Assembly: GCA_002256025.1 (NCBI GenBank)
Contig: NKIB01014098.1
Span: 1-47,776 of the forward strand
Length of the DNA: 47,776 nucleotides
Source: Asterionella formosa
Lineage: Eukaryota
Direction of reading: 5' to 3'
Part shown: in pieces, positions 1 to 47,776 of the stretch
How the letters are laid out: the number at the start of each line of letters is the position of its first letter
Position numbering within the stretch: position 1 is the stretch's first letter
The notes under the pieces: generated by a model
Database searches by the model: none
What the model was told of the DNA's origin: nothing
The model's input: only the letters and a program-made list of their open reading frames with translations
Made by a program: the position numbers and the translations under genes

Positions 1-413
1 CTTATGATAGTATTGACTCCTAAACAACGAATAGAAAGCAACTCCCAAAAACAAGTTCTGTCTAGACAATGAGTAACGAAAAAGGTCATTCTTGATTACA
101 TGTGCTGCTGTAAATTTTTGAGTTCATATCTATACCAAGTGTAGCTTGACGATGATTCAGGTGTATAACAGGCGTATCCATTCTTTGAGGGATTCCACAT
201 GCGTTTTTGCTCGTAAATAGTTTGTCATCGAGAGCTGCTTGAACTTTGGTATAGCGGTGAACGACGGCTTGAAAATGTGCCCCGAAATTACGGTTGAAAT
301 GCCTGCTATAAGTAAAATGGAAGAACAGAGAGACACCGACATGGACATTGTAGGCTTTGGATCTGAAGACACTTTTGAAGCAAAGATTGAAGATTGAAAA
401 TAAAGCCATTGAT

Positions 414-1634
414 TTACAAATGTGTTGACTTCAGGTGGTTGGACCTTTCCATCGCGACTTTCTCGTTGCTCGTGTCGGCTCCACTCTCAACCTCCTTTTG
501 CTGTGGCGTAATATCGCGTTCCACCGCCATGGCAGTGCTGGCATCCATTCGATCTAAATTCAATTTCCGTCGTTGAATTTTCCTCGTCCACACTTTAACT
601 GACCGAAGATTTTTTTTCGTCACATCGACGATATTTTGAGCGTCAGAAGAATATTTTTCCGTCCCCCGCACGAGCCTATCTACATCTTTCAACATTTCCC
701 CAATTTCTGAACGCATGTCTGCTGTTTTTTGCTGCAATGACATCCCTCGAACAACACCACGGAGGGTCGTCAAGACCGCCATGAGCGTAGTGGGGCAAGC
801 AATCCACACACGATGTCGATTGGCTTCTTGCCAAATGGCCGGAAAGTCTTGCACTAATTGGGCAAAGAGGGACTCGGAAGGAAGAAATAAAATGGCACAA
901 TCCGCCGTTTCTCCGGGGATGATATACTTGTAGGCAATATCCTTAATGTGCTTTCGAAAAGAGTCTTCCACCTTTAGGCGGAGAGCCTTTTCCGAATCAG
1001 GACGGGACGTATTATTTTCCGAGGAGGTTTGTTCCATACATTCATTGAGTTCCAAGAAAGATTCCAATGGGAACTTTGAGTCAATGGCCAGGGATCCAAT
1101 TGGTGATGGGAGATACAATATACAGTCGGGTCGTTTACCATTGGATAGTGTGTATTGAAAGTCGTATGACCCTTGGTGCATAGCATCACAAATAATGGCT
1201 TCTAAATGAAGCTCTCCGAAAGTGCCTCGCCTTTTAGGGGATGTGAAAATTCGCACCAAGTGCTCCACTTGGAGTGTCATGGTCTGCAACTCTTGTCTAA
1301 CCGATTGGATGGGAACTAATCGATCTTGAATGATCTGGTAGTGACTTGCCAGTCGCTTCCCAATTTCACGTTCTTGGGATTGTAGGGACGTAACAAAGTG
1401 GTTAGTCGTGGTAAGTAGTGATTCCTCTACTTTTTTGCTAATGTCTTGATGAATGTCACGTCTTAGCGCTTGTGTCATGTCTCGCATCATTTTCGACACT
1501 GAGGCTGTTTGATCCGCAATGAGGGCCGTATTGGTCCTCGGGAACCGCCCTCGGGAGGCCACCATCAGTATCCCACCACATGCCGCTCCCACAACTGCAG
1601 CGCCCACGACAGTAGAAGACTCATGATTACTCAT
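414..1634 (-). CDS. rmuC: RmuC-family DNA recombination protein (PD-(D/E)XK nuclease fold with N-terminal hydrophobic anchor and coiled coil)
   Basis: Uninterrupted ORF with RmuC motifs RGTFGELHLE, RPDCILYLP, IDSKFPLE, KYIIPGETADCAILFLPSESLF and VWIACPTTLMAVL. First in-frame ATG is at 1634; the ORF track starts at a TTG at 1655 and an in-frame TGA lies at 1662-1664. Confidence 0.88.
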   Translation of the reverse strand: MSNHESSTVVGAAVVGAACGGILMVASRGRFPRTNTALIADQTASVSKMMRDMTQALRRDIHQDISKKVEESLLTTTNHFVTSLQSQEREIGKRLASHYQIIQDRLVPIQSVRQELQTMTLQVEHLVRIFTSPKRRGTFGELHLEAIICDAMHQGSYDFQYTLSNGKRPDCILYLPSPIGSLAIDSKFPLESFLELNECMEQTSSENNTSRPDSEKALRLKVEDSFRKHIKDIAYKYIIPGETADCAILFLPSESLFAQLVQDFPAIWQEANRHRVWIACPTTLMAVLTTLRGVVRGMSLQQKTADMRSEIGEMLKDVDRLVRGTEKYSSDAQNIVDVTKKNLRSVKVWTRKIQRRKLNLDRMDASTAMAVERDITPQQKEVESGADTSNEKVAMERSNHLKSTHL

Positions 1635-2284
1635 GTTGTTGATGTCAATTGACAAAGTTGTTCAACTGACATGGGGAACTGAAATAATGTGATGATTGTG
1701 AGAGAACGAAAGCTTGACAACGCAGCATGGCGCTCCTTCCTTTGCATAATAATGCAAGAAATTACCGTTCGCCTATACTTAGTCATCTGTAGAGGCGTTC
1801 TTGTTGTTTTAATGAATACGGTAGACGAGTCGCTCCATATATCATGCCCATGGGGGGTTTTTTGTCTGTCGAGCATATTACTTACTACCGGTACAGCTAC
1901 TTTCTGGTTAACACACGTATCGGTACATGAAGAGATTTGGGGGTTTTAAAATCTACAGTGGAACCTCCCTACAAGATTTACACTGTTTGCTCCGTCTGGT
2001 ATTGCACGTTTTGTGCGCAGCCAACTTTTCAGTTTCGACGCAATCCCAATGGATTGTCTCAATGCATGCCAGACGAGATAGGCTGGCTTTTCATTCCAAA
2101 CTCTCTCAAGTAACTTTCTTCCATGTTAGATTATCATTCATTACATCCAAGTTGTGTTCTGATAATAGAAATCGTGTTCACTACTGCTATTGGTAAGAAT
2201 GGTATTCAATAACTGGCTGGATGATGATGGTTGCTTTGTTGCTAATGGAATTCACCAATAAAAAATATCAGTAACTTTAGTTGA

Positions 2285-2352
2285 GTCAGCAAATTCTAAT
2301 TGTTGTCAGCAAGTTCTAGTCATTGTCAGCAGATCTCTAGTCTTATCAGTAA
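2285..2352. repeat. Short tandem repeat, ~20-bp unit x ~3.5
   Basis: GTCAGCA(A/G)...CTA(A/G)T units start at 2285, 2305 and 2325, with a degenerate one near 2345. Confidence 0.7.
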
Positions 2353-2806
2353 AGCATAAACAAAAGAGTCATTTCGAAAATGTCAATGGACTATTCATCG
2401 AAAAATAGAGAACCAAAAAACATCATTCGACCTACAGATTGCCATAGTGTAGCGTGCTGTGTACTGTAAAAGTGTCAAATCTGTTCGTAACTTCATCGTT
2501 TTGAATTGTGGATCATCTAAACTATGTGAAGCAATGCGAAATTGACGACTTCAATTTTCGATGTCAATATTAGTGTTATTACAATCATTTTTTAACAATT
2601 TTATTATCCATGTTGTGTTTGGTATATTTACCAGATAGCACAGCGTTGTTTTGGAGAAATTTGTTGTTTTCGACATGGTCAAGGCGGAGATGGCTGGCAT
2701 GATGCAGGATTCTCCAGCCACACACACAAGAACTACACTCTAGCATTTTATATACAGAAAGAAATCGCAACATCTAAGCTAAATAATTATATACTAACTT
2801 CTATAG

Positions 2807-3541
2807 NNNNNNNNNNNNNNNNNNNNNNNNNNNNNNNNNNNNNNNNNNNNNNNNNNNNNNNNNNNNNNNNNNNNNNNNNNNNNNNNNNNNNNNNNNNNNN
2901 NNNNNNNNNNNNNNNNNNNNNNNNNNNNNNNNNNNNNNNNNNNNNNNNNNNNNNNNNNNNNNNNNNNNNNNNNNNNNNNNNNNNNNNNNNNNNNNNNNNN
3001 NNNNNNNNNNNNNNNNNNNNNNNNNNNNNNNNNNNNNNNNNNNNNNNNNNNNNNNNNNNNNNNNNNNNNNNNNNNNNNNNNNNNNNNNNNNNNNNNNNNN
3101 NNNNNNNNNNNNNNNNNNNNNNNNNNNNNNNNNNNNNNNNNNNNNNNNNNNNNNNNNNNNNNNNNNNNNNNNNNNNNNNNNNNNNNNNNNNNNNNNNNNN
3201 NNNNNNNNNNNNNNNNNNNNNNNNNNNNNNNNNNNNNNNNNNNNNNNNNNNNNNNNNNNNNNNNNNNNNNNNNNNNNNNNNNNNNNNNNNNNNNNNNNNN
3301 NNNNNNNNNNNNNNNNNNNNNNNNNNNNNNNNNNNNNNNNNNNNNNNNNNNNNNNNNNNNNNNNNNNNNNNNNNNNNNNNNNNNNNNNNNNNNNNNNNNN
3401 NNNNNNNNNNNNNNNNNNNNNNNNNNNNNNNNNNNNNNNNNNNNNNNNNNNNNNNNNNNNNNNNNNNNNNNNNNNNNNNNNNNNNNNNNNNNNNNNNNNN
3501 NNNNNNNNNNNNNNNNNNNNNNNNNNNNNNNNNNNNNNNNN
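2807..3541. other. Assembly gap
   Basis: Run of N. Confidence 1.
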
Positions 3542-3799
3542 ACGTGCACTACCGGACCTTCCTGTAAGTATGGCCTTTTTGTATCCTATAGGGAGCCAGG
3601 TGTCTCTTATATGGAGGTTCAACAAGTTAACGCTGTTTTGTACTTACTAAAGTATCAGGTTTTGAAACAAATCATTTGCAGATTATTAAACTTTTGGTTT
3701 TCATTTGGAACAAAAAAATTCGATTGGAGGTTGAATAAATCTAGAATAAGACCTTTGTGTTTTCTGAACAGAGTCAATTATTTCAAGCAATGGAAGCTC

Positions 3800-4662
3800 G
3801 TGTTCAAATAAATCATTTTCTGCTACATATTTACATCAGTAATTTTTAACCAAGCAATCCATCTCGTGCGGTTATAGTTAGGAACTTTATTGGATACATC
3901 ACTGATTGCTGCCATAATACCACCTTTATGCAAGGCACTGTCATCCTCGCTCCTCATCACCTTCATCAACATATTCAGTAACCAAATTCGCAATTAAAGA
4001 TTCAGGACATGGTATTGTATATTTTTGTACATACTAATGAACATCCACTTCTCCAAGCCTCTATATCAGCTCCTTCACTTCAGTTTCAGTTTCCTCTGGT
4101 ACTGACACACATTCGTCATTACATACTAGTACTTTATCAAACCCACAAACTTTAAAGCCTTTTTGAATTGTTTCAGTTGTAAGACTTCCTCAGATGTAAC
4201 CATAAACTTCATTGCATCTATAGCCTGCAATTTCTTAGCCAGATCACACAAACTAGCCAAAAAAAGCTTTCCATTCTTCATCCTTATTTACATCTTCATT
4301 CCCAGACTCTCCACAAATAGCATAGGATTGACATTGTGTCGTTTCTTCCATTTTTCAAGCCAGCCATGATTAGATGCCTTAAAATTATGATATACTTTGA
4401 ATTCTTTGGCAATCAATAAAGCTTTGCTTTGTAGGATTGGTCCACTAATTGGATATCCATTTGTGTGAGCAGTACAAAACCATCTCAACAATACTGTGTT
4501 GATTTCTGTACCACTAGTATTAAGGTGAGCCATTTTCATTGATTGCATCAATTCTCCTTCCGTCATTAAATCCTTCTTCGTTTTCTTTGCTTTTTGAACA
4601 GTTCCAATGCTTATGGCAGGTTTAAAAGCAACCTCCTCAACAGCCTTCTGACATGCATTCAT
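3800..4662 (-). pseudogene. Degenerate pogo/Tigger-type transposase (CENP-B/Tc5 HTH domain)
   Basis: ORF 4288-4662 encodes LLRWFCTAHTNGYPISGPILQSKALLIAKEF...FKASNHGWLEKWKKRHNV, a typical CENP-B-type HTH. Downstream sequence is broken by stops; the lower boundary is approximate. Confidence 0.8.
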
Positions 4663-4704
4663 GTATTTAAATACTCATGCATAATGCAGCATCCCGTACA
4701 TATA

Positions 4705-5420
4705 NNNNNNNNNNNNNNNNNNNNNNNNNNNNNNNNNNNNNNNNNNNNNNNNNNNNNNNNNNNNNNNNNNNNNNNNNNNNNNNNNNNNNNNNNNNNNNNN
4801 NNNNNNNNNNNNNNNNNNNNNNNNNNNNNNNNNNNNNNNNNNNNNNNNNNNNNNNNNNNNNNNNNNNNNNNNNNNNNNNNNNNNNNNNNNNNNNNNNNNN
4901 NNNNNNNNNNNNNNNNNNNNNNNNNNNNNNNNNNNNNNNNNNNNNNNNNNNNNNNNNNNNNNNNNNNNNNNNNNNNNNNNNNNNNNNNNNNNNNNNNNNN
5001 NNNNNNNNNNNNNNNNNNNNNNNNNNNNNNNNNNNNNNNNNNNNNNNNNNNNNNNNNNNNNNNNNNNNNNNNNNNNNNNNNNNNNNNNNNNNNNNNNNNN
5101 NNNNNNNNNNNNNNNNNNNNNNNNNNNNNNNNNNNNNNNNNNNNNNNNNNNNNNNNNNNNNNNNNNNNNNNNNNNNNNNNNNNNNNNNNNNNNNNNNNNN
5201 NNNNNNNNNNNNNNNNNNNNNNNNNNNNNNNNNNNNNNNNNNNNNNNNNNNNNNNNNNNNNNNNNNNNNNNNNNNNNNNNNNNNNNNNNNNNNNNNNNNN
5301 NNNNNNNNNNNNNNNNNNNNNNNNNNNNNNNNNNNNNNNNNNNNNNNNNNNNNNNNNNNNNNNNNNNNNNNNNNNNNNNNNNNNNNNNNNNNNNNNNNNN
5401 NNNNNNNNNNNNNNNNNNNN
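4705..5420. other. Assembly gap
   Basis: Run of N. Confidence 1.
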
Positions 5421-5460
5421 CTTCCACGACATATCGTTGTTTGAACTTCTGAATCTATCG

Positions 5461-7158
5461 ATGATGAGCAGGATCTTCCCCTTGTTAACATTTTTTGGTT
5501 GCACTACGTTCCCTGCTTCTCTCCTAGCATTGAATATATCTCACGACGTTGCGGGCTTGTTTGATGGCGTAGCGATTGGAGGAAAAAATGAAAGCAATCC
5601 AAGCAACTTCGCTCAAGATCGAGTTGTCGGTGGTCAGCAGGCATCCCGAAATGCCTACCCCTTCTTTTCTACAGTGTATTTGCGAGGACAATCTGAATTT
5701 CATTGTGGAGGATCCCTGATCCATAGTGATGTAGTCTTGACGGCAGGTACGTACTTTGCGCTCTCGTTGGCACAAGATTGCAATGTTTTCATCTTGCGTG
5801 ACATCCATTCACGCAACTTTAAAATCTCATCTTTTTCAGCACATTGCAACGACGCCGACGCTTATCATGTGGTTGTCAACGCATATTACAAATATAAAAA
5901 TTATAGTGGTCATTATAACCGTGCTGTCAAAGAATTCATTCCTCATCCCGACTTTGACGGCGATACGAATCAGAATGATTACATGCTGCTGATATTGAAA
6001 ACTCCCGTATACAACATTCAACCAGTTGTACTAAACACAGATTCGAACCTGCCTGAAGACTTCGAGCAGCTCACTGCCATTGGAATGGGAGACACGACGG
6101 GATATGGGATTTACCCTAGCTTCCTTCGAGAAGTTACGGTTACCAATTGGGATGACAATACATGCTATAATTTATTGCGCAGTGATTGGGGAGATAATTG
6201 GTACTTTTCCGACAGTCAATTGTGTGCCAGTGTTAGTGGTGGAGGCAAGGATACATGTCAAGGTGACAGTGGTGGCCCACTTTTAGATGCGAATGGTATG
6301 CAAGTAGGTGTGACGAGTTGGGGAGAGGGATGTGCCGAACCTAATTCTCCAGGAGTATACAGTAGAGTATCTAAAGTTGCTTCGACGTGGATAAAAGATA
6401 CTATTTGTTCACGGTCGCAAAACAAACCATCCTACTGCTTCCCCACGCCACCACAAAGTCCTGCACTATCACTTCCACCAGATTTCTGCTTTTCTGGGGA
6501 AACCACAGTTGCTCTCAAGGACAAATCTGACCCTGTGCACATGAAAGACCTGAAACTAGGCGACGAAGTTCTCACTTGCACTGGAATGTTTGAAACTGTG
6601 TATAGCTTTGGTCATCGTCACGAGACTATGGAAAGTACCTTTCTGCAATTCTTGCCATCCAACCTTGAAATCTCAAAAGACCACATGCTAAAAATAGACG
6701 GGAGATACATTCCTGCTTCTCAAGTTCAAATAGGAGATCAACTCGAGGTCGCAAGCGGGGAGTTTGTAATCATAAAAGGCATTCAAACTGTGATTCGAAA
6801 GGGCGCGTATGCACCGTTCACGGCGTCGGGAACCATCCTAGTGAGCAATATCAAAGTTTCCAATTACATCGCCTTTCAAGATTCAGATTGTCTTGTAATT
6901 GGAAGCTGGAAGACACCACTGACATACCAGTGGTTAGCACACATGTCTCAAGCACCACACCGAATATGGGTTCGCCTCTTTGGAATCAGTGAAACATATT
7001 CAGAAACTGGAATGTCCAGTTGGATCGACGGCCCCCATAAACTTGGATTGATGTTCTTGAGACAGAATTCTGTTGTGATGACAATCCTTTTGATTCCTAT
7101 GTTGTTCTGTGCTCACGTTGTGTTTGCTCTGGATGCAGTCATGTCCTGGGTGATTTAG
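5461..7158 (+). CDS. Secreted trypsin-like (S1) serine protease fused to a Hedgehog-type Hint (Hog) domain and C-terminal hydrophobic tail; exons 5461-5746 and 5840-7158
   Basis: Hydrophobic N-terminus; activation site R|VVGG; TAAHC restored by splicing the GT-AG intron 5747-5839; NDYML; DTCQGDSGGP; VTSWGEGC. A Pro-rich linker follows, then CFSG (Cys at 6487)...DLKLGDEVL...ISKDH...GAYAPFTASGTILVSNIKVSNY, then WLAHMSQAPHR and a hydrophobic tail. The start lies only 40 nt from the gap. Confidence 0.92.
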   Translation: MMSRIFPLLTFFGCTTFPASLLALNISHDVAGLFDGVAIGGKNESNPSNFAQDRVVGGQQASRNAYPFFSTVYLRGQSEFHCGGSLIHSDVVLTAGTYFALSLAQDCNVFILRDIHSRNFKISSFSAHCNDADAYHVVVNAYYKYKNYSGHYNRAVKEFIPHPDFDGDTNQNDYMLLILKTPVYNIQPVVLNTDSNLPEDFEQLTAIGMGDTTGYGIYPSFLREVTVTNWDDNTCYNLLRSDWGDNWYFSDSQLCASVSGGGKDTCQGDSGGPLLDANGMQVGVTSWGEGCAEPNSPGVYSRVSKVASTWIKDTICSRSQNKPSYCFPTPPQSPALSLPPDFCFSGETTVALKDKSDPVHMKDLKLGDEVLTCTGMFETVYSFGHRHETMESTFLQFLPSNLEISKDHMLKIDGRYIPASQVQIGDQLEVASGEFVIIKGIQTVIRKGAYAPFTASGTILVSNIKVSNYIAFQDSDCLVIGSWKTPLTYQWLAHMSQAPHRIWVRLFGISETYSETGMSSWIDGPHKLGLMFLRQNSVVMTILLIPMLFCAHVVFALDAVMSWVI

Positions 7159-8954
7159 ACTGAGGGAACGGATGAGGACTAGCTAGAATTGATCATTATA
7201 TGTAATTTAGAGTGAGATAAGGTGAAACATGAACAGAGCTATTATCTATTCTCGCCTTAAAGTATGACTCAAAAGGCTGTTTCTGTTATCATATGTTCAA
7301 CCGATAATTTCAACCACTCCCCCAGCTATAGACAATACCAGGAATATATAGTATTGAACTGTAATGAAGGAAAAACCGCTACAAAGAATTTCTGGATCCA
7401 TAATTACGGATGACCTACAGGCCAAGCAGGATATATTCTGATACCACAGAATTTGCACCATGTCATCCTTCAGCTTGTCTGGTACAGGTGAATGGATTAT
7501 AATTGGTGCAATTAAATAAGCATCAGTAATAATATAGGATACGATGTACACATCATCCTGTTTTATCCAGTACTTTCAAGGACACTATCATAACAGTTGC
7601 AATGTTCTCTAGGTAGGTGCACTATCCTGCTCGCTTTGATCGCTTTCCCTTTAATAAACTACCAGCCACTAAATGGAATAAATGCACAGCTTGAACTTAG
7701 TTGCAAGATACGCTATTTATTGTTTAACCAACAAGGTGTTGAGACTTCCATACCAAGTTCATTAGCCATGTACACTTCATGTACATTCGGTACAAAACTC
7801 CCATCAAATGAACAGAAAAAATAAAGTTAATTCATTGTATTCTATTTGTTAATGTAGTTGCTATAACAGTATTATTACCAGTCACCATCAAGGAACAACA
7901 ATCAACAACAACATGAGCAATGCCAATGACATTTGGGATGGCAATATCCTTGATGGCTTGAGAGGTATTATCTAACTTCATTTTTATGGCGTCTTAGAAC
8001 TATACTGCTGGTACAGATTAGATTGCAGGGCGCCCCTTGGCGATATAGGTAACTGGGATCAGCCCAACAAACATGGTGAAGCCAGCATCTATGTAGCGGA
8101 GGAAGGTGGATAGTGTTGGATGCCCACTGTCATGAGAACAAGAATGGCAGGAAAAAAATTCTTGATTTGCTCGCCAACCAGAACTCTACCTCTGAATACG
8201 CACTCATTGCGATTATTAGAGTTTGGTGGCCCTTTGAATTAGTTCTTCAGAAGCCCTAATCACCTTGGGAACCCTTCCGACCAAAATTAACTTTGTTTGC
8301 ACCGTTTTTACTTGTACCAGCCAGCCACACCTGAGGTGGTCTAATTTGTCTTTGTTGTGCTTCTTTTTTTTAATCGAAAGATTTCGTAATGGATGATTGT
8401 CCTTGTGCTGCCAGCTTTGCTGAGACCGCATATAAAAACATTTCTTTTTCTTGCATCGTCTACTTTTAATGGTGAGAATCCCAGGCGCATATCAAACCTT
8501 TATTTTTATGTATTTCTCAAATCCTGAGATCCATGGCTAATTAAGCAATATTGGAGTAAGTACTGTCTTGTGGAATGCCTCATTTCTCTCCTTCTGAGCG
8601 TTCATAGCTAGCAACCAGATTTGGTTGGTCGCCATTCTTGACCAACAAATCCCTGTGGCCATGGTTTTCTATTTGCCCTCCTGGGTGTGGATAGTAACTG
8701 CCTGTTTCCATGACTTGCTGAGGTTCCCCGCCCGCATGATTAATTTCATACCAAGATAGGCTTGATCTATGAGTGCCTTGAGAATCATCGCTTTAGTCAA
8801 TTATGCTGGTGTGCAGGGCGCGAAAACAGTTTGAAACTCAGTAGTGTTTCCCGACAATAAATATTTGTAGTAATTTATAAGCACCGGCTATATATTTGAG
8901 AGTCAAAGAACGTCATGCTCAAATTTCGATGATATTTGATCTTACTAGGTTTCT

Positions 8955-9345
8955 GGGGGATTGCTTACAGTAGTTGGATAGCACGCCTTCATAGGTGGCG
9001 GGTTCGATTCGTCTTTCTTTTTCATGTAGTCCCTAGGGTTCCAGGGGTGCGGCTAATGAATTAAAAAAGGCAGTTTGCCATTGTACCACGCACGTGGACA
9101 ATAAAGACCAGTGCAGATCCCCGCCCACCTGCGCCCGAAGTCACCACGTTTGTTTGGATTATCCTGGGTTGGTAAGTAAGTACATAAGTACATGAGGGGC
9201 AGGACTTAGTGGTTAGCACACCCACTGTGGTAGCGGGTTCGATTCCTGCATTCTCCACCTGTCTTTTTCATGTAGTCCCTAGGATTCCGGGGTGTGTGGT
9301 TGACGAAATGACAGGTCCTGTTGTACCGTATGGACGAATAAAGTA
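8955..9345 (+). repeat. Two tandem degenerate tRNA-like/SINE-like units (~8955-9110 and ~9194-9345)
   Basis: Each unit has an A-box-like TAGT(T)GG(A/T)TAGCAC, a B-box GCGGGTTCGATTC and the shared tail TTTTTCATGTAGTCCCTAGG(G/A)TTCC(A/G)GGG...TTGTACC...TGGAC...AATAAAG. Copy 2 forms a T-stem GCGGG/CCTGC, but no intact anticodon arm is present. Confidence 0.6.
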
Positions 9346-9480
9346 CATGAACATCAGCGTTAAATTATTACCTTTTTAGATAGATCTATATCGCTAGACA
9401 AAAGAGGCCATAAATAGAGACGTGCGTTTTTCTTTCGTTTCTATATTCTTTTTCTTGTGAGTTACTATTAAACTAGTTTA

Positions 9481-10769
9481 GGTTGTTTGGTTTGAATAAA
9501 CAAACAAACAACTATTCTCCAAATGCTGTTTGCATTTCTAGAAACATACAATCATAGATAGACCAATGTCTATCTCACACTTACTGATCATAGGTTTACA
9601 ACCATTGATCATTCATTTCAAACTATCGGTCTTCCAAAATAGCTTATATCGTCCGGCTCATTATGGCTGGAGCAACAACGTTGAACGTGTGGTTGATGAG
9701 AGCTTGGTACATCAAAGTCGACTCATTCGAATCTTTTACGTAGGTGAGGTGTATGCATGGACACTCTATACTCCGAGATATACGATTTTATATGCTATGT
9801 GCATTGAATCCTTTCGACATATTCAAAATCATTTAATATATATATATATTTAGATTCCACATCGCTTAATGTGCATAAGATACACCAGTACTACAATCTA
9901 TACTCCGATCGACGAGTATGTGTCATGTATACGACCCGGCGGCTCGGCAAATATTTGAAAGTGCATTCAAGGACCGGTACGCGTATGTCCAATGATGATC
10001 ATCAACTGGGGTACTGGTACCAGGTACCCGTCGTGAATATAGGACGGGACTGTCAGTACTCCCAAGAAAATGTTACATGTTTATCCAATGTGGCCGGCGT
10101 GGGTTTGCAATACCTCGCAAACCAGGCCAATCAAACAGAGGAATGTAATTCACCTTCACCAATCATATTAAATATGTGGAAGCGGGCACTTACAATGGAA
10201 TTTTTTGGACAGGAGATTTTATGACTGAAAATTCCGGCACACGACTACCATTCCGATGATGACGTTTCGGCACTTAATAATTCTGATTCCGATATTTTGG
10301 CGACCGCCGTAGAAAAGGCCGATTTTGTCGAGTTTTTGGATGACGATAGCGAAACCTTGGCTGGGTCTGACGGCGATTTAGATACAGGTACATAGGTAAC
10401 TTTCAAATAGCATCAGTATATAACTTCTGGCGAGAAACTACAGAAAGGAACTTCGTTTTTTTTACTATGCCAAATAAACAGATTTCCCCCGAATTTTCGA
10501 GTCTTTTTAGCATAGTTAAAAAACGAAGAAGTTCCTTTCTGCAGTTTCTGACCAGATCCTATATACTGACGATATATAGAGTGGACCTACACCCGACTTT
10601 GTCCGACGACTGTATTTAAGCATACCGGTATGGAAAGGGTGTCTATTGGTGAAAGCTCCGTTGAGCGTCATACATATTTGATTTATATGTGGAAAGTATG
10701 TGTTTGATTAGTCTGACTCAATATTGTTTTTAAACCCTACCTCGAGCTAGGGGTTCAAATCCAGCAACC
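9481..10769 (+). mobile_element. Non-autonomous TIR element, copy 1 of the hairpin-bearing Kolobok-like family
   Basis: About 10125-10769 aligns in blocks with 21560-22070 and with the reverse complement of 36037-36600. It ends in GCAACC. The putative left end TTTA|GGTTGTTTGGTTTGAA resembles the reverse complement of the right end, GGTTGCTGGATTTGAA. The left boundary is tentative. Confidence 0.55.
10413..10569. repeat. Long imperfect inverted repeat (hairpin, ~65-bp arms)
   Basis: TCAGTATATA..TCTGG..AGAAACTACAGAAAGGAACTTCGTTTTTTTTACTATGC pairs with GCATAGTTAAAAAACGAAGAAGTTCCTTTCTGCAGTTTCT..CCAGA..TATATACTGA. Confidence 0.9.
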
Positions 10770-11168
10770 TGCCTTGACAAATTAGCTACGGTGCGGGTGC
10801 CGTATTTACCGGTGAACCAGCTGATAACCCCAGAGGTCTAGAATGCCGAGCTCCCGACCCAATCAGCTCTGTGTACCACACAGTACCGGTAGTGACTGGC
10901 CGTAAATTTAGACACGCCGCAAGTGACTTACCGGTACTATGGTATGTATGTACGTGCGTCTGGGAATTACTGAACACCGGCCGACATCATATTCCGGTAT
11001 GACTTTTGGCTGCGTTCGGCTGCAAATTTGAGGGTGCCATAATTTCAAAGGTTGCTATCAATTTTAAGTTTTTGTCATCGAGCCACTCTTGCTCCCATTC
11101 ATACTTTCAATCGTAAATTTGACTGCATTTTCATTACAATCGGCCTCACACGAGATCTTGACAACATA

Positions 11169-12608
11169 ATGAGCGTCGAAGGAAATGAAAAGGAAATTCC
11201 TGAAGTGCCCCTTTCTTCTGATGCCGATGAGCCCCCCAAGTCCTTCCAATCAAAGCTCTGGAAACAAGTGGTTGCATTCTATTTCGCAAATGAGTTCATG
11301 ATCTTGGCCATCTTGGCAATCATCATCGCCAAAGCGTACCCTCCTTTGGGTGCTAAGTATTTAAAGCCGAAAATCACAGCTTCGTGGATTGCTGTCATCT
11401 TTATCTTTTGTAAGTTTTGTCCGAGTTGATTGCAATTCATGATAGCCCTCAACTATTGTTTTTGTGTTCTGTCGAAACTCAAGTTCATCGACAACTCACA
11501 CGTATTCCCTCCTTTTCACCTCAAGTTCTGGCTGGAATATCGCTGAGGACCGAAGAAGTTGCCAATGCCTTTGTGAGAGTCTATTTTAATCTTTTTGTTC
11601 AGGTTTTCAACTTTGGCGTCGTTTCATCCATTGTATTCGGGTTTTCTCGTTTAATGATTGAAGTTGGAGCTATTTCGAAGGCCATAGGAGATGGAATGGT
11701 CATTTGTGCTTGTCTTTCAATCACAGTGAACGTGTGTGTGGTGATGACCATTGGTGCTGGTGGAGGTGAGACTTCAATTCATAATTTCTTCAGTACTCTC
11801 ATTTGTTCAGATCACTACCCAGTAGTGAAGAATTCCTCTCACACTTTGTATCTTGAATGTCCTAACAGACGAAGCTGCTGCTATTTTTAATGCTACTTTC
11901 GGAAATATTGTCGGAATTTTCTTAACTCCTGCTTTAATCCTTCTTTATATTGGGAATTCGGGAGGAGTTCCTATTGGCAAAACGATTTCCACACTTGCAA
12001 TCCGAGTTTTAGTTCCTCTTGTTGTTGGTCAGTTGATCAGAAAGATATCAACTCGTTTTACAGCCTTTGTCAAAAAATACAAGTACTACATTGACAAGGC
12101 ACGCGAGTACACACTTGTTTTCATTATTTACACCTCATTTTGCACTACATTTGCCAAAAGTAAACATAAACCCAATGCTGGTGATCTATGTTTTCTAATT
12201 TTGTTTCAGTTCATCCTCCTTTGCACCACTATGGTCTTGGCTTGGTTCCTATTACGGGTACTGTTTCGTAATGAACCAAAGCTCCGAGTTATGGGACTTT
12301 TTGGCTGCACTGAGAAAACACTTACTGTGGGCCTCCCTCTGATCAGTGCAATCTATGCAGGCAACAAAAACCTTGGACCTTACACATTACCACTCTTGGT
12401 GTGGTATGCGATGCAATTTATCCTTGGAACAGCTCTTACTCCCAGGCTCAAGGCCTTTGTGGAGACTGAGACCAAGAGGTTAGGCACTGTCAATAAGAAT
12501 CCAGAGACTGTCAAACCAGCAGGCTTGGAAGAAGAACCTGCAGACTTGGAAAGCGAGGCTGCAGAAGTGCAAGCAATTGATCACAAGGCACTTTCTCATG
12601 AAGCATAG
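11169..12608 (+). CDS. Sodium/bile-acid symporter family (SLC10A7/SBF-like) membrane transporter; exons 11169-11409, 11526-11765, 11869-12608
   Basis: Three hydrophobic ORFs are joined in frame by GT-AG introns 11410-11525 and 11766-11868, giving IFIFFLAGISLRTEE and [25 protein letters not shown]. Family-like motifs FGCTEKTLTVGLPLI and LPLLVWYAMQ. Confidence 0.9.
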
Positions 12609-14544
12609 AATGCAGGAACAAAAGTATCAACCATCCAAAATTCTGCAAGATTTCAAATTACCGTGTTGCCTTCCTCTGAGGAATTTTAAGAATTAATCAT
12701 GTTTCCTTCATTTCTCTGAAAAATAACAGTAGCTACTGTTTAGGACTTAAATTGGAATGTGTACAGGAATGACACTCATGTACTGCATGGTCACCAATGA
12801 AGTTCTGGTACAACATGTAGGGCAAAAACAAGAATAGGAAAAACAGGATTCATTTTGCCACCATTCTAGCACAAAAGGTGAATGCAGCTGTAGTTTGCAA
12901 GGAACATATAGCTGGTTAAGGATGTCTACGTCTGTAAATAAAAATTATCATGAATATAGGATCAAGGGTATCGTACGCTAAGTGGCACGGGATTTTTACA
13001 TACATGATAGTTTTTTGATCAAAAATATGATCAAAGTATCATATAATTATGATCATGCAGTAAACTTTTACCGAGCTTGAAGTATGATGATACTATCATA
13101 TTTATAATACCAGTGCATCATATAATTAGTTAAACATGGTCATATGATGTGTATACTTTTGTCATACATCTATCTTAGCATGATCGTAATTCTCATCGAT
13201 ATCACTGACTAAAATAGGATAAAATTGATCGAAATTTAGAACTATATTTAAGAAAAGTTTTATGTTTCTATATCTTGAGTGGCTACAGAATGTTCTACAG
13301 TGCTCTCATCGCAATGATGGGTGCTTCAGCTTTCACTTCCACCTTCCCCCCTAATCCAATTCTGAAGGTTGTTGTACTGGTGGTTGCCTTGCCGTTGTTC
13401 CCCCGCTTTGTTCCATTTACTCCTGACGGATCTGAGTTTGCATTCACGCATTTTCATATTACTATTGAATCCGTTTCGTTGTTCCAATCAGCCATACTAT
13501 CAGCAAAGAGAAGCAATTCATTGTAAGCTGTTCATGTTTTGCTTACACAACAACATGCATTTTGCTTCTATCTTCACTGACCTTGCTTAGTAAGCAAGGT
13601 CAGCTACCTTAGATAGTAACTCCTTTTGAAAGTCAATGTGATCTCTTGATTTGACGTTTTAACTTGTTTCTGCTTTTCACTCATTTCATCATAGTTTCAT
13701 GATGTCTCTCTTGCTTTGAACAGTTTCACTGTGGTGAAATGGCGAAAAGACAATCAAGTAATGGAAGTTAGGCCAAAGAAGTCGATCCATTTACCATACC
13801 TATAATAATATTGCTTCACTTAGCTATATAGCGTCTTAAGAATATTCAATCCCTGGATACTAAAAGAGAACCCAACCCAGCATCAACAATGGCATGATGG
13901 CACGGTGGGTGCTGGTGAAACGCGGGGAAAAGGTTGATATAGTCCCTCTAATGGGAGTCGACAGTTGCACTGAGTTGGTGCAATCATGGTGATGTTGTAA
14001 ATACTTCCTAAAATCTCTATGGGAATTACCTCCCTGAGAAGAAAGTGGATAGCTTGGCTGGTTTGGACCCGGCCCTGGGGAGGGGGGCACGCTTGTTTTG
14101 TGGGCGGGTGACCCACTTCCCCCGCTAAGCTGAGATACTTGTGAAAATTTTCTGAATATATTGTTGGATAGTTTTTGCTACTAATTTCGCAGATTCCAAA
14201 AGAAAATCTGTTTTTTTCCAAATACTGAGGACGCTTTGTGTTCAGTTGTGCCTGAAGCATACTATCTCTAAGGGGAAGGTGGAAGAGATGTGAATCCCTG
14301 ACACAGATTTCGTTTCGTCTTTAGTACAGTCCTATCATTTTGACATCCAGGTCGGATTAAGCGATGCAGATAGTATTGTTGGCGTAATGAAGGATCTCAT
14401 TGCGCTCCTTCCACCCCTTCTGCCTTGGCAATCCATTTGTCCCCAACCACCTTTCGTGAAATGTGATTGTCTTAGCCCCAGCGTTAGGGGAAACTCCAAC
14501 CGCCTAGGAAGGCGGCACAAGACAAGACCGTGCAGAACGGTAAG

Positions 14545-15034
14545 TGTTGAGGATAAACGACTACTGTTAGCAGACAGTAGTATAACTATTACTGTAATGG
14601 CTGACTGCACAGTCTGCATGACCGACAGTCATGGTGAGGAATTCCATGGAACAAGAAGGTCAGTTCAGGAAAATATATGCGGGATTCGTAAATGGAATAG
14701 CAATTCCTACAGAGCAAGTCCAACATGCAAGATTAAATGATAAAACTGAGACGATTGGAATTGCAAATCGTATGAAATCGACCAATGAGAAAGAGTGGAT
14801 TGAGGTGAAGAACAAATCCAAGAAAGTAAGAGTCGTGAAACAAGATCAATTTGGCAGGATTGATAGAATTTGGTAAGATTGATAGAAAAATTAATCTGAA
14901 GTAATCACAACATTAAAAGAGGTTAATCTAACAGTAGATTAAAATGTTGTCGAAAACTAGTAGCTAGTGGAGAACTAGTAGTAGTGGACACTAGACGTGT
15001 AAGTACTATCAAGGAGATCTGGAACATCTCAACA
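14545..15034 (+). repeat. 5' LTR (490 bp)
   Basis: TGTTGAG...CTCAACA terminal inverted repeat; near-identical to 19961-20443. Confidence 0.96.
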
Positions 15035-15099
15035 CGTTTTTAAAAACGATTGTTTGTGGAAGTTAAGGTCACAAAGACAAGAAGTTATTGTGCAAAGGA

Positions 15100-18000
15100 T
15101 GAGTGAAGCAAAGAAGGCTGGAACAGTCCTGGAGTCGGTCAAGGTCATTCCTTTTTATGGAACTGACACTACAAAGGGGGGAGTTGAACCCCGAGAATTT
15201 TTCAAGAAAGCTGAGGTATTCGCTGCAACAAAGGGTTTCAAGAAGGTGTTACTCGAAGAATGAGTTCTTCCAAGCTGGGCAGAGAAAGAAGAGATGGAGT
15301 TGATGAGACAAGATGATGATGAAGCAAAGCATTTTCTTATTATGTCATGCAGAGGTGACGCTTTTGCAATCATTGAATCATATGAAAGAGCATACCAAAT
15401 GTTTCAAGCCCTCAAGGACCGGTACGACTCAAAGAAGACAAAAGATTTGGTAAAAGCAAAATCAAACTTGAAAAGTGTTACATGAAATCAGACATAGATG
15501 ATCCCTACCTTTGGATTGTCGATATGGAACGATTGAACAGGGAAGTGGAAAAGTGCGAAAATGGATCAAGACGCAATGAAGAGCAAATGCAAGCAACCAT
15601 ATTAGCAAGACTACCAAAACGAAGATATGAATCAGTGATTACATCTCTAAATGGAAAGATTGGTACAAAAGTATTTGACAATAAGGACTTCATTGCTGAG
15701 ATCATTGGCCATTATGAGATGATTGTGGAGCCATTCAAAAATCGTCAAAATCGCGGAAATCAAGTTCAAAGAGAGAACAAGCAAGGAAAGGGGAAAGCAT
15801 CTGGCTCTGAATACTACAAGTGGAAAAGGTGCCTGGAGAACCTTTAAAGGTAAATACAACAAGTGTGGAAGACAAGGCCACAGAGCAAGAGACTGCAGAA
15901 GCAATGGCAACAGCAACAACAGTGGAGAGAAAGACATTGAAAGACCGAAGGTGAAGTGCTACAGCTGCGGTGGATTTGGACACATTGCAAGAGATTGTCC
16001 AAAGAAGGAAGAGTCTGGTATGTTTGTTGGTATGACAATCCATGGACCTGATATTCGGGAGGATGATGTAAAGAAGAATCAAGAAGCTAAAACAGAGTAT
16101 TTTGACACAAATAAATTCGCAACTGAACTTTTGCAAGATATTGCAGACTATAACAGGAAGAAGAGAAGTGTCTTGAAAGACATAAGAGAATTTAAGTGGA
16201 AACCAAGAAAATACAACAAGTTCCAACAAGTGAAAAGCCAAAAGAAGAAAGTAGAGAAAAAGACCATGAGCTGGGCTGATATGTGTGAGACAAGTGATGA
16301 GGAAGAATATGACGATGTCGACGAAAATGAGAACAGAGGAATTGTTGATGAGAAAGAAATTATTTACCAGATGGAGAAAACAAGCCATGGAGCAGAATGG
16401 ATGTGGGATGAGGAAGTTTTTGCTACAAATTCATTGAAAACCATGATCCCTGTCACAGAGAGTGGACATGAAAGCTGGCTTGTTGACGCAGGGGCAACAA
16501 CCCATGTGTCCATCAGCACTATAAAAATGAGTAATTTGCAGACTGCAACTGAAGGTGAGCATGTGAGGGTTGGACACAATGAAACCCTTAAGGCAACAGC
16601 GATTGGTGATTTAACTCTGGAGCAGAAGGACACAAAGAAAACACTGAAATTGGAAAAAGTGATGGTTGTTCCCGGTTTTGCTCGAAATTTGATAAGTGTT
16701 GGCAGGTTGACAGAGAAAGGAAACGAATTTGTGGCTGGAAAAGAAGGATCCAAGATATTTAATGATTCTGGTGGCATCATGAGTTTTGAGACAGGAACCG
16801 ATGGTATGGCTTATCTGATTGCACAGCGTGCTGCTGGAGCAAAAGAGGTCTACAATATTTAAGAAATTAAAAATGATGATGGAATGATTAAGAAACAGAA
16901 GAGAGATCTAATGAACATTGATGAGGCACACAGAAAACTTGGGCATGCAACAGAAAAAGTGGTGCAAAAAATGCTGCAAGCACTTAAGATCATACCAGTT
17001 GGAAAAATGTTGGTGTGTGATGGCTGTTCACAAGCAAAAGCTACCCAGAAACGAACAAACAAGGTGCCTACAGTGGTAGCAGAAAAACCTGGCGAGAAAA
17101 TCTATATGGATACAAGTGGCCCATATTCAGAGACAGTGATGGGGTCCTGTTATTGGCATAAATTTGTTGATGACAAAACAAGGAAGTCATGGGATTTTTA
17201 TGGAGCAAGAAAAAATGGCATAACAAAGGTACTGAAGGAAATTTTGGACAAGTTAAAGGCTGCTGGGAAGCCAGTAAAATATCTACGGTGTGACAATGCA
17301 GGCGAGCATATGTTTGAATTACGAAAAATATGTGAAGGAGAATATGGAATTCAGTTGGAGTACACAGCACCTCACACACCGCAGCACAATGGAGTGGTGG
17401 AAAGGATGTTTTCACGTGATGCAAAACGTGCGCTCCTGGCAATGATGATATCTGCTGCATGGACCAAAGAGATGCAGGCTAAATTATGGGCTGAAGCGAC
17501 AAAAACAGCAGCGATACTAGGAAATTCCCTTCCAAACACCCGAAGTGCAGTACCACCTGATGAGTTATTTTATGGAAAACCAAGTGACATCTACACACAC
17601 TTGATTGAGTTTGGAAGAGTTGGTTATGTTACAAACAGGTCCACAATGAAAGGGAAGTTCAAAGAGAAAGCAAATCCCATGGTAATGATTGGCTATGGTG
17701 AGAACCATGCCAGGGATGTGTATCGTATGTACAATCCAATAACCAGTAAAGTGGTTGAAACAAGAGATATTCATGCTTGGTGGGCAGCCAGACATGACGA
17801 ATGCTACCAACGAAATCAGATTGACTATGAATGAAATTTATGACCCTGAGTTGATTTTGGAGGAGCCAGAACCTCCAGAAGTGATTGAAGAACCTGATGA
17901 GGACAGTCCTCCTATCCATATAATCCCCACATATGAGGATAAATTGGCAGAATCCACATCGAACCTGGATTTTCCATTGTCTGGAGCAGGGAGGATGTAT

Positions 18001-20288
18001 GAGGAGGAAAAGAAAACTTTAGAAGAACAAGACTCAAGAATTGAGCAAGAATATGAAGAGGATGATGAAGAAAGGAGTGATGAGTCAAATTCGACGCAGA
18101 CAGACGACAGTGATGTTGATGACTTGCCAGAAATTTATAAAAGAACAAATGCTACAGAAATGGAAATGTATGGAGCAGATGATATTACTGTGGAAGCTGG
18201 TGAGCAAGAAGCTGAGAGACCACAACTCAATTCGACAAGGTTGAAAAATGAAATGAAACGGCTGGGAATTGAAGTGCCAATCATGATTGAAGATGGTGAA
18301 ATTGGAATAAGAACACGCAGTAAGACGGATCAAGTGGCATTTAATGCAACACTAGTGTCAGATCCTGGAGAACCTAAGACATTTCGGAAAGCCATGGATG
18401 GTAAAACCCGTGACAAGTGGGAACCATCAGCAGGAGCAGAAATCAATAACCTTTTATCAAGAGATTCATGGCATAAGTTTCCAAGAAAAAATTTCAAGGA
18501 TGGTAAGCCCATACCTGTGAAATGGATATTCAAGGTGAAGGAGGAACAAGATGGTTCAAAAAGGTTCAAGAGCAGGATTGTGCTGAGGGGCTATGTGATG
18601 GTCCCAGCAGGAGTGGACTACACGGAGTCTTTTTCGCCAGTCGCAAAAGATACAACAGTCAGGACAGCAATTGCTATGGCTTTATATCGCCAGAATGAAG
18701 AATGGACAATTGAGATGATAGACATCGAAGCAGCATTCTTAAATGCAGAACTTGAATCAGATAGGCCAGTGTATGCAGAATGGCCAGAAGGCTTGGTGGA
18801 ACTTGGATTTATCACAGAAGAAGAAAAGAAGGAGTTTTGCATCAAACTGACAAGAGCCATTTATGGTGGAGTCAATGTACCGAGACTTTATATGAAGACA
18901 CTGTGCAAATACTTAACAAAGGAAATGAAGATGACTCAGAGCTTGGTGGATCCATGTTTATATTACTGGAAGAGTAAATTGGATGAAGTCACTCTGATGG
19001 CTGTGGTACATGTTGATGACGTTTTATTGATTGGAAGAAAGACAAAAATTGAAAAGTTCAAGTTGGAAATACAGAAGAGGTTTAATATTTCGGATTTGGG
19101 AAGATTGAAGAAGCATCTTGGTGTAAGATATGAATGGAAAACTGATAAAAATGGTGAAATCTACATTGTGGGTAGTATGACAAAGTTGGAGGATGAAATT
19201 GTTGAGTCGTTCAAAAATATAATTGGGAAGAATGCATATTAAGGAGACAGAGACACCAGGATATCCAAAAAAGTTTCTCAGGAAGAATCAAGGAGAGCCA
19301 GTAAAAATGACGGAATATCGTTCTACTATGGTTGGAAAAGTAATGTATTTGATGACAAAGTTGGAAACAGATTTGGCAAAGCAACCCTGCACGAGAGTTG
19401 ACACAACATCTGTCAAACCCAGGCGAGGAGCACTGGAAAGCACTTGAAAGACTGGTTGGACACATTAAAGCAAGATACTATGATGGGTTGACATATCAGA
19501 GCCCAAAGGAGCTGAGGCGTTTTGTCTGGTCTACATACAATCGGTGGTACATTGGTGAACTGGGAGTCAAAGACACAACATGTAGTTACATTGTCAAGCA
19601 AAGAAGTGGAGTATATCAGTTTGGCAAAAGGAGCATGTGAGAACAAGTTCATATCCATGCTACTTGAAGAAGTGATGCAATATCCAAAAGAAGAGAAATT
19701 GGTTTGGCGTGTATACAAAGACAATTTAGGAGCTATCTATTTGATCTGGTAAAGAACCAACATGTGGGTGCACGGGCAAAACATATTGATGTCAGGGCAC
19801 ATTTCATCCGAGAACTTGAAGATCAAGGATATTTGATGGTACATTTTGTACGATCGGAAGAGAACTCAGCTGACATACTAAGCAAGAACTGTCCCAAGAA
19901 GTTGCACACAAAGCACGCAGCAAGGATAAGAAATGGGAATCTTGAATGTTGGAGGGAGGATGTTGAGGATAAACGACTACTGTTAGCAGACAGTAGTATA
20001 TCTATTTCTGTAATGACTGCACAGTCTGCACGACCGACAGTCATGGTGAGGAATTCCATGGAACAAGAAGGTCAGTTCAGGAAAATATATGCGGGATTCG
20101 TAAATGGAATAGCAATTCCTACAGAGCAAGTCCAACATGCAAGATTAAATGATAAAACTGAGACGATTGGAATTGCAAATCTTATGAAATCGACCAATGA
20201 GAAAGAGTGGATTGAGGTGAAGAACAAATCCAAGAAAGTAAGATTCGTGAAACAAGATCAATTTGGCAGGATTGATAGAATTTGTTAA
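15100..20288 (+). pseudogene. Copia gag-pol polyprotein interrupted by stops and frameshifts
   Basis: Consecutive ORF fragments in changing frames. Stops at 15261 and 16860; frameshifts near 15470, 15790, 17780, 19230, 19380 and 19745; an apparent deletion at the RNase H start near 19520. Confidence 0.9.
19951..19960 (+). other. Polypurine tract
   Basis: GGAGGGAGGA immediately before the 3' LTR TG. Confidence 0.9.
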
Positions 20289-20443
20289 GATTGATAGAAA
20301 AATTAATCTGAAGTAATCACAACATTAAAAGAGGTTAATCTAACAGTAGATTAAAATGTTGTCGAAAACTAGCTAGTGGAGAACTAGTAGTGGTGGACAC
20401 TAGACGTGTAAGTACTATCAAGGAGATCTGGAACATCTCAACA
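19961..20443 (+). repeat. 3' LTR (483 bp)
   Basis: Differs from the 5' LTR by about 7 substitutions and two indels of 4 and 3 nt (counted by eye). Confidence 0.96.
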
Positions 20444-20445
20444 AG

Positions 20446-20553
20446 TAAGGAGTGTGGGAGTCGAACCCAACGATTGCTTCTAAAAAATTGCGGGAATCGA
20501 AGCTCAGAACCTCAGATAAAAGGCAACGTCCTAAACCACTAAGCCACTCCCTG
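20446..20553 (-). repeat. Degenerate tRNA-like element (probable SINE head)
   Basis: The minus strand reads GGGAGTGGCTTAGTGGTTTAGGACGTTGCC...GCTTCGATTCCCGC...GCAATCGTTGGGTTCGACTCCCACACTCC: one A box and two B-box-like motifs. No clean cloverleaf. Confidence 0.55.
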
Positions 20554-21016
20554 TGTCAAAAGGAAACAAGCTGATGGCTGGAAGTATGCATAAGAGATGT
20601 ATAGTATTTAGATTTAGATGACGATAATGAAAAGATTGGATGATTGAGCAAAAATCGAGATTTCCTGCAATCTTAAGTTACAGGGGAAATAGTTGTGATG
20701 ATGCTCTTGAGCAATATGAGGGTTACCATGGTATTTCATTTGTGACTGCTAAAGAGGGAAATGAAGAGTGGAACAATTAAAGGTTGTAAACAGTTGTTGT
20801 AACTTATTGTAATGCAATCATGTTACATACACTGATTGTGATCCGATCATGGTTGTTGCCATGACGTTGCAAGGTGGTGAGGCATCAGCAAACTTGCAAG
20901 AAGTCGAAAGGTTCTTCATTCACTTTCTATTTATGCATAGATTTTGATTCAGCAAATCGTCATCTGGCTGTCAATAAGAGTCCCATTTTCCAATTTTCTT
21001 ATGGAATATTAATTAA

Positions 21017-22179
21017 GGTTGCAGCCCCGGTTTAATCCTAGTTTGGAGAAAATATCGCTAGGGTTATAAAACCGGCGTGGAACAGAGAGTTTCCTACTAT
21101 GAATTCCCATGATTCAAGTGTCCATTTGAATATTTGAATTAAAAAGGAATCGGCGCCAGATTAATACTAGAATTCCATTTGAAACAAACAAAAATGATAT
21201 TTAAACGTTAATACAATATCTTCATTGCTGAATGTAGACATGATTTTGCTCTACGCCAAAACACATATACAAATCAGGAGTATGCCAACGTGTATGCTCA
21301 TGGTTCGTGTTTATACGTTATATTGAATCTACGCTGCTGGATGTTAGTTTAATAAAGATCAGCACGGTACCAGGTACTGAAGTACCAGAGTACCGGTGTC
21401 CCGGCACCTGGTAGTACATATTCTGCTAGGTTCATGATGATGGAAGACAGGATGAAACTAGTGCCAGTATAATGGTACTGATTTTACCTGCTGGTAGTGT
21501 GTACATTTAATACGTGTGGTTCAAGTGTGGCTGGCGTGATTTTACAAGACCGGAATACTTCAGCCAATCTGGAGCAGGTAAGTAAATTCAATTCAACCAA
21601 TCAGAATATGAGTAATGACGCGGCAACGTACCCTGGAGTCTTTTCGGACTGGCTGAGAGTTAGGGACTAAGCAGCAAAACATACCTACGCAAGACTCTAA
21701 GTCTACTAGAACGTTTAGAATATACAAATTACGATTCCAATATTTTGGCGATTGTTGAAAAAGCCGATCGGGTCGACTTTTTGGAGGAGGATTACTCTAC
21801 ATCTGCGGGTTTCATCAATATTAAAGTAGATAGCCGTGTACCCTGTAACGTCAGGAATTAACTTCTGGAGAGAAACTGCAGTTATGTATCGTAGATTTTT
21901 AGAAAGCTTCGTAGCCCCTTTTTTGCGATTGCTACGATTCTACGATACATTACTGCAGTTTCTTTCCAGAAATGAGGTCCTTACCATATCCGAAGATAGA
22001 ACATACCCCTAAGTCGACCCATGACTGTATCTAAGCATGTGCAAAGTGGTCATATTGGTGAAAGCTAATTTTACCTTTAACTACTTTATGTAATTGTACG
22101 TAATGTGTGGATTAAGGTACATCATATAATGATTTTGGGAAAAAAGGACCTCACAATGTGTAACTGCAGGGCCGCAACC
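21017..22179 (+). mobile_element. Non-autonomous TTAA-flanked TIR element (Kolobok-like), copy 2
   Basis: TTAA|GGTTGCAGCCC ... GGGCCGCAACC|TTAA (TIR 10/11; TTAA at 21013-21016 and 22180-22183). GG...CC termini with a TTAA target fit Kolobok rather than piggyBac. No transposase is present. Confidence 0.72.
21863..21971. repeat. Long inverted repeat (33-bp arms, 2 mismatches)
   Basis: TTCTGGAGAGAAACTGCAGTTATGTATCGTAGA / TCTACGATACATTACTGCAGTTTCTTTCCAGAA. Confidence 0.92.
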
Positions 22180-22873
22180 TTAAATCGAAAACCGGTCAAT
22201 CTTGTCTGGCAGGCATGGGATGAATCATTGAGAGTGAATTGTAACTGAAAAGGTGCACACAAAATGTGCGCTACCGGACCTTACCTTCATTGCATATCGC
22301 TCCTCATCTCCAAATAAATACCCATATACCGGTAAAATTACCAGTTAAAAAGCTTACCGCTACAACGACTGTTGAACTGTAAGCCACTGCTGCTAAATGA
22401 AGTAAATGCATGGTTTGAACTAAGTTTACAAGATACGCCAATTATTTTCACAAAGGAGTTGCTCAGCTGTATATATGGAGTAAATACTTATGTAATTGTT
22501 GCATTTTGTAAGTTGTTAATTACTTATTACTGCCCAAAGGTTGCTGTCAACACCCCGAAATTGCAAAAAATGGATATTTTCACATTAACTCTATTGGGCT
22601 GGCATCGCCGATTCTCCACCTGTATATATACAAGAATAAAAATATTCTTCTGATAGAATTTATTCAATATAATTATTAAAAAAATTATACATGGATAGGA
22701 CATCATTGTGCTTTTAAATACACTATGCTGCGTCAGAAGAATTTGGTGATGATGCAAGGAGCGCAAAAAGCATACCCATACTGTATCGCACATAACAGGG
22801 AAAGTAATATACAAAAAGAATTTCTGTATTAGTATAAACGGAGTAATAACAATCACGGTTAGGCTGAAACTTA

Positions 22874-23976
22874 CGGTGCACGAAATACGAAGATCGAATA
22901 TTGCAAAGCTATCATGGCAAAATCTTCGATCTTCGTATTTGGGAAATTTTATGGCCACCTTACGGTCCCAAAGATTAAATAGTATGTCAATCCATACGTC
23001 AAATGACCAATCTCGAGAATTGAAAATTATTTCCTAAATGAAAATTAGTGGTATCGTCCACAGGAATATTATAGTAATTAATTATAATGAAAATTGTCAA
23101 CACTCAATGCTCCATCATCATCATTGCTGTTGTTGATTTAAGGTGATCGGCCTTCACATCGTCCTATCTCCTTTCTCCTCTGCTCCCACCACCAGTATCT
23201 CTCTATTATCACAATGGCGACTGAAGGACCAACAGAATACTCAACTGAGGAGGAGCATTCCTTTTGCAACCATATTCGATATTGGATAAGCAGCCCCATT
23301 CAAGTGCACATGCTTCGAAGTGTGCAGATTGCCATTATATTTGCTGCTGGTTGTGAAATTCAACACAGGTTTGCATCTAGGGAGGAGAAGAAATTTCGAG
23401 ATATGGCTGAAGCGTATTTTCGAATTCTGGATGAAGACCTTGAGGATGATTTTCCAAATGGAACTGAGAAACCAGCTCATTTCGCAACGCAGCTGGCAAG
23501 GCTGCTGGTAGTTGCCTCCATGGCTGTACACACAGTTGATAATGTGCCAGGAAGGTTGACTATAGCATTAGCGGAGTCGTCATGTCACAAATTATTATCA
23601 TAACAAAAATATTAAAAGTAAGAATTATTATTTTTATAATATCTAGGGCAATAATAATGACAATACTACTACCGGTACAATAGAAGTGTTGAAGTACCGA
23701 ATACTATATCATCAGTATATGTGATGACGACTATGTATTGTTTCCGCCATTCTGATTGGAAGAGACAATCCTTGTTTGCCCGAAGATTGTTCAAGAAAAT
23801 GAAAAGATTGGGTCAATATTAGGGACGACCCTCGAAATTTTCGGGCGAACGAAGATTAATCTTCGTAATCGGGGGGGGGGGGGGGGGGTGGGGGGGTATT
23901 TAGCCCGTAATGGACGAAAATACGAAGATTAAACCCCCAACATCTGGGCGACTGAATCTTCGTAATTCGGGCACCG
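22874..23976. mobile_element. Non-autonomous TIR element with TA flanks (Tc1/mariner-like) and subterminal CGAAGAT repeats
   Basis: TA|CGGTGCACGAAATACGAAGAT ... ATCTTCGTAATTCGGGCACCG|TA (19/21 match). CGAAGAT/ATCTTCG motifs cluster at both ends, and a G18-T-G7 tract lies at 23871-23896. Confidence 0.8.
23214..23603 (+). CDS. Hypothetical 129-aa protein carried inside the TIR element
   Basis: ATG-initiated intact ORF (context ACAATGG), flanked by AT-rich sequence. No recognisable domain. Confidence 0.45.
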   Translation: MATEGPTEYSTEEEHSFCNHIRYWISSPIQVHMLRSVQIAIIFAAGCEIQHRFASREEKKFRDMAEAYFRILDEDLEDDFPNGTEKPAHFATQLARLLVVASMAVHTVDNVPGRLTIALAESSCHKLLS

Positions 23977-24580
23977 TAAGACGGGGCCTTACCGGTAGGG
24001 GGGAAATATATGCATGTACCAAAAGAAAAATGCCGGGTATGCGCTCTTATAAGCCACGGCTATACAACAATCTTGATGACTTTGAAAAAAATAGATCTTC
24101 GTAGCACCTCTCCACACTGAATCAAAACTAATTACTTATTCGTTGAGTACCGGTAGAGTGCATAGTTACCGGTATACCGGTAGGCAGCTAGAGCATTTCC
24201 TATACTCACTCGTACGTCACAATATACAATGCTGTTTCTTGATCCCCACCGCCTGCCAGCTCGTTTCCACAGACACATGAATGCATAATTCTAAAATACA
24301 ATTTATTCAAAAATAAATACTTTTAATATAAACAACCGAAAATATGTAAACGTTCATCGCAGGCAGGCTTCTATATAAAATAATATTACCGTTTCGCAAA
24401 GTTAACAGGCAATATATACACATGTTGTTTTACACGGATTAGTGCTCGACACCCTCGCCGCTCACGACGGTAGGCAAGCGCAGGAACACAACGAATCACT
24501 CTCCTATCGCAACTTTCCTCTTGGTGGATCTGTGAAACTAACAGCACAATTCAAACCTGCATACCTTCCATTAAGGCAAG

Positions 24581-27500
24581 ATGGCAACATCGTTGTCGCA
24601 GTCCACTGCGGCCTCCGCCAAAAGTCGATATCTGGCGGCGCTGCATGGGGATTCTGCACCGGTAGAACTCAAGGTCAACAGGTCGCCAAACCAATATTCG
24701 AAAACCAGCGCAAAGGATGTAGCAGCTGGTTCCTCTCGAGGGGTGCTAGCGTCCTATCCCCCTCCACCGCCGCCGCCACCGCCACCTCCCAAGGTTGCGA
24801 AGAATAGCATGCATAGTGGTAGCGAACGAGTCCTGGCGAGATGGCAGGTGGCGACGGCAGGTGAAAAGTCGTTGCAAGCGAATCAGAAGTCAACTGGTTT
24901 TGTCGCAAACATCGTGCCCCCTCCTCCTCCGCCGCCGCCCCCCATTGAGGACAAGAAAAAGAGAATGTCGCCTCATTTCATTACCAAGTCGGAAGTACCC
25001 AGTTGGGTCAAGAAATCTAGCAGCATTGAGGACGAGCCGAACGCTGGACATGGCGGCATCAAGGATGTGCCAAGGAATTCTGTGCAGACTTCGTCCTTTC
25101 TACAAGCATCACTTAATTTGACCTCGCAAAATAGTTCCTCTATTCCAAATGAACAGCGGCAATGTGTAGTTTCGCAGTCTCCCCGGAAGTTTCAAGTGAA
25201 CCAGTCTACGTCAGCTCCTGAATCGCCTCGCAATCAATGGGACACCAAAGAGATTCCTGTCGGTGTAGTCAGCCATATAAACAAAGACAAGTTTCTGAAT
25301 TTTGAAAGTCAGAACACTGGCGTGGAGAACCGAATGATGTCCCCACAGTTGAGACAGATGAAATCACAGTGGATGCCAGACGCTGAAATCCCCCCTGGCA
25401 CTGTCAGCGGTCGCAAGGCTGCCTTTATCGGCGGCACTGCTTCAGACAAGAAGACAAGTTTATCTGGTTCGGGTAAGCCACTCGATTTGCTTGGCGCGGG
25501 AAGTACCAAATTCGGTACGCTTACTACGGATGACCCAGCAATGCAACATCTGACTGCTCCTCCAACAACGACAAGTGTTTCTACTCGAGATGTAGGACGA
25601 AGTACTTTTGGGTCTGGGAGCCTCAGCGCCGACAGTGCACTTGACATGCTCGTACCACAAACAGCGTCCCCGCGAAGGCTGGCAGAGCCTCCTACGCCTA
25701 CCCCCGACAGTGTTTCTGCACTAGAGATTGGACTTGATACTTTTGGGTCTGCGAGCGTCAGCTCCGATAGTGCTCTTGATATGCTCGCACCACAACTATC
25801 TTCCCCACTAAGTCTGGCAGAGCCTACCATATCTCCCCACAAAAGTAATGTCGACGACCCCAGAGAATCGGATCCCTGGAGTGTTCCGATTGTAGCGTCG
25901 GGGCATCCTTGTTGGGGTGACGAAGATGTACCCCAATCCACGTCGCAAGACATTTGGGACGACGGTCATGATTGGTTCGGTGAAAATAATGATGGCGATG
26001 ATGAAGCCGATAACGATTTTGTTGACAAAGTACTCATGTCTCCCACTAATGACACGTTGGAAAGCAGCGAAGTGTACCTTTCAGAGAGTAATAGCGAAGA
26101 TGATGCTTTCGCTCAAGTGATGAGCACACGGTCGTCAACTTCAAATTCGCTGATGAATATTGTGAATTCACAACTTCATTCCTCGAATGCTCATCGTCAT
26201 ATGCCGCCTATTTTGACTATCTCGGAATCTATGAGTAGCCCACGGTCTGCTGGACCGGTTGACGTGGACGACAGTTGCAGCGACGAAAATGGGGACGACC
26301 CGGAGGAGGATATTGTCAAGATTCTACCCAAGATAGCGCTTTCTCTGACAACTGCTAAGTCGACAGCTCCTCCCTCTCTTCCTGTGACTCCGATTGCTGC
26401 CATCCCAAGTCAACATACTTCTCTTGATGTCGCGATTGAAACGCCGACACTATTCTTAAACAGTCCGGAGACCACGGAAATTGATGAAAACGTTTCTGGG
26501 GCGATTCCTCTCAAGGCTGCGGATGAAGAAGAATTGTTCGTTGTGCAATCTGATGTGAAGAAAAAAGAAGGCAAGAAGCGGCGTGGGATCTTAAAATTTT
26601 TTGGTATCAATAAAGATTCTTTCAAGAAGAAGGACACGAAGGAGGTAAAAAACAACAAGAATCTTGCCAAGTCGAAGAATACTCGTGGTGGAAAGGATGT
26701 GCGTGGAAAGACCGTTCACGATTCGGATTCAAAACAGCTTGTTGAGGGCAGCAAGCAAGATGACCGTGCTGGGCCAGTTGTTCCTGTCGTAACTTTGCAA
26801 GAAGAAAGGAGCTCAACCAAAGAACCAGTGACGGTGGATGAACTTGTAGTCCCATTAGAAACCGCCCATGATATGAGAGCTGTGCTTGTGCCTCTAAAAA
26901 CTTTACCCGAGTCAAGTTCAACCAATGGCAGACCTACCAAAACTGCCAAGCCGTTTTCTATTGAAAACAACCCAGCTGACGATGGACAAGAAAATGTGAA
27001 AACTAGTCCTTCGAAGCCTAGCCATTTTTCGTATCAAACCGGATTAGACGATGGGTCCATTGTCTCGGAAATGACAAACCCAACAGTCTTTACCAAAATC
27101 AAAGCTTTAGAAGCTTTGGAAGAAAAATCTTCTGGACCGAGTGTAGTAGAAGACTATGCAGTAACAGTTGCGCCAAAACCTGTACTGTTAACAGAGGAAA
27201 CGGCAAATAACTTGACAACCCGACAAGCTCTTGATCCCTTTGATCTGAACTCCCCTGTATTTGCTAGTGGCGATCCCTTCGGATTTGGAAACATGGATAT
27301 GTCCACTCAAGATGCTGACCCATTTGGCGATTTTTTTTTCGAGAGTGCGTCCGTATCAAGTCAGTTAACACCAAGGCAGTCACAACGCGCAGTAGAGCCG
27401 CTTTTAGCTCAATCTTTGCAAGATTCTGAACCGATCGCGGATTCTCGAATGCCATCGCTTGCTGTTAAGTCGTTTTACCAGGAAGTGCCAGAACAGGGTT

Positions 27501-30500
27501 TATCACCCAAGTTTGCAATCCGGGTGGAAAGCCCGAAAATTAATCTGGAGCCAGAAGAGCCGTTTGATTTCAGTGGCTCCGAGATTGACTTGAAGAATTC
27601 CGCTGAAATGGAGCCTCCGTCCCTCTCCCGCAAACCTGACCCAATCCAATCACCTCTCAATCATGTACCAATTGACACCATCCCCGTTGTGGACGGTGAT
27701 TCTGATCCTGAGATTTACATGGCTTCCACCGATGAAGAGGAGGAGAATGGTATTCATTCAAATGAAGTTGAAACCCTGAATCAGCGACTTTCTGTTTCTT
27801 CGGGAGGGCTTCCTCTTGCCTCGCTAGTTTTTAATAATGGCGATTCCCTAGATCTCAATAAGAATTCGCCAGATTGTACTCCACGAAGAGGCAGCCATCG
27901 AGACATTTCAAAAATTTCCATTCGTAGCAGGAATCCCGAATTACAGGTAGAGACTGATGACAGATCATGGTCTTCTCCAGTTTCACTCAAATCAGCTAAT
28001 GAAGCATGTAGTATGCCCTCCAAGGACCAATCATTCGATTCAAGTGCTGCTGTGTACCCTTCTCAAAGTGCTGCGCTCAACAACAAGCTTCGAAAGAAGC
28101 GCATGGAAAAGAAATTGCGAAAGGCGGGGATCCTAGATGAAAAGGCCCAAGAAAACGACGTGTATCAAACCTCACCTTCCCCAAGGACCGCCCCCTTGAG
28201 AGCGTCAATATCTTTAGGAGTCCAAGAAGATTTTTTAAAAAACGAGAGTACAGAAAAGGCAATAGAGCATAGCTCTTCGCCTTCCTTGACGACCACCGCC
28301 CCTTCAGTTTTGACTACACGTTACTCTAACTCCTCTGTTCCTCCACGGACTGAACAAGTGTCATTATCTCCTAAGGCGGGGAATGTTGACGACGCGATAT
28401 CACGGTCTATTGTTAAAGCCATGGTACCAGACAAAGAATCAGACGCCGTCTCTGTGATTTCTGGAACTTCTACGCTTAGCCGTGATGCAATGAAGATTAG
28501 AAGACCTGCCAAAAACGATTCCTCCGAAGTAGTAGAAGTTTTGGCAAAAGGTACCAATAGAAATTTGCCTCGATCGATTCTTCGGAAGCCTAATCGTGCG
28601 GTTGCTGAAGCCGACAAACCCGCGCTTGGCTTCGATGAGAATAAAGTCACGGACCCCATGCACCGTGCTGGTCTTCGCTTGCTAGCAGCTGCAGTGATTC
28701 CAATCCAAGCTGCAATTCGAAGATTCTTAGCAAAGCGTGAAGCTCTTAACCGAATGTGGGCCATTGTTACTATTCAGACCTACACACGTCGTTGGTTCGT
28801 ACAAAAGCAACTAGCGGACAAGAACAATGCTGCAATTACAATTCAGAAAGTTTTTCGTGGTTGGTTTGCTCGAGATTTTGTAGAAGATCAACACTATTGC
28901 GCAACACAGATCCAACGAGTTGTACGGGGGTACTTTGCGACATTGGCAGTATATGAAGCAATATACAAAGTTACACTTATTCAGAGCTACGTACGCATGA
29001 AGATCGCGGTCGACGAAGCAACATATAAAATGGCTTTTATCATCCAGCTTCAGTCAATAATTCGAAGCTATTTAGTCCGCAAACAGCGGCAACGGCTCGA
29101 CGCATATGCTACCGTAATCCAAAAATCATGGCGCTGTCATGCTACAAGACAGAACTATCAATTTGACGTCTTGGATATTGTCCTAGTTCAATGCCTGTAC
29201 CGTCAGAATAAGGCTCGTGCGTTGGTAGAAAAGAAACGGCAAGAGCGCTTTGTTAAATGCGCCACGATTTTGCAGGCACAATGGAGATCCTATGATTGCA
29301 CAATGAATTATCTCCATTACCTAGCTGATGTACTCATTGTACAGAGTACGATTCGGCGATGGACTGCAGCCACTCATGTTAGGAAGTTACGCAATCAATT
29401 GAACTTTTCGTCTGCAAGGAAGATTCAATCTCAAGCCAGAGGATTTATAGTCCGCAACAACATCCAAAGGATCAACGCTGCTACATCTATTCAAACGGCG
29501 TGGAGAGGGTTTGTTTGTTATGCTGACTATATGTTTACTATTGCAGATGTTGTGATCGTCCAAACTTGCATGCGGTCTTGGCTGGCAAGAAGAGAATCCG
29601 ATGCAGTTCGCCTGGCTCGAGACAATGAATACATTAAGCCCTTGCAAACACTTTGGCGTGGTTATAATGCTCGACAGAATTTCATTAGCTACAGAAAAAA
29701 CGTGATACTCTCCCAGAGTGTGATTCGTCGTTTCGTTGCATGGAGTAAGTATATGAAGGCCCTCACTGAGAAGTATGCAGCTGAAACTATCCAGCGTGGG
29801 TGGTGGGATTACCTCATACGTCGTGATGAGCGATATGCTGCTACTAGTATTCAAAGAGTTTGGAGGGGTTATCATTGCCAAACACTTTATAAAGCCGAAA
29901 TTCATGATTTTCGCGCTGCTCGTACCATTCAAACAGCGTGGCGAAAATTTTGGTTATTTTCCAATTTTATCATCATGTTGGATAGCGCTATTCGTATACA
30001 AGCGATTGGTAGAGGGTTTGTTGCTCGAAACCATATGGAAGAAATGAATATTGCTGCAACAATGATTCAAAGTCATACCCGTTGCTTTCTTGCCCGAAGA
30101 ACTGCTAGTAGAATGTCGATGATTGATGCAGTGATGTCATCAGGACGTGCCATTGCTGGAAACGAGACAAATGCAGCAATCGCGCTGCAAAGTCATGTTA
30201 GAGGATTTCAGGCGCGCTTTGCTGTCTTGCTGTTCCTTAAGGTCAGATTGATCCAGGCGTTCTGGAGGGGTACCAAAGAACGGCATGCATGGGTGATTTA
30301 CCGGTCGTCACGAAAGATACAAGCTGCTTGGCGAGGTTCCATTCCGAGGCGCTCGTATAATCAGTATCGTGCCGCTGTTCGTATTCAAAGTTGCTGGAGA
30401 CGTGCAAGCGCTCGCGATGAATACGTGAAGTATACGTCACCATCAAGTGCAGGAGTTCGTATCAAGAGGTGGTTGATCTTCCGAAGGGACAATAGTAACT

Positions 30501-32077
30501 GGGTTTATTTTATTACTCGCCACCGTGCTGCCATTCGAATCCAAACTTGGTTTAGATCGCAGCGAGACTTTGTCAATTACGAGCAATACAGAAGACTGAC
30601 GGTAGCAGCCATTGTTATCCAAAAGGCTTGGAGAGGTTTCTTATGTTACACTGACTACATATTCACAGTTGCTGATATCATTACTGTCCAGAGAGTTTGC
30701 CGTGGTTTTATCGGCCGTCACAGGGCCTACCATATTTGGTTACAAATCAAGCAGGAAGAATCGGCTTTTATCATTCAGCGTGTTTATCGCGGACATCGTG
30801 TTCGTTCGGGACCAGAGCTTCACTCTTTGGTTGTCCAATATCGCGAGCGACGTTACAACTTCGCAACCATTATCCAACGTCATTGGCGTGGTTTCGACAA
30901 AAAGCGACGCTATTGGTATCTGTTGGGCTGCTGTCTCCAGGCTCAACGTATTATTCGCGGGAGTATGGTTCGTATGCGCTTAGTGAAAGAACGCGAAAGT
31001 GTCGTCATGATTCAAAGCGTAATGAGGCGCTACATGGCCCGGGAGAAAGTCATGCAGTTGCGCTTCACCTTGATTCTTCGTCGCGCTGCTGAAAACGAAA
31101 TTCGAACTAGAATTGCTGCAAAGAAGGTACAATTTTGGTACAAGCGTGTTCTTCAGAATAGACGAGAGCACAGAAGTGCTTGTAAAATCCAAGGGTTCTT
31201 TCTCATGGTAAAGGCCATGGTTGAAAGGGAGGTGCGTGCTGAGAAGAAGCGTCGTAAGCTTAGAAAACTGATGAAAAACCGCACTCCTGCAATCGATGAA
31301 ATGCTCCTCGAGGATGCTTGGGCTGATTCTGTTTCGCCAAGGAATGAACCTGGTCCCGATATTGTCAGACGGGCGGAGATGGCCGCTGCAAATGCCTTGA
31401 ATGGTTCTCATGGGGGGAGTCGCTCTAGACGCTCATCATCACCAAGTGTTTCTCATCATCTCCAGACTTCAAAATCTGCCGAAAACACTTCAAATGCTGC
31501 AAATTCAAAAATTCATCATCGCACTGGCAGCGGCGGGGGAGTTACGAAAGTTCGAACGGGAGTCACTGTACACCGCTCGTCTACTTTGTCGACCCGAGCA
31601 GAAAGGAAGCGTCAAGACCAAGAAGCAGCCAGTCGAGCAGGCAGTCAATATAATCAAAAGAATTATCCACCTTCTGTTTATACTACCAAGGTTTATGGAG
31701 ACCACGTGTCCATTGCGCCTTACATCATGAAGGAACATCAAGATGAGCCTGGTCACCACCCAGATGACGATGACTGTTTGAGCGAGGTGTCAGGATTAAC
31801 GTCCGCCGCATCCCATTTTCGTCAACCTCCTCCAGCTCGTTTGAAAACGTTAACCAAGCGAGATCTTGATGATGATTTTTCATTGGAAGAGGCGTGGATC
31901 GACACTGAAATTCTCAGCGTGAAAGAGCGCATGTTAAGATCAGCGGAACAGCGCCACAGCTCACTTGATGATAACCTTAATACTTCCGGTCACATGACAA
32001 CAGCTTTGTCCCTACAAACAACCAAGGGTAGCATCAAGAACAGAGCACCGCCACCAGTCGAAACCTATCCAAGGTAA
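24581..32077 (+). CDS. Giant IQ-motif repeat protein (ASPM/Asp-like IQ array, no recognisable CH or motor domain), 2498 aa
   Basis: 7.5-kb uninterrupted ORF. The N-terminal half is poly-Pro and Ser/acidic low-complexity; dozens of IQxxxRGxxxR motifs lie in about 28690-31210. Confidence 0.9.
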   Translation: MATSLSQSTAASAKSRYLAALHGDSAPVELKVNRSPNQYSKTSAKDVAAGSSRGVLASYPPPPPPPPPPPKVAKNSMHSGSERVLARWQVATAGEKSLQANQKSTGFVANIVPPPPPPPPPIEDKKKRMSPHFITKSEVPSWVKKSSSIEDEPNAGHGGIKDVPRNSVQTSSFLQASLNLTSQNSSSIPNEQRQCVVSQSPRKFQVNQSTSAPESPRNQWDTKEIPVGVVSHINKDKFLNFESQNTGVENRMMSPQLRQMKSQWMPDAEIPPGTVSGRKAAFIGGTASDKKTSLSGSGKPLDLLGAGSTKFGTLTTDDPAMQHLTAPPTTTSVSTRDVGRSTFGSGSLSADSALDMLVPQTASPRRLAEPPTPTPDSVSALEIGLDTFGSASVSSDSALDMLAPQLSSPLSLAEPTISPHKSNVDDPRESDPWSVPIVASGHPCWGDEDVPQSTSQDIWDDGHDWFGENNDGDDEADNDFVDKVLMSPTNDTLESSEVYLSESNSEDDAFAQVMSTRSSTSNSLMNIVNSQLHSSNAHRHMPPILTISESMSSPRSAGPVDVDDSCSDENGDDPEEDIVKILPKIALSLTTAKSTAPPSLPVTPIAAIPSQHTSLDVAIETPTLFLNSPETTEIDENVSGAIPLKAADEEELFVVQSDVKKKEGKKRRGILKFFGINKDSFKKKDTKEVKNNKNLAKSKNTRGGKDVRGKTVHDSDSKQLVEGSKQDDRAGPVVPVVTLQEERSSTKEPVTVDELVVPLETAHDMRAVLVPLKTLPESSSTNGRPTKTAKPFSIENNPADDGQENVKTSPSKPSHFSYQTGLDDGSIVSEMTNPTVFTKIKALEALEEKSSGPSVVEDYAVTVAPKPVLLTEETANNLTTRQALDPFDLNSPVFASGDPFGFGNMDMSTQDADPFGDFFFESASVSSQLTPRQSQRAVEPLLAQSLQDSEPIADSRMPSLAVKSFYQEVPEQGLSPKFAIRVESPKINLEPEEPFDFSGSEIDLKNSAEMEPPSLSRKPDPIQSPLNHVPIDTIPVVDGDSDPEIYMASTDEEEENGIHSNEVETLNQRLSVSSGGLPLASLVFNNGDSLDLNKNSPDCTPRRGSHRDISKISIRSRNPELQVETDDRSWSSPVSLKSANEACSMPSKDQSFDSSAAVYPSQSAALNNKLRKKRMEKKLRKAGILDEKAQENDVYQTSPSPRTAPLRASISLGVQEDFLKNESTEKAIEHSSSPSLTTTAPSVLTTRYSNSSVPPRTEQVSLSPKAGNVDDAISRSIVKAMVPDKESDAVSVISGTSTLSRDAMKIRRPAKNDSSEVVEVLAKGTNRNLPRSILRKPNRAVAEADKPALGFDENKVTDPMHRAGLRLLAAAVIPIQAAIRRFLAKREALNRMWAIVTIQTYTRRWFVQKQLADKNNAAITIQKVFRGWFARDFVEDQHYCATQIQRVVRGYFATLAVYEAIYKVTLIQSYVRMKIAVDEATYKMAFIIQLQSIIRSYLVRKQRQRLDAYATVIQKSWRCHATRQNYQFDVLDIVLVQCLYRQNKARALVEKKRQERFVKCATILQAQWRSYDCTMNYLHYLADVLIVQSTIRRWTAATHVRKLRNQLNFSSARKIQSQARGFIVRNNIQRINAATSIQTAWRGFVCYADYMFTIADVVIVQTCMRSWLARRESDAVRLARDNEYIKPLQTLWRGYNARQNFISYRKNVILSQSVIRRFVAWSKYMKALTEKYAAETIQRGWWDYLIRRDERYAATSIQRVWRGYHCQTLYKAEIHDFRAARTIQTAWRKFWLFSNFIIMLDSAIRIQAIGRGFVARNHMEEMNIAATMIQSHTRCFLARRTASRMSMIDAVMSSGRAIAGNETNAAIALQSHVRGFQARFAVLLFLKVRLIQAFWRGTKERHAWVIYRSSRKIQAAWRGSIPRRSYNQYRAAVRIQSCWRRASARDEYVKYTSPSSAGVRIKRWLIFRRDNSNWVYFITRHRAAIRIQTWFRSQRDFVNYEQYRRLTVAAIVIQKAWRGFLCYTDYIFTVADIITVQRVCRGFIGRHRAYHIWLQIKQEESAFIIQRVYRGHRVRSGPELHSLVVQYRERRYNFATIIQRHWRGFDKKRRYWYLLGCCLQAQRIIRGSMVRMRLVKERESVVMIQSVMRRYMAREKVMQLRFTLILRRAAENEIRTRIAAKKVQFWYKRVLQNRREHRSACKIQGFFLMVKAMVEREVRAEKKRRKLRKLMKNRTPAIDEMLLEDAWADSVSPRNEPGPDIVRRAEMAAANALNGSHGGSRSRRSSSPSVSHHLQTSKSAENTSNAANSKIHHRTGSGGGVTKVRTGVTVHRSSTLSTRAERKRQDQEAASRAGSQYNQKNYPPSVYTTKVYGDHVSIAPYIMKEHQDEPGHHPDDDDCLSEVSGLTSAASHFRQPPPARLKTLTKRDLDDDFSLEEAWIDTEILSVKERMLRSAEQRHSSLDDNLNTSGHMTTALSLQTTKGSIKNRAPPPVETYPR

Positions 32078-32833
32078 TAGCACCGCCACCAACCAAGTCC
32101 AACAAGGTTTGTTCCGTTTTAAATATTCTTCAAGTACAAACCAAAGCCCCCCCCCCCCAAATGTGGGAAGTGAAATAATGTGTATACGTGTTGTTAAAAA
32201 TCAGTTTTAAGAAAACTCAAATTATTAAAATCAATCAGTATTACAAACAAGTTAATCTCTATGCCATACCAAAGGCAACAAAGAAATGCCAAAGGCAACA
32301 AAGAAATGGCGACCAGGAATGAAAATCAAACTCATCTATCGAATACATCTATTTCAAAAAATAATCTTGTTGTCTCCTGGAAGTGTCTATGTAATGAATG
32401 TGTTTATTGTCTCTGGATGCGTGTGATGGTGGCGCCCTGGTGTTCAATCAAGTGACTCGTAGAAACCCAAGCTTCAATTACATGTCTGCCGACCAGTCTT
32501 TCTTTTCATGTAAGGAATGAGGATTGATCCAGGAAATTAGAAAGGAAAATTGTTTGAAGTTAGTTAGTTGGTGACATATCAGCCTTTTGTTCATCAACAC
32601 AATTTATCCTTTTCTGTTTGTGGGCTCCACCATTTTATTTGTCGTGCAAGTGTATTATCTATGTCGTGGAATTCTCTAATCATTGGGTAGAATGCGGTGG
32701 CGTGGTAGTCATGCGGCATGTTTACCTCCTTTTCAATGTGTGTAAAATAAGGGTATCTATGGTGTTTCGTTGTGCGTCATCACTGATAAGTCAGCGAAAG
32801 TTCTTCCTTTCATGGAATCATTATGCATCCCGC

Positions 32834-35055
32834 CTAATGGTGCTTCTTGAGTTCCAAATCGATCCGTCTTCGTATTTGCCCCAAATCTGCACTGATAATG
32901 GCCCACCATGCCGCAATAATCATGCACAAAAACAAAACAGGGGGATATCCCAAGACAGTACGGGATCCATCTTGTTGAAGCTGTCCAACTCCAAAGACAT
33001 CCAACATTTTATCCATGAGTGATACCAAAAAGGCTGCCGAGCCACCTCCCCATCGATTGGCCAGGGTGTCAACAATGGGTTTCGCTTCGTAGCGGGCTTC
33101 ATTGGACAAGCCTCTCCATAGTGATTCACGGACAGGTTTCGCAACGGCTAAATTCATGACTCGGGTGCATTCGTCCAACAACAGAAACATGATCAAATTG
33201 GGTGGCTGCCCTTCCGACTGCCGATGCCACCAACAAAGAGTCAAGACTCCCATCAATCGCACGGTAGGCATGAGTACCAGAGTCCCTCTGGGTCCGCATG
33301 AATGAGCAATGAATGCACCGACTCCAGTCGCTTGAAGTGCAAAAATTGCAATGGACGAGGCCATGTTGATTTGTGCCAAAAATGCGGTATCCGATTCTGT
33401 CGTACTGGATGCATTACGATTGGCTACTAGTGCAGCTCGTTGAAAAGAGAGCAAGACGGATGTGGATGCATAGAGTGCATTATACGTGAAGATGGCCATG
33501 AGTAGTCGTGATCTCAAAATGGTTGTAATGCCTCGAAGCAGCCTCTGCGAAAAAGAGTTGTCATTCATTTGCTCTTCAATCGTCGGTTCTAGCGGCACCT
33601 TGTTGATCGAATTTCCATTTAATTCTGAAAGCGATCTGACCTTGTTTAACTCCTTGTGTATGGAATTTCCAGATGCTATGCGCTTCATACTACCTGCGGA
33701 ACCCGATCGCTTCATGCTGGTATCTAAATTAGTCAAATCATTGCAGGAAACAAATTGAGATTGCTCTTCCCAATGCTTCTGCATAATGCGGCCAAGTTCG
33801 ATGGATAATTCTGCCGATAATTCCAATAGCAAGGCAGCCACAACCATGAGACCAGATAGTGATAATACATATGCCATGGACGATGCGATAATGCTGTAGT
33901 TATTTCGGAACCGTAGGAGTTAGTCTAGTATGCGTGTATGTTGATGTGCGTGATGTAACTTGAAAGTTGACGAAAAACTCACCTTCCCAAGATTCCACCG
34001 AGAGTTCCACCAAAGCCGACAAATGCCAATCGCTGCAATCTAGTTTTCGAGTTGGTCATATCATTATTTCTTTTTCTCGCCGCATCTTCATATTCCATCG
34101 CTTCTGTAGTAACCCCCCACACAAGCGACAATGAATGCAGCTTCATCAAATGCACCACTAAAAAGAAAGCCACATACATAACTTGACCCACAATGGTGAG
34201 CAATGACAATGCCCATCCGTCATTCTGTTCCGTCAGCGCGTGAGCATCTGATTTGTACCACTTGACGATCTTGAATCCCACCGCATAACTAAGTAGCGAA
34301 AGCGCGAAGCATCTATAAAACAGTGCCAACGACGTGCCTTGCGTTTCTCCTCTGGTGAGGCCCATGCGCTTCCATAATTGCCTCCGCTTCGGGTCCGGTG
34401 CTTCGAATAGCCAGCCAATGGGTACGGACGAAATGACTGCCAAGAAGGTGGACGCCAGCGTGAGCTTAGGCATGTGTCTGACTCCAATGTCCAATGCGAC
34501 AGCATCTCTCATGGGCGATAATACAAAGTTCGCGCAGGTGACCAGGAGCAGGGCGAAGAATCCGATCCAAGTGGAGGCAGGCGCGTTGGGCAGAATGATG
34601 CGTGCCAGGCACTGGAGGAGTCTTGTCGAGTGGTACATGGGAGCGAATGAGTGCGCCGACGCTGGCGGCGACTGCGGAAGGGCTGGTGAGCCGTGGAAGG
34701 AAACGTTCCCCAACCCGTCTCTGCTTCGTAGCAGCGGGTGCGCCTCGTTCTGTAATTGGCGCTGCACAATGGGGCTGTCGTCGCTGGTGGAATTGTCGTT
34801 GAGCGGGTCCGCGTCTGGTTCAATGCAGAAGGAGCTGCTCGAGGAGTTGGACTCCTTCTTCAGGACGGATGCGTGATGGTTGCTGCTGCTGCTGCTGCTC
34901 GGGAACAGCATGGAGTCGGGTGACAGCGACAGCAGCGAGGACGACGCGGTCAGCACGGTGTCCTCGCAGGCATTGTGGTCCGCGTCGTGGCCGTGCGGGG
35001 CCATTGCTGCGGCTGTCGTTTGCTTTCGGGCGTTTCCTTCGTCGTCGACGAACAT
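32834..35055 (-). CDS. TLC/NTT-like (ATP/ADP translocase-related) MFS transporter; exons 35055-33983 and 33893-32834
   Basis: The GT-AG intron 33982-33894 (branch point GACTAAC) joins VGFGGTLGGILGS-IIASS. Motifs FVLSPMRDAVAL, LAVAKPVRESLW and RYEAKPIVDTLANRWG. First ATG is at 35055 (the track start is a TTG). Confidence 0.82.
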
Positions 35056-36036
35056 TGTAAGGCTCCTTCCTGTGCTTGGAGTCTGGATTCGCTGAACGGC
35101 GAAGTGGAATACCGGTAGAGCGATCCCGGAAAGGGTTCCGCTTGCTTTTGCTCGTGCGTATTCGGTGCGATTCTTATAAATCAACGACGTCGATGCTCAA
35201 CTGGGCGGATGCTTAGAACCGTCTTGGCACTACAGTACCAGTACCGGTATGTTCCGGTACACAGTGTTTTATTTGACTGGCAAGTACGAATCATTCGCCC
35301 TGGAGCAACAGGAGGAATCAAAATGATTTGTTGAGGACACTGCAACAAACGGCAGTTTGCGCACAAGAATTCAGACGGGGGATGGGCAGGCGGGGTACGC
35401 ACGAACTGTAAAACAAGCAATGCATAGGAGTGACTTTACTTGGCACACTATCACCATGCTGAGTCATACCTTGCTTTTAAAACAATATACCAGCAGTAGC
35501 CAGATGACAAAATTGACTTTTGCAGAGCTACCCTATTGAATAGAAAAAGAACACATAAGAATTTCGAGTGTTCATGGAGTGGTGGTATGTTTGGTTGGTT
35601 CTTTAGTACCAATAATAGAGTTGCACCACCATCTGGGAAGACAAGAGTTTCATCAACTGATGGAGAAACATAGAGAAAAAAGGTGGCTGACAAAGACATT
35701 ATGGACTTTAGAAAGGGCACCTTTGTATGGAGTCTTACCCTACAATGCTGTAAAACATTGGGATTGATTCATCATGGAATCTTACCTCAGTCAGCCACCT
35801 ACTATGATGTGGGATCTTCATTGGCTTGAATGACCAGCTAAGGCGGCAAGAGGCACCAAAAAGGCGAAATTTAAGAAAGTCACAGTCGTCCTCGCAAACA
35901 ATGAATTGAGGATTACCGAAAAAACTTGTGATGATTTTGACTTGGACTTGATGTAAGAAGGTAGATTGCTAGATTGAACAAAGCTGCATATTCAAATTGA
36001 ATGAAGTGCTGTAACATAGAATTTTGTCTGTATTAA

Positions 36037-36887
36037 GGTCCTTGCATTTGAACCCCTATTTCAAACTAGGGTTTTAAAATAAAATTGATTCAGAGTAATC
36101 AAACACGCTATTTTCATGAGTGGCAGAAATGGATATGTCTAATACTCTTAATCAAGCTTTAATAATTTGATACCCCTTTTGTATACTTTGTACTAACAGT
36201 CATTGTCAAATTATGGTTATACTAGGTCAATTCTAAATAATGAAAGGATCAAGAATCTGTTTAGAAAGTGCGGAAAGAATTTTTTTACTATACTGAAGGA
36301 CTAGAACATGGATCAAATGGATTATTTGGAATATAGTTAAAATACCAAAGTTCCACCTTTCTTGCCAGAAATTTTTACTATTATAAAATGAAGGTTAATT
36401 GTGTGTTATATTTAAATTCAAACCCCACCAATATTGAGCAATCATTATCTGAAAAGTCAACGAAATTGGCCTTTCCAGCAGTCTCCAAAACATTGGAATC
36501 AGAATCATCTTTACTGGTTCCTAGTACCAAAACATTCTCATCAGAGTAGTAGTCTTATGAGGGGACTTTTAGTTCTAGAATCTTGAGCATTTATACCATA
36601 GTTGAAATTTCTACAGATTTAAATCATTCAAACAGAGTCAATGTTGCTCATAATAAGCTTGTAAAAATTTCCAGGTTTTCCAAGGAAATTCCGCAACCCT
36701 AATGATTTTTGACAATTTCTTGTTTACTAGCATCTAACATCATTAATGTCTATGTAGTCAAAGAATAAAATCCACCATCCATGCATTCTCACTAGGTCAA
36801 GAATAGTACTCTGGCAACAGTTCACTGAATACTCAAAACATAATCTTGAAATTCCAAGCTTTGAGCTCCACAAAAGGCAGGCAGACC
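36037..36887 (-). mobile_element. Copy 3 (inverted, more decayed) of the hairpin-bearing Kolobok-like family
   Basis: TTAA|GGTC...GACC|TTAG ends. The reverse complement of 36440-36510 matches 10281-10350, and the reverse complement of 36037-36110 matches 10698-10769. A residual hairpin lies at about 36255-36370. Confidence 0.62.
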
Positions 36888-37247
36888 TTAGAACTGCTTG
36901 TTGGTTGTCCTATTAATCCAGGCTATTTTGTATTGCAGTGAAAACACCATTATAAAAATTGATTCTAGCAGTACCACCAATAAATTCCCGGGATCGATGA
37001 GCTATATTCAATTTTGTACCGCTACCTTCGATTTCTATAAATCGAGTATTGGTACCTGGTACCATTTTTCGGAAGGTGTCAGATTTGTTGGCGGAAGTTG
37101 CATGGTTGAGTCACTGAGTAGTCGTTTTTAAGGAAGTAGATGATCCAGCGGGATTAAGATGACGAAAATAGGTACAGTTGCCAGAAAGAGATGTGGAGAA
37201 CAAGGAAAATCCTACTCCGGCATCCGTCATATGTATAGCCTACTTCT

Positions 37248-38210
37248 CTAGTCAATGTAAAGCTTCTTATGCTTGTATAGAGGTACCTTTTCCTTGTACT
37301 TTTCAAACAATCCTTCAATCGCTTCACAGTATTTTTGATGCCATTTGTCCACATCATCGTTTGTGGGTTCCAGTATTTGTGGCATCCCCAAAGGCTTGCC
37401 TCTTGCATAGAGACATTTATCATCGCAAGGAATGGGAAGGTACCACTTACCCCAAAAATAGGTTAGTGCCACTCCAAGAGACCGGCTTATGCTCGCCAAG
37501 GGCCCAGACTTAAAAATAGTCAAGACGCTTGTATTGCCAAAAAGGTAAACTGGTACAACATCAACACCTTCTCGCAAGGCCAATTTGATAAACCCCTTTC
37601 GCTTACTTAGAAATAAACGTTCTTCGCTTCTTGATGACTTGAACAATTCTGCAATCCCACCAACATACAAGACGATACATCCATCAATGCCAGATCTGGT
37701 AAACCGCTTTTGAAGAGATGACTTGTCGGCATTCGTTAGGCCATAAATACCCATAACGTGCTTGAGAATAGGCGTATGCATGACGGAGTTTGCCACAGCG
37801 GTATGGACTTTGCGCAAGTCGGGAGGAGCTGCCGGACCCGATGCGATTCCGCAAAAGGAAATGACCCCATGGGGGACGGGAGCGACGATGGATTTCTTGC
37901 CGTTCTTGAGGTCGGCTCGAATTTCGTCATTGGTGTATTCCAGGGCTTCTTCAAAATCAAAATAGTCGAGGAGAGGAGTGAGCTGGCCAACCAGCCAAGG
38001 TGATGCTATGGGAGGAACAAGGGCGCTTATGATGATTGGAGCAGTGAAGAGCAGCGCCGATTTCCAATGAAGGACAAAGAACGACACGATTCCAGCCAGC
38101 AAGTAGAGCGGAGTCAGAATGTAGGCAAGCGAGAAGACTGAGGCAATCAGCAATCCCTGGAGCCAGCGAAAGGATCCGAAGTTGGGGTTGGAGTATACCT
38201 CGTCTGACAT
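37248..38210 (-). CDS. DGAT2: Diacylglycerol/monoacylglycerol acyltransferase, DGAT2 family
   Basis: N-terminal TM hairpin, (V)PHG, YVGGIAE, RKGFIKLA, VPVYLFG and GKPL motifs. An alternative upstream ATG is at 38276. Confidence 0.88.
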   Translation of the reverse strand: MSDEVYSNPNFGSFRWLQGLLIASVFSLAYILTPLYLLAGIVSFFVLHWKSALLFTAPIIISALVPPIASPWLVGQLTPLLDYFDFEEALEYTNDEIRADLKNGKKSIVAPVPHGVISFCGIASGPAAPPDLRKVHTAVANSVMHTPILKHVMGIYGLTNADKSSLQKRFTRSGIDGCIVLYVGGIAELFKSSRSEERLFLSKRKGFIKLALREGVDVVPVYLFGNTSVLTIFKSGPLASISRSLGVALTYFWGKWYLPIPCDDKCLYARGKPLGMPQILEPTNDDVDKWHQKYCEAIEGLFEKYKEKVPLYKHKKLYID

Positions 38211-38397
38211 GACAGCAATATAGATCCCGAGCTGTTCCAGAGAAAGATGGGGACAAAGAAGGATTGAAATCAACATACCGGTAGTTATAGTAGTAAACCT
38301 CTACATAGAGTATTATCAATGGTACAAGGTACCAGTACCTGGTGTCTGTTCCAACCAGTACCTACTGAGCGATCTTGCGCATCAATGCAGATGTATA

Positions 38398-38796
38398 TAG
38401 GGTTAGTGCTATATCCTGCCGGTTTATACCGGAATCAGAACTCAATAATGAGAGAACTCGTTTCCTGAAATTTCCTGAAAGTCATACCGGTAGACATTTT
38501 CCGAAAGTCATAGTCATTTCCTGAAATTCATAGTCATTTGCTATGTGTTCGCTCGTTTTGGCGACTAGATGAATTCTACTTCCGGCATTTATTTTGCTGT
38601 ATAGTGCTATGAATAGAAGACGTTCTTTATATAAGATTAATTGGGCCTTGTCCGGCGACACCTTGTCCGTGTTAGGAAAATGTCCGCCAATTGCTCCCTT
38701 CCGACAAATTAACAGTATTATATACACTAGAAAAAAATTAGTTCAGCATGAATACGGTATACACTTAAACCATAATTTACTGTTCAGGTGACCCTA
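38398..38796. mobile_element. Possible ~400-bp MITE in the divergent promoter
   Basis: TATATAGGGTTA ... TGACCCTATATA inverted ends; internal repeats TTCCTGAAA(G/T)TCATA (38461-38540) and TGTCCG (38650-38690). Confidence 0.35.
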
Positions 38797-38933
38797 TATA
38801 TATTTAGCTTCTATACATTTTATGATAATGTATTCGTGACCTTCCTCGACAGCATGGCGACGTCGGAAGGCTCATCATCACAAGCTCTATTTAGTCTTCG
38901 GCCATTCAATAGCACAACACACTCGTCTGTATC

Positions 38934-39758
38934 ATGTCCTCTACTCCTCTTGATACCGTGAGCTGTCCCCCGACCTTGTCATTGAAAAAAACTAGACACT
39001 CTAGCACCCGAAGATTCCTGGAAAGCTGTAAGATCAAATCTGCGCCGCCACTACTCCCTGCAATTTCGGAGTCTGAAGTCATTTCGTCAAAGAATACGCA
39101 CTTACAATCATTCAATCAAGGAAACGCTAAGCAACGCAAGATGATGGCATTTGATGAAGTCAGCTCGATATATACCCTGGAGAGTGTCAACACTTACAAC
39201 AGCGGAATATCCTCGTTGTACTCAAAAGGCAACAATTCCCTCCAATCCAAGAACAGTGGCAGGTCCATTAACACAAGCAACACTTTTTTCTCTGCCAGTA
39301 CATATGCAACCATGGCCAGCTATACGCCGACGAGAAGACAAGCGACGTTGGGTCCAATAATTTTAGTCATTATGCTGTTTTCTGCCCTGACCGTCAACCA
39401 TGTACAGGAGCACCACGAGCAAATGGCACGATTAATGGCTCGAGCGAGGGGCAAGGGAATCAAACCCATTCCAATCAATCCCAATGCCAAACCAAGTATG
39501 CTTCGAGGTGCTCTTGGTGCTATCTACTTGACTCAAGATTATGAGCGACGGAGTGATTATGCTCCCGTAAACAATATGGCTCATGTGTTTTCGACGCCAG
39601 ATGGCGAACCAAGTGACCCTTGTAGGAAGGAGTTTCAAACGACCACAAAAGATGGCACCAAAGTGGTGGGTATCATGATATTGCCGAATTGCACAAGTTC
39701 TCTGATTGAACAAGGTAGCGACTGGGAAGTTAGTGACGGTGGAGAAAATGGTGAATAA
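38934..39758 (+). CDS. Hypothetical Ser/Thr-rich protein with one predicted TM helix (274 aa)
   Basis: Intact ATG ORF; hydrophobic segment LGPIILVIMLFSALTV. Confidence 0.7.
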   Translation: MSSTPLDTVSCPPTLSLKKTRHSSTRRFLESCKIKSAPPLLPAISESEVISSKNTHLQSFNQGNAKQRKMMAFDEVSSIYTLESVNTYNSGISSLYSKGNNSLQSKNSGRSINTSNTFFSASTYATMASYTPTRRQATLGPIILVIMLFSALTVNHVQEHHEQMARLMARARGKGIKPIPINPNAKPSMLRGALGAIYLTQDYERRSDYAPVNNMAHVFSTPDGEPSDPCRKEFQTTTKDGTKVVGIMILPNCTSSLIEQGSDWEVSDGGENGE

Positions 39759-41029
39759 GTATCTTACTTATAGTGACCTTTGAAATTATTTTAATGGCTA
39801 CCAGTAGTTGATTTTCGTACGCCGTCCACGCCCAGTCTAGCTTCATTTTTCTTGGCTCTATACACAGTCAATTAATTTTGCATGTTCCTTTGGTTTTCGG
39901 CACAAAAAGCATGGGAAATTTTCAATCAATGAGGTCCGAGAATAGTACTGTAACGAGTATCACCCTGGTGAACGTAGCATAATTGCGTGTGAAATAAGCA
40001 ACTAGACCAACCAGTACCTATTTAGTCCCTGGTAACATAGCCTACTACGGGTAGACTTACCAAAAGGGAGGTCGGCAGAAAGCATTTTGCCTTTAGGAAA
40101 GCACATCAATACTTCTAAACAAATTGACATCCATTTAGAGTACATTGTTTTCGTGCCATGAAAATCCCACCAAAAGTGTCCAATGCCAACATAGAACAAC
40201 GCCGTGATGGCAATGACATCTGCAAATTCAAGATTCCCTTCAAGCACCATCACACATCAGCAATACTTGACAAAGCTATAGTGAAAGCTGGTCCCACAAT
40301 GCTGTCCCTACCTTTGTACAGTTAAGCTTGCCCATTGACTATTACATCTGTACATGATGTCCAATGATTCCCAATAGGCAGGTCTGTTGCGTCTAAACAT
40401 TGGTTTTAGATCGATAATGGCCTCAAAGTTACCACCATGGTTGATGGAAGGTTGCTAGCTTTGTTGTGTTATTTGGATTTTAGGGGCATCACAAAATCCA
40501 TTTGCGGTTGATTGTTTTGTCATACCATACCGTAGTCAAGGAAAGGATGCACTATGTGTGTTTTATACTCAAGTACATATACCGGTAGGGTTGTATTGTG
40601 AAGCCTTGAATTGTGGTAAAATAAGTTTTAGTGTTAATTCAAACCCGGAAAACGTGAAAAGTTTTGACTGCACCATGTACACAGGCATTTTTTCCAGGAG
40701 CGAGTCTTGTTAAAATATTTTATTCCGAATTGGGAGAAAACCTCATGATCACCAGCTCCTTTGTTCCATGGTCATGTCAAAAACAGAAATTGTCTAAAAG
40801 AATAATTATTTAAAAAAAGATAAATATGTGGCGTATCACCTAATTATAACTGTGTTCACACGGTTTATGTTGCTGTACAATATATGATAAAAGGCTTTCG
40901 GATTCATAGCTTTGACTATTTTGTCAGAAGTAGCTGTCCAAGCTGTAGTAAGTATTGGTACTAGTTGGAGTGAGAAGGTGGATCGTCCAAAACTTCTCTT
41001 CCGATATCAAATATATATTCTGGGTCCAC

Positions 41030-42076
41030 TTATCGCTTTTCGTCGTGGTCGTTATGCAAAGCCTTGTCCATGAGTTGAAACCTTTTCCTTGCCCTCGCCA
41101 CCATTCTCAAGGTATTCACCCGTTGTGCACTCAAACAGGTTGATGCTACCTTCTTGGGAGAGAGTATATCACGAACATCTTGTTCTAGTTGAGATGTAAT
41201 TGATTCCAGATCCCTCTCTTGTTCTTTCATATCTTTCCATTCTCCATTGCGCAGAATCCATTTGTCTATCCGTTCATTGGTCTGACATGCCTTTTCCAAA
41301 ATCTTGACACAAATCTTAGCCGTAACATCATTATCCATCAAATCCTCGTCTTCCTCCAATATCAATTGTGAATACTTTTCCCAGATTTGATCATATGACA
41401 TGCCCCTAACTTGAAACTTTCCATATCGTCGGAAGGACCGAAAGCCATCATATGCCATGGCGAAAATACGAGCAGGGACGATACAACGCTCACGAGCATA
41501 TACCTTGGCAGCGACCCTGGCTTCGAACGCGAGCGGGGCCAAATCCTCAGGACGAACACCGACCTTGTATAGTTCCAGTAGCGCCTTCGGTAGTAGCGTC
41601 TTGTAGAGTCTACGGGAGGTATTAGCGTCCAGGTCCCCCCAGAATGTGTTTTTGTTACTTCCAAACAAATCCCGCAAGCTGTCCACGTTTGTATAGCGAC
41701 TTGCCCATTCTTGTTTTCGTCGCTCGTATTCTTCTTCGTCTCGCAGCCTCTTTTGTTGCGATGGAAACAATCGCGTCACTGCCTCCGTTGTCCTTCGTTT
41801 CCATGTGGAAATGAGATGGTGATTCGATCGTTTGCTGCTATTGATAGTCGCGATCTGTTGCTGCGATCGAATATCCAGAGAGTGCGAGGCGGAATGGCGA
41901 TTCACATTTTTTGAAGCGTTCGCAAAGCACGAAGGCTTCAGCGGCGAAAAGCCTGTGACTGTTGTGGCCAATAATAGGAAGACTGTTAACAACGAAAATG
42001 CCGATGCCCTGCTTCGAGGAATATTCGTTGCATAGGATTGTTCCAATGTAACTATTCGACTACCTTTGTGTCCCAT
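41030..42076 (-). CDS. Conserved-looking hypothetical protein (348 aa), possibly plastid-targeted
   Basis: Intact ORF. Signal-like FSLLTVFLLLATTVTG|FSP is followed by a Ser/Arg-rich transit-like stretch and a charged helical domain. Confidence 0.8.
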   Translation of the reverse strand: MGHKGSRIVTLEQSYATNIPRSRASAFSLLTVFLLLATTVTGFSPLKPSCFANASKNVNRHSASHSLDIRSQQQIATINSSKRSNHHLISTWKRRTTEAVTRLFPSQQKRLRDEEEYERRKQEWASRYTNVDSLRDLFGSNKNTFWGDLDANTSRRLYKTLLPKALLELYKVGVRPEDLAPLAFEARVAAKVYARERCIVPARIFAMAYDGFRSFRRYGKFQVRGMSYDQIWEKYSQLILEEDEDLMDNDVTAKICVKILEKACQTNERIDKWILRNGEWKDMKEQERDLESITSQLEQDVRDILSPKKVASTCLSAQRVNTLRMVARARKRFQLMDKALHNDHDEKR

Positions 42077-43029
42077 GGTGATACTATCGTATTATTTCAG
42101 TTATGTGAGCTCGTTACAGGCAGTATCGTGGTGAACACGGGTCGTGCTTGCTATTGGATGATTCATTCAAATGATGCTGTGAGCATCATCAAATATTATT
42201 TTAAGCAAAGTGCCCATTTTTTGCCAAACCATCGTGCAAAAAGCGTTGAGAGGGCTTCTCGCCTCGGGCCGTGTTGAGATTCCGATCGTGGTGTTGAAAG
42301 GACGAAAGGGGATGACCATCATGTTGAATGGGAGCTAAGTATCGAGAGACATTGGTATACGTATGCCATATCGGAAGCCAAAGTGCTGACCGCTGACATC
42401 GAATTCGCGTCATCATTCTCATGGATGTCTACAGAAATGAATAGTTTAAATACTGATGCATGCTGTCAGAATACCCATGACGATGCGGATAGAAATCTGA
42501 CGAATGTAAGTGCAATACCTGTACGTATTGCTGCACTAATAGCGCTAAACATAACATATGCAATCTATATCACATACCGGTACCTGGTACCTGGGTACTG
42601 TTGTTGAAAAATATGGCGCCTACTCTAGCGCGCTCCAGTACTGCCCTTGAATGACTGGTCAAGATCTTTCTCGCGCCGCTCGTCTGCATATTTTATTTTG
42701 CTATGTACATAAATCCTGTCTATTTCCGTTTAGACAATCCTCAGACTACATCTGTCTTCGGACACCTGTCGACATCAACAGCCTAATAGACACACTCAGG
42801 CATACTGGTACCAGTTATAAATGGCTTTGAGCCACGTTATTATATCTTTTCCTACTTATTCTAGAAATATGCTAAATTTAATCCCCTCTTTCGCCCTTTG
42901 GCAAGATATTAGTTAGTTCATCAAGCTACATGAGGACTAAATCATTTTTTACTTGAACATATATTAACTGAGATCGCTCTATCCATTTTAAACAAGTGAC
43001 AAAACTGGTCGAAGTGGCTCAAAGCCATT

Positions 43030-44300
43030 GATTAAAATTTTGGCGCACATGCAGTTACTTTTATAGGCGACAGTTCGAAAATATTTATCCTTTTCATGTT
43101 TTTTCGCAGTAGTTGCTTCATTCTTATTCTGGTGGTGTTCCCATTTAATCTTGTCGGTTCCATCAAAGACTCCTCGCATTTTTCGCAGGAGTCGTTGCAT
43201 CGTTCATTCTTAGATCTTGTCATGCAATAGGAGCGACCAAAGGGTGAGGAAGTGGCGCCATTGCAGTTGCAACTGGTACACTGCAGTGTCACCACGCATC
43301 ATGGTGTCATGGTATCTGGTAAGTAGAAGTTACTTTGTTGTTGGTAAGCAATGGAAGATCACTTCTTCTGCATACCTCTTGTTCCTTTTCAGCTGGTCAT
43401 CAATCACTTCAGGATCCAACAAGAACCTGTCTGCAGCAAAGTGAAGTGAGGCTGTGTATCATTTAGTGCTTGCAATCGCTCTTAGTGCTGTTTCTTTTCG
43501 TTGGCAGGCAAGTTTGTCCAGATTTATTCCATTTCTAGCATTCTCATGATTGCGATACTGTATAACCTGATCAAGAAGGGTTTCAGTGATGCCTTGGCTC
43601 AAGTTTAGTCCGGATTGAGGAATGAAATAGACTGGTTGATTATGGTTTGCTTCTGTTTGCAGATTTGAGGTACCTGTCAGTTGAATTTCCGGATGGAGCT
43701 ACAAGTTATAGTTCAATGGACCCAACCTAGTTCAACAACAGATTTTTGCTTTGTAGCGATATGGGCAAAGGATTCATCCCATACTTTCGACACCAGATCA
43801 ACAATGCCATCATTTCAACGTAAAATGCAGCACGGCGCCTTTCCTTTTGGGTGAATAAGTCTCTCTTGCATTTCGTGAGTTAGATATTGAAACTTGAATT
43901 TGTCATCAGGGTAGAAATTGATGAGGTATGTCCTACCAACGACTTGGAATCATTTAGCTTTTAGTAGCAGGTAATTGTAATAGTGAATTAGTTGCCTTTC
44001 CCGCCTGATTTGTTAGCTTCTGCAAATGATACTGGACCATAGCTTTTGTTAGCCAAGCCAGTGTAGCCGCCTTCGATGTAACAATATTCGATATTGCACC
44101 ATACACAGTTTAGCTCTCTTAGTACCACATCATGGTGGCTACTATGCTATTTTCCATAAAAGATGATTTGCTGCTCGTGAACTATGATATATTCCCATAC
44201 AAGTCAATACTTCCAGGTTCACGCAATTTATTTCCCATACACAGTAATGATTCCGATTCAATGTGATAATGGACAAAGAACATAATTCCATGCAAGGTTT
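43030..44300 (-). pseudogene. Highly degenerate DNA-transposase relic (probably pogo/DDE_1-type C-terminal region)
   Basis: Manual translation near 43680-43815 gives IVDLVSKVWDESFAHIATKQKSVVELGW/PLNYNL*LHPEIQ, then LNLSQGITETLLDQVIQYR, with frameshifts and stops. Family assignment is from memory and the boundaries are approximate. Confidence 0.5.
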
Positions 44301-44736
44301 TGCTTCTCTGTCCATGACAGCATATAGCTAACTATGACATTTCGATCTCACAAAACTTTCATGCAGCACACTAAAAATTATCCTGATTGTCCTACTATTC
44401 CTGGTAGCACTTTTGAATGGGCAGATCGTTTCTTAGTTGACCTGCCTGCTGGCTGAGGTAATATTATGGTAAATCAGATAATAGCGTAGTATAATATTCC
44501 CAAGGGTAGGTCTTAACAGAGATACAAATAAATTTTTAAATATTTTAAATTGTCTTTTCAGAAAAAAAGAATCTCTACAGAGATACAGTTCAAACAAATA
44601 TATCTCAGTACCGGCAAAACAGTTAGCCGTTTCTTGGTGTCTTGACAAACATGTGAATCAGACTCCCATCAAAAATATTAGGAATGTGCGCCTCAATTAT
44701 ACAACCTGTCTGACCATCATTACTACTATGACGACT

Positions 44737-45900
44737 ATGAAAAATCGAATGGAAGAACCTGACAGTTGGGCTGTCATTGACAATCTTGATTTAGAACAAG
44801 AAATAGAAGCAGAACAACAGAGGTTTCTGTTTCTTGCAGCAGTTGCATTGTTATTTTGGAGTCATACTATGCATGAAATTCGAAGCCAGTGCGATCAGCA
44901 AAATAATGGGAGTATCAGCGATTTGCTTGACTGGAATGATCATGTCACAAAGCTTCTTCATAGACATTTGTCATGTCTATGGAGTTTATTATTCAAGTGT
45001 TTTTGCAATCACTCAAACTTTCCTTGATGCGGTGAACTTTTGCCCAGCACTATCAATTAAATTTCCAGCAACAAACAATGAGAAACAAGCCGTGTTGATG
45101 AATGGATATCTTGGAAAAAAGCGAGCAGCAACTATTTCGTGGATGCATTGGTGCTATAGATGAGTACTTACAGCCTTTTGACAAACAAAGAAAAAGGGAA
45201 TGTGATGGCTTCCCTCAAGCATATTGGTCTGGGCATTATATGTCAGCTGGATTGAATGGTCAAGCTGTTTGCAACAGTAATTGTTGTTTCCTATACTTTG
45301 GTGTCGTGACACCCGGAAAATGTCCAGATCAGAAGGTATTTGAAAGAACAAAACTTTTTCAGATTGTATCCAACCTTCGTCCAGGACAATACATAGCAGG
45401 GTGATGCTGTTTACATGTTGCCTGATCAAGTGCTCTGTCTTTGTTTGAAGTCAAAGGGAATCAACAAACACAGATGCATACAACTATTTCCTTTCACAAT
45501 TCCGCCTTAGAATTGAGATGACATTTGGGTTTCTCACCAATAAATGAAGGATCACGAGGACATCCTTGTCCTTTAGCCTAAAGAAATCAGTTGCAATTCT
45601 TTCCGCTTGTGCCTGTTTACACAATTTTCACCTACTCATGGATGATGATAAAAAGAAAGAACTTGCTAATGGAATTGAATTTCTAAATATGTTAGCTAGA
45701 ACTTGTTTATACAATGCCCAATGCTCCTCTTGGGTGGTGGGCTTATCTTCCAACTATCAGGAAGTTGGATGTAGTACACCAAGATACTTCACAGATTCGG
45801 AAAATTTTTCTTGCTGTTGTCACCAAGAATAGATTTGGGTGACCTCCAGCTAACATGTTGCGCTGACAAGCAACGTGAGCTGACTGAAATAGGATGAATG
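44737..45900 (+). pseudogene. PIF/Harbinger (DDE_Tnp_4, HARBI1-like) transposase pseudogene
   Basis: Fragments FRGCIGAIDEY, SGHYMSAGLNGQAVCNSNCCF, PGKCPDQ, YIAG/DAVY, YNYFLSQFRLRIEMTFGFLTNK*RI and ACACLHNF, spread over several frames. Confidence 0.88.
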
Positions 45901-45979
45901 TGGCATACAGGCAAAAAAAGTTAAAAGAATTTGGATTAAAAGGTAATAACAACTAAAAGTAGAAATATGCTAATTAATA

Positions 45980-46520
45980 TTAGGATCCTCCTCAGCTGTC
46001 TGTGTACAGAACTTTTCCCGTGCATCCATGGCTTCAAAAAATTCAACAAAACTGACATTCCCTTGTTACTCTTTACCATCACATTTTTGTGACACTTCAT
46101 TGCTTGCTTCTTTAGTCCAAGCTTCCTTTAACTTTTCGCGGTACATGCTACTTACAATATCCATTAGTTCCTTCTCTTGTTTTACAACAAGAAGAGTTGC
46201 TTGAGAAAATTCTGCATTGGAATTTATTTGAGAGGCAAGTTTCATTTGTGTATGGCGCTCATTTGCTTTTGAAAGTTCTATAAGCGCATCGACCACTTGT
46301 TTGGATGTGTTTTCAAGCTCATTGCTGCCATATTTTCTACCTTTTCTTCGTTAAACGGGTAGCTTAGCAACATCATCCTCTGCAGGAATGGGAATTAGAC
46401 TGTCCATACTAGCAACACCATCACTTAAACTTGGTACTGCATACTAGGCACGGAAATGTGGCACCTGTTGAAGCCATTACGACCCCATCATGTCTCAAAG
46501 ATCAATAGTCTTCAACAAAT
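45980..46520 (-). pseudogene. Probable relic of the Harbinger accessory ORF (convergent with the transposase)
   Basis: Charged helical fragments (e.g. 46066-46296) in convergent orientation to the transposase. No Myb/SANT motif is visible. Confidence 0.35.
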
Positions 46521-46602
46521 TCTTAATGAGTGTAATATTGATCACCTTTATTTGTTTCTGTATCTGGCGACTTTAAAGTGAAAGCAAATGCGATGAAGTC
46601 AT

Positions 46603-46653
46603 AGCAGCAGCAACCAACAACAACCAACAACAACCAACAACCAACAACAACAG

Positions 46654-46688
<35 letters not shown>

Positions 46689-46847
46689 ACAACAACAACA
46701 ACAACAGCAGCAACAACAGCAACAACAGCAACAACAGCAACAACAACAACAACAACAACCAACAACCAACAACCAACAACCAACAACAACCAACAACAAC
46801 CAACAACAACCAACAACAACCAACAACAACAACAATAACAACAACAA
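46603..46847. repeat. Compound microsatellite (CAA)n/(CAG)n/(CAACAAC)/(CAACAACAAC)
   Basis: Directly visible. Confidence 0.97.
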
Positions 46848-47555
46848 GCGCAAGTTGTTCACAAGTGATGAAAAGCATAATTACATGAGAAGAGATAATA
46901 ATTGCTGTTGATCCTTCCTCCCAAAATTTGTTTCCATTGTTGCCATTAGAGATAAAAATTATGTCTTTGTTGATTAATTTAATTACATGAGGTAAATTAA
47001 AATTATAATATTAGTATTGCGCAACGCTGTATCTGCAGCGATACACGCAGAGACACATTTCGGAGCAACAACAAATGTGTTGCTGGAAGGAACATACTAC
47101 CACTTAGAATTAATAAGTGGTTTCCCTAAATTTCAAGTTTTGGCAACATAAATCAGAGGCAAATAGTGGACAGAGTTGGAGCTGCTCGTAAAATACCTTG
47201 TACTCTGCTATTTTATACTTTTGTATGATGTACTCGGGATGTGCACACCAGCAGTTTAATTCAGCAGGGAGTCTGTGATACGTTTATCGGGTATACTTGT
47301 TTACCGGTTATATCCTTGAGGCACAATCAGCCTTAATAATGCTTCACTAGCTTTTCAAAATATGTGTATTTAATCGACCATAGAAAAATCTGTGAAGTTA
47401 CATACCAAAATATGTAGCAAAGATAGTATCTTAACAGAAGGGATTCCAAATGAGCACCATCTTGTTTGCGGTTCATAAGCACAGAATATAGGTCATCCAC
47501 TCAAGAATGACAGGTGCCTCCTATATTCGAATCAAATCTTGTCATACTTTTAGTC

Positions 47556-47776
47556 TCAGAGTTCCATCAAATCTCGAATCTTTGACTTGAGTTTGCCTCC
47601 ACCGATGTTGTCGCTCATGGAAAAGTATGCTTCAATTGTGTCACTTCTGTTTGCCAGGATTGGTTCGGACATGACTTCTTTGTAGGCTGTCTCATTATTT
47701 TCTAGATAGTGCACTCGCTCTAATGCCCCCTCTGGTTGTTCAATGTCATAATAAATGAAAGCTTTCGCATTGAACA
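47556..47776 (-). CDS. 3' end of a gene entering from beyond the window; probable GT10 alpha-1,3/4-fucosyltransferase
   Basis: Open frame FNAKAFIYYDIEQPEGALERVHYLENNETAYKEVMSEPILANRSDTIEAYFSMSDNIGGGKLKSKIRDLMEL*, resembling the GT10 C-terminus (FNxKAFI...L..N..AY). Not in the ORF track. Confidence 0.6.
   Translation of the reverse strand, partial: FNAKAFIYYDIEQPEGALERVHYLENNETAYKEVMSEPILANRSDTIEAYFSMSDNIGGGKLKSKIRDLMEL

Follow-up and report, generated by a model that had tools for sequence, protein, structure and literature searches.

A trypsin-type protease fused to a Hedgehog-type Hint module and a hydrophobic tail in Asterionella formosa belongs to a very large enzyme-Hog family

The protein encoded at positions 5461-7158 (forward strand) of the window, that is, the whole stretch of 47,776 nucleotides analysed here, joins a trypsin-type serine protease to a Hedgehog-type Hint domain, a segment resembling the Hedgehog sterol-recognition region (SRR) and a hydrophobic tail. 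This architecture is real, the trypsin-Hog fusion is transcribed as one message, and the protein belongs to a very large family in which enzymes are fused to Hog modules (3,891 cluster representatives by HMMER at E<=1e-3) instead of the single curiosity that the preliminary description had seen in it. The interpretation offered there is, overall, partly supported. In the model that we favour, with a probability of about three in four, the precursor has its parts in this order and the Hog module would cleave itself, the reaction being resolved by a sterol or other alcohol or by water.

The open reading frame (ORF) was found as described previously, with the features attributed to it, but an in-frame intron had been missed. 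Positions 5747-5839 form a GT..AG intron of 93 nt, which splits LTA from AHC; since it contains no stop codon, the genomic ORF reads through it. The spliced protein has 534 residues versus 565 for the genomic ORF, the 31 residues of difference being intron-encoded. Exactly these 93 nt are skipped by the RNA contigs of three out of four runs (X1, X3, and X5), and in the same three runs, which come from two studies, single spliced contigs bridge the whole CDS from the start codon to past the stop. A transcript ending or spliced before the Hint region, which had been named among the outcomes that would overturn the interpretation, is refuted by these contigs. The contig of run X7 is unspliced, differs at 52 positions and may derive from a relative or from DNA. 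The database protein P0002 (534 aa, 98% identical) lacks exactly the 31 intron-encoded residues, which are also absent from P0237 and P0242 and are retained in genomic-type calls, for instance P0236. A run of Ns (4705-5420) is located directly upstream; the start codon abuts it and the frame is open through the Ns, while gene calls on related contigs begin at the same MMSRIF/MSRIF. A six-frame scan of the window with the family Hog HMM returned this Hog module as the only one. The features are listed below, with the residue numbers of the trypsin and Hint sites following the 565-residue genomic ORF.

5461..5746, forward strand: CDS exon 1, start codon to LTA (RNA contigs 5457-5743 or 5421-5743); it holds the signal-like N-terminus (about aa 1-24) and then the propeptide (about aa 25-54)
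5620-5625, forward strand: predicted activation site R54/V55VGG (R54|V55), read from the translation
5623..6411, forward strand: trypsin (S1A) catalytic domain, interrupted by the intron (Pfam PF00089)
5747..5839, forward strand: intron, 93 nt, GT..AG, joint in the X1, X3, and X5 contigs
5840..7158, forward strand: CDS exon 2, with the remainder of the trypsin domain, linker, Hint, SRR-like region, membrane helix and stop codon (7156-7158); RNA contigs continuous over 5837-7299 (X1) and 5837-7239 (X3)
5842-5844, 5977-5979, 6250-6252 and 6268-6270, forward strand: His128, Asp173, S1-pocket Asp264 and Ser270
6412..6486, forward strand: linker, a Cys-bracketed loop (CSRSQNKPSYC) and then a Pro-rich stretch ending in Phe342 (residue -1)
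6487..6867, forward strand: Hint domain, CFSG start and VSNY end (Pfam PF01079; alignments to 6TYY and 1AT0)
6487-6489 and 6613-6615, forward strand: Cys343 (Cys1, tgc) and His385 (Hedgehog Asp46 position)
6673-6684 and 6862-6864, forward strand: Ser405-x-x-His408 (TxxH) and Asn468 (Hedgehog Cys143 position)
6868..7062, forward strand: SRR/ARR-like region, predicted as a short beta segment, helix 1 and helix 2 (AlphaFold model)
6925-6981, forward strand: SRR-like helix 1 (WLAHMSQAPHR), aa 489-507
7018-7059, forward strand: SRR-like helix 2 (begins SW after GMS), aa 520-533
7069..7152, forward strand: C-terminal hydrophobic transmembrane-type helix, aa 537-564 (model helix 204-231)
7159..7316, forward strand: 3′ untranslated region; contigs end at 7299 (X1), 7239 (X3) and 7316 (X5), these being the reach of the contigs, which fix neither true transcript ends nor an expression level

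The N-terminal half has the characters of a secreted S1A zymogen as previously noted, and the signal-like N-terminus (Kyte-Doolittle 1.61 over residues 5-23), R/VVGG, the His/Asp/Ser triad, the trypsin-type Asp and the Pro-rich linker are all read in the translation. The motifs that correspond to trypsin His57, Asp102, Ser195 and Asp189 include AAHC (after splicing), NDYML, GDSGGP and DTCQGDSGGP. PF00089 matched the genomic ORF with E 5.4e-45 (154.3 bits against a cut-off of 20.6) in two stretches, because the intron is not removed there, and matched the spliced P0002 in one stretch (173.8 bits, E 6e-51). PDB trypsins, porcine trypsin 4AN7 included, match at E of about 1e-30 and align from the activation site. 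These sequence features point to a trypsin-type serine protease, predicted to be Arg/Lys-specific and to be activated by cleavage at Arg54/Val55. The Pro-rich linker reads PTPPQSPALSLPP. The full-length AlphaFold model (13 sequences) is poor (pLDDT 66.8, pTM 0.47, with pLDDT <50 at residues 297-310) and gives no relative placement of protease and Hog module.

The Hint domain proposed for CFSG (6487) to VSNY (6867) was confirmed at these positions by Pfam and by structure. PF01079 matched residues 341-474 of the ORF with E 1e-16 (61.6 bits against a cut-off of 29.7), so that both predicted Pfam domains exceed their cut-offs. The C-terminal 232 residues were modelled with pLDDT 95 and pTM 0.89, and with this Hog model the top PDB matches in Foldseek are two entries of Drosophila Hedgehog-C, 6TYY (E 1.2e-10, target TM 0.78) and 1AT0 (E 1.1e-09, target TM 0.76), placed above inteins, BIL and Vint domains. 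The structure prediction suggested in the preliminary description thus returns Hedgehog-C as the best match. Similarly, a profile of 47 family Hog modules matched 6TYY (6.8e-17) and 1AT0 (8.1e-15) in PDB, as well as full-length fly Hh (5.2e-15) and human SHH (2.4e-13). The ESM Atlas look-up returned generic Hint clusters only.

Residue conservation was counted over 233 cluster representatives. The residues of the first step, Cys1 and Ser/Thr-x-x-His, are present here and nearly invariant. Cys343 aligns with Cys1 of fly HhC and is found in 223 representatives, the other 10 being cut short. The TxxH motif (T69 and H72 in Hedgehog) reads S405-K-D-H408 in this protein; Ser replaces Thr, a conservative change, in 200 of the 233 (Thr in 31), and the His is kept in 232. 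At the position of Hedgehog Asp46, the general base that activates the sterol hydroxyl, stands His385, and His occupies this position in 231/233. The function of Asp46 may be kept by this His: 6TYY is titled 'Hedgehog autoprocessing mutant D46H' in the PDB, and Hedgehog carrying D46H retains autoprocessing in cells (PMC12054796, Fig. 1C legend). In the case of Cys143 (motif J, SCYA), which forms the branched thioester and is required for Hedgehog autoprocessing and thiol-induced N-terminal cleavage, C143A and C143D being dead (PMC12054796), the present protein has Asn468 and the family has Ser (101), Asn (81), Thr (36) or Cys (6). The absence of this Cys closes the branched-intermediate route in this protein. 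Residue -1 is Phe342 and not Gly; it is bulky and hydrophobic in most relatives and Gly in 4 of the 233. An intein is not indicated, as the Hint domain ends in VSNY followed by Ile-Ala-Phe, with no +1 nucleophile, and what lies downstream is the SRR-like region and the membrane helix, not an extein.

WLAHMSQAPHR and GMSSW, on which the comparison with the Hedgehog SRR was originally founded, are present, as is the hydrophobic tail, and both the motif residues and the membrane helix are conserved throughout the family. Arg501 is found in 230, Gly517 in 231 and Trp521 in 224 of the 233 representatives. The model predicts helices at 156-163, 165-174 and 187-200 of the 232-residue piece (pLDDT 95-98). 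In human SHH, cholesterolysis in cells depends on H374 and R381 of SRR helix 1 and on the W in HWY, and P379 is absolutely conserved (PMC7242414). The window carries the matching AH...AP.R, as well as a Trp where helix 2 begins; the His and Tyr of HWY are absent. The Pfam match of this protein ends at profile position 165 of 213 and leaves the SRR outside, whereas in 10 of 38 relatives it reaches positions 197-211. The match of the family Hog profile to full-length Hh and SHH also ends with the Hint domain, the SRR not being covered. The SRR likeness is therefore suggested by the motif reading, the modelled helix-loop-helix and the longer Pfam match of those 10 relatives. The tail reaches a Kyte-Doolittle 19-residue mean of 2.48 (residues 538-556). 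A hydrophobic tail segment is found in all 249 relatives with a complete tail, and 145 of them have two such segments. The C-terminal stretch was also considered as a GPI signal rather than a membrane helix; against this stand the lack of a spacer before the hydrophobic stretch and the two hydrophobic segments in those 145 relatives.

From these data we infer the topology, the cleavage and the possible nucleophiles as follows. The 534-residue precursor, with signal peptide, propeptide, protease, Pro-rich linker, Hint, SRR-like helix-loop-helix and a single C-terminal membrane helix, would take the secretory route as a type I membrane protein, its protease and Hog module facing the lumen and later the outside of the cell. 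Self-cleavage at Phe/Cys is likely: Cys343, aided by Ser405 and His408, would attack the carbonyl of Phe342 and an N-to-S acyl shift would give a thioester. A nucleophile activated by His385 would then resolve the thioester and part the protease, of about 257 residues once activated, from a membrane-held Hog fragment of 223 residues. This nucleophile would be either a membrane alcohol, for example a sterol that the SRR-like helices present, or water. With a sterol the protease would become lipid-anchored at the cell surface, and with water it would be released as a soluble enzyme. The module may, in other words, release enzymes or swap their anchor for a lipid.

Transfer of a sterol or lipid onto the protease is plausible, and we place this outcome somewhat under an even chance. 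A sterol or other membrane alcohol would resolve the thioester, leaving a sterol ester on Phe342 and a lipid-anchored ecto-protease on the outer side of the plasma membrane. The SRR-like residues match the catalytic ones in conservation, which argues for this outcome, as does the near-invariant His at the general-base position. The module is also always membrane-tied, as seen in the 249 complete tails; however, the membrane helix could be sufficient as an anchor, so that its presence is in itself no argument for lipid transfer. Diatoms are producers of sterols, and a planktonic cell loses any exo-enzyme that diffuses freely; we count both points in favour of lipid transfer. On the contrary, Cys143 is absent, residue -1 is bulky, and neither Pfam nor the family profile gives a statistical SRR match for this protein. 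The adduct is described as unknown even for the nematode Hog proteins, whose tail is hence named the adduct recognition region, ARR (PMC2362128).

Resolution by water only is possible, at odds that we set a shade lower again. The Hog module would then be a self-removing membrane tether, by which the protease is held until it is folded or in the right compartment, and hydrolysis would lead to secretion of the soluble enzyme. The next-best structural matches, BIL and Vint, are Hint domains without a lipid step, and the Cys143 specific to Hedgehog is missing. In addition, the Hedgehog Hint domain alone can cleave hydrolytically, the 1AT0 fragment being such a product without the SRR (PMC7906309). 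Hydrolysis alone nevertheless leaves unexplained why about 90 SRR-like residues between Hint and membrane helix are conserved at the level of an active site. Nor does it account for the near-invariant His where Hedgehog has the residue that activates the sterol hydroxyl, although this His could activate water.

It is unlikely that the Hog module lacks catalysis and serves as a stalk, the protein acting without cleavage as a membrane-anchored protease of the cell surface, in the manner of the animal transmembrane serine proteases. The absence of both Cys143 and Gly-1, which are important in Hedgehog, is consistent with such a stalk, and the membrane helix would be enough for anchoring. Nevertheless, Cys1, the TxxH His, the Ser/Thr and the base-position His are kept in 223-232 of the 233 representatives among proteins that are 40-60% identical, and such retention of catalytic residues is not expected of a dead domain. 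The animal type II transmembrane serine proteases and GPI-anchored prostasin do have a surface-held S1A domain activated at Arg/(I/V)VGG, but they are anchored by an N-terminal signal anchor or GPI and not by a self-cleaving C-terminal Hog module; they offer a functional analogy only. Finally, a chance reading of neighbouring trypsin and Hog genes as one ORF, or a chimeric assembly, for which the upstream N run and the read-through of the intron could be cited, is hardly credible, as single RNA contigs extend across the entire CDS and lack nothing but the 93-nt intron (three runs, two studies) and the same layout recurs in 11 cluster members from Logan, ENA, and JGI and in 10 more, diverged Trypsin + Hint proteins, one of them from the diatom Cyclophora tenuis.

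The self-cleaving module that we favour is not limited to proteases of this type. Trypsin + Hint was found in 11 of the 120 listed relatives. Other Hint partners among the listed relatives are M43, M11 and M14 peptidases, multicopper oxidase, SASA, TrAA12, GH114, sulfatase, GH16, chitinase and LRR; the cargoes in relatives also include S8 peptidases, and esterases and glycosidases are among the cargo classes. The cassette of Hint, SRR and hydrophobic tail is the common element behind these varied secreted cargoes in the relatives. This recurrence suggests a device of general use in the maturation or anchoring of exo-enzymes, not one specific to this protease. The diatoms named among the relatives are C. 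tenuis and Thalassionema frauenfeldii. As to the extent of the Hint family in diatoms, counts for IPR001767 exceed 290 genes in Pleurosigma pacificum and reach 112 in Seminavis robusta (PMC12803021). Our literature searches found no description of diatom enzyme-Hog fusions and no biochemical result for any member of this family.

In comparison with Hedgehog HhC, the module is likewise C-terminal to a secreted protein, begins with Cys-Phe, has the Hint fold, (S/T)xxH and the YAPxTxxGTIxV block, and continues after Hint with two predicted helices bearing AH...AP.R and Trp. It differs in that Asp46 is His, Cys143 is Asn, Gly-1 is Phe, and the His and Tyr of HWY are absent, as well as in the added C-terminal membrane helix and in a cargo that is an enzyme and not a signalling ligand. 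The Hedgehog SRR itself is described as membrane-associated in PMC7906309, in which the word 'transmembrane' is absent.

The Hog proteins of protists, red algae and mosses, including the choanoflagellate Hoglet and Glomus GmGIN1, are composed of a signal peptide, a variable N-terminal part and the Hog domain. They have motifs J and K, the cysteine of motif J being replaced by Ser, Thr or Asp (Buerglin 2008, PMC2362128), which matches the Ser/Asn/Thr of the present family. Compared with the text of that paper, our protein shows the same characters, namely a signal-like N-terminus, a motif J of S-N-Y without Cys, and LAHxxxAPxR. Recognisable N-terminal domains are given there only for GmGIN1 and Hoglet, whereas the cargoes here are identifiable hydrolases and oxidases and the Hog module ends in a membrane helix. 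The main text of PMC2362128 makes no mention of diatom, stramenopile, Thalassiosira, Phaeodactylum, protease or trypsin. In nematodes, warthog, groundhog and quahog (Hint + ARR) likewise reuse the Hog domain with many N-terminal cargoes, but these are small Cys-rich domains and not enzymes, and no C-terminal membrane helix is reported for them in the text available. BIL and Vint domains (2LWY, 6Y75/6TMM, 8R2C) share the Hint fold and cleave without splicing; they are second-tier structural matches, far weaker than Hedgehog-C (2LWY was matched by the family Hog profile at E 0.0022), and have no SRR-like helices.

According to the abstract of PMC7242414, the covalent ligation of cholesterol is singular to Hedgehog proteins. 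This very large, expressed algal family is a natural test of whether Hog domains outside animals transfer lipids, and with which residues; it also has a natural version of the engineered D46H base and is without the Cys143 that is now held essential. A tentative extension, which we would sooner bet against than for, is that in diatoms the anchored Hog module with a His base and without Cys143 transfers a sterol or membrane lipid onto the C-terminal end of dozens of secreted enzymes, among them trypsins, metallopeptidases, oxidases, esterases and glycosidases, and makes them lipid-anchored ecto-enzymes. In that case protein sterylation would be a widespread and ancient modification and not a Hedgehog peculiarity, and the Cys143 branched intermediate would be dispensable. 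With respect to diatom biology, the family suggests a possible way in which planktonic cells could retain enzymes such as proteases, oxidases and glycosidases on their surface, or control when these are released. Protein engineers would have in it a source of many diverged Hog modules in which a bulky residue -1 and varied cargoes are tolerated.

A single origin of the trypsin-Hog fusion was considered and rejected on the basis of trypsins without Hog and of the tree. The C-x-x-S-x-x-KP-x-x-C loop behind the protease domain is also found in 18 Hog-less trypsins, and none of the 119 new trypsin relatives from the trypsin-domain search has a Hog module. In a quick tree of 44 Hog modules, limited to those with a named partner domain, the trypsin label needs five changes, at least four of them forced by the starred branches; gene conversion, repeated fusion and species structure are not separable as their source on this tree. 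Many of the proteins listed in the trypsin-domain search are named 'transmembrane protease serine 9-like'.

The reading frame at 5461-7158 encodes a trypsin followed by a Hog module, i.e., a Hint domain plus a region resembling the sterol recognition region (SRR) of Hedgehog, here with a C-terminal membrane helix. This frame had been recognized correctly in the preliminary description, but an in-frame intron, spliced out in RNA contigs, had been overlooked.

Features of the trypsin-Hog gene (residues of the genomic frame; trypsin sites and linker read from sequence)
5461-7158, + strand: reading frame, 565 residues in the genomic translation
5747-5839, + strand: intron of 93 nt, GT..AG, in frame, stop-free, interrupting the LTA/AHC motif with the catalytic His
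Residues 5-23: hydrophobic N-terminus
R54/V55VGG: trypsin-type activation site, present
His128, Asp173, Ser270: catalytic triad, present
Asp264: S1-pocket residue, present
CSRSQNKPSYC, then PTPPQSPALSLPPDF: short linker between trypsin and Hint
Residues 341-474: Hint (PF01079), E 1e-16, 61.6 bits (cut-off 29.7)

The trypsin domain (PF00089, E 5.4e-45, Pfam on the translated frame) is matched in two stretches because the intron interrupts it, and the usual trypsin cysteines are all in place. The spliced relative P0002, 98% identical to the window protein over the Hog part, matched trypsins of animals and microbes (E about 1e-30), aligned from the activation site on. Its database cluster comprises 11 members; the transcript-type calls are 534, 533 or 527 residues long and lack the 31 intron-encoded residues, which the genomic-type calls of 564 residues include. 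Because its 93 nt preserve the frame and contain no stop, prokaryote-style gene calls on genomic contigs read through the intron and give proteins of 564-565 residues, in which 31 spurious residues interrupt the trypsin active-site motif (relatives P0236 and P0243). Cluster members begin with MMSRIF or MSRIF unless cut short. An N run (4705-5420) adjoins the start codon without closing the frame, which makes a start upstream of 5461 conceivable.

Logan contigs from four RNA runs of three studies were aligned to 5421-7600; they are informative on joints, not on expression level or true transcript ends. In runs X1, X3 and X5, which come from two studies (one sample gave both X1 and X3), one contig each extends from 5457 or 5421 to 5743, makes a 93-nt GT..AG skip and continues without further joint to 7299, 7239 or 6760, and a second X5 contig spans 6731-7316. 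These spliced contigs show that the trypsin-Hog fusion, from the protease and linker through Hint and tail to the stop codon, is carried by one spliced mRNA. As for transcripts stopping or splicing before the Hint region, the contigs of X1, X3 and X5 continue into it. The contig of run X7 is unspliced, differs from the window at 52 positions and may derive from a relative or from DNA. The RNA runs containing the gene sequence are lake-water and algal.

The 232-residue C-terminal piece found 6TYY, a Drosophila structure of the Hedgehog C-terminal autoprocessing domain (HhC), at E 0.0019 in a sequence search. With a profile of 47 family members the values were 6.8e-17 for 6TYY, 8.1e-15 for 1AT0 (also fly HhC), 5.2e-15 for full-length fly Hedgehog and 2.4e-13 for human SHH, and only 0.0022 for a bacterial intein-like domain. 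The AlphaFold model of the piece, built on the 47-member alignment (pLDDT 95, pTM 0.89), was placed by Foldseek closest to 6TYY (E 1.2e-10, target TM 0.78) and 1AT0 (E 1.1e-09, target TM 0.76), with mini-inteins, BIL2 and Vint ranking below. The Hint module is of the Hedgehog type, as had been proposed, and Cys343-Phe-Ser-Gly opens it exactly at 6487, the start assigned earlier.

The active site of fly HhC comprises C1, D46, T69, H72 and C143 (PMC12054796). These positions were aligned with the window protein, and their conservation was determined in 233 cluster representatives (P0002-P0234) aligned to the family HMM.

Active-site and SRR positions (fly HhC; window protein; 233 relatives)
C1; Cys343; Cys 223, the other 10 without N-terminus
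D46; His385; His 231
T69; Ser405; Ser 200, Thr 31
H72; His408; His 232
C143; Asn468; Ser 101, Asn 81, Thr 36, Cys 6
Gly -1; Phe342; Phe 86, Ile 43, Val 18, Leu 18, Gly 4
SRR: His 207, Pro 187, Arg 230
G-x-S-x-W of SRR: Gly 231, Ser 223, Trp 224

By this alignment, the machinery of the first step is present. At the general-base position (D46 in Hedgehog) the window protein has His385, and the branched-thioester cysteine (C143) is absent. Reportedly, a 2019 paper found that D46H Hedgehog keeps cholesterol transfer in vitro. In cells, D46H retains autoprocessing, and C143A and C143D show none, not even thiol-induced cleavage, according to passages of PMC12054796.

After the Hint domain, the model shows a short beta segment, then helix 1 (489-507), helix 2 (520-533) and, at the C-terminus, a long helix (537-564). 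WLAHMSQAPHR is located on helix 1. In the corresponding helix of human SHH, cholesterolysis in cells depends on H374 and R381, and P379 shows absolute conservation; helix 2 opens with the W of the HWY motif (PMC7242414). The window protein keeps the helix-1 His, Pro and Arg and the Trp opening helix 2, but lacks the other two HWY residues, His and Tyr. For this protein the SRR likeness is statistically weak: the PF01079 match ends at profile position 165 of 213, and the family profile match does not extend into the SRR of full-length Hedgehog or SHH. Among 38 re-scanned relatives, 10 have PF01079 matches reaching position 197-211. The SRR residues are kept as strictly as the active site, which argues against a mere spacer.

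The Hedgehog SRR is described as membrane-associated (PMC7906309). The terminal helix of the window protein is strongly hydrophobic. We know of no Hedgehog counterpart for it. In a set of 250 proteins (17 near-duplicates among them), each of the 249 whose tail is complete carries one or more membrane-type hydrophobic segments beyond the SRR, one in 99 and two in 145. The 145 also have a basic end, whereas in the window protein and its closest relatives the chain ends four residues after a single segment; the family therefore has two anchor formats.

The precursor would span the membrane in type I orientation, its protease and Hog both lumenal. Cys343 would form a thioester with Phe342, to be resolved by a nucleophile that His385 activates, and the protease would separate from a 223-residue Hog fragment retained in the membrane. 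Self-cleavage of any kind is given a probability of about 0.85. Transfer of a sterol-like lipid onto the protease is a tentative reading, for which SRR conservation, the base residue and the obligatory membrane tether adjoining the active site speak, and against which stand the missing Cys143 and the bulky residue at -1. Asn is unable to form a branched (thio)ester, so the window protein would have to take the classical route, in which the linear thioester is attacked directly. Plain hydrolytic release of the protease is a slightly less likely reading than lipid transfer. Absence of cleavage is very unlikely, since with its catalytic set conserved the Hog is not expected to be a dead domain. 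The earlier proposal of a self-releasing or sterol-anchored protease is supported in part: the Hedgehog-type Hint and the membrane-type tail stand and the fusion lies on one mRNA, while Asp46, Cys143 and Gly -1 are replaced.

The window protein is a protist-type Hog protein. Three residues that define bona fide Hedgehog-type cholesterol transferases are absent, so it was not placed among them. Hog domains occur in alveolates, red algae, mosses, cryptophytes, haptophytes and others, often with Ser, Thr or Asp for the motif-J cysteine, and in 2008 recognizable N-terminal domains were stated only for GmGIN1 and Hoglet (Buerglin 2008, PMC2362128); a word search of the available text found no mention of diatom, stramenopile, protease or trypsin. 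A 2025 genome paper (PMC12803021) gives counts of genes with Hint domains, over 290 for Pleurosigma pacificum and 112 for Seminavis robusta, but analyses them no further, and a 2013 Ectocarpus paper mentions hint-domain proteins in connection with Seminavis sexual reproduction (PMC3879662). In the literature outside subscription journals, no description of diatom enzyme-Hog fusions, the membrane helix or the His/Asn active-site variant was found.

The gene is less singular than the lone curiosity first supposed. Against 1.84 billion cluster representatives, HMMER with the Hog piece found 3,891 proteins at E<=1e-3 (1,774 at <=1e-10, 397 at <=1e-30), the match almost always covering the full 232 residues and placed C-terminally. 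The family is large, expressed, uncharacterised and mechanistically informative.

N-terminal partners in the 120 best word-indexed relatives (precomputed Pfam column)
Trypsin (+ Hint): 11
Peptidase M43: 5
LRR: 4
Peptidase M11, SASA esterase, TrAA12-like dehydrogenase: 3 each
Peptidase M14: 2
Multicopper oxidase, Rhodanese, GH114, sulfatase, GH16, chitinase, others: 1 each
No named N-terminal domain: many

The Pfam re-scan of 38 relatives added an S8 subtilase partner. Members with a species name are from two araphid pennate diatoms, Cyclophora tenuis and Thalassionema frauenfeldii; that of the former is a Trypsin + Hint protein labeled merely "Peptidase S1 domain-containing protein". Together with the eukaryotic features of the window (the spliceosomal intron, the Ty1/copia-type element) and the lake-water and algal RNA runs, these relatives suggest that the window is probably diatom DNA. 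Relatives P0129 and P0164 match the Hog query in two stretches; in P0164 (798 aa), two Hint matches (E 1.4e-52) suggest tandem Hog modules.

Cargo types are interleaved in a quick maximum-likelihood tree limited to 44 Hog modules whose partner has a name. The trypsin label requires 5 changes there, of which starred branches force at least 4. One trypsin Hog groups as sister to a GH114 Hog (support 98), and a multicopper-oxidase Hog lies beside M43 Hogs (support 99). Some Hog-less trypsins (44-49% identity) are closer to the window protease than other Trypsin-Hog proteins are, and the family Hog HMM found a Hog in 0 of 119 new relatives from a search with the protease domain only. The interleaving and the closer Hog-less trypsins indicate that the cassette has been either joined to cargoes more than once or homogenized within genomes; both fit.

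Neighboring features in the window
414-1655, - strand: full-length RmuC-family match (E 4.7e-48)
4288-4662, - strand: short frame with Tc5 transposase DNA-binding domain (PF03221, E 1.2e-14)
11417-12608, + strand: SBF-like transporter over two frames
15723-19242, + strand: Ty1/copia-type retroelement over three frames (zinc knuckle and Pol beta-barrel; integrase pieces; RVT_2 reverse transcriptase)
24581-32077, + strand: uninterrupted frame of 2,498 residues, its sole Pfam match being many IQ calmodulin-binding motifs (E 4.3e-58)
37248-38276, - strand: DAGAT-family acyltransferase

The RmuC family is mostly bacterial, yet the contig is apparently eukaryotic, and this gene may be transferred or organelle-related. 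The Tc5 frame, directly upstream of the trypsin-Hog gene and beside the N run, is a pogo/Tc5-type transposon remnant. The transporter is probably split by an intron or frameshift. GC and AT skew are strongly positive over about 14-21 kb.

What the first reader, a model, noticed from the sequence alone, without database searches (positions are those of the whole stretch)
21017..22179. Dispersed Kolobok-like element family with a shared internal architecture (3 copies in 27 kb)
Seen: 9481-10769 (+), 21017-22179 (+) and 36037-36887 (-) share ordered blocks. These are GATTCCnATnTTTTGGnGA..GAAAnGCCnAT..GTnGAnTTTT, then a long hairpin bounded by TTCTGG..AGAAA / TTTCT..CAGA, then GACTGT..AAAG..TATT..TnAAAGCT. 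Each also has a small CCTA..TAGGGTTnTAAAA hairpin next to one terminus. Copy 2 has clean TTAA|GG...CC|TTAA ends. The copies are strongly diverged yet keep the same layout. Established: a TTAA target with RR..YY termini is the Kolobok signature. Inference: an old, abundant, probably uncatalogued non-autonomous family under structural constraint.
Basis: partly seen in the sequence, partly recalled or inferred. Interest (0 to 1): 0.7.

Follow-up and report, generated by a model that had tools for sequence, protein, structure and literature searches.

The report
Gene-less Kolobok transposon copies in a diatom
The three repeats are real, gene-less copies of a very abundant cut-and-paste Kolobok transposon, and the layout they share is simply the tail end of the full-length element they derive from, so this is a fairly ordinary mobile element with one unexplained conserved hairpin.

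Summary
Copy 2 (21017-22179) is complete, with TTAA|GG...CC|TTAA ends. Copy 1 is 5'-truncated (9750-10769, not 9481). Copy 3 is 36037-36742 (not 36887).

Metagenome contigs hold 14 related loci. Two of them carry the full-length partner. It is about 3.9 kb, with a 23-bp inverted end GGTT[C/G]CTGCATTTGAACCCCTAG and TTAA flanks. It encodes a small cysteine-rich protein related to KolX/P2X7-tail proteins and a 794-residue transposase with the Kolobok signature.

The shared blocks are the last 550-750 bp of that element:
- the end of the transposase gene;
- a 72-nt intron;
- a last exon encoding an acidic tail (the most conserved block);
- a hairpin just past the stop codon, with a stem of about 40 bp and compensatory changes;
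- the 3' end.

In the run that best holds the window (X1), more than 100 distinct contigs cover each of copies 1 and 2. Summed depth there is a few hundred to about 1000 times that of neighbouring single-copy bins.

The Kolobok reading is supported, and this is a new member of a known kind. The scan had already noted a two-gene Kolobok elsewhere in this genome (e1-7564089). The hairpin's role is open, and no census of the genome itself or Repbase/Dfam comparison was possible.

The parts
21017..22179 (+). Copy 2: complete non-autonomous Kolobok element, 1163 bp
   Evidence: TTAA at 21013-16 and 22180-83, with GG...CC termini. Its 5' 220 nt align to the 5' end of the full-length element (z 14). 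Its 3' part aligns to L004 and L012.
21017..21039 (+). Copy 2: 5' terminal inverted repeat
   Evidence: Arms 21013-21027 and 22169-22183 are 93% complementary. Aligned with the 5' ends of L005 and L002.
21037..21066 (+). Copy 2: small subterminal palindrome CCTAG...CTAGG
   Evidence: The same feature lies beside both ends of complete relatives.
21578..21663 (+). Copy 2: remnant of the transposase gene's last intron (GTAAGT...TTAG)
   Evidence: Homologous to the 72-nt GT...AG intron of L004 (4176-4247) and of L003 (702-773).
21664..21861 (+). Copy 2: remnant of the last exon (acidic C-terminal tail, ...DSNILAIVEKADRVDFLEED...) with its stop codon
   Evidence: Open frame. Its peptide profile finds 18 metagenome ORFs. 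Third-codon-position excess against L004: differences 5, 5, 13.
21850..21984 (+). Copy 2: long hairpin just past the stop codon
   Evidence: -64.1 kcal/mol, z -11.1; covariation.
22023..22066 (+). Copy 2: conserved 3' block GACTGT...GAAAGCT
22164..22179 (+). Copy 2: 3' terminal inverted repeat
9750..10769 (+). Copy 1: 5'-truncated non-autonomous element with no TTAA at its 3' flank
   Evidence: 88.6% identical to L002 positions 234-1226. 9481-9780 is unrelated to the element's 5' end (z 1.8). The flank reads TGCC.
9958..10140 (+). Copy 1: remnant of the end of the transposase's large exon
   Evidence: tblastn places transposase residues 739-789 at 9958-10134, 49% identity.
10141..10212 (+). 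Copy 1: 72-nt intron remnant; the 5' splice site is mutated (GAATGT)
10213..10395 (+). Copy 1: last-exon remnant, with an in-frame TGA at 10222-10224
10407..10575 (+). Copy 1: long hairpin
   Evidence: -68.4 kcal/mol, z -10.7.
10608..10657 (+). Copy 1: conserved 3' block, carrying a 6-nt insertion at a TA (10623-10629)
10735..10769 (+). Copy 1: subterminal palindrome and 3' terminal inverted repeat (10747-10769)
   Evidence: 1 mismatch to the consensus end.
36037..36742 (-). Copy 3: decayed non-autonomous element, flanked by TTAA at 36033-36 and 36743-46
   Evidence: (z 12.7 against the parent's 5' end).
36384..36554 (-). Copy 3: last-exon remnant
36256..36369 (-). Copy 3: decayed hairpin
   Evidence: z -1.4. 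Same position and outer stem as in the other copies.
36155..36201 (-). Copy 3: conserved 3' block
36037..36059 (-). Copy 3: 3' terminal inverted repeat (3 mismatches to the consensus)

Best explanation
The three repeats are internal-deletion (non-autonomous) derivatives of a two-gene Kolobok cut-and-paste DNA transposon.

The full-length element is about 3.9 kb. It ends in 23-bp inverted repeats (GGTT[C/G]CTGCATTTGAACCCCTAG), each followed by a small palindrome, and it duplicates TTAA on insertion. It encodes a KolX-like cysteine-rich protein of about 150 residues and a DDE transposase.

The copies in the window keep about 140-240 bp of the 5' end and the last 550-750 bp. What looked like a shared internal architecture is that 3' portion:
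- the last codons of the transposase's large exon;
- a 72-nt phase-0 GT...AG intron;
- a final exon encoding a conserved acidic tail;
- a hairpin with a stem of about 40 bp, starting some 25-30 nt past the stop codon;
- a conserved subterminal block;
- the inverted repeat.

Inferred: the copies are moved in trans by transposase from full-length elements that recognises the shared ends. The exon stays conserved between sublineages because it was under protein-level selection in the full-length parents of each sublineage.

The hairpin is kept complementary by selection or by arm-to-arm correction. My odds for its role:
- an element of the transposase transcript's 3' untranslated region (stability, 3'-end formation or a double-stranded-RNA trigger), about 0.4;
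- a DNA-level signal needed in cis for transposition, about 0.3;
- no function, about 0.3.
For: Ends:
- Of 13 ends that match the consensus inverted repeat with at most 5 mismatches in the window plus 14 loci, 10 are flanked by TTAA and 12 begin with GG.
- c2 has TTAA at both ends and c3 at both ends.

Full-length partner:
- L005 has a TTAA|GGTTCC 5' end and L004 a GGAACC|TTAA 3' end. The two are 99.8% identical where they overlap.
- They carry a 164-codon and a 794-codon frame on one strand.
- L002 is a complete 1226-bp derivative with perfect 23-bp inverted repeats plus TTAA. Its positions 7-239 match the parent's 5' end (85%) and 470-1226 the parent's 3' end (81%).

Transposase:
- Pfam PF20700, E 5.4e-43.
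- In an alignment of 28 relatives the invariant or near-invariant columns are D311; C350/C353/H366/C368; D406-408; D458xxH461; H520/H525/C528/C533; N584-E585.
- That is the order PMC9587614 (sections 3 and 10) gives for Kolobok.
- Of 63 relatives, all carry PF20700. More distant ones are fused to an exonuclease (RNase_T, Exu_RNase_H_like), as described for KolobokD (PMC9587614, section 11).

Second protein:
- Its profile reaches 71 proteins at E<=0.001 in 1.84 billion.
- Of the 24 distant hits I scanned, 16 match Pfam P2RX7_C at E<=0.01 and 9 pass Pfam's cut-off.
- hhalign between the two sets gives probability 99.5%.

Intron and exon:
- GTAAGT...CAG, 72 nt, in L004 (4176-4247) and L003 (702-773).
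- Protein P0011 lacks exactly these 24 codons and reads through into the tail.
- A relative only 31% identical also ends in an acidic tail after a CCHC knuckle.

Hairpin:
- 93.8% of cells are paired, against 37-50% when the partner columns are slid.
- 14 of 39 pairs changed on both sides, and 0 of 500 shuffles reach the observed values.
- There are 13 G-U cells against 3 A-C cells on the sense strand.

Abundance.
Against: - The full-length element was found only in metagenome contigs (78-89% DNA identity to c1, 80% to c2), not in the window's own genome, which is not held. A look-up of earlier notes with the transposase found nothing alike.
- c1 has no TTAA at its 3' flank and no 5' end. Among the 13 consensus-matching ends, 3 lack TTAA.
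- No joint skipping c1 or c2 (an empty site) was among the 15 joints listed; 311 more were not shown. Mobility is therefore inferred from structure and copy number alone.
- The transposase shows no THAP domain, which PMC6004289 says Kolobok transposases usually have.
- The second protein itself matches no Pfam family and no solved structure by sequence. Its link to P2RX7_C is transitive.
- The covariation rests on about four lineages, mostly on one split (c2/L012 against the rest).
- P0011 may be an intron-less DNA copy rather than a spliced transcript. I could not fetch its contig.
Confidence: 0.88

Rival explanations
1. The copies belong to piggyBac, the other eukaryotic superfamily that duplicates TTAA.
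For: TTAA flanks. The parent's transposase has an acidic, Ser/Asp-rich tail, which is loosely reminiscent of piggyBac termini (recalled, not tested).
Against: The termini are GG...CC, which PMC9587614 (section 3) gives as the difference from piggyBac. The linked transposase matches PF20700 at 5.4e-43 and no other transposase family at E<=1. It also has the C/DxxH motif followed by a zinc finger, as in Kolobok.
Confidence: 0.02
2. The family is a Mutator-like (MuDR/MULE) element, as the name of Pfam PF20700 ('Mutator-like transposase') suggests.
For: Pfam names the matching family 'Mutator'. Kolobok, MuDR, P and hAT share the C/DxxH motif (PMC9587614, section 3).
Against: The duplication is 4 bp and specifically TTAA, whereas MuDR makes 8-11 bp (recalled). 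A zinc finger lies between DxxH and the last E, which PMC9587614 (section 10) says is absent from MuDR, P and hAT. The best PF20700 matches among relatives are exonuclease fusions of the KolobokD type.
Confidence: 0.03
3. The hairpin has no function. It is either an old palindrome or a nested palindromic mini-element, and its arms stay complementary by arm-to-arm correction (template switching or gene conversion) rather than by selection.
For: - Young copies have perfect or near-perfect stems (39 of 39 and 38 of 39 Watson-Crick pairs in L002 and L004), as expected from recent homogenisation.
- Some derivatives have lost part or all of it (L006, L011, L013).
- The c3 hairpin has decayed.
- A TTAA or near-TTAA lies at the left foot of the stem in L004 and c2.
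Against: - It sits at the same place in four diverged lineages, including the full-length element.
- The right foot has no TTAA.
- In the loci and the window I saw it only within family copies; the two arm-only hits, in L008, lie in a second copy that abuts the first.
- 14 of 39 pairs changed on both sides.
- G-U outnumbers A-C by 13 to 3 on the sense strand.
Confidence: 0.3
4. The conserved block is kept because the short copies themselves express a useful peptide or regulatory RNA, not because of their ancestry.
For: The tail frame is still open in c2 (65 codons) and in many metagenome copies.
Against: - c1 has an in-frame TGA and a dead 5' splice site.
- L002, L001 and L006 have a stop inside the block.
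- c3 has no upstream exon.
- The RNA run shows little cover of the copies' interiors. That is weak evidence, as these are contigs only.
Confidence: 0.03

Closest known systems
Kolobok superfamily, two-gene Kol0 group (type Kolobok-1_XT; transposase plus KolX), as described in PMC9587614
   Same: TTAA duplication and RR...YY termini. A DDE transposase with C/DxxH and a zinc finger before the last E. A second small protein related to the P2X7 cytoplasmic tail.
   Different: The host is a diatom-type alga, whereas the paper lists Kol0 only from animals. [quoted passage not shown] The second protein is too diverged to hit Pfam P2RX7_C directly. No phylogeny was made here.
Xenopus T2-MITE families and their XKol partners (PMC6004289; passages read)
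   Same: Short, gene-less, high-copy Kolobok derivatives with a TTAA target and purine-purine termini, split into long-lived sublineages.
   Different: The T2 ends carry an AGGRR motif and are much shorter elements. Here the copies are 0.7-1.2 kb deletion derivatives that still carry the parent's last intron, last exon and a 3' hairpin. XKol transposases have a THAP domain, and none was detected here.
KolobokD (Kolobok with a DEDDh exonuclease; PMC9587614, section 11)
   Same: Its transposases are the more distant relatives found here (25-29% identity, PF20700 plus RNase_T/Exu_RNase_H_like). They share both zinc fingers.
   Different: The element described here has no exonuclease. It has a separate upstream KolX-like gene.
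Kolobok records from diatoms (Fragilariopsis cylindrus in Repbase per PMC9587614, section 3; a RepeatModeler class in Cyclotella cryptica, PMC7466962, passage read)
   Same: They show that Kolobok elements are already known in diatoms.
   Different: No sequences of those records were available, so identity with or distance from them is untested.
piggyBac
   Same: TTAA target duplication.
   Different: Termini and transposase family differ (see rivals).

Membership tests
Kolobok superfamily | 4-bp target site duplication, specifically TTAA (PMC9587614, section 3) | tested here: met
   10 of 13 consensus-matching ends are flanked by TTAA. Adding five diverged ends (c2 both, c3 5', L013 both) gives 13 of 18. 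Three of the rest differ by one letter.
Kolobok superfamily | Termini 5'-RR ... YY-3' | tested here: met
   GG...CC in 12 of 13 ends. The exception is L004's altered 5' tip, GA. c2 is GG...CC, and c3's decayed 5' end reads TG.
Kolobok superfamily | [quoted passage not shown] | tested here: met
   D311, D406-408, D458xxH461 and E585 are invariant or near-invariant in 28 sequences. This was tested on the metagenome partner, not on the window's genome.
Kolobok superfamily | Zinc finger between C/DxxH and the last E (nearly all Kolobok have it; absent from MuDR, P and hAT; PMC9587614, section 10) | tested here: met
   H520, H525, C528 and C533 are near-invariant.
Kolobok superfamily | THAP DNA-binding domain (usual but not universal; PMC6004289) | tested here: not met
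   No THAP match at E<=1 in Pfam.
Kolobok superfamily | Placement of the DDE core within Kolobok in a tree with reference families | not testable with these tools
   No Repbase references could be brought in. Indirect support: exonuclease-fused relatives of the KolobokD type.
Kol0 group of Kolobok | Second protein KolX, related to the P2X7 cytoplasmic ballast domain | tested here: met
   The link is transitive. The profile of the 152-residue protein reaches proteins of which 16 of 24 scanned match Pfam P2RX7_C at E<=0.01, 9 of them above the cut-off. hhalign gives 99.5%. Direct Pfam and PDB searches were negative.
Non-autonomous derivative of this element | Same ends as a full-length element and no transposase of its own | tested here: met
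Non-autonomous derivative of this element | A full-length partner in the same genome | not testable with these tools
No genome is held.
piggyBac | piggyBac-type termini and a piggyBac transposase | tested here: not met
   GG...CC termini. The transposase matches PF20700 only.
MuDR/MULE | Long (8-11 bp, recalled) target duplications and no zinc finger between the second D and E | tested here: not met
   4-bp TTAA. The zinc finger is present.

The most novel reading that the evidence does not exclude
The hairpin with a stem of about 40 bp, placed just past the transposase stop codon, is a selected cis element of this Kolobok lineage. It could be a built-in double-stranded-RNA trigger that lets the host's small-RNA machinery (or the element itself) limit copy number. 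Alternatively it could be a DNA signal that the transposase needs. Because hundreds of gene-less copies carry it, they would spread the same hairpin into host transcripts across the genome.
Probability: 0.2. Interest if true: 0.6.

Novelty: new member of a known kind. Interest (0 to 1): 0.3.

Why it matters
The report turns an unexplained 'shared architecture' into a plain annotation: a high-copy Kolobok family and its gene-less derivatives, probably a sizeable share of this alga's repeats.

It also identifies the likely full-length partner, with intact reading frames that are widespread in environmental assemblies (a 90%-identity cluster of 159 sequences).

It adds a KolX-bearing Kolobok from a diatom-type host to a group described from animals.

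It leaves one testable oddity, a conserved and covarying hairpin in the 3' untranslated region.

Tried and rejected
- Whole-genome search: no genome is held.
- Earlier notes by place or by sequence: nothing.
- My first guess was that the CCAAT-rich stretch upstream of the block was a promoter and the block a first exon. I rejected this once L004 showed that the stretch is an intron and the block the last exon.
- Second protein:
  - PDB by sequence and by profile gave no P2X7 match.
  - Pfam on 20 members gave nothing relevant.
  - The AlphaFold model had mean pLDDT 42.9, too poor for a fold search, so none was run.
  - The ESM Atlas gave no named neighbour.
- Rfam: only a sub-threshold likeness of the c1 hairpin to a long plant microRNA precursor (44.5 bits against a cut-off of 200) and a weak tRNA-Sec-like match at E 0.45. 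I treat both as chance.
- Repeated subterminal motifs apart from the inverted repeats and the hairpin: none convincing.
- Literature:
  - 'PF20700' occurs in 0 papers.
  - Yuan and Wessler 2011 (PMC3093488) is not held.
- Read laying:
  - No joint skipping c1 or c2 among the 15 listed.
  - The RNA run X11 gave only patchy contig cover of the copies, which says nothing either way about expression.

Full report
**1. The observation**

The window is eukaryotic. It holds a Copia-type LTR retrotransposon, genes with introns and 1451 masked N. No genome is held for it. Earlier notes of this scan call the organism a freshwater diatom, which I did not check.

blastn of each claimed copy against the window:
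- c1 and c3 match at 65% over 576 bp (E 6e-20).
- c2 shares only a block of about 69 bp with c1 (77%, E 1.6e-8) and with c3 (74%, E 2.6e-5).

The long hairpins of c1 and c2 are far more stable than shuffles, with z -10.7 and -11.1 and 0 of 200 shuffles as good. That of c3 has decayed (z -1.4, 19 of 200). c2 is bounded by TTAA|GG...CC|TTAA exactly as stated.

**2. Relatives elsewhere and the full-length partner**

The conserved block is an open frame in all three copies. A profile of the three peptides found 18 unnamed ORFs from environmental assemblies. A scan of metagenome contigs with an alignment of those ORFs gave 14 loci.
- Eleven loci carry short elements with the same layout.
- L002 is complete: 1226 bp, perfect 23-bp inverted repeats, TTAA on both sides.
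- L004 (5472 bp) and L005 (3784 bp) overlap at 99.8% and together show a full-length element of about 3.9 kb.
  - L005 has the TTAA|GGTTCC 5' end and L004 the GGAACC|TTAA 3' end. L004's own 5' tip is altered.
  - A 164-codon and a 794-codon frame lie on one strand, followed by the shared blocks.
- L003 is a fragment of a second full-length lineage. Its transposase is 64% identical to L004's, and its tail region is c1-like (86-88%).

**3. Superfamily**

Ends:
- Of 13 ends matching the consensus GGTT[C/G]CTGCATTTGAACCCCTAG with at most 5 mismatches, 10 are flanked by TTAA and 12 begin with GG.
- Adding five diverged ends (c2 both, c3 5', L013 both) gives 13 of 18 with TTAA. Three more are one letter away.

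Transposase:
- The 794-residue protein matches Pfam PF20700 ('Mutator-like transposase') at 5.4e-43.
- All 63 relatives found carry PF20700.
- In an alignment of 28 of them the conserved columns run D311; CCHC (C350, C353, H366, C368); D406-408; D458xxH461; H520/H525/C528/C533; N584-E585.

PMC9587614 (sections 3, 10 and 11 read) defines Kolobok by TTAA duplications and RR...YY termini. It describes the C/DxxH motif followed by a zinc finger before the last E, which MuDR, P and hAT lack. It also describes a CCHC finger after the first D in some lineages.

The more distant relatives are fused to a DEDDh exonuclease with Exuperantia-like and PML_C domains. That is the paper's KolobokD. The Pfam name therefore does not argue for MuDR.

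No THAP domain was detected. PMC6004289 (passages read) calls that domain usual in Kolobok transposases.

**4. The second gene**

The cysteine-rich protein (152 residues counted from its conserved Met) has 47 close relatives without any Pfam family. Direct searches failed, and the structure model was too poor to use (pLDDT 42.9).

A profile of 11 members, searched against 1.84 billion representatives, gave 71 hits at E<=0.001. I scanned 27 of them with Pfam.
- Of the 24 distant ones (E 1.8e-6 to 8.4e-4), 16 match P2RX7_C at E<=0.01 and 9 pass Pfam's cut-off.
- The 3 closer ones match nothing.

hhalign between the two sets gives 99.5% probability over 87 columns. The second set had been picked by the first profile, so this is not fully independent.

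The protein is therefore a diverged KolX/P2X7-tail relative. That is the second gene of the Kol0 group in PMC9587614 (sections 3, 12 and 16, passages read).

**5. What the shared blocks are**

In L004 the transposase frame runs to a GTAAGT at 4176. A 72-nt intron ends in CAG at 4247. A last exon then encodes ...SDSDSDVLLTVEKADIVEFLDDDSSTLAGFEEELST and stops at 4419-4421. L003 has the same 72-nt intron.

Protein P0011 lacks exactly these 24 codons and joins the two exons in frame. It is either a spliced transcript or an intron-less copy; I could not fetch its contig.

Between the L004 and c2 lineages it differs at 5, 5 and 13 sites at codon positions 1, 2 and 3. That is a small sample, but it is the pattern expected of coding sequence. 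A relative only 31% identical also ends in an acidic tail after a CCHC knuckle.

The copies in the window keep different amounts of the parent:
- c2 keeps the parent's 5' 220 nt, the end of the large exon, the intron (GT...AG intact), the exon (open), the hairpin and the 3' end.
- c1 aligns to the complete derivative L002 only from that element's position 234. Of the parent's 5' part it keeps about positions 133-270. It has a dead 5' splice site and an in-frame TGA.
- c3 joins about 137 nt of the 5' end almost directly to the last exon. That is a different breakpoint and hence an independent deletion.

**6. The hairpin**

It begins 25-30 nt past the stop codon. Its stem has about 40 pairs, and L002 shows 39 of 39 Watson-Crick pairs.

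On an alignment of 11 copies (9 distinct rows, about four lineages):
- 93.8% of cells are paired, against 37-50% when the partner columns are slid.
- 14 of 39 pairs changed on both sides, and 0 of 500 shuffles reach the observed values.
- Most double changes lie on the split between c2/L012 and the rest.

On the sense strand there are 13 G-U cells against 3 A-C cells. Counting the shared L004-group cell once gives about 11 to 3, a weak hint of a sense-strand RNA.

An AATAAA sits in the loop in the c1 and L004 lineages, an AATAAT in c3, and none in c2.

The function is not shown. My odds are given under the best explanation.

**7. Abundance**

Contigs of four public runs were laid on 9000-23000 at 85% likeness.

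Run X1, which holds 85% of the sampled words and may be the source sample:

| Region | Summed depth per bin |
|---|---|
| c1 (9467-10867) | 0.62-1.17 million |
| c2 interior (21142-22075) | 0.64-0.96 million |
| Neighbouring single-copy bins (10868-12735) | 1.1-3.4 thousand |

Single positions are covered by 109-117 distinct contigs; the counter stops at 128.

Two lake metagenomes show the same contrast:
- X3: 3,342-10,594 against 0.7-26.5.
- X6: 1,132-3,463 against 5.5-14.2.

The tool warns that summed depth is not a copy number. I read it as 'hundreds of copies', roughly. The 3' halves are the deepest parts.

Contigs that switch between c1 and c2 at homologous points (10186/21618, 10589/22021, 10629/22038) confirm the register between the two copies. 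No empty-site joint was listed for c1 or c2.

**8. Comparison and novelty**

This is a Kolobok family with non-autonomous derivatives, a known kind. Kolobok is already recorded in diatoms (PMC9587614, section 3; PMC7466962, passage).

New in detail:
- a KolX-bearing lineage outside animals, whose transposase also carries the extra CCHC finger;
- derivatives of 0.7-1.2 kb that still carry the parent's last intron and exon;
- a covarying hairpin in the 3' untranslated region.

Two literature searches turned up no description of this family or of such a hairpin. The library is partial, and Repbase and Dfam were not available.

**9. Limits**

- The full-length partner comes from metagenomes, not from this genome.
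- Mobility is inferred.
- Placement within Kolobok was not tested by a tree.
- Supplements of PMC9587614 were not opened.

Noticed in passing
window 14545-20446 (+): Copia-type LTR retrotransposon with LTRs 95-99% alike and frames for gag/zinc knuckle, integrase and RVT_2. Contigs of three runs join 14521 to 20445. The sides are only 27-31 nt and the left point lies 24 nt before the LTR, so whether this is an empty allele is unresolved.
   Followed up: partly
window 10623-10629; also 10006-10040 and 21362-21420; L013 and L014 copies: Copy 1 carries a 6-nt TACCGG-type insertion at a TA that L001, L002 and the L004 group lack. GGTACC-rich tracts lie in the middle of c1 and c2, and similar inserts interrupt the exon block in L013 and L014.
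   Followed up: partly
window 9000-9737 and 12736-13669: Two other stretches with very high summed contig depth in run X1 (0.2-0.6 and 1.2-1.5 million). They are further high-copy repeats. The first abuts and probably truncates copy 1, since contigs run off at 9737.
   Followed up: no
window 414-1661 (-): An open frame of 415 codons matching the RmuC family (E 4.8e-48), a family best known from bacteria (recalled), in a eukaryotic window.
   Followed up: no
window 5461-7158 (+); L013 3857-4624: A frame combining a trypsin domain with a Hint module. A trypsin-like frame also lies near a family copy in metagenome locus L013.
   Followed up: no
window 24575-32077 (+): An uninterrupted 2500-codon frame rich in IQ calmodulin-binding motifs, with a 135-nt tandem duplication at 25574-25843.
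   Followed up: no
L005 5' end and L002 5' end (subterminal palindrome): The palindrome beside each end contains TTAGGG/CCCTAA-like words (for example GCTTAGGGTTGCC), as single copies rather than arrays. I recall this as the telomere repeat unit of many eukaryotes; it was not tested.
   Followed up: no
L006 533-979; L008 1145-1248; L003 954-1075: Family copies lie tail-to-tail or nested at a shared TTAA (L006, L008), and one has a tandem duplication of the intron-exon part (L003).
   Followed up: partly
relatives of the transposase (P0048): One relative fuses the PF20700 transposase domain to a Ulp1-type C48 peptidase domain.
   Followed up: no
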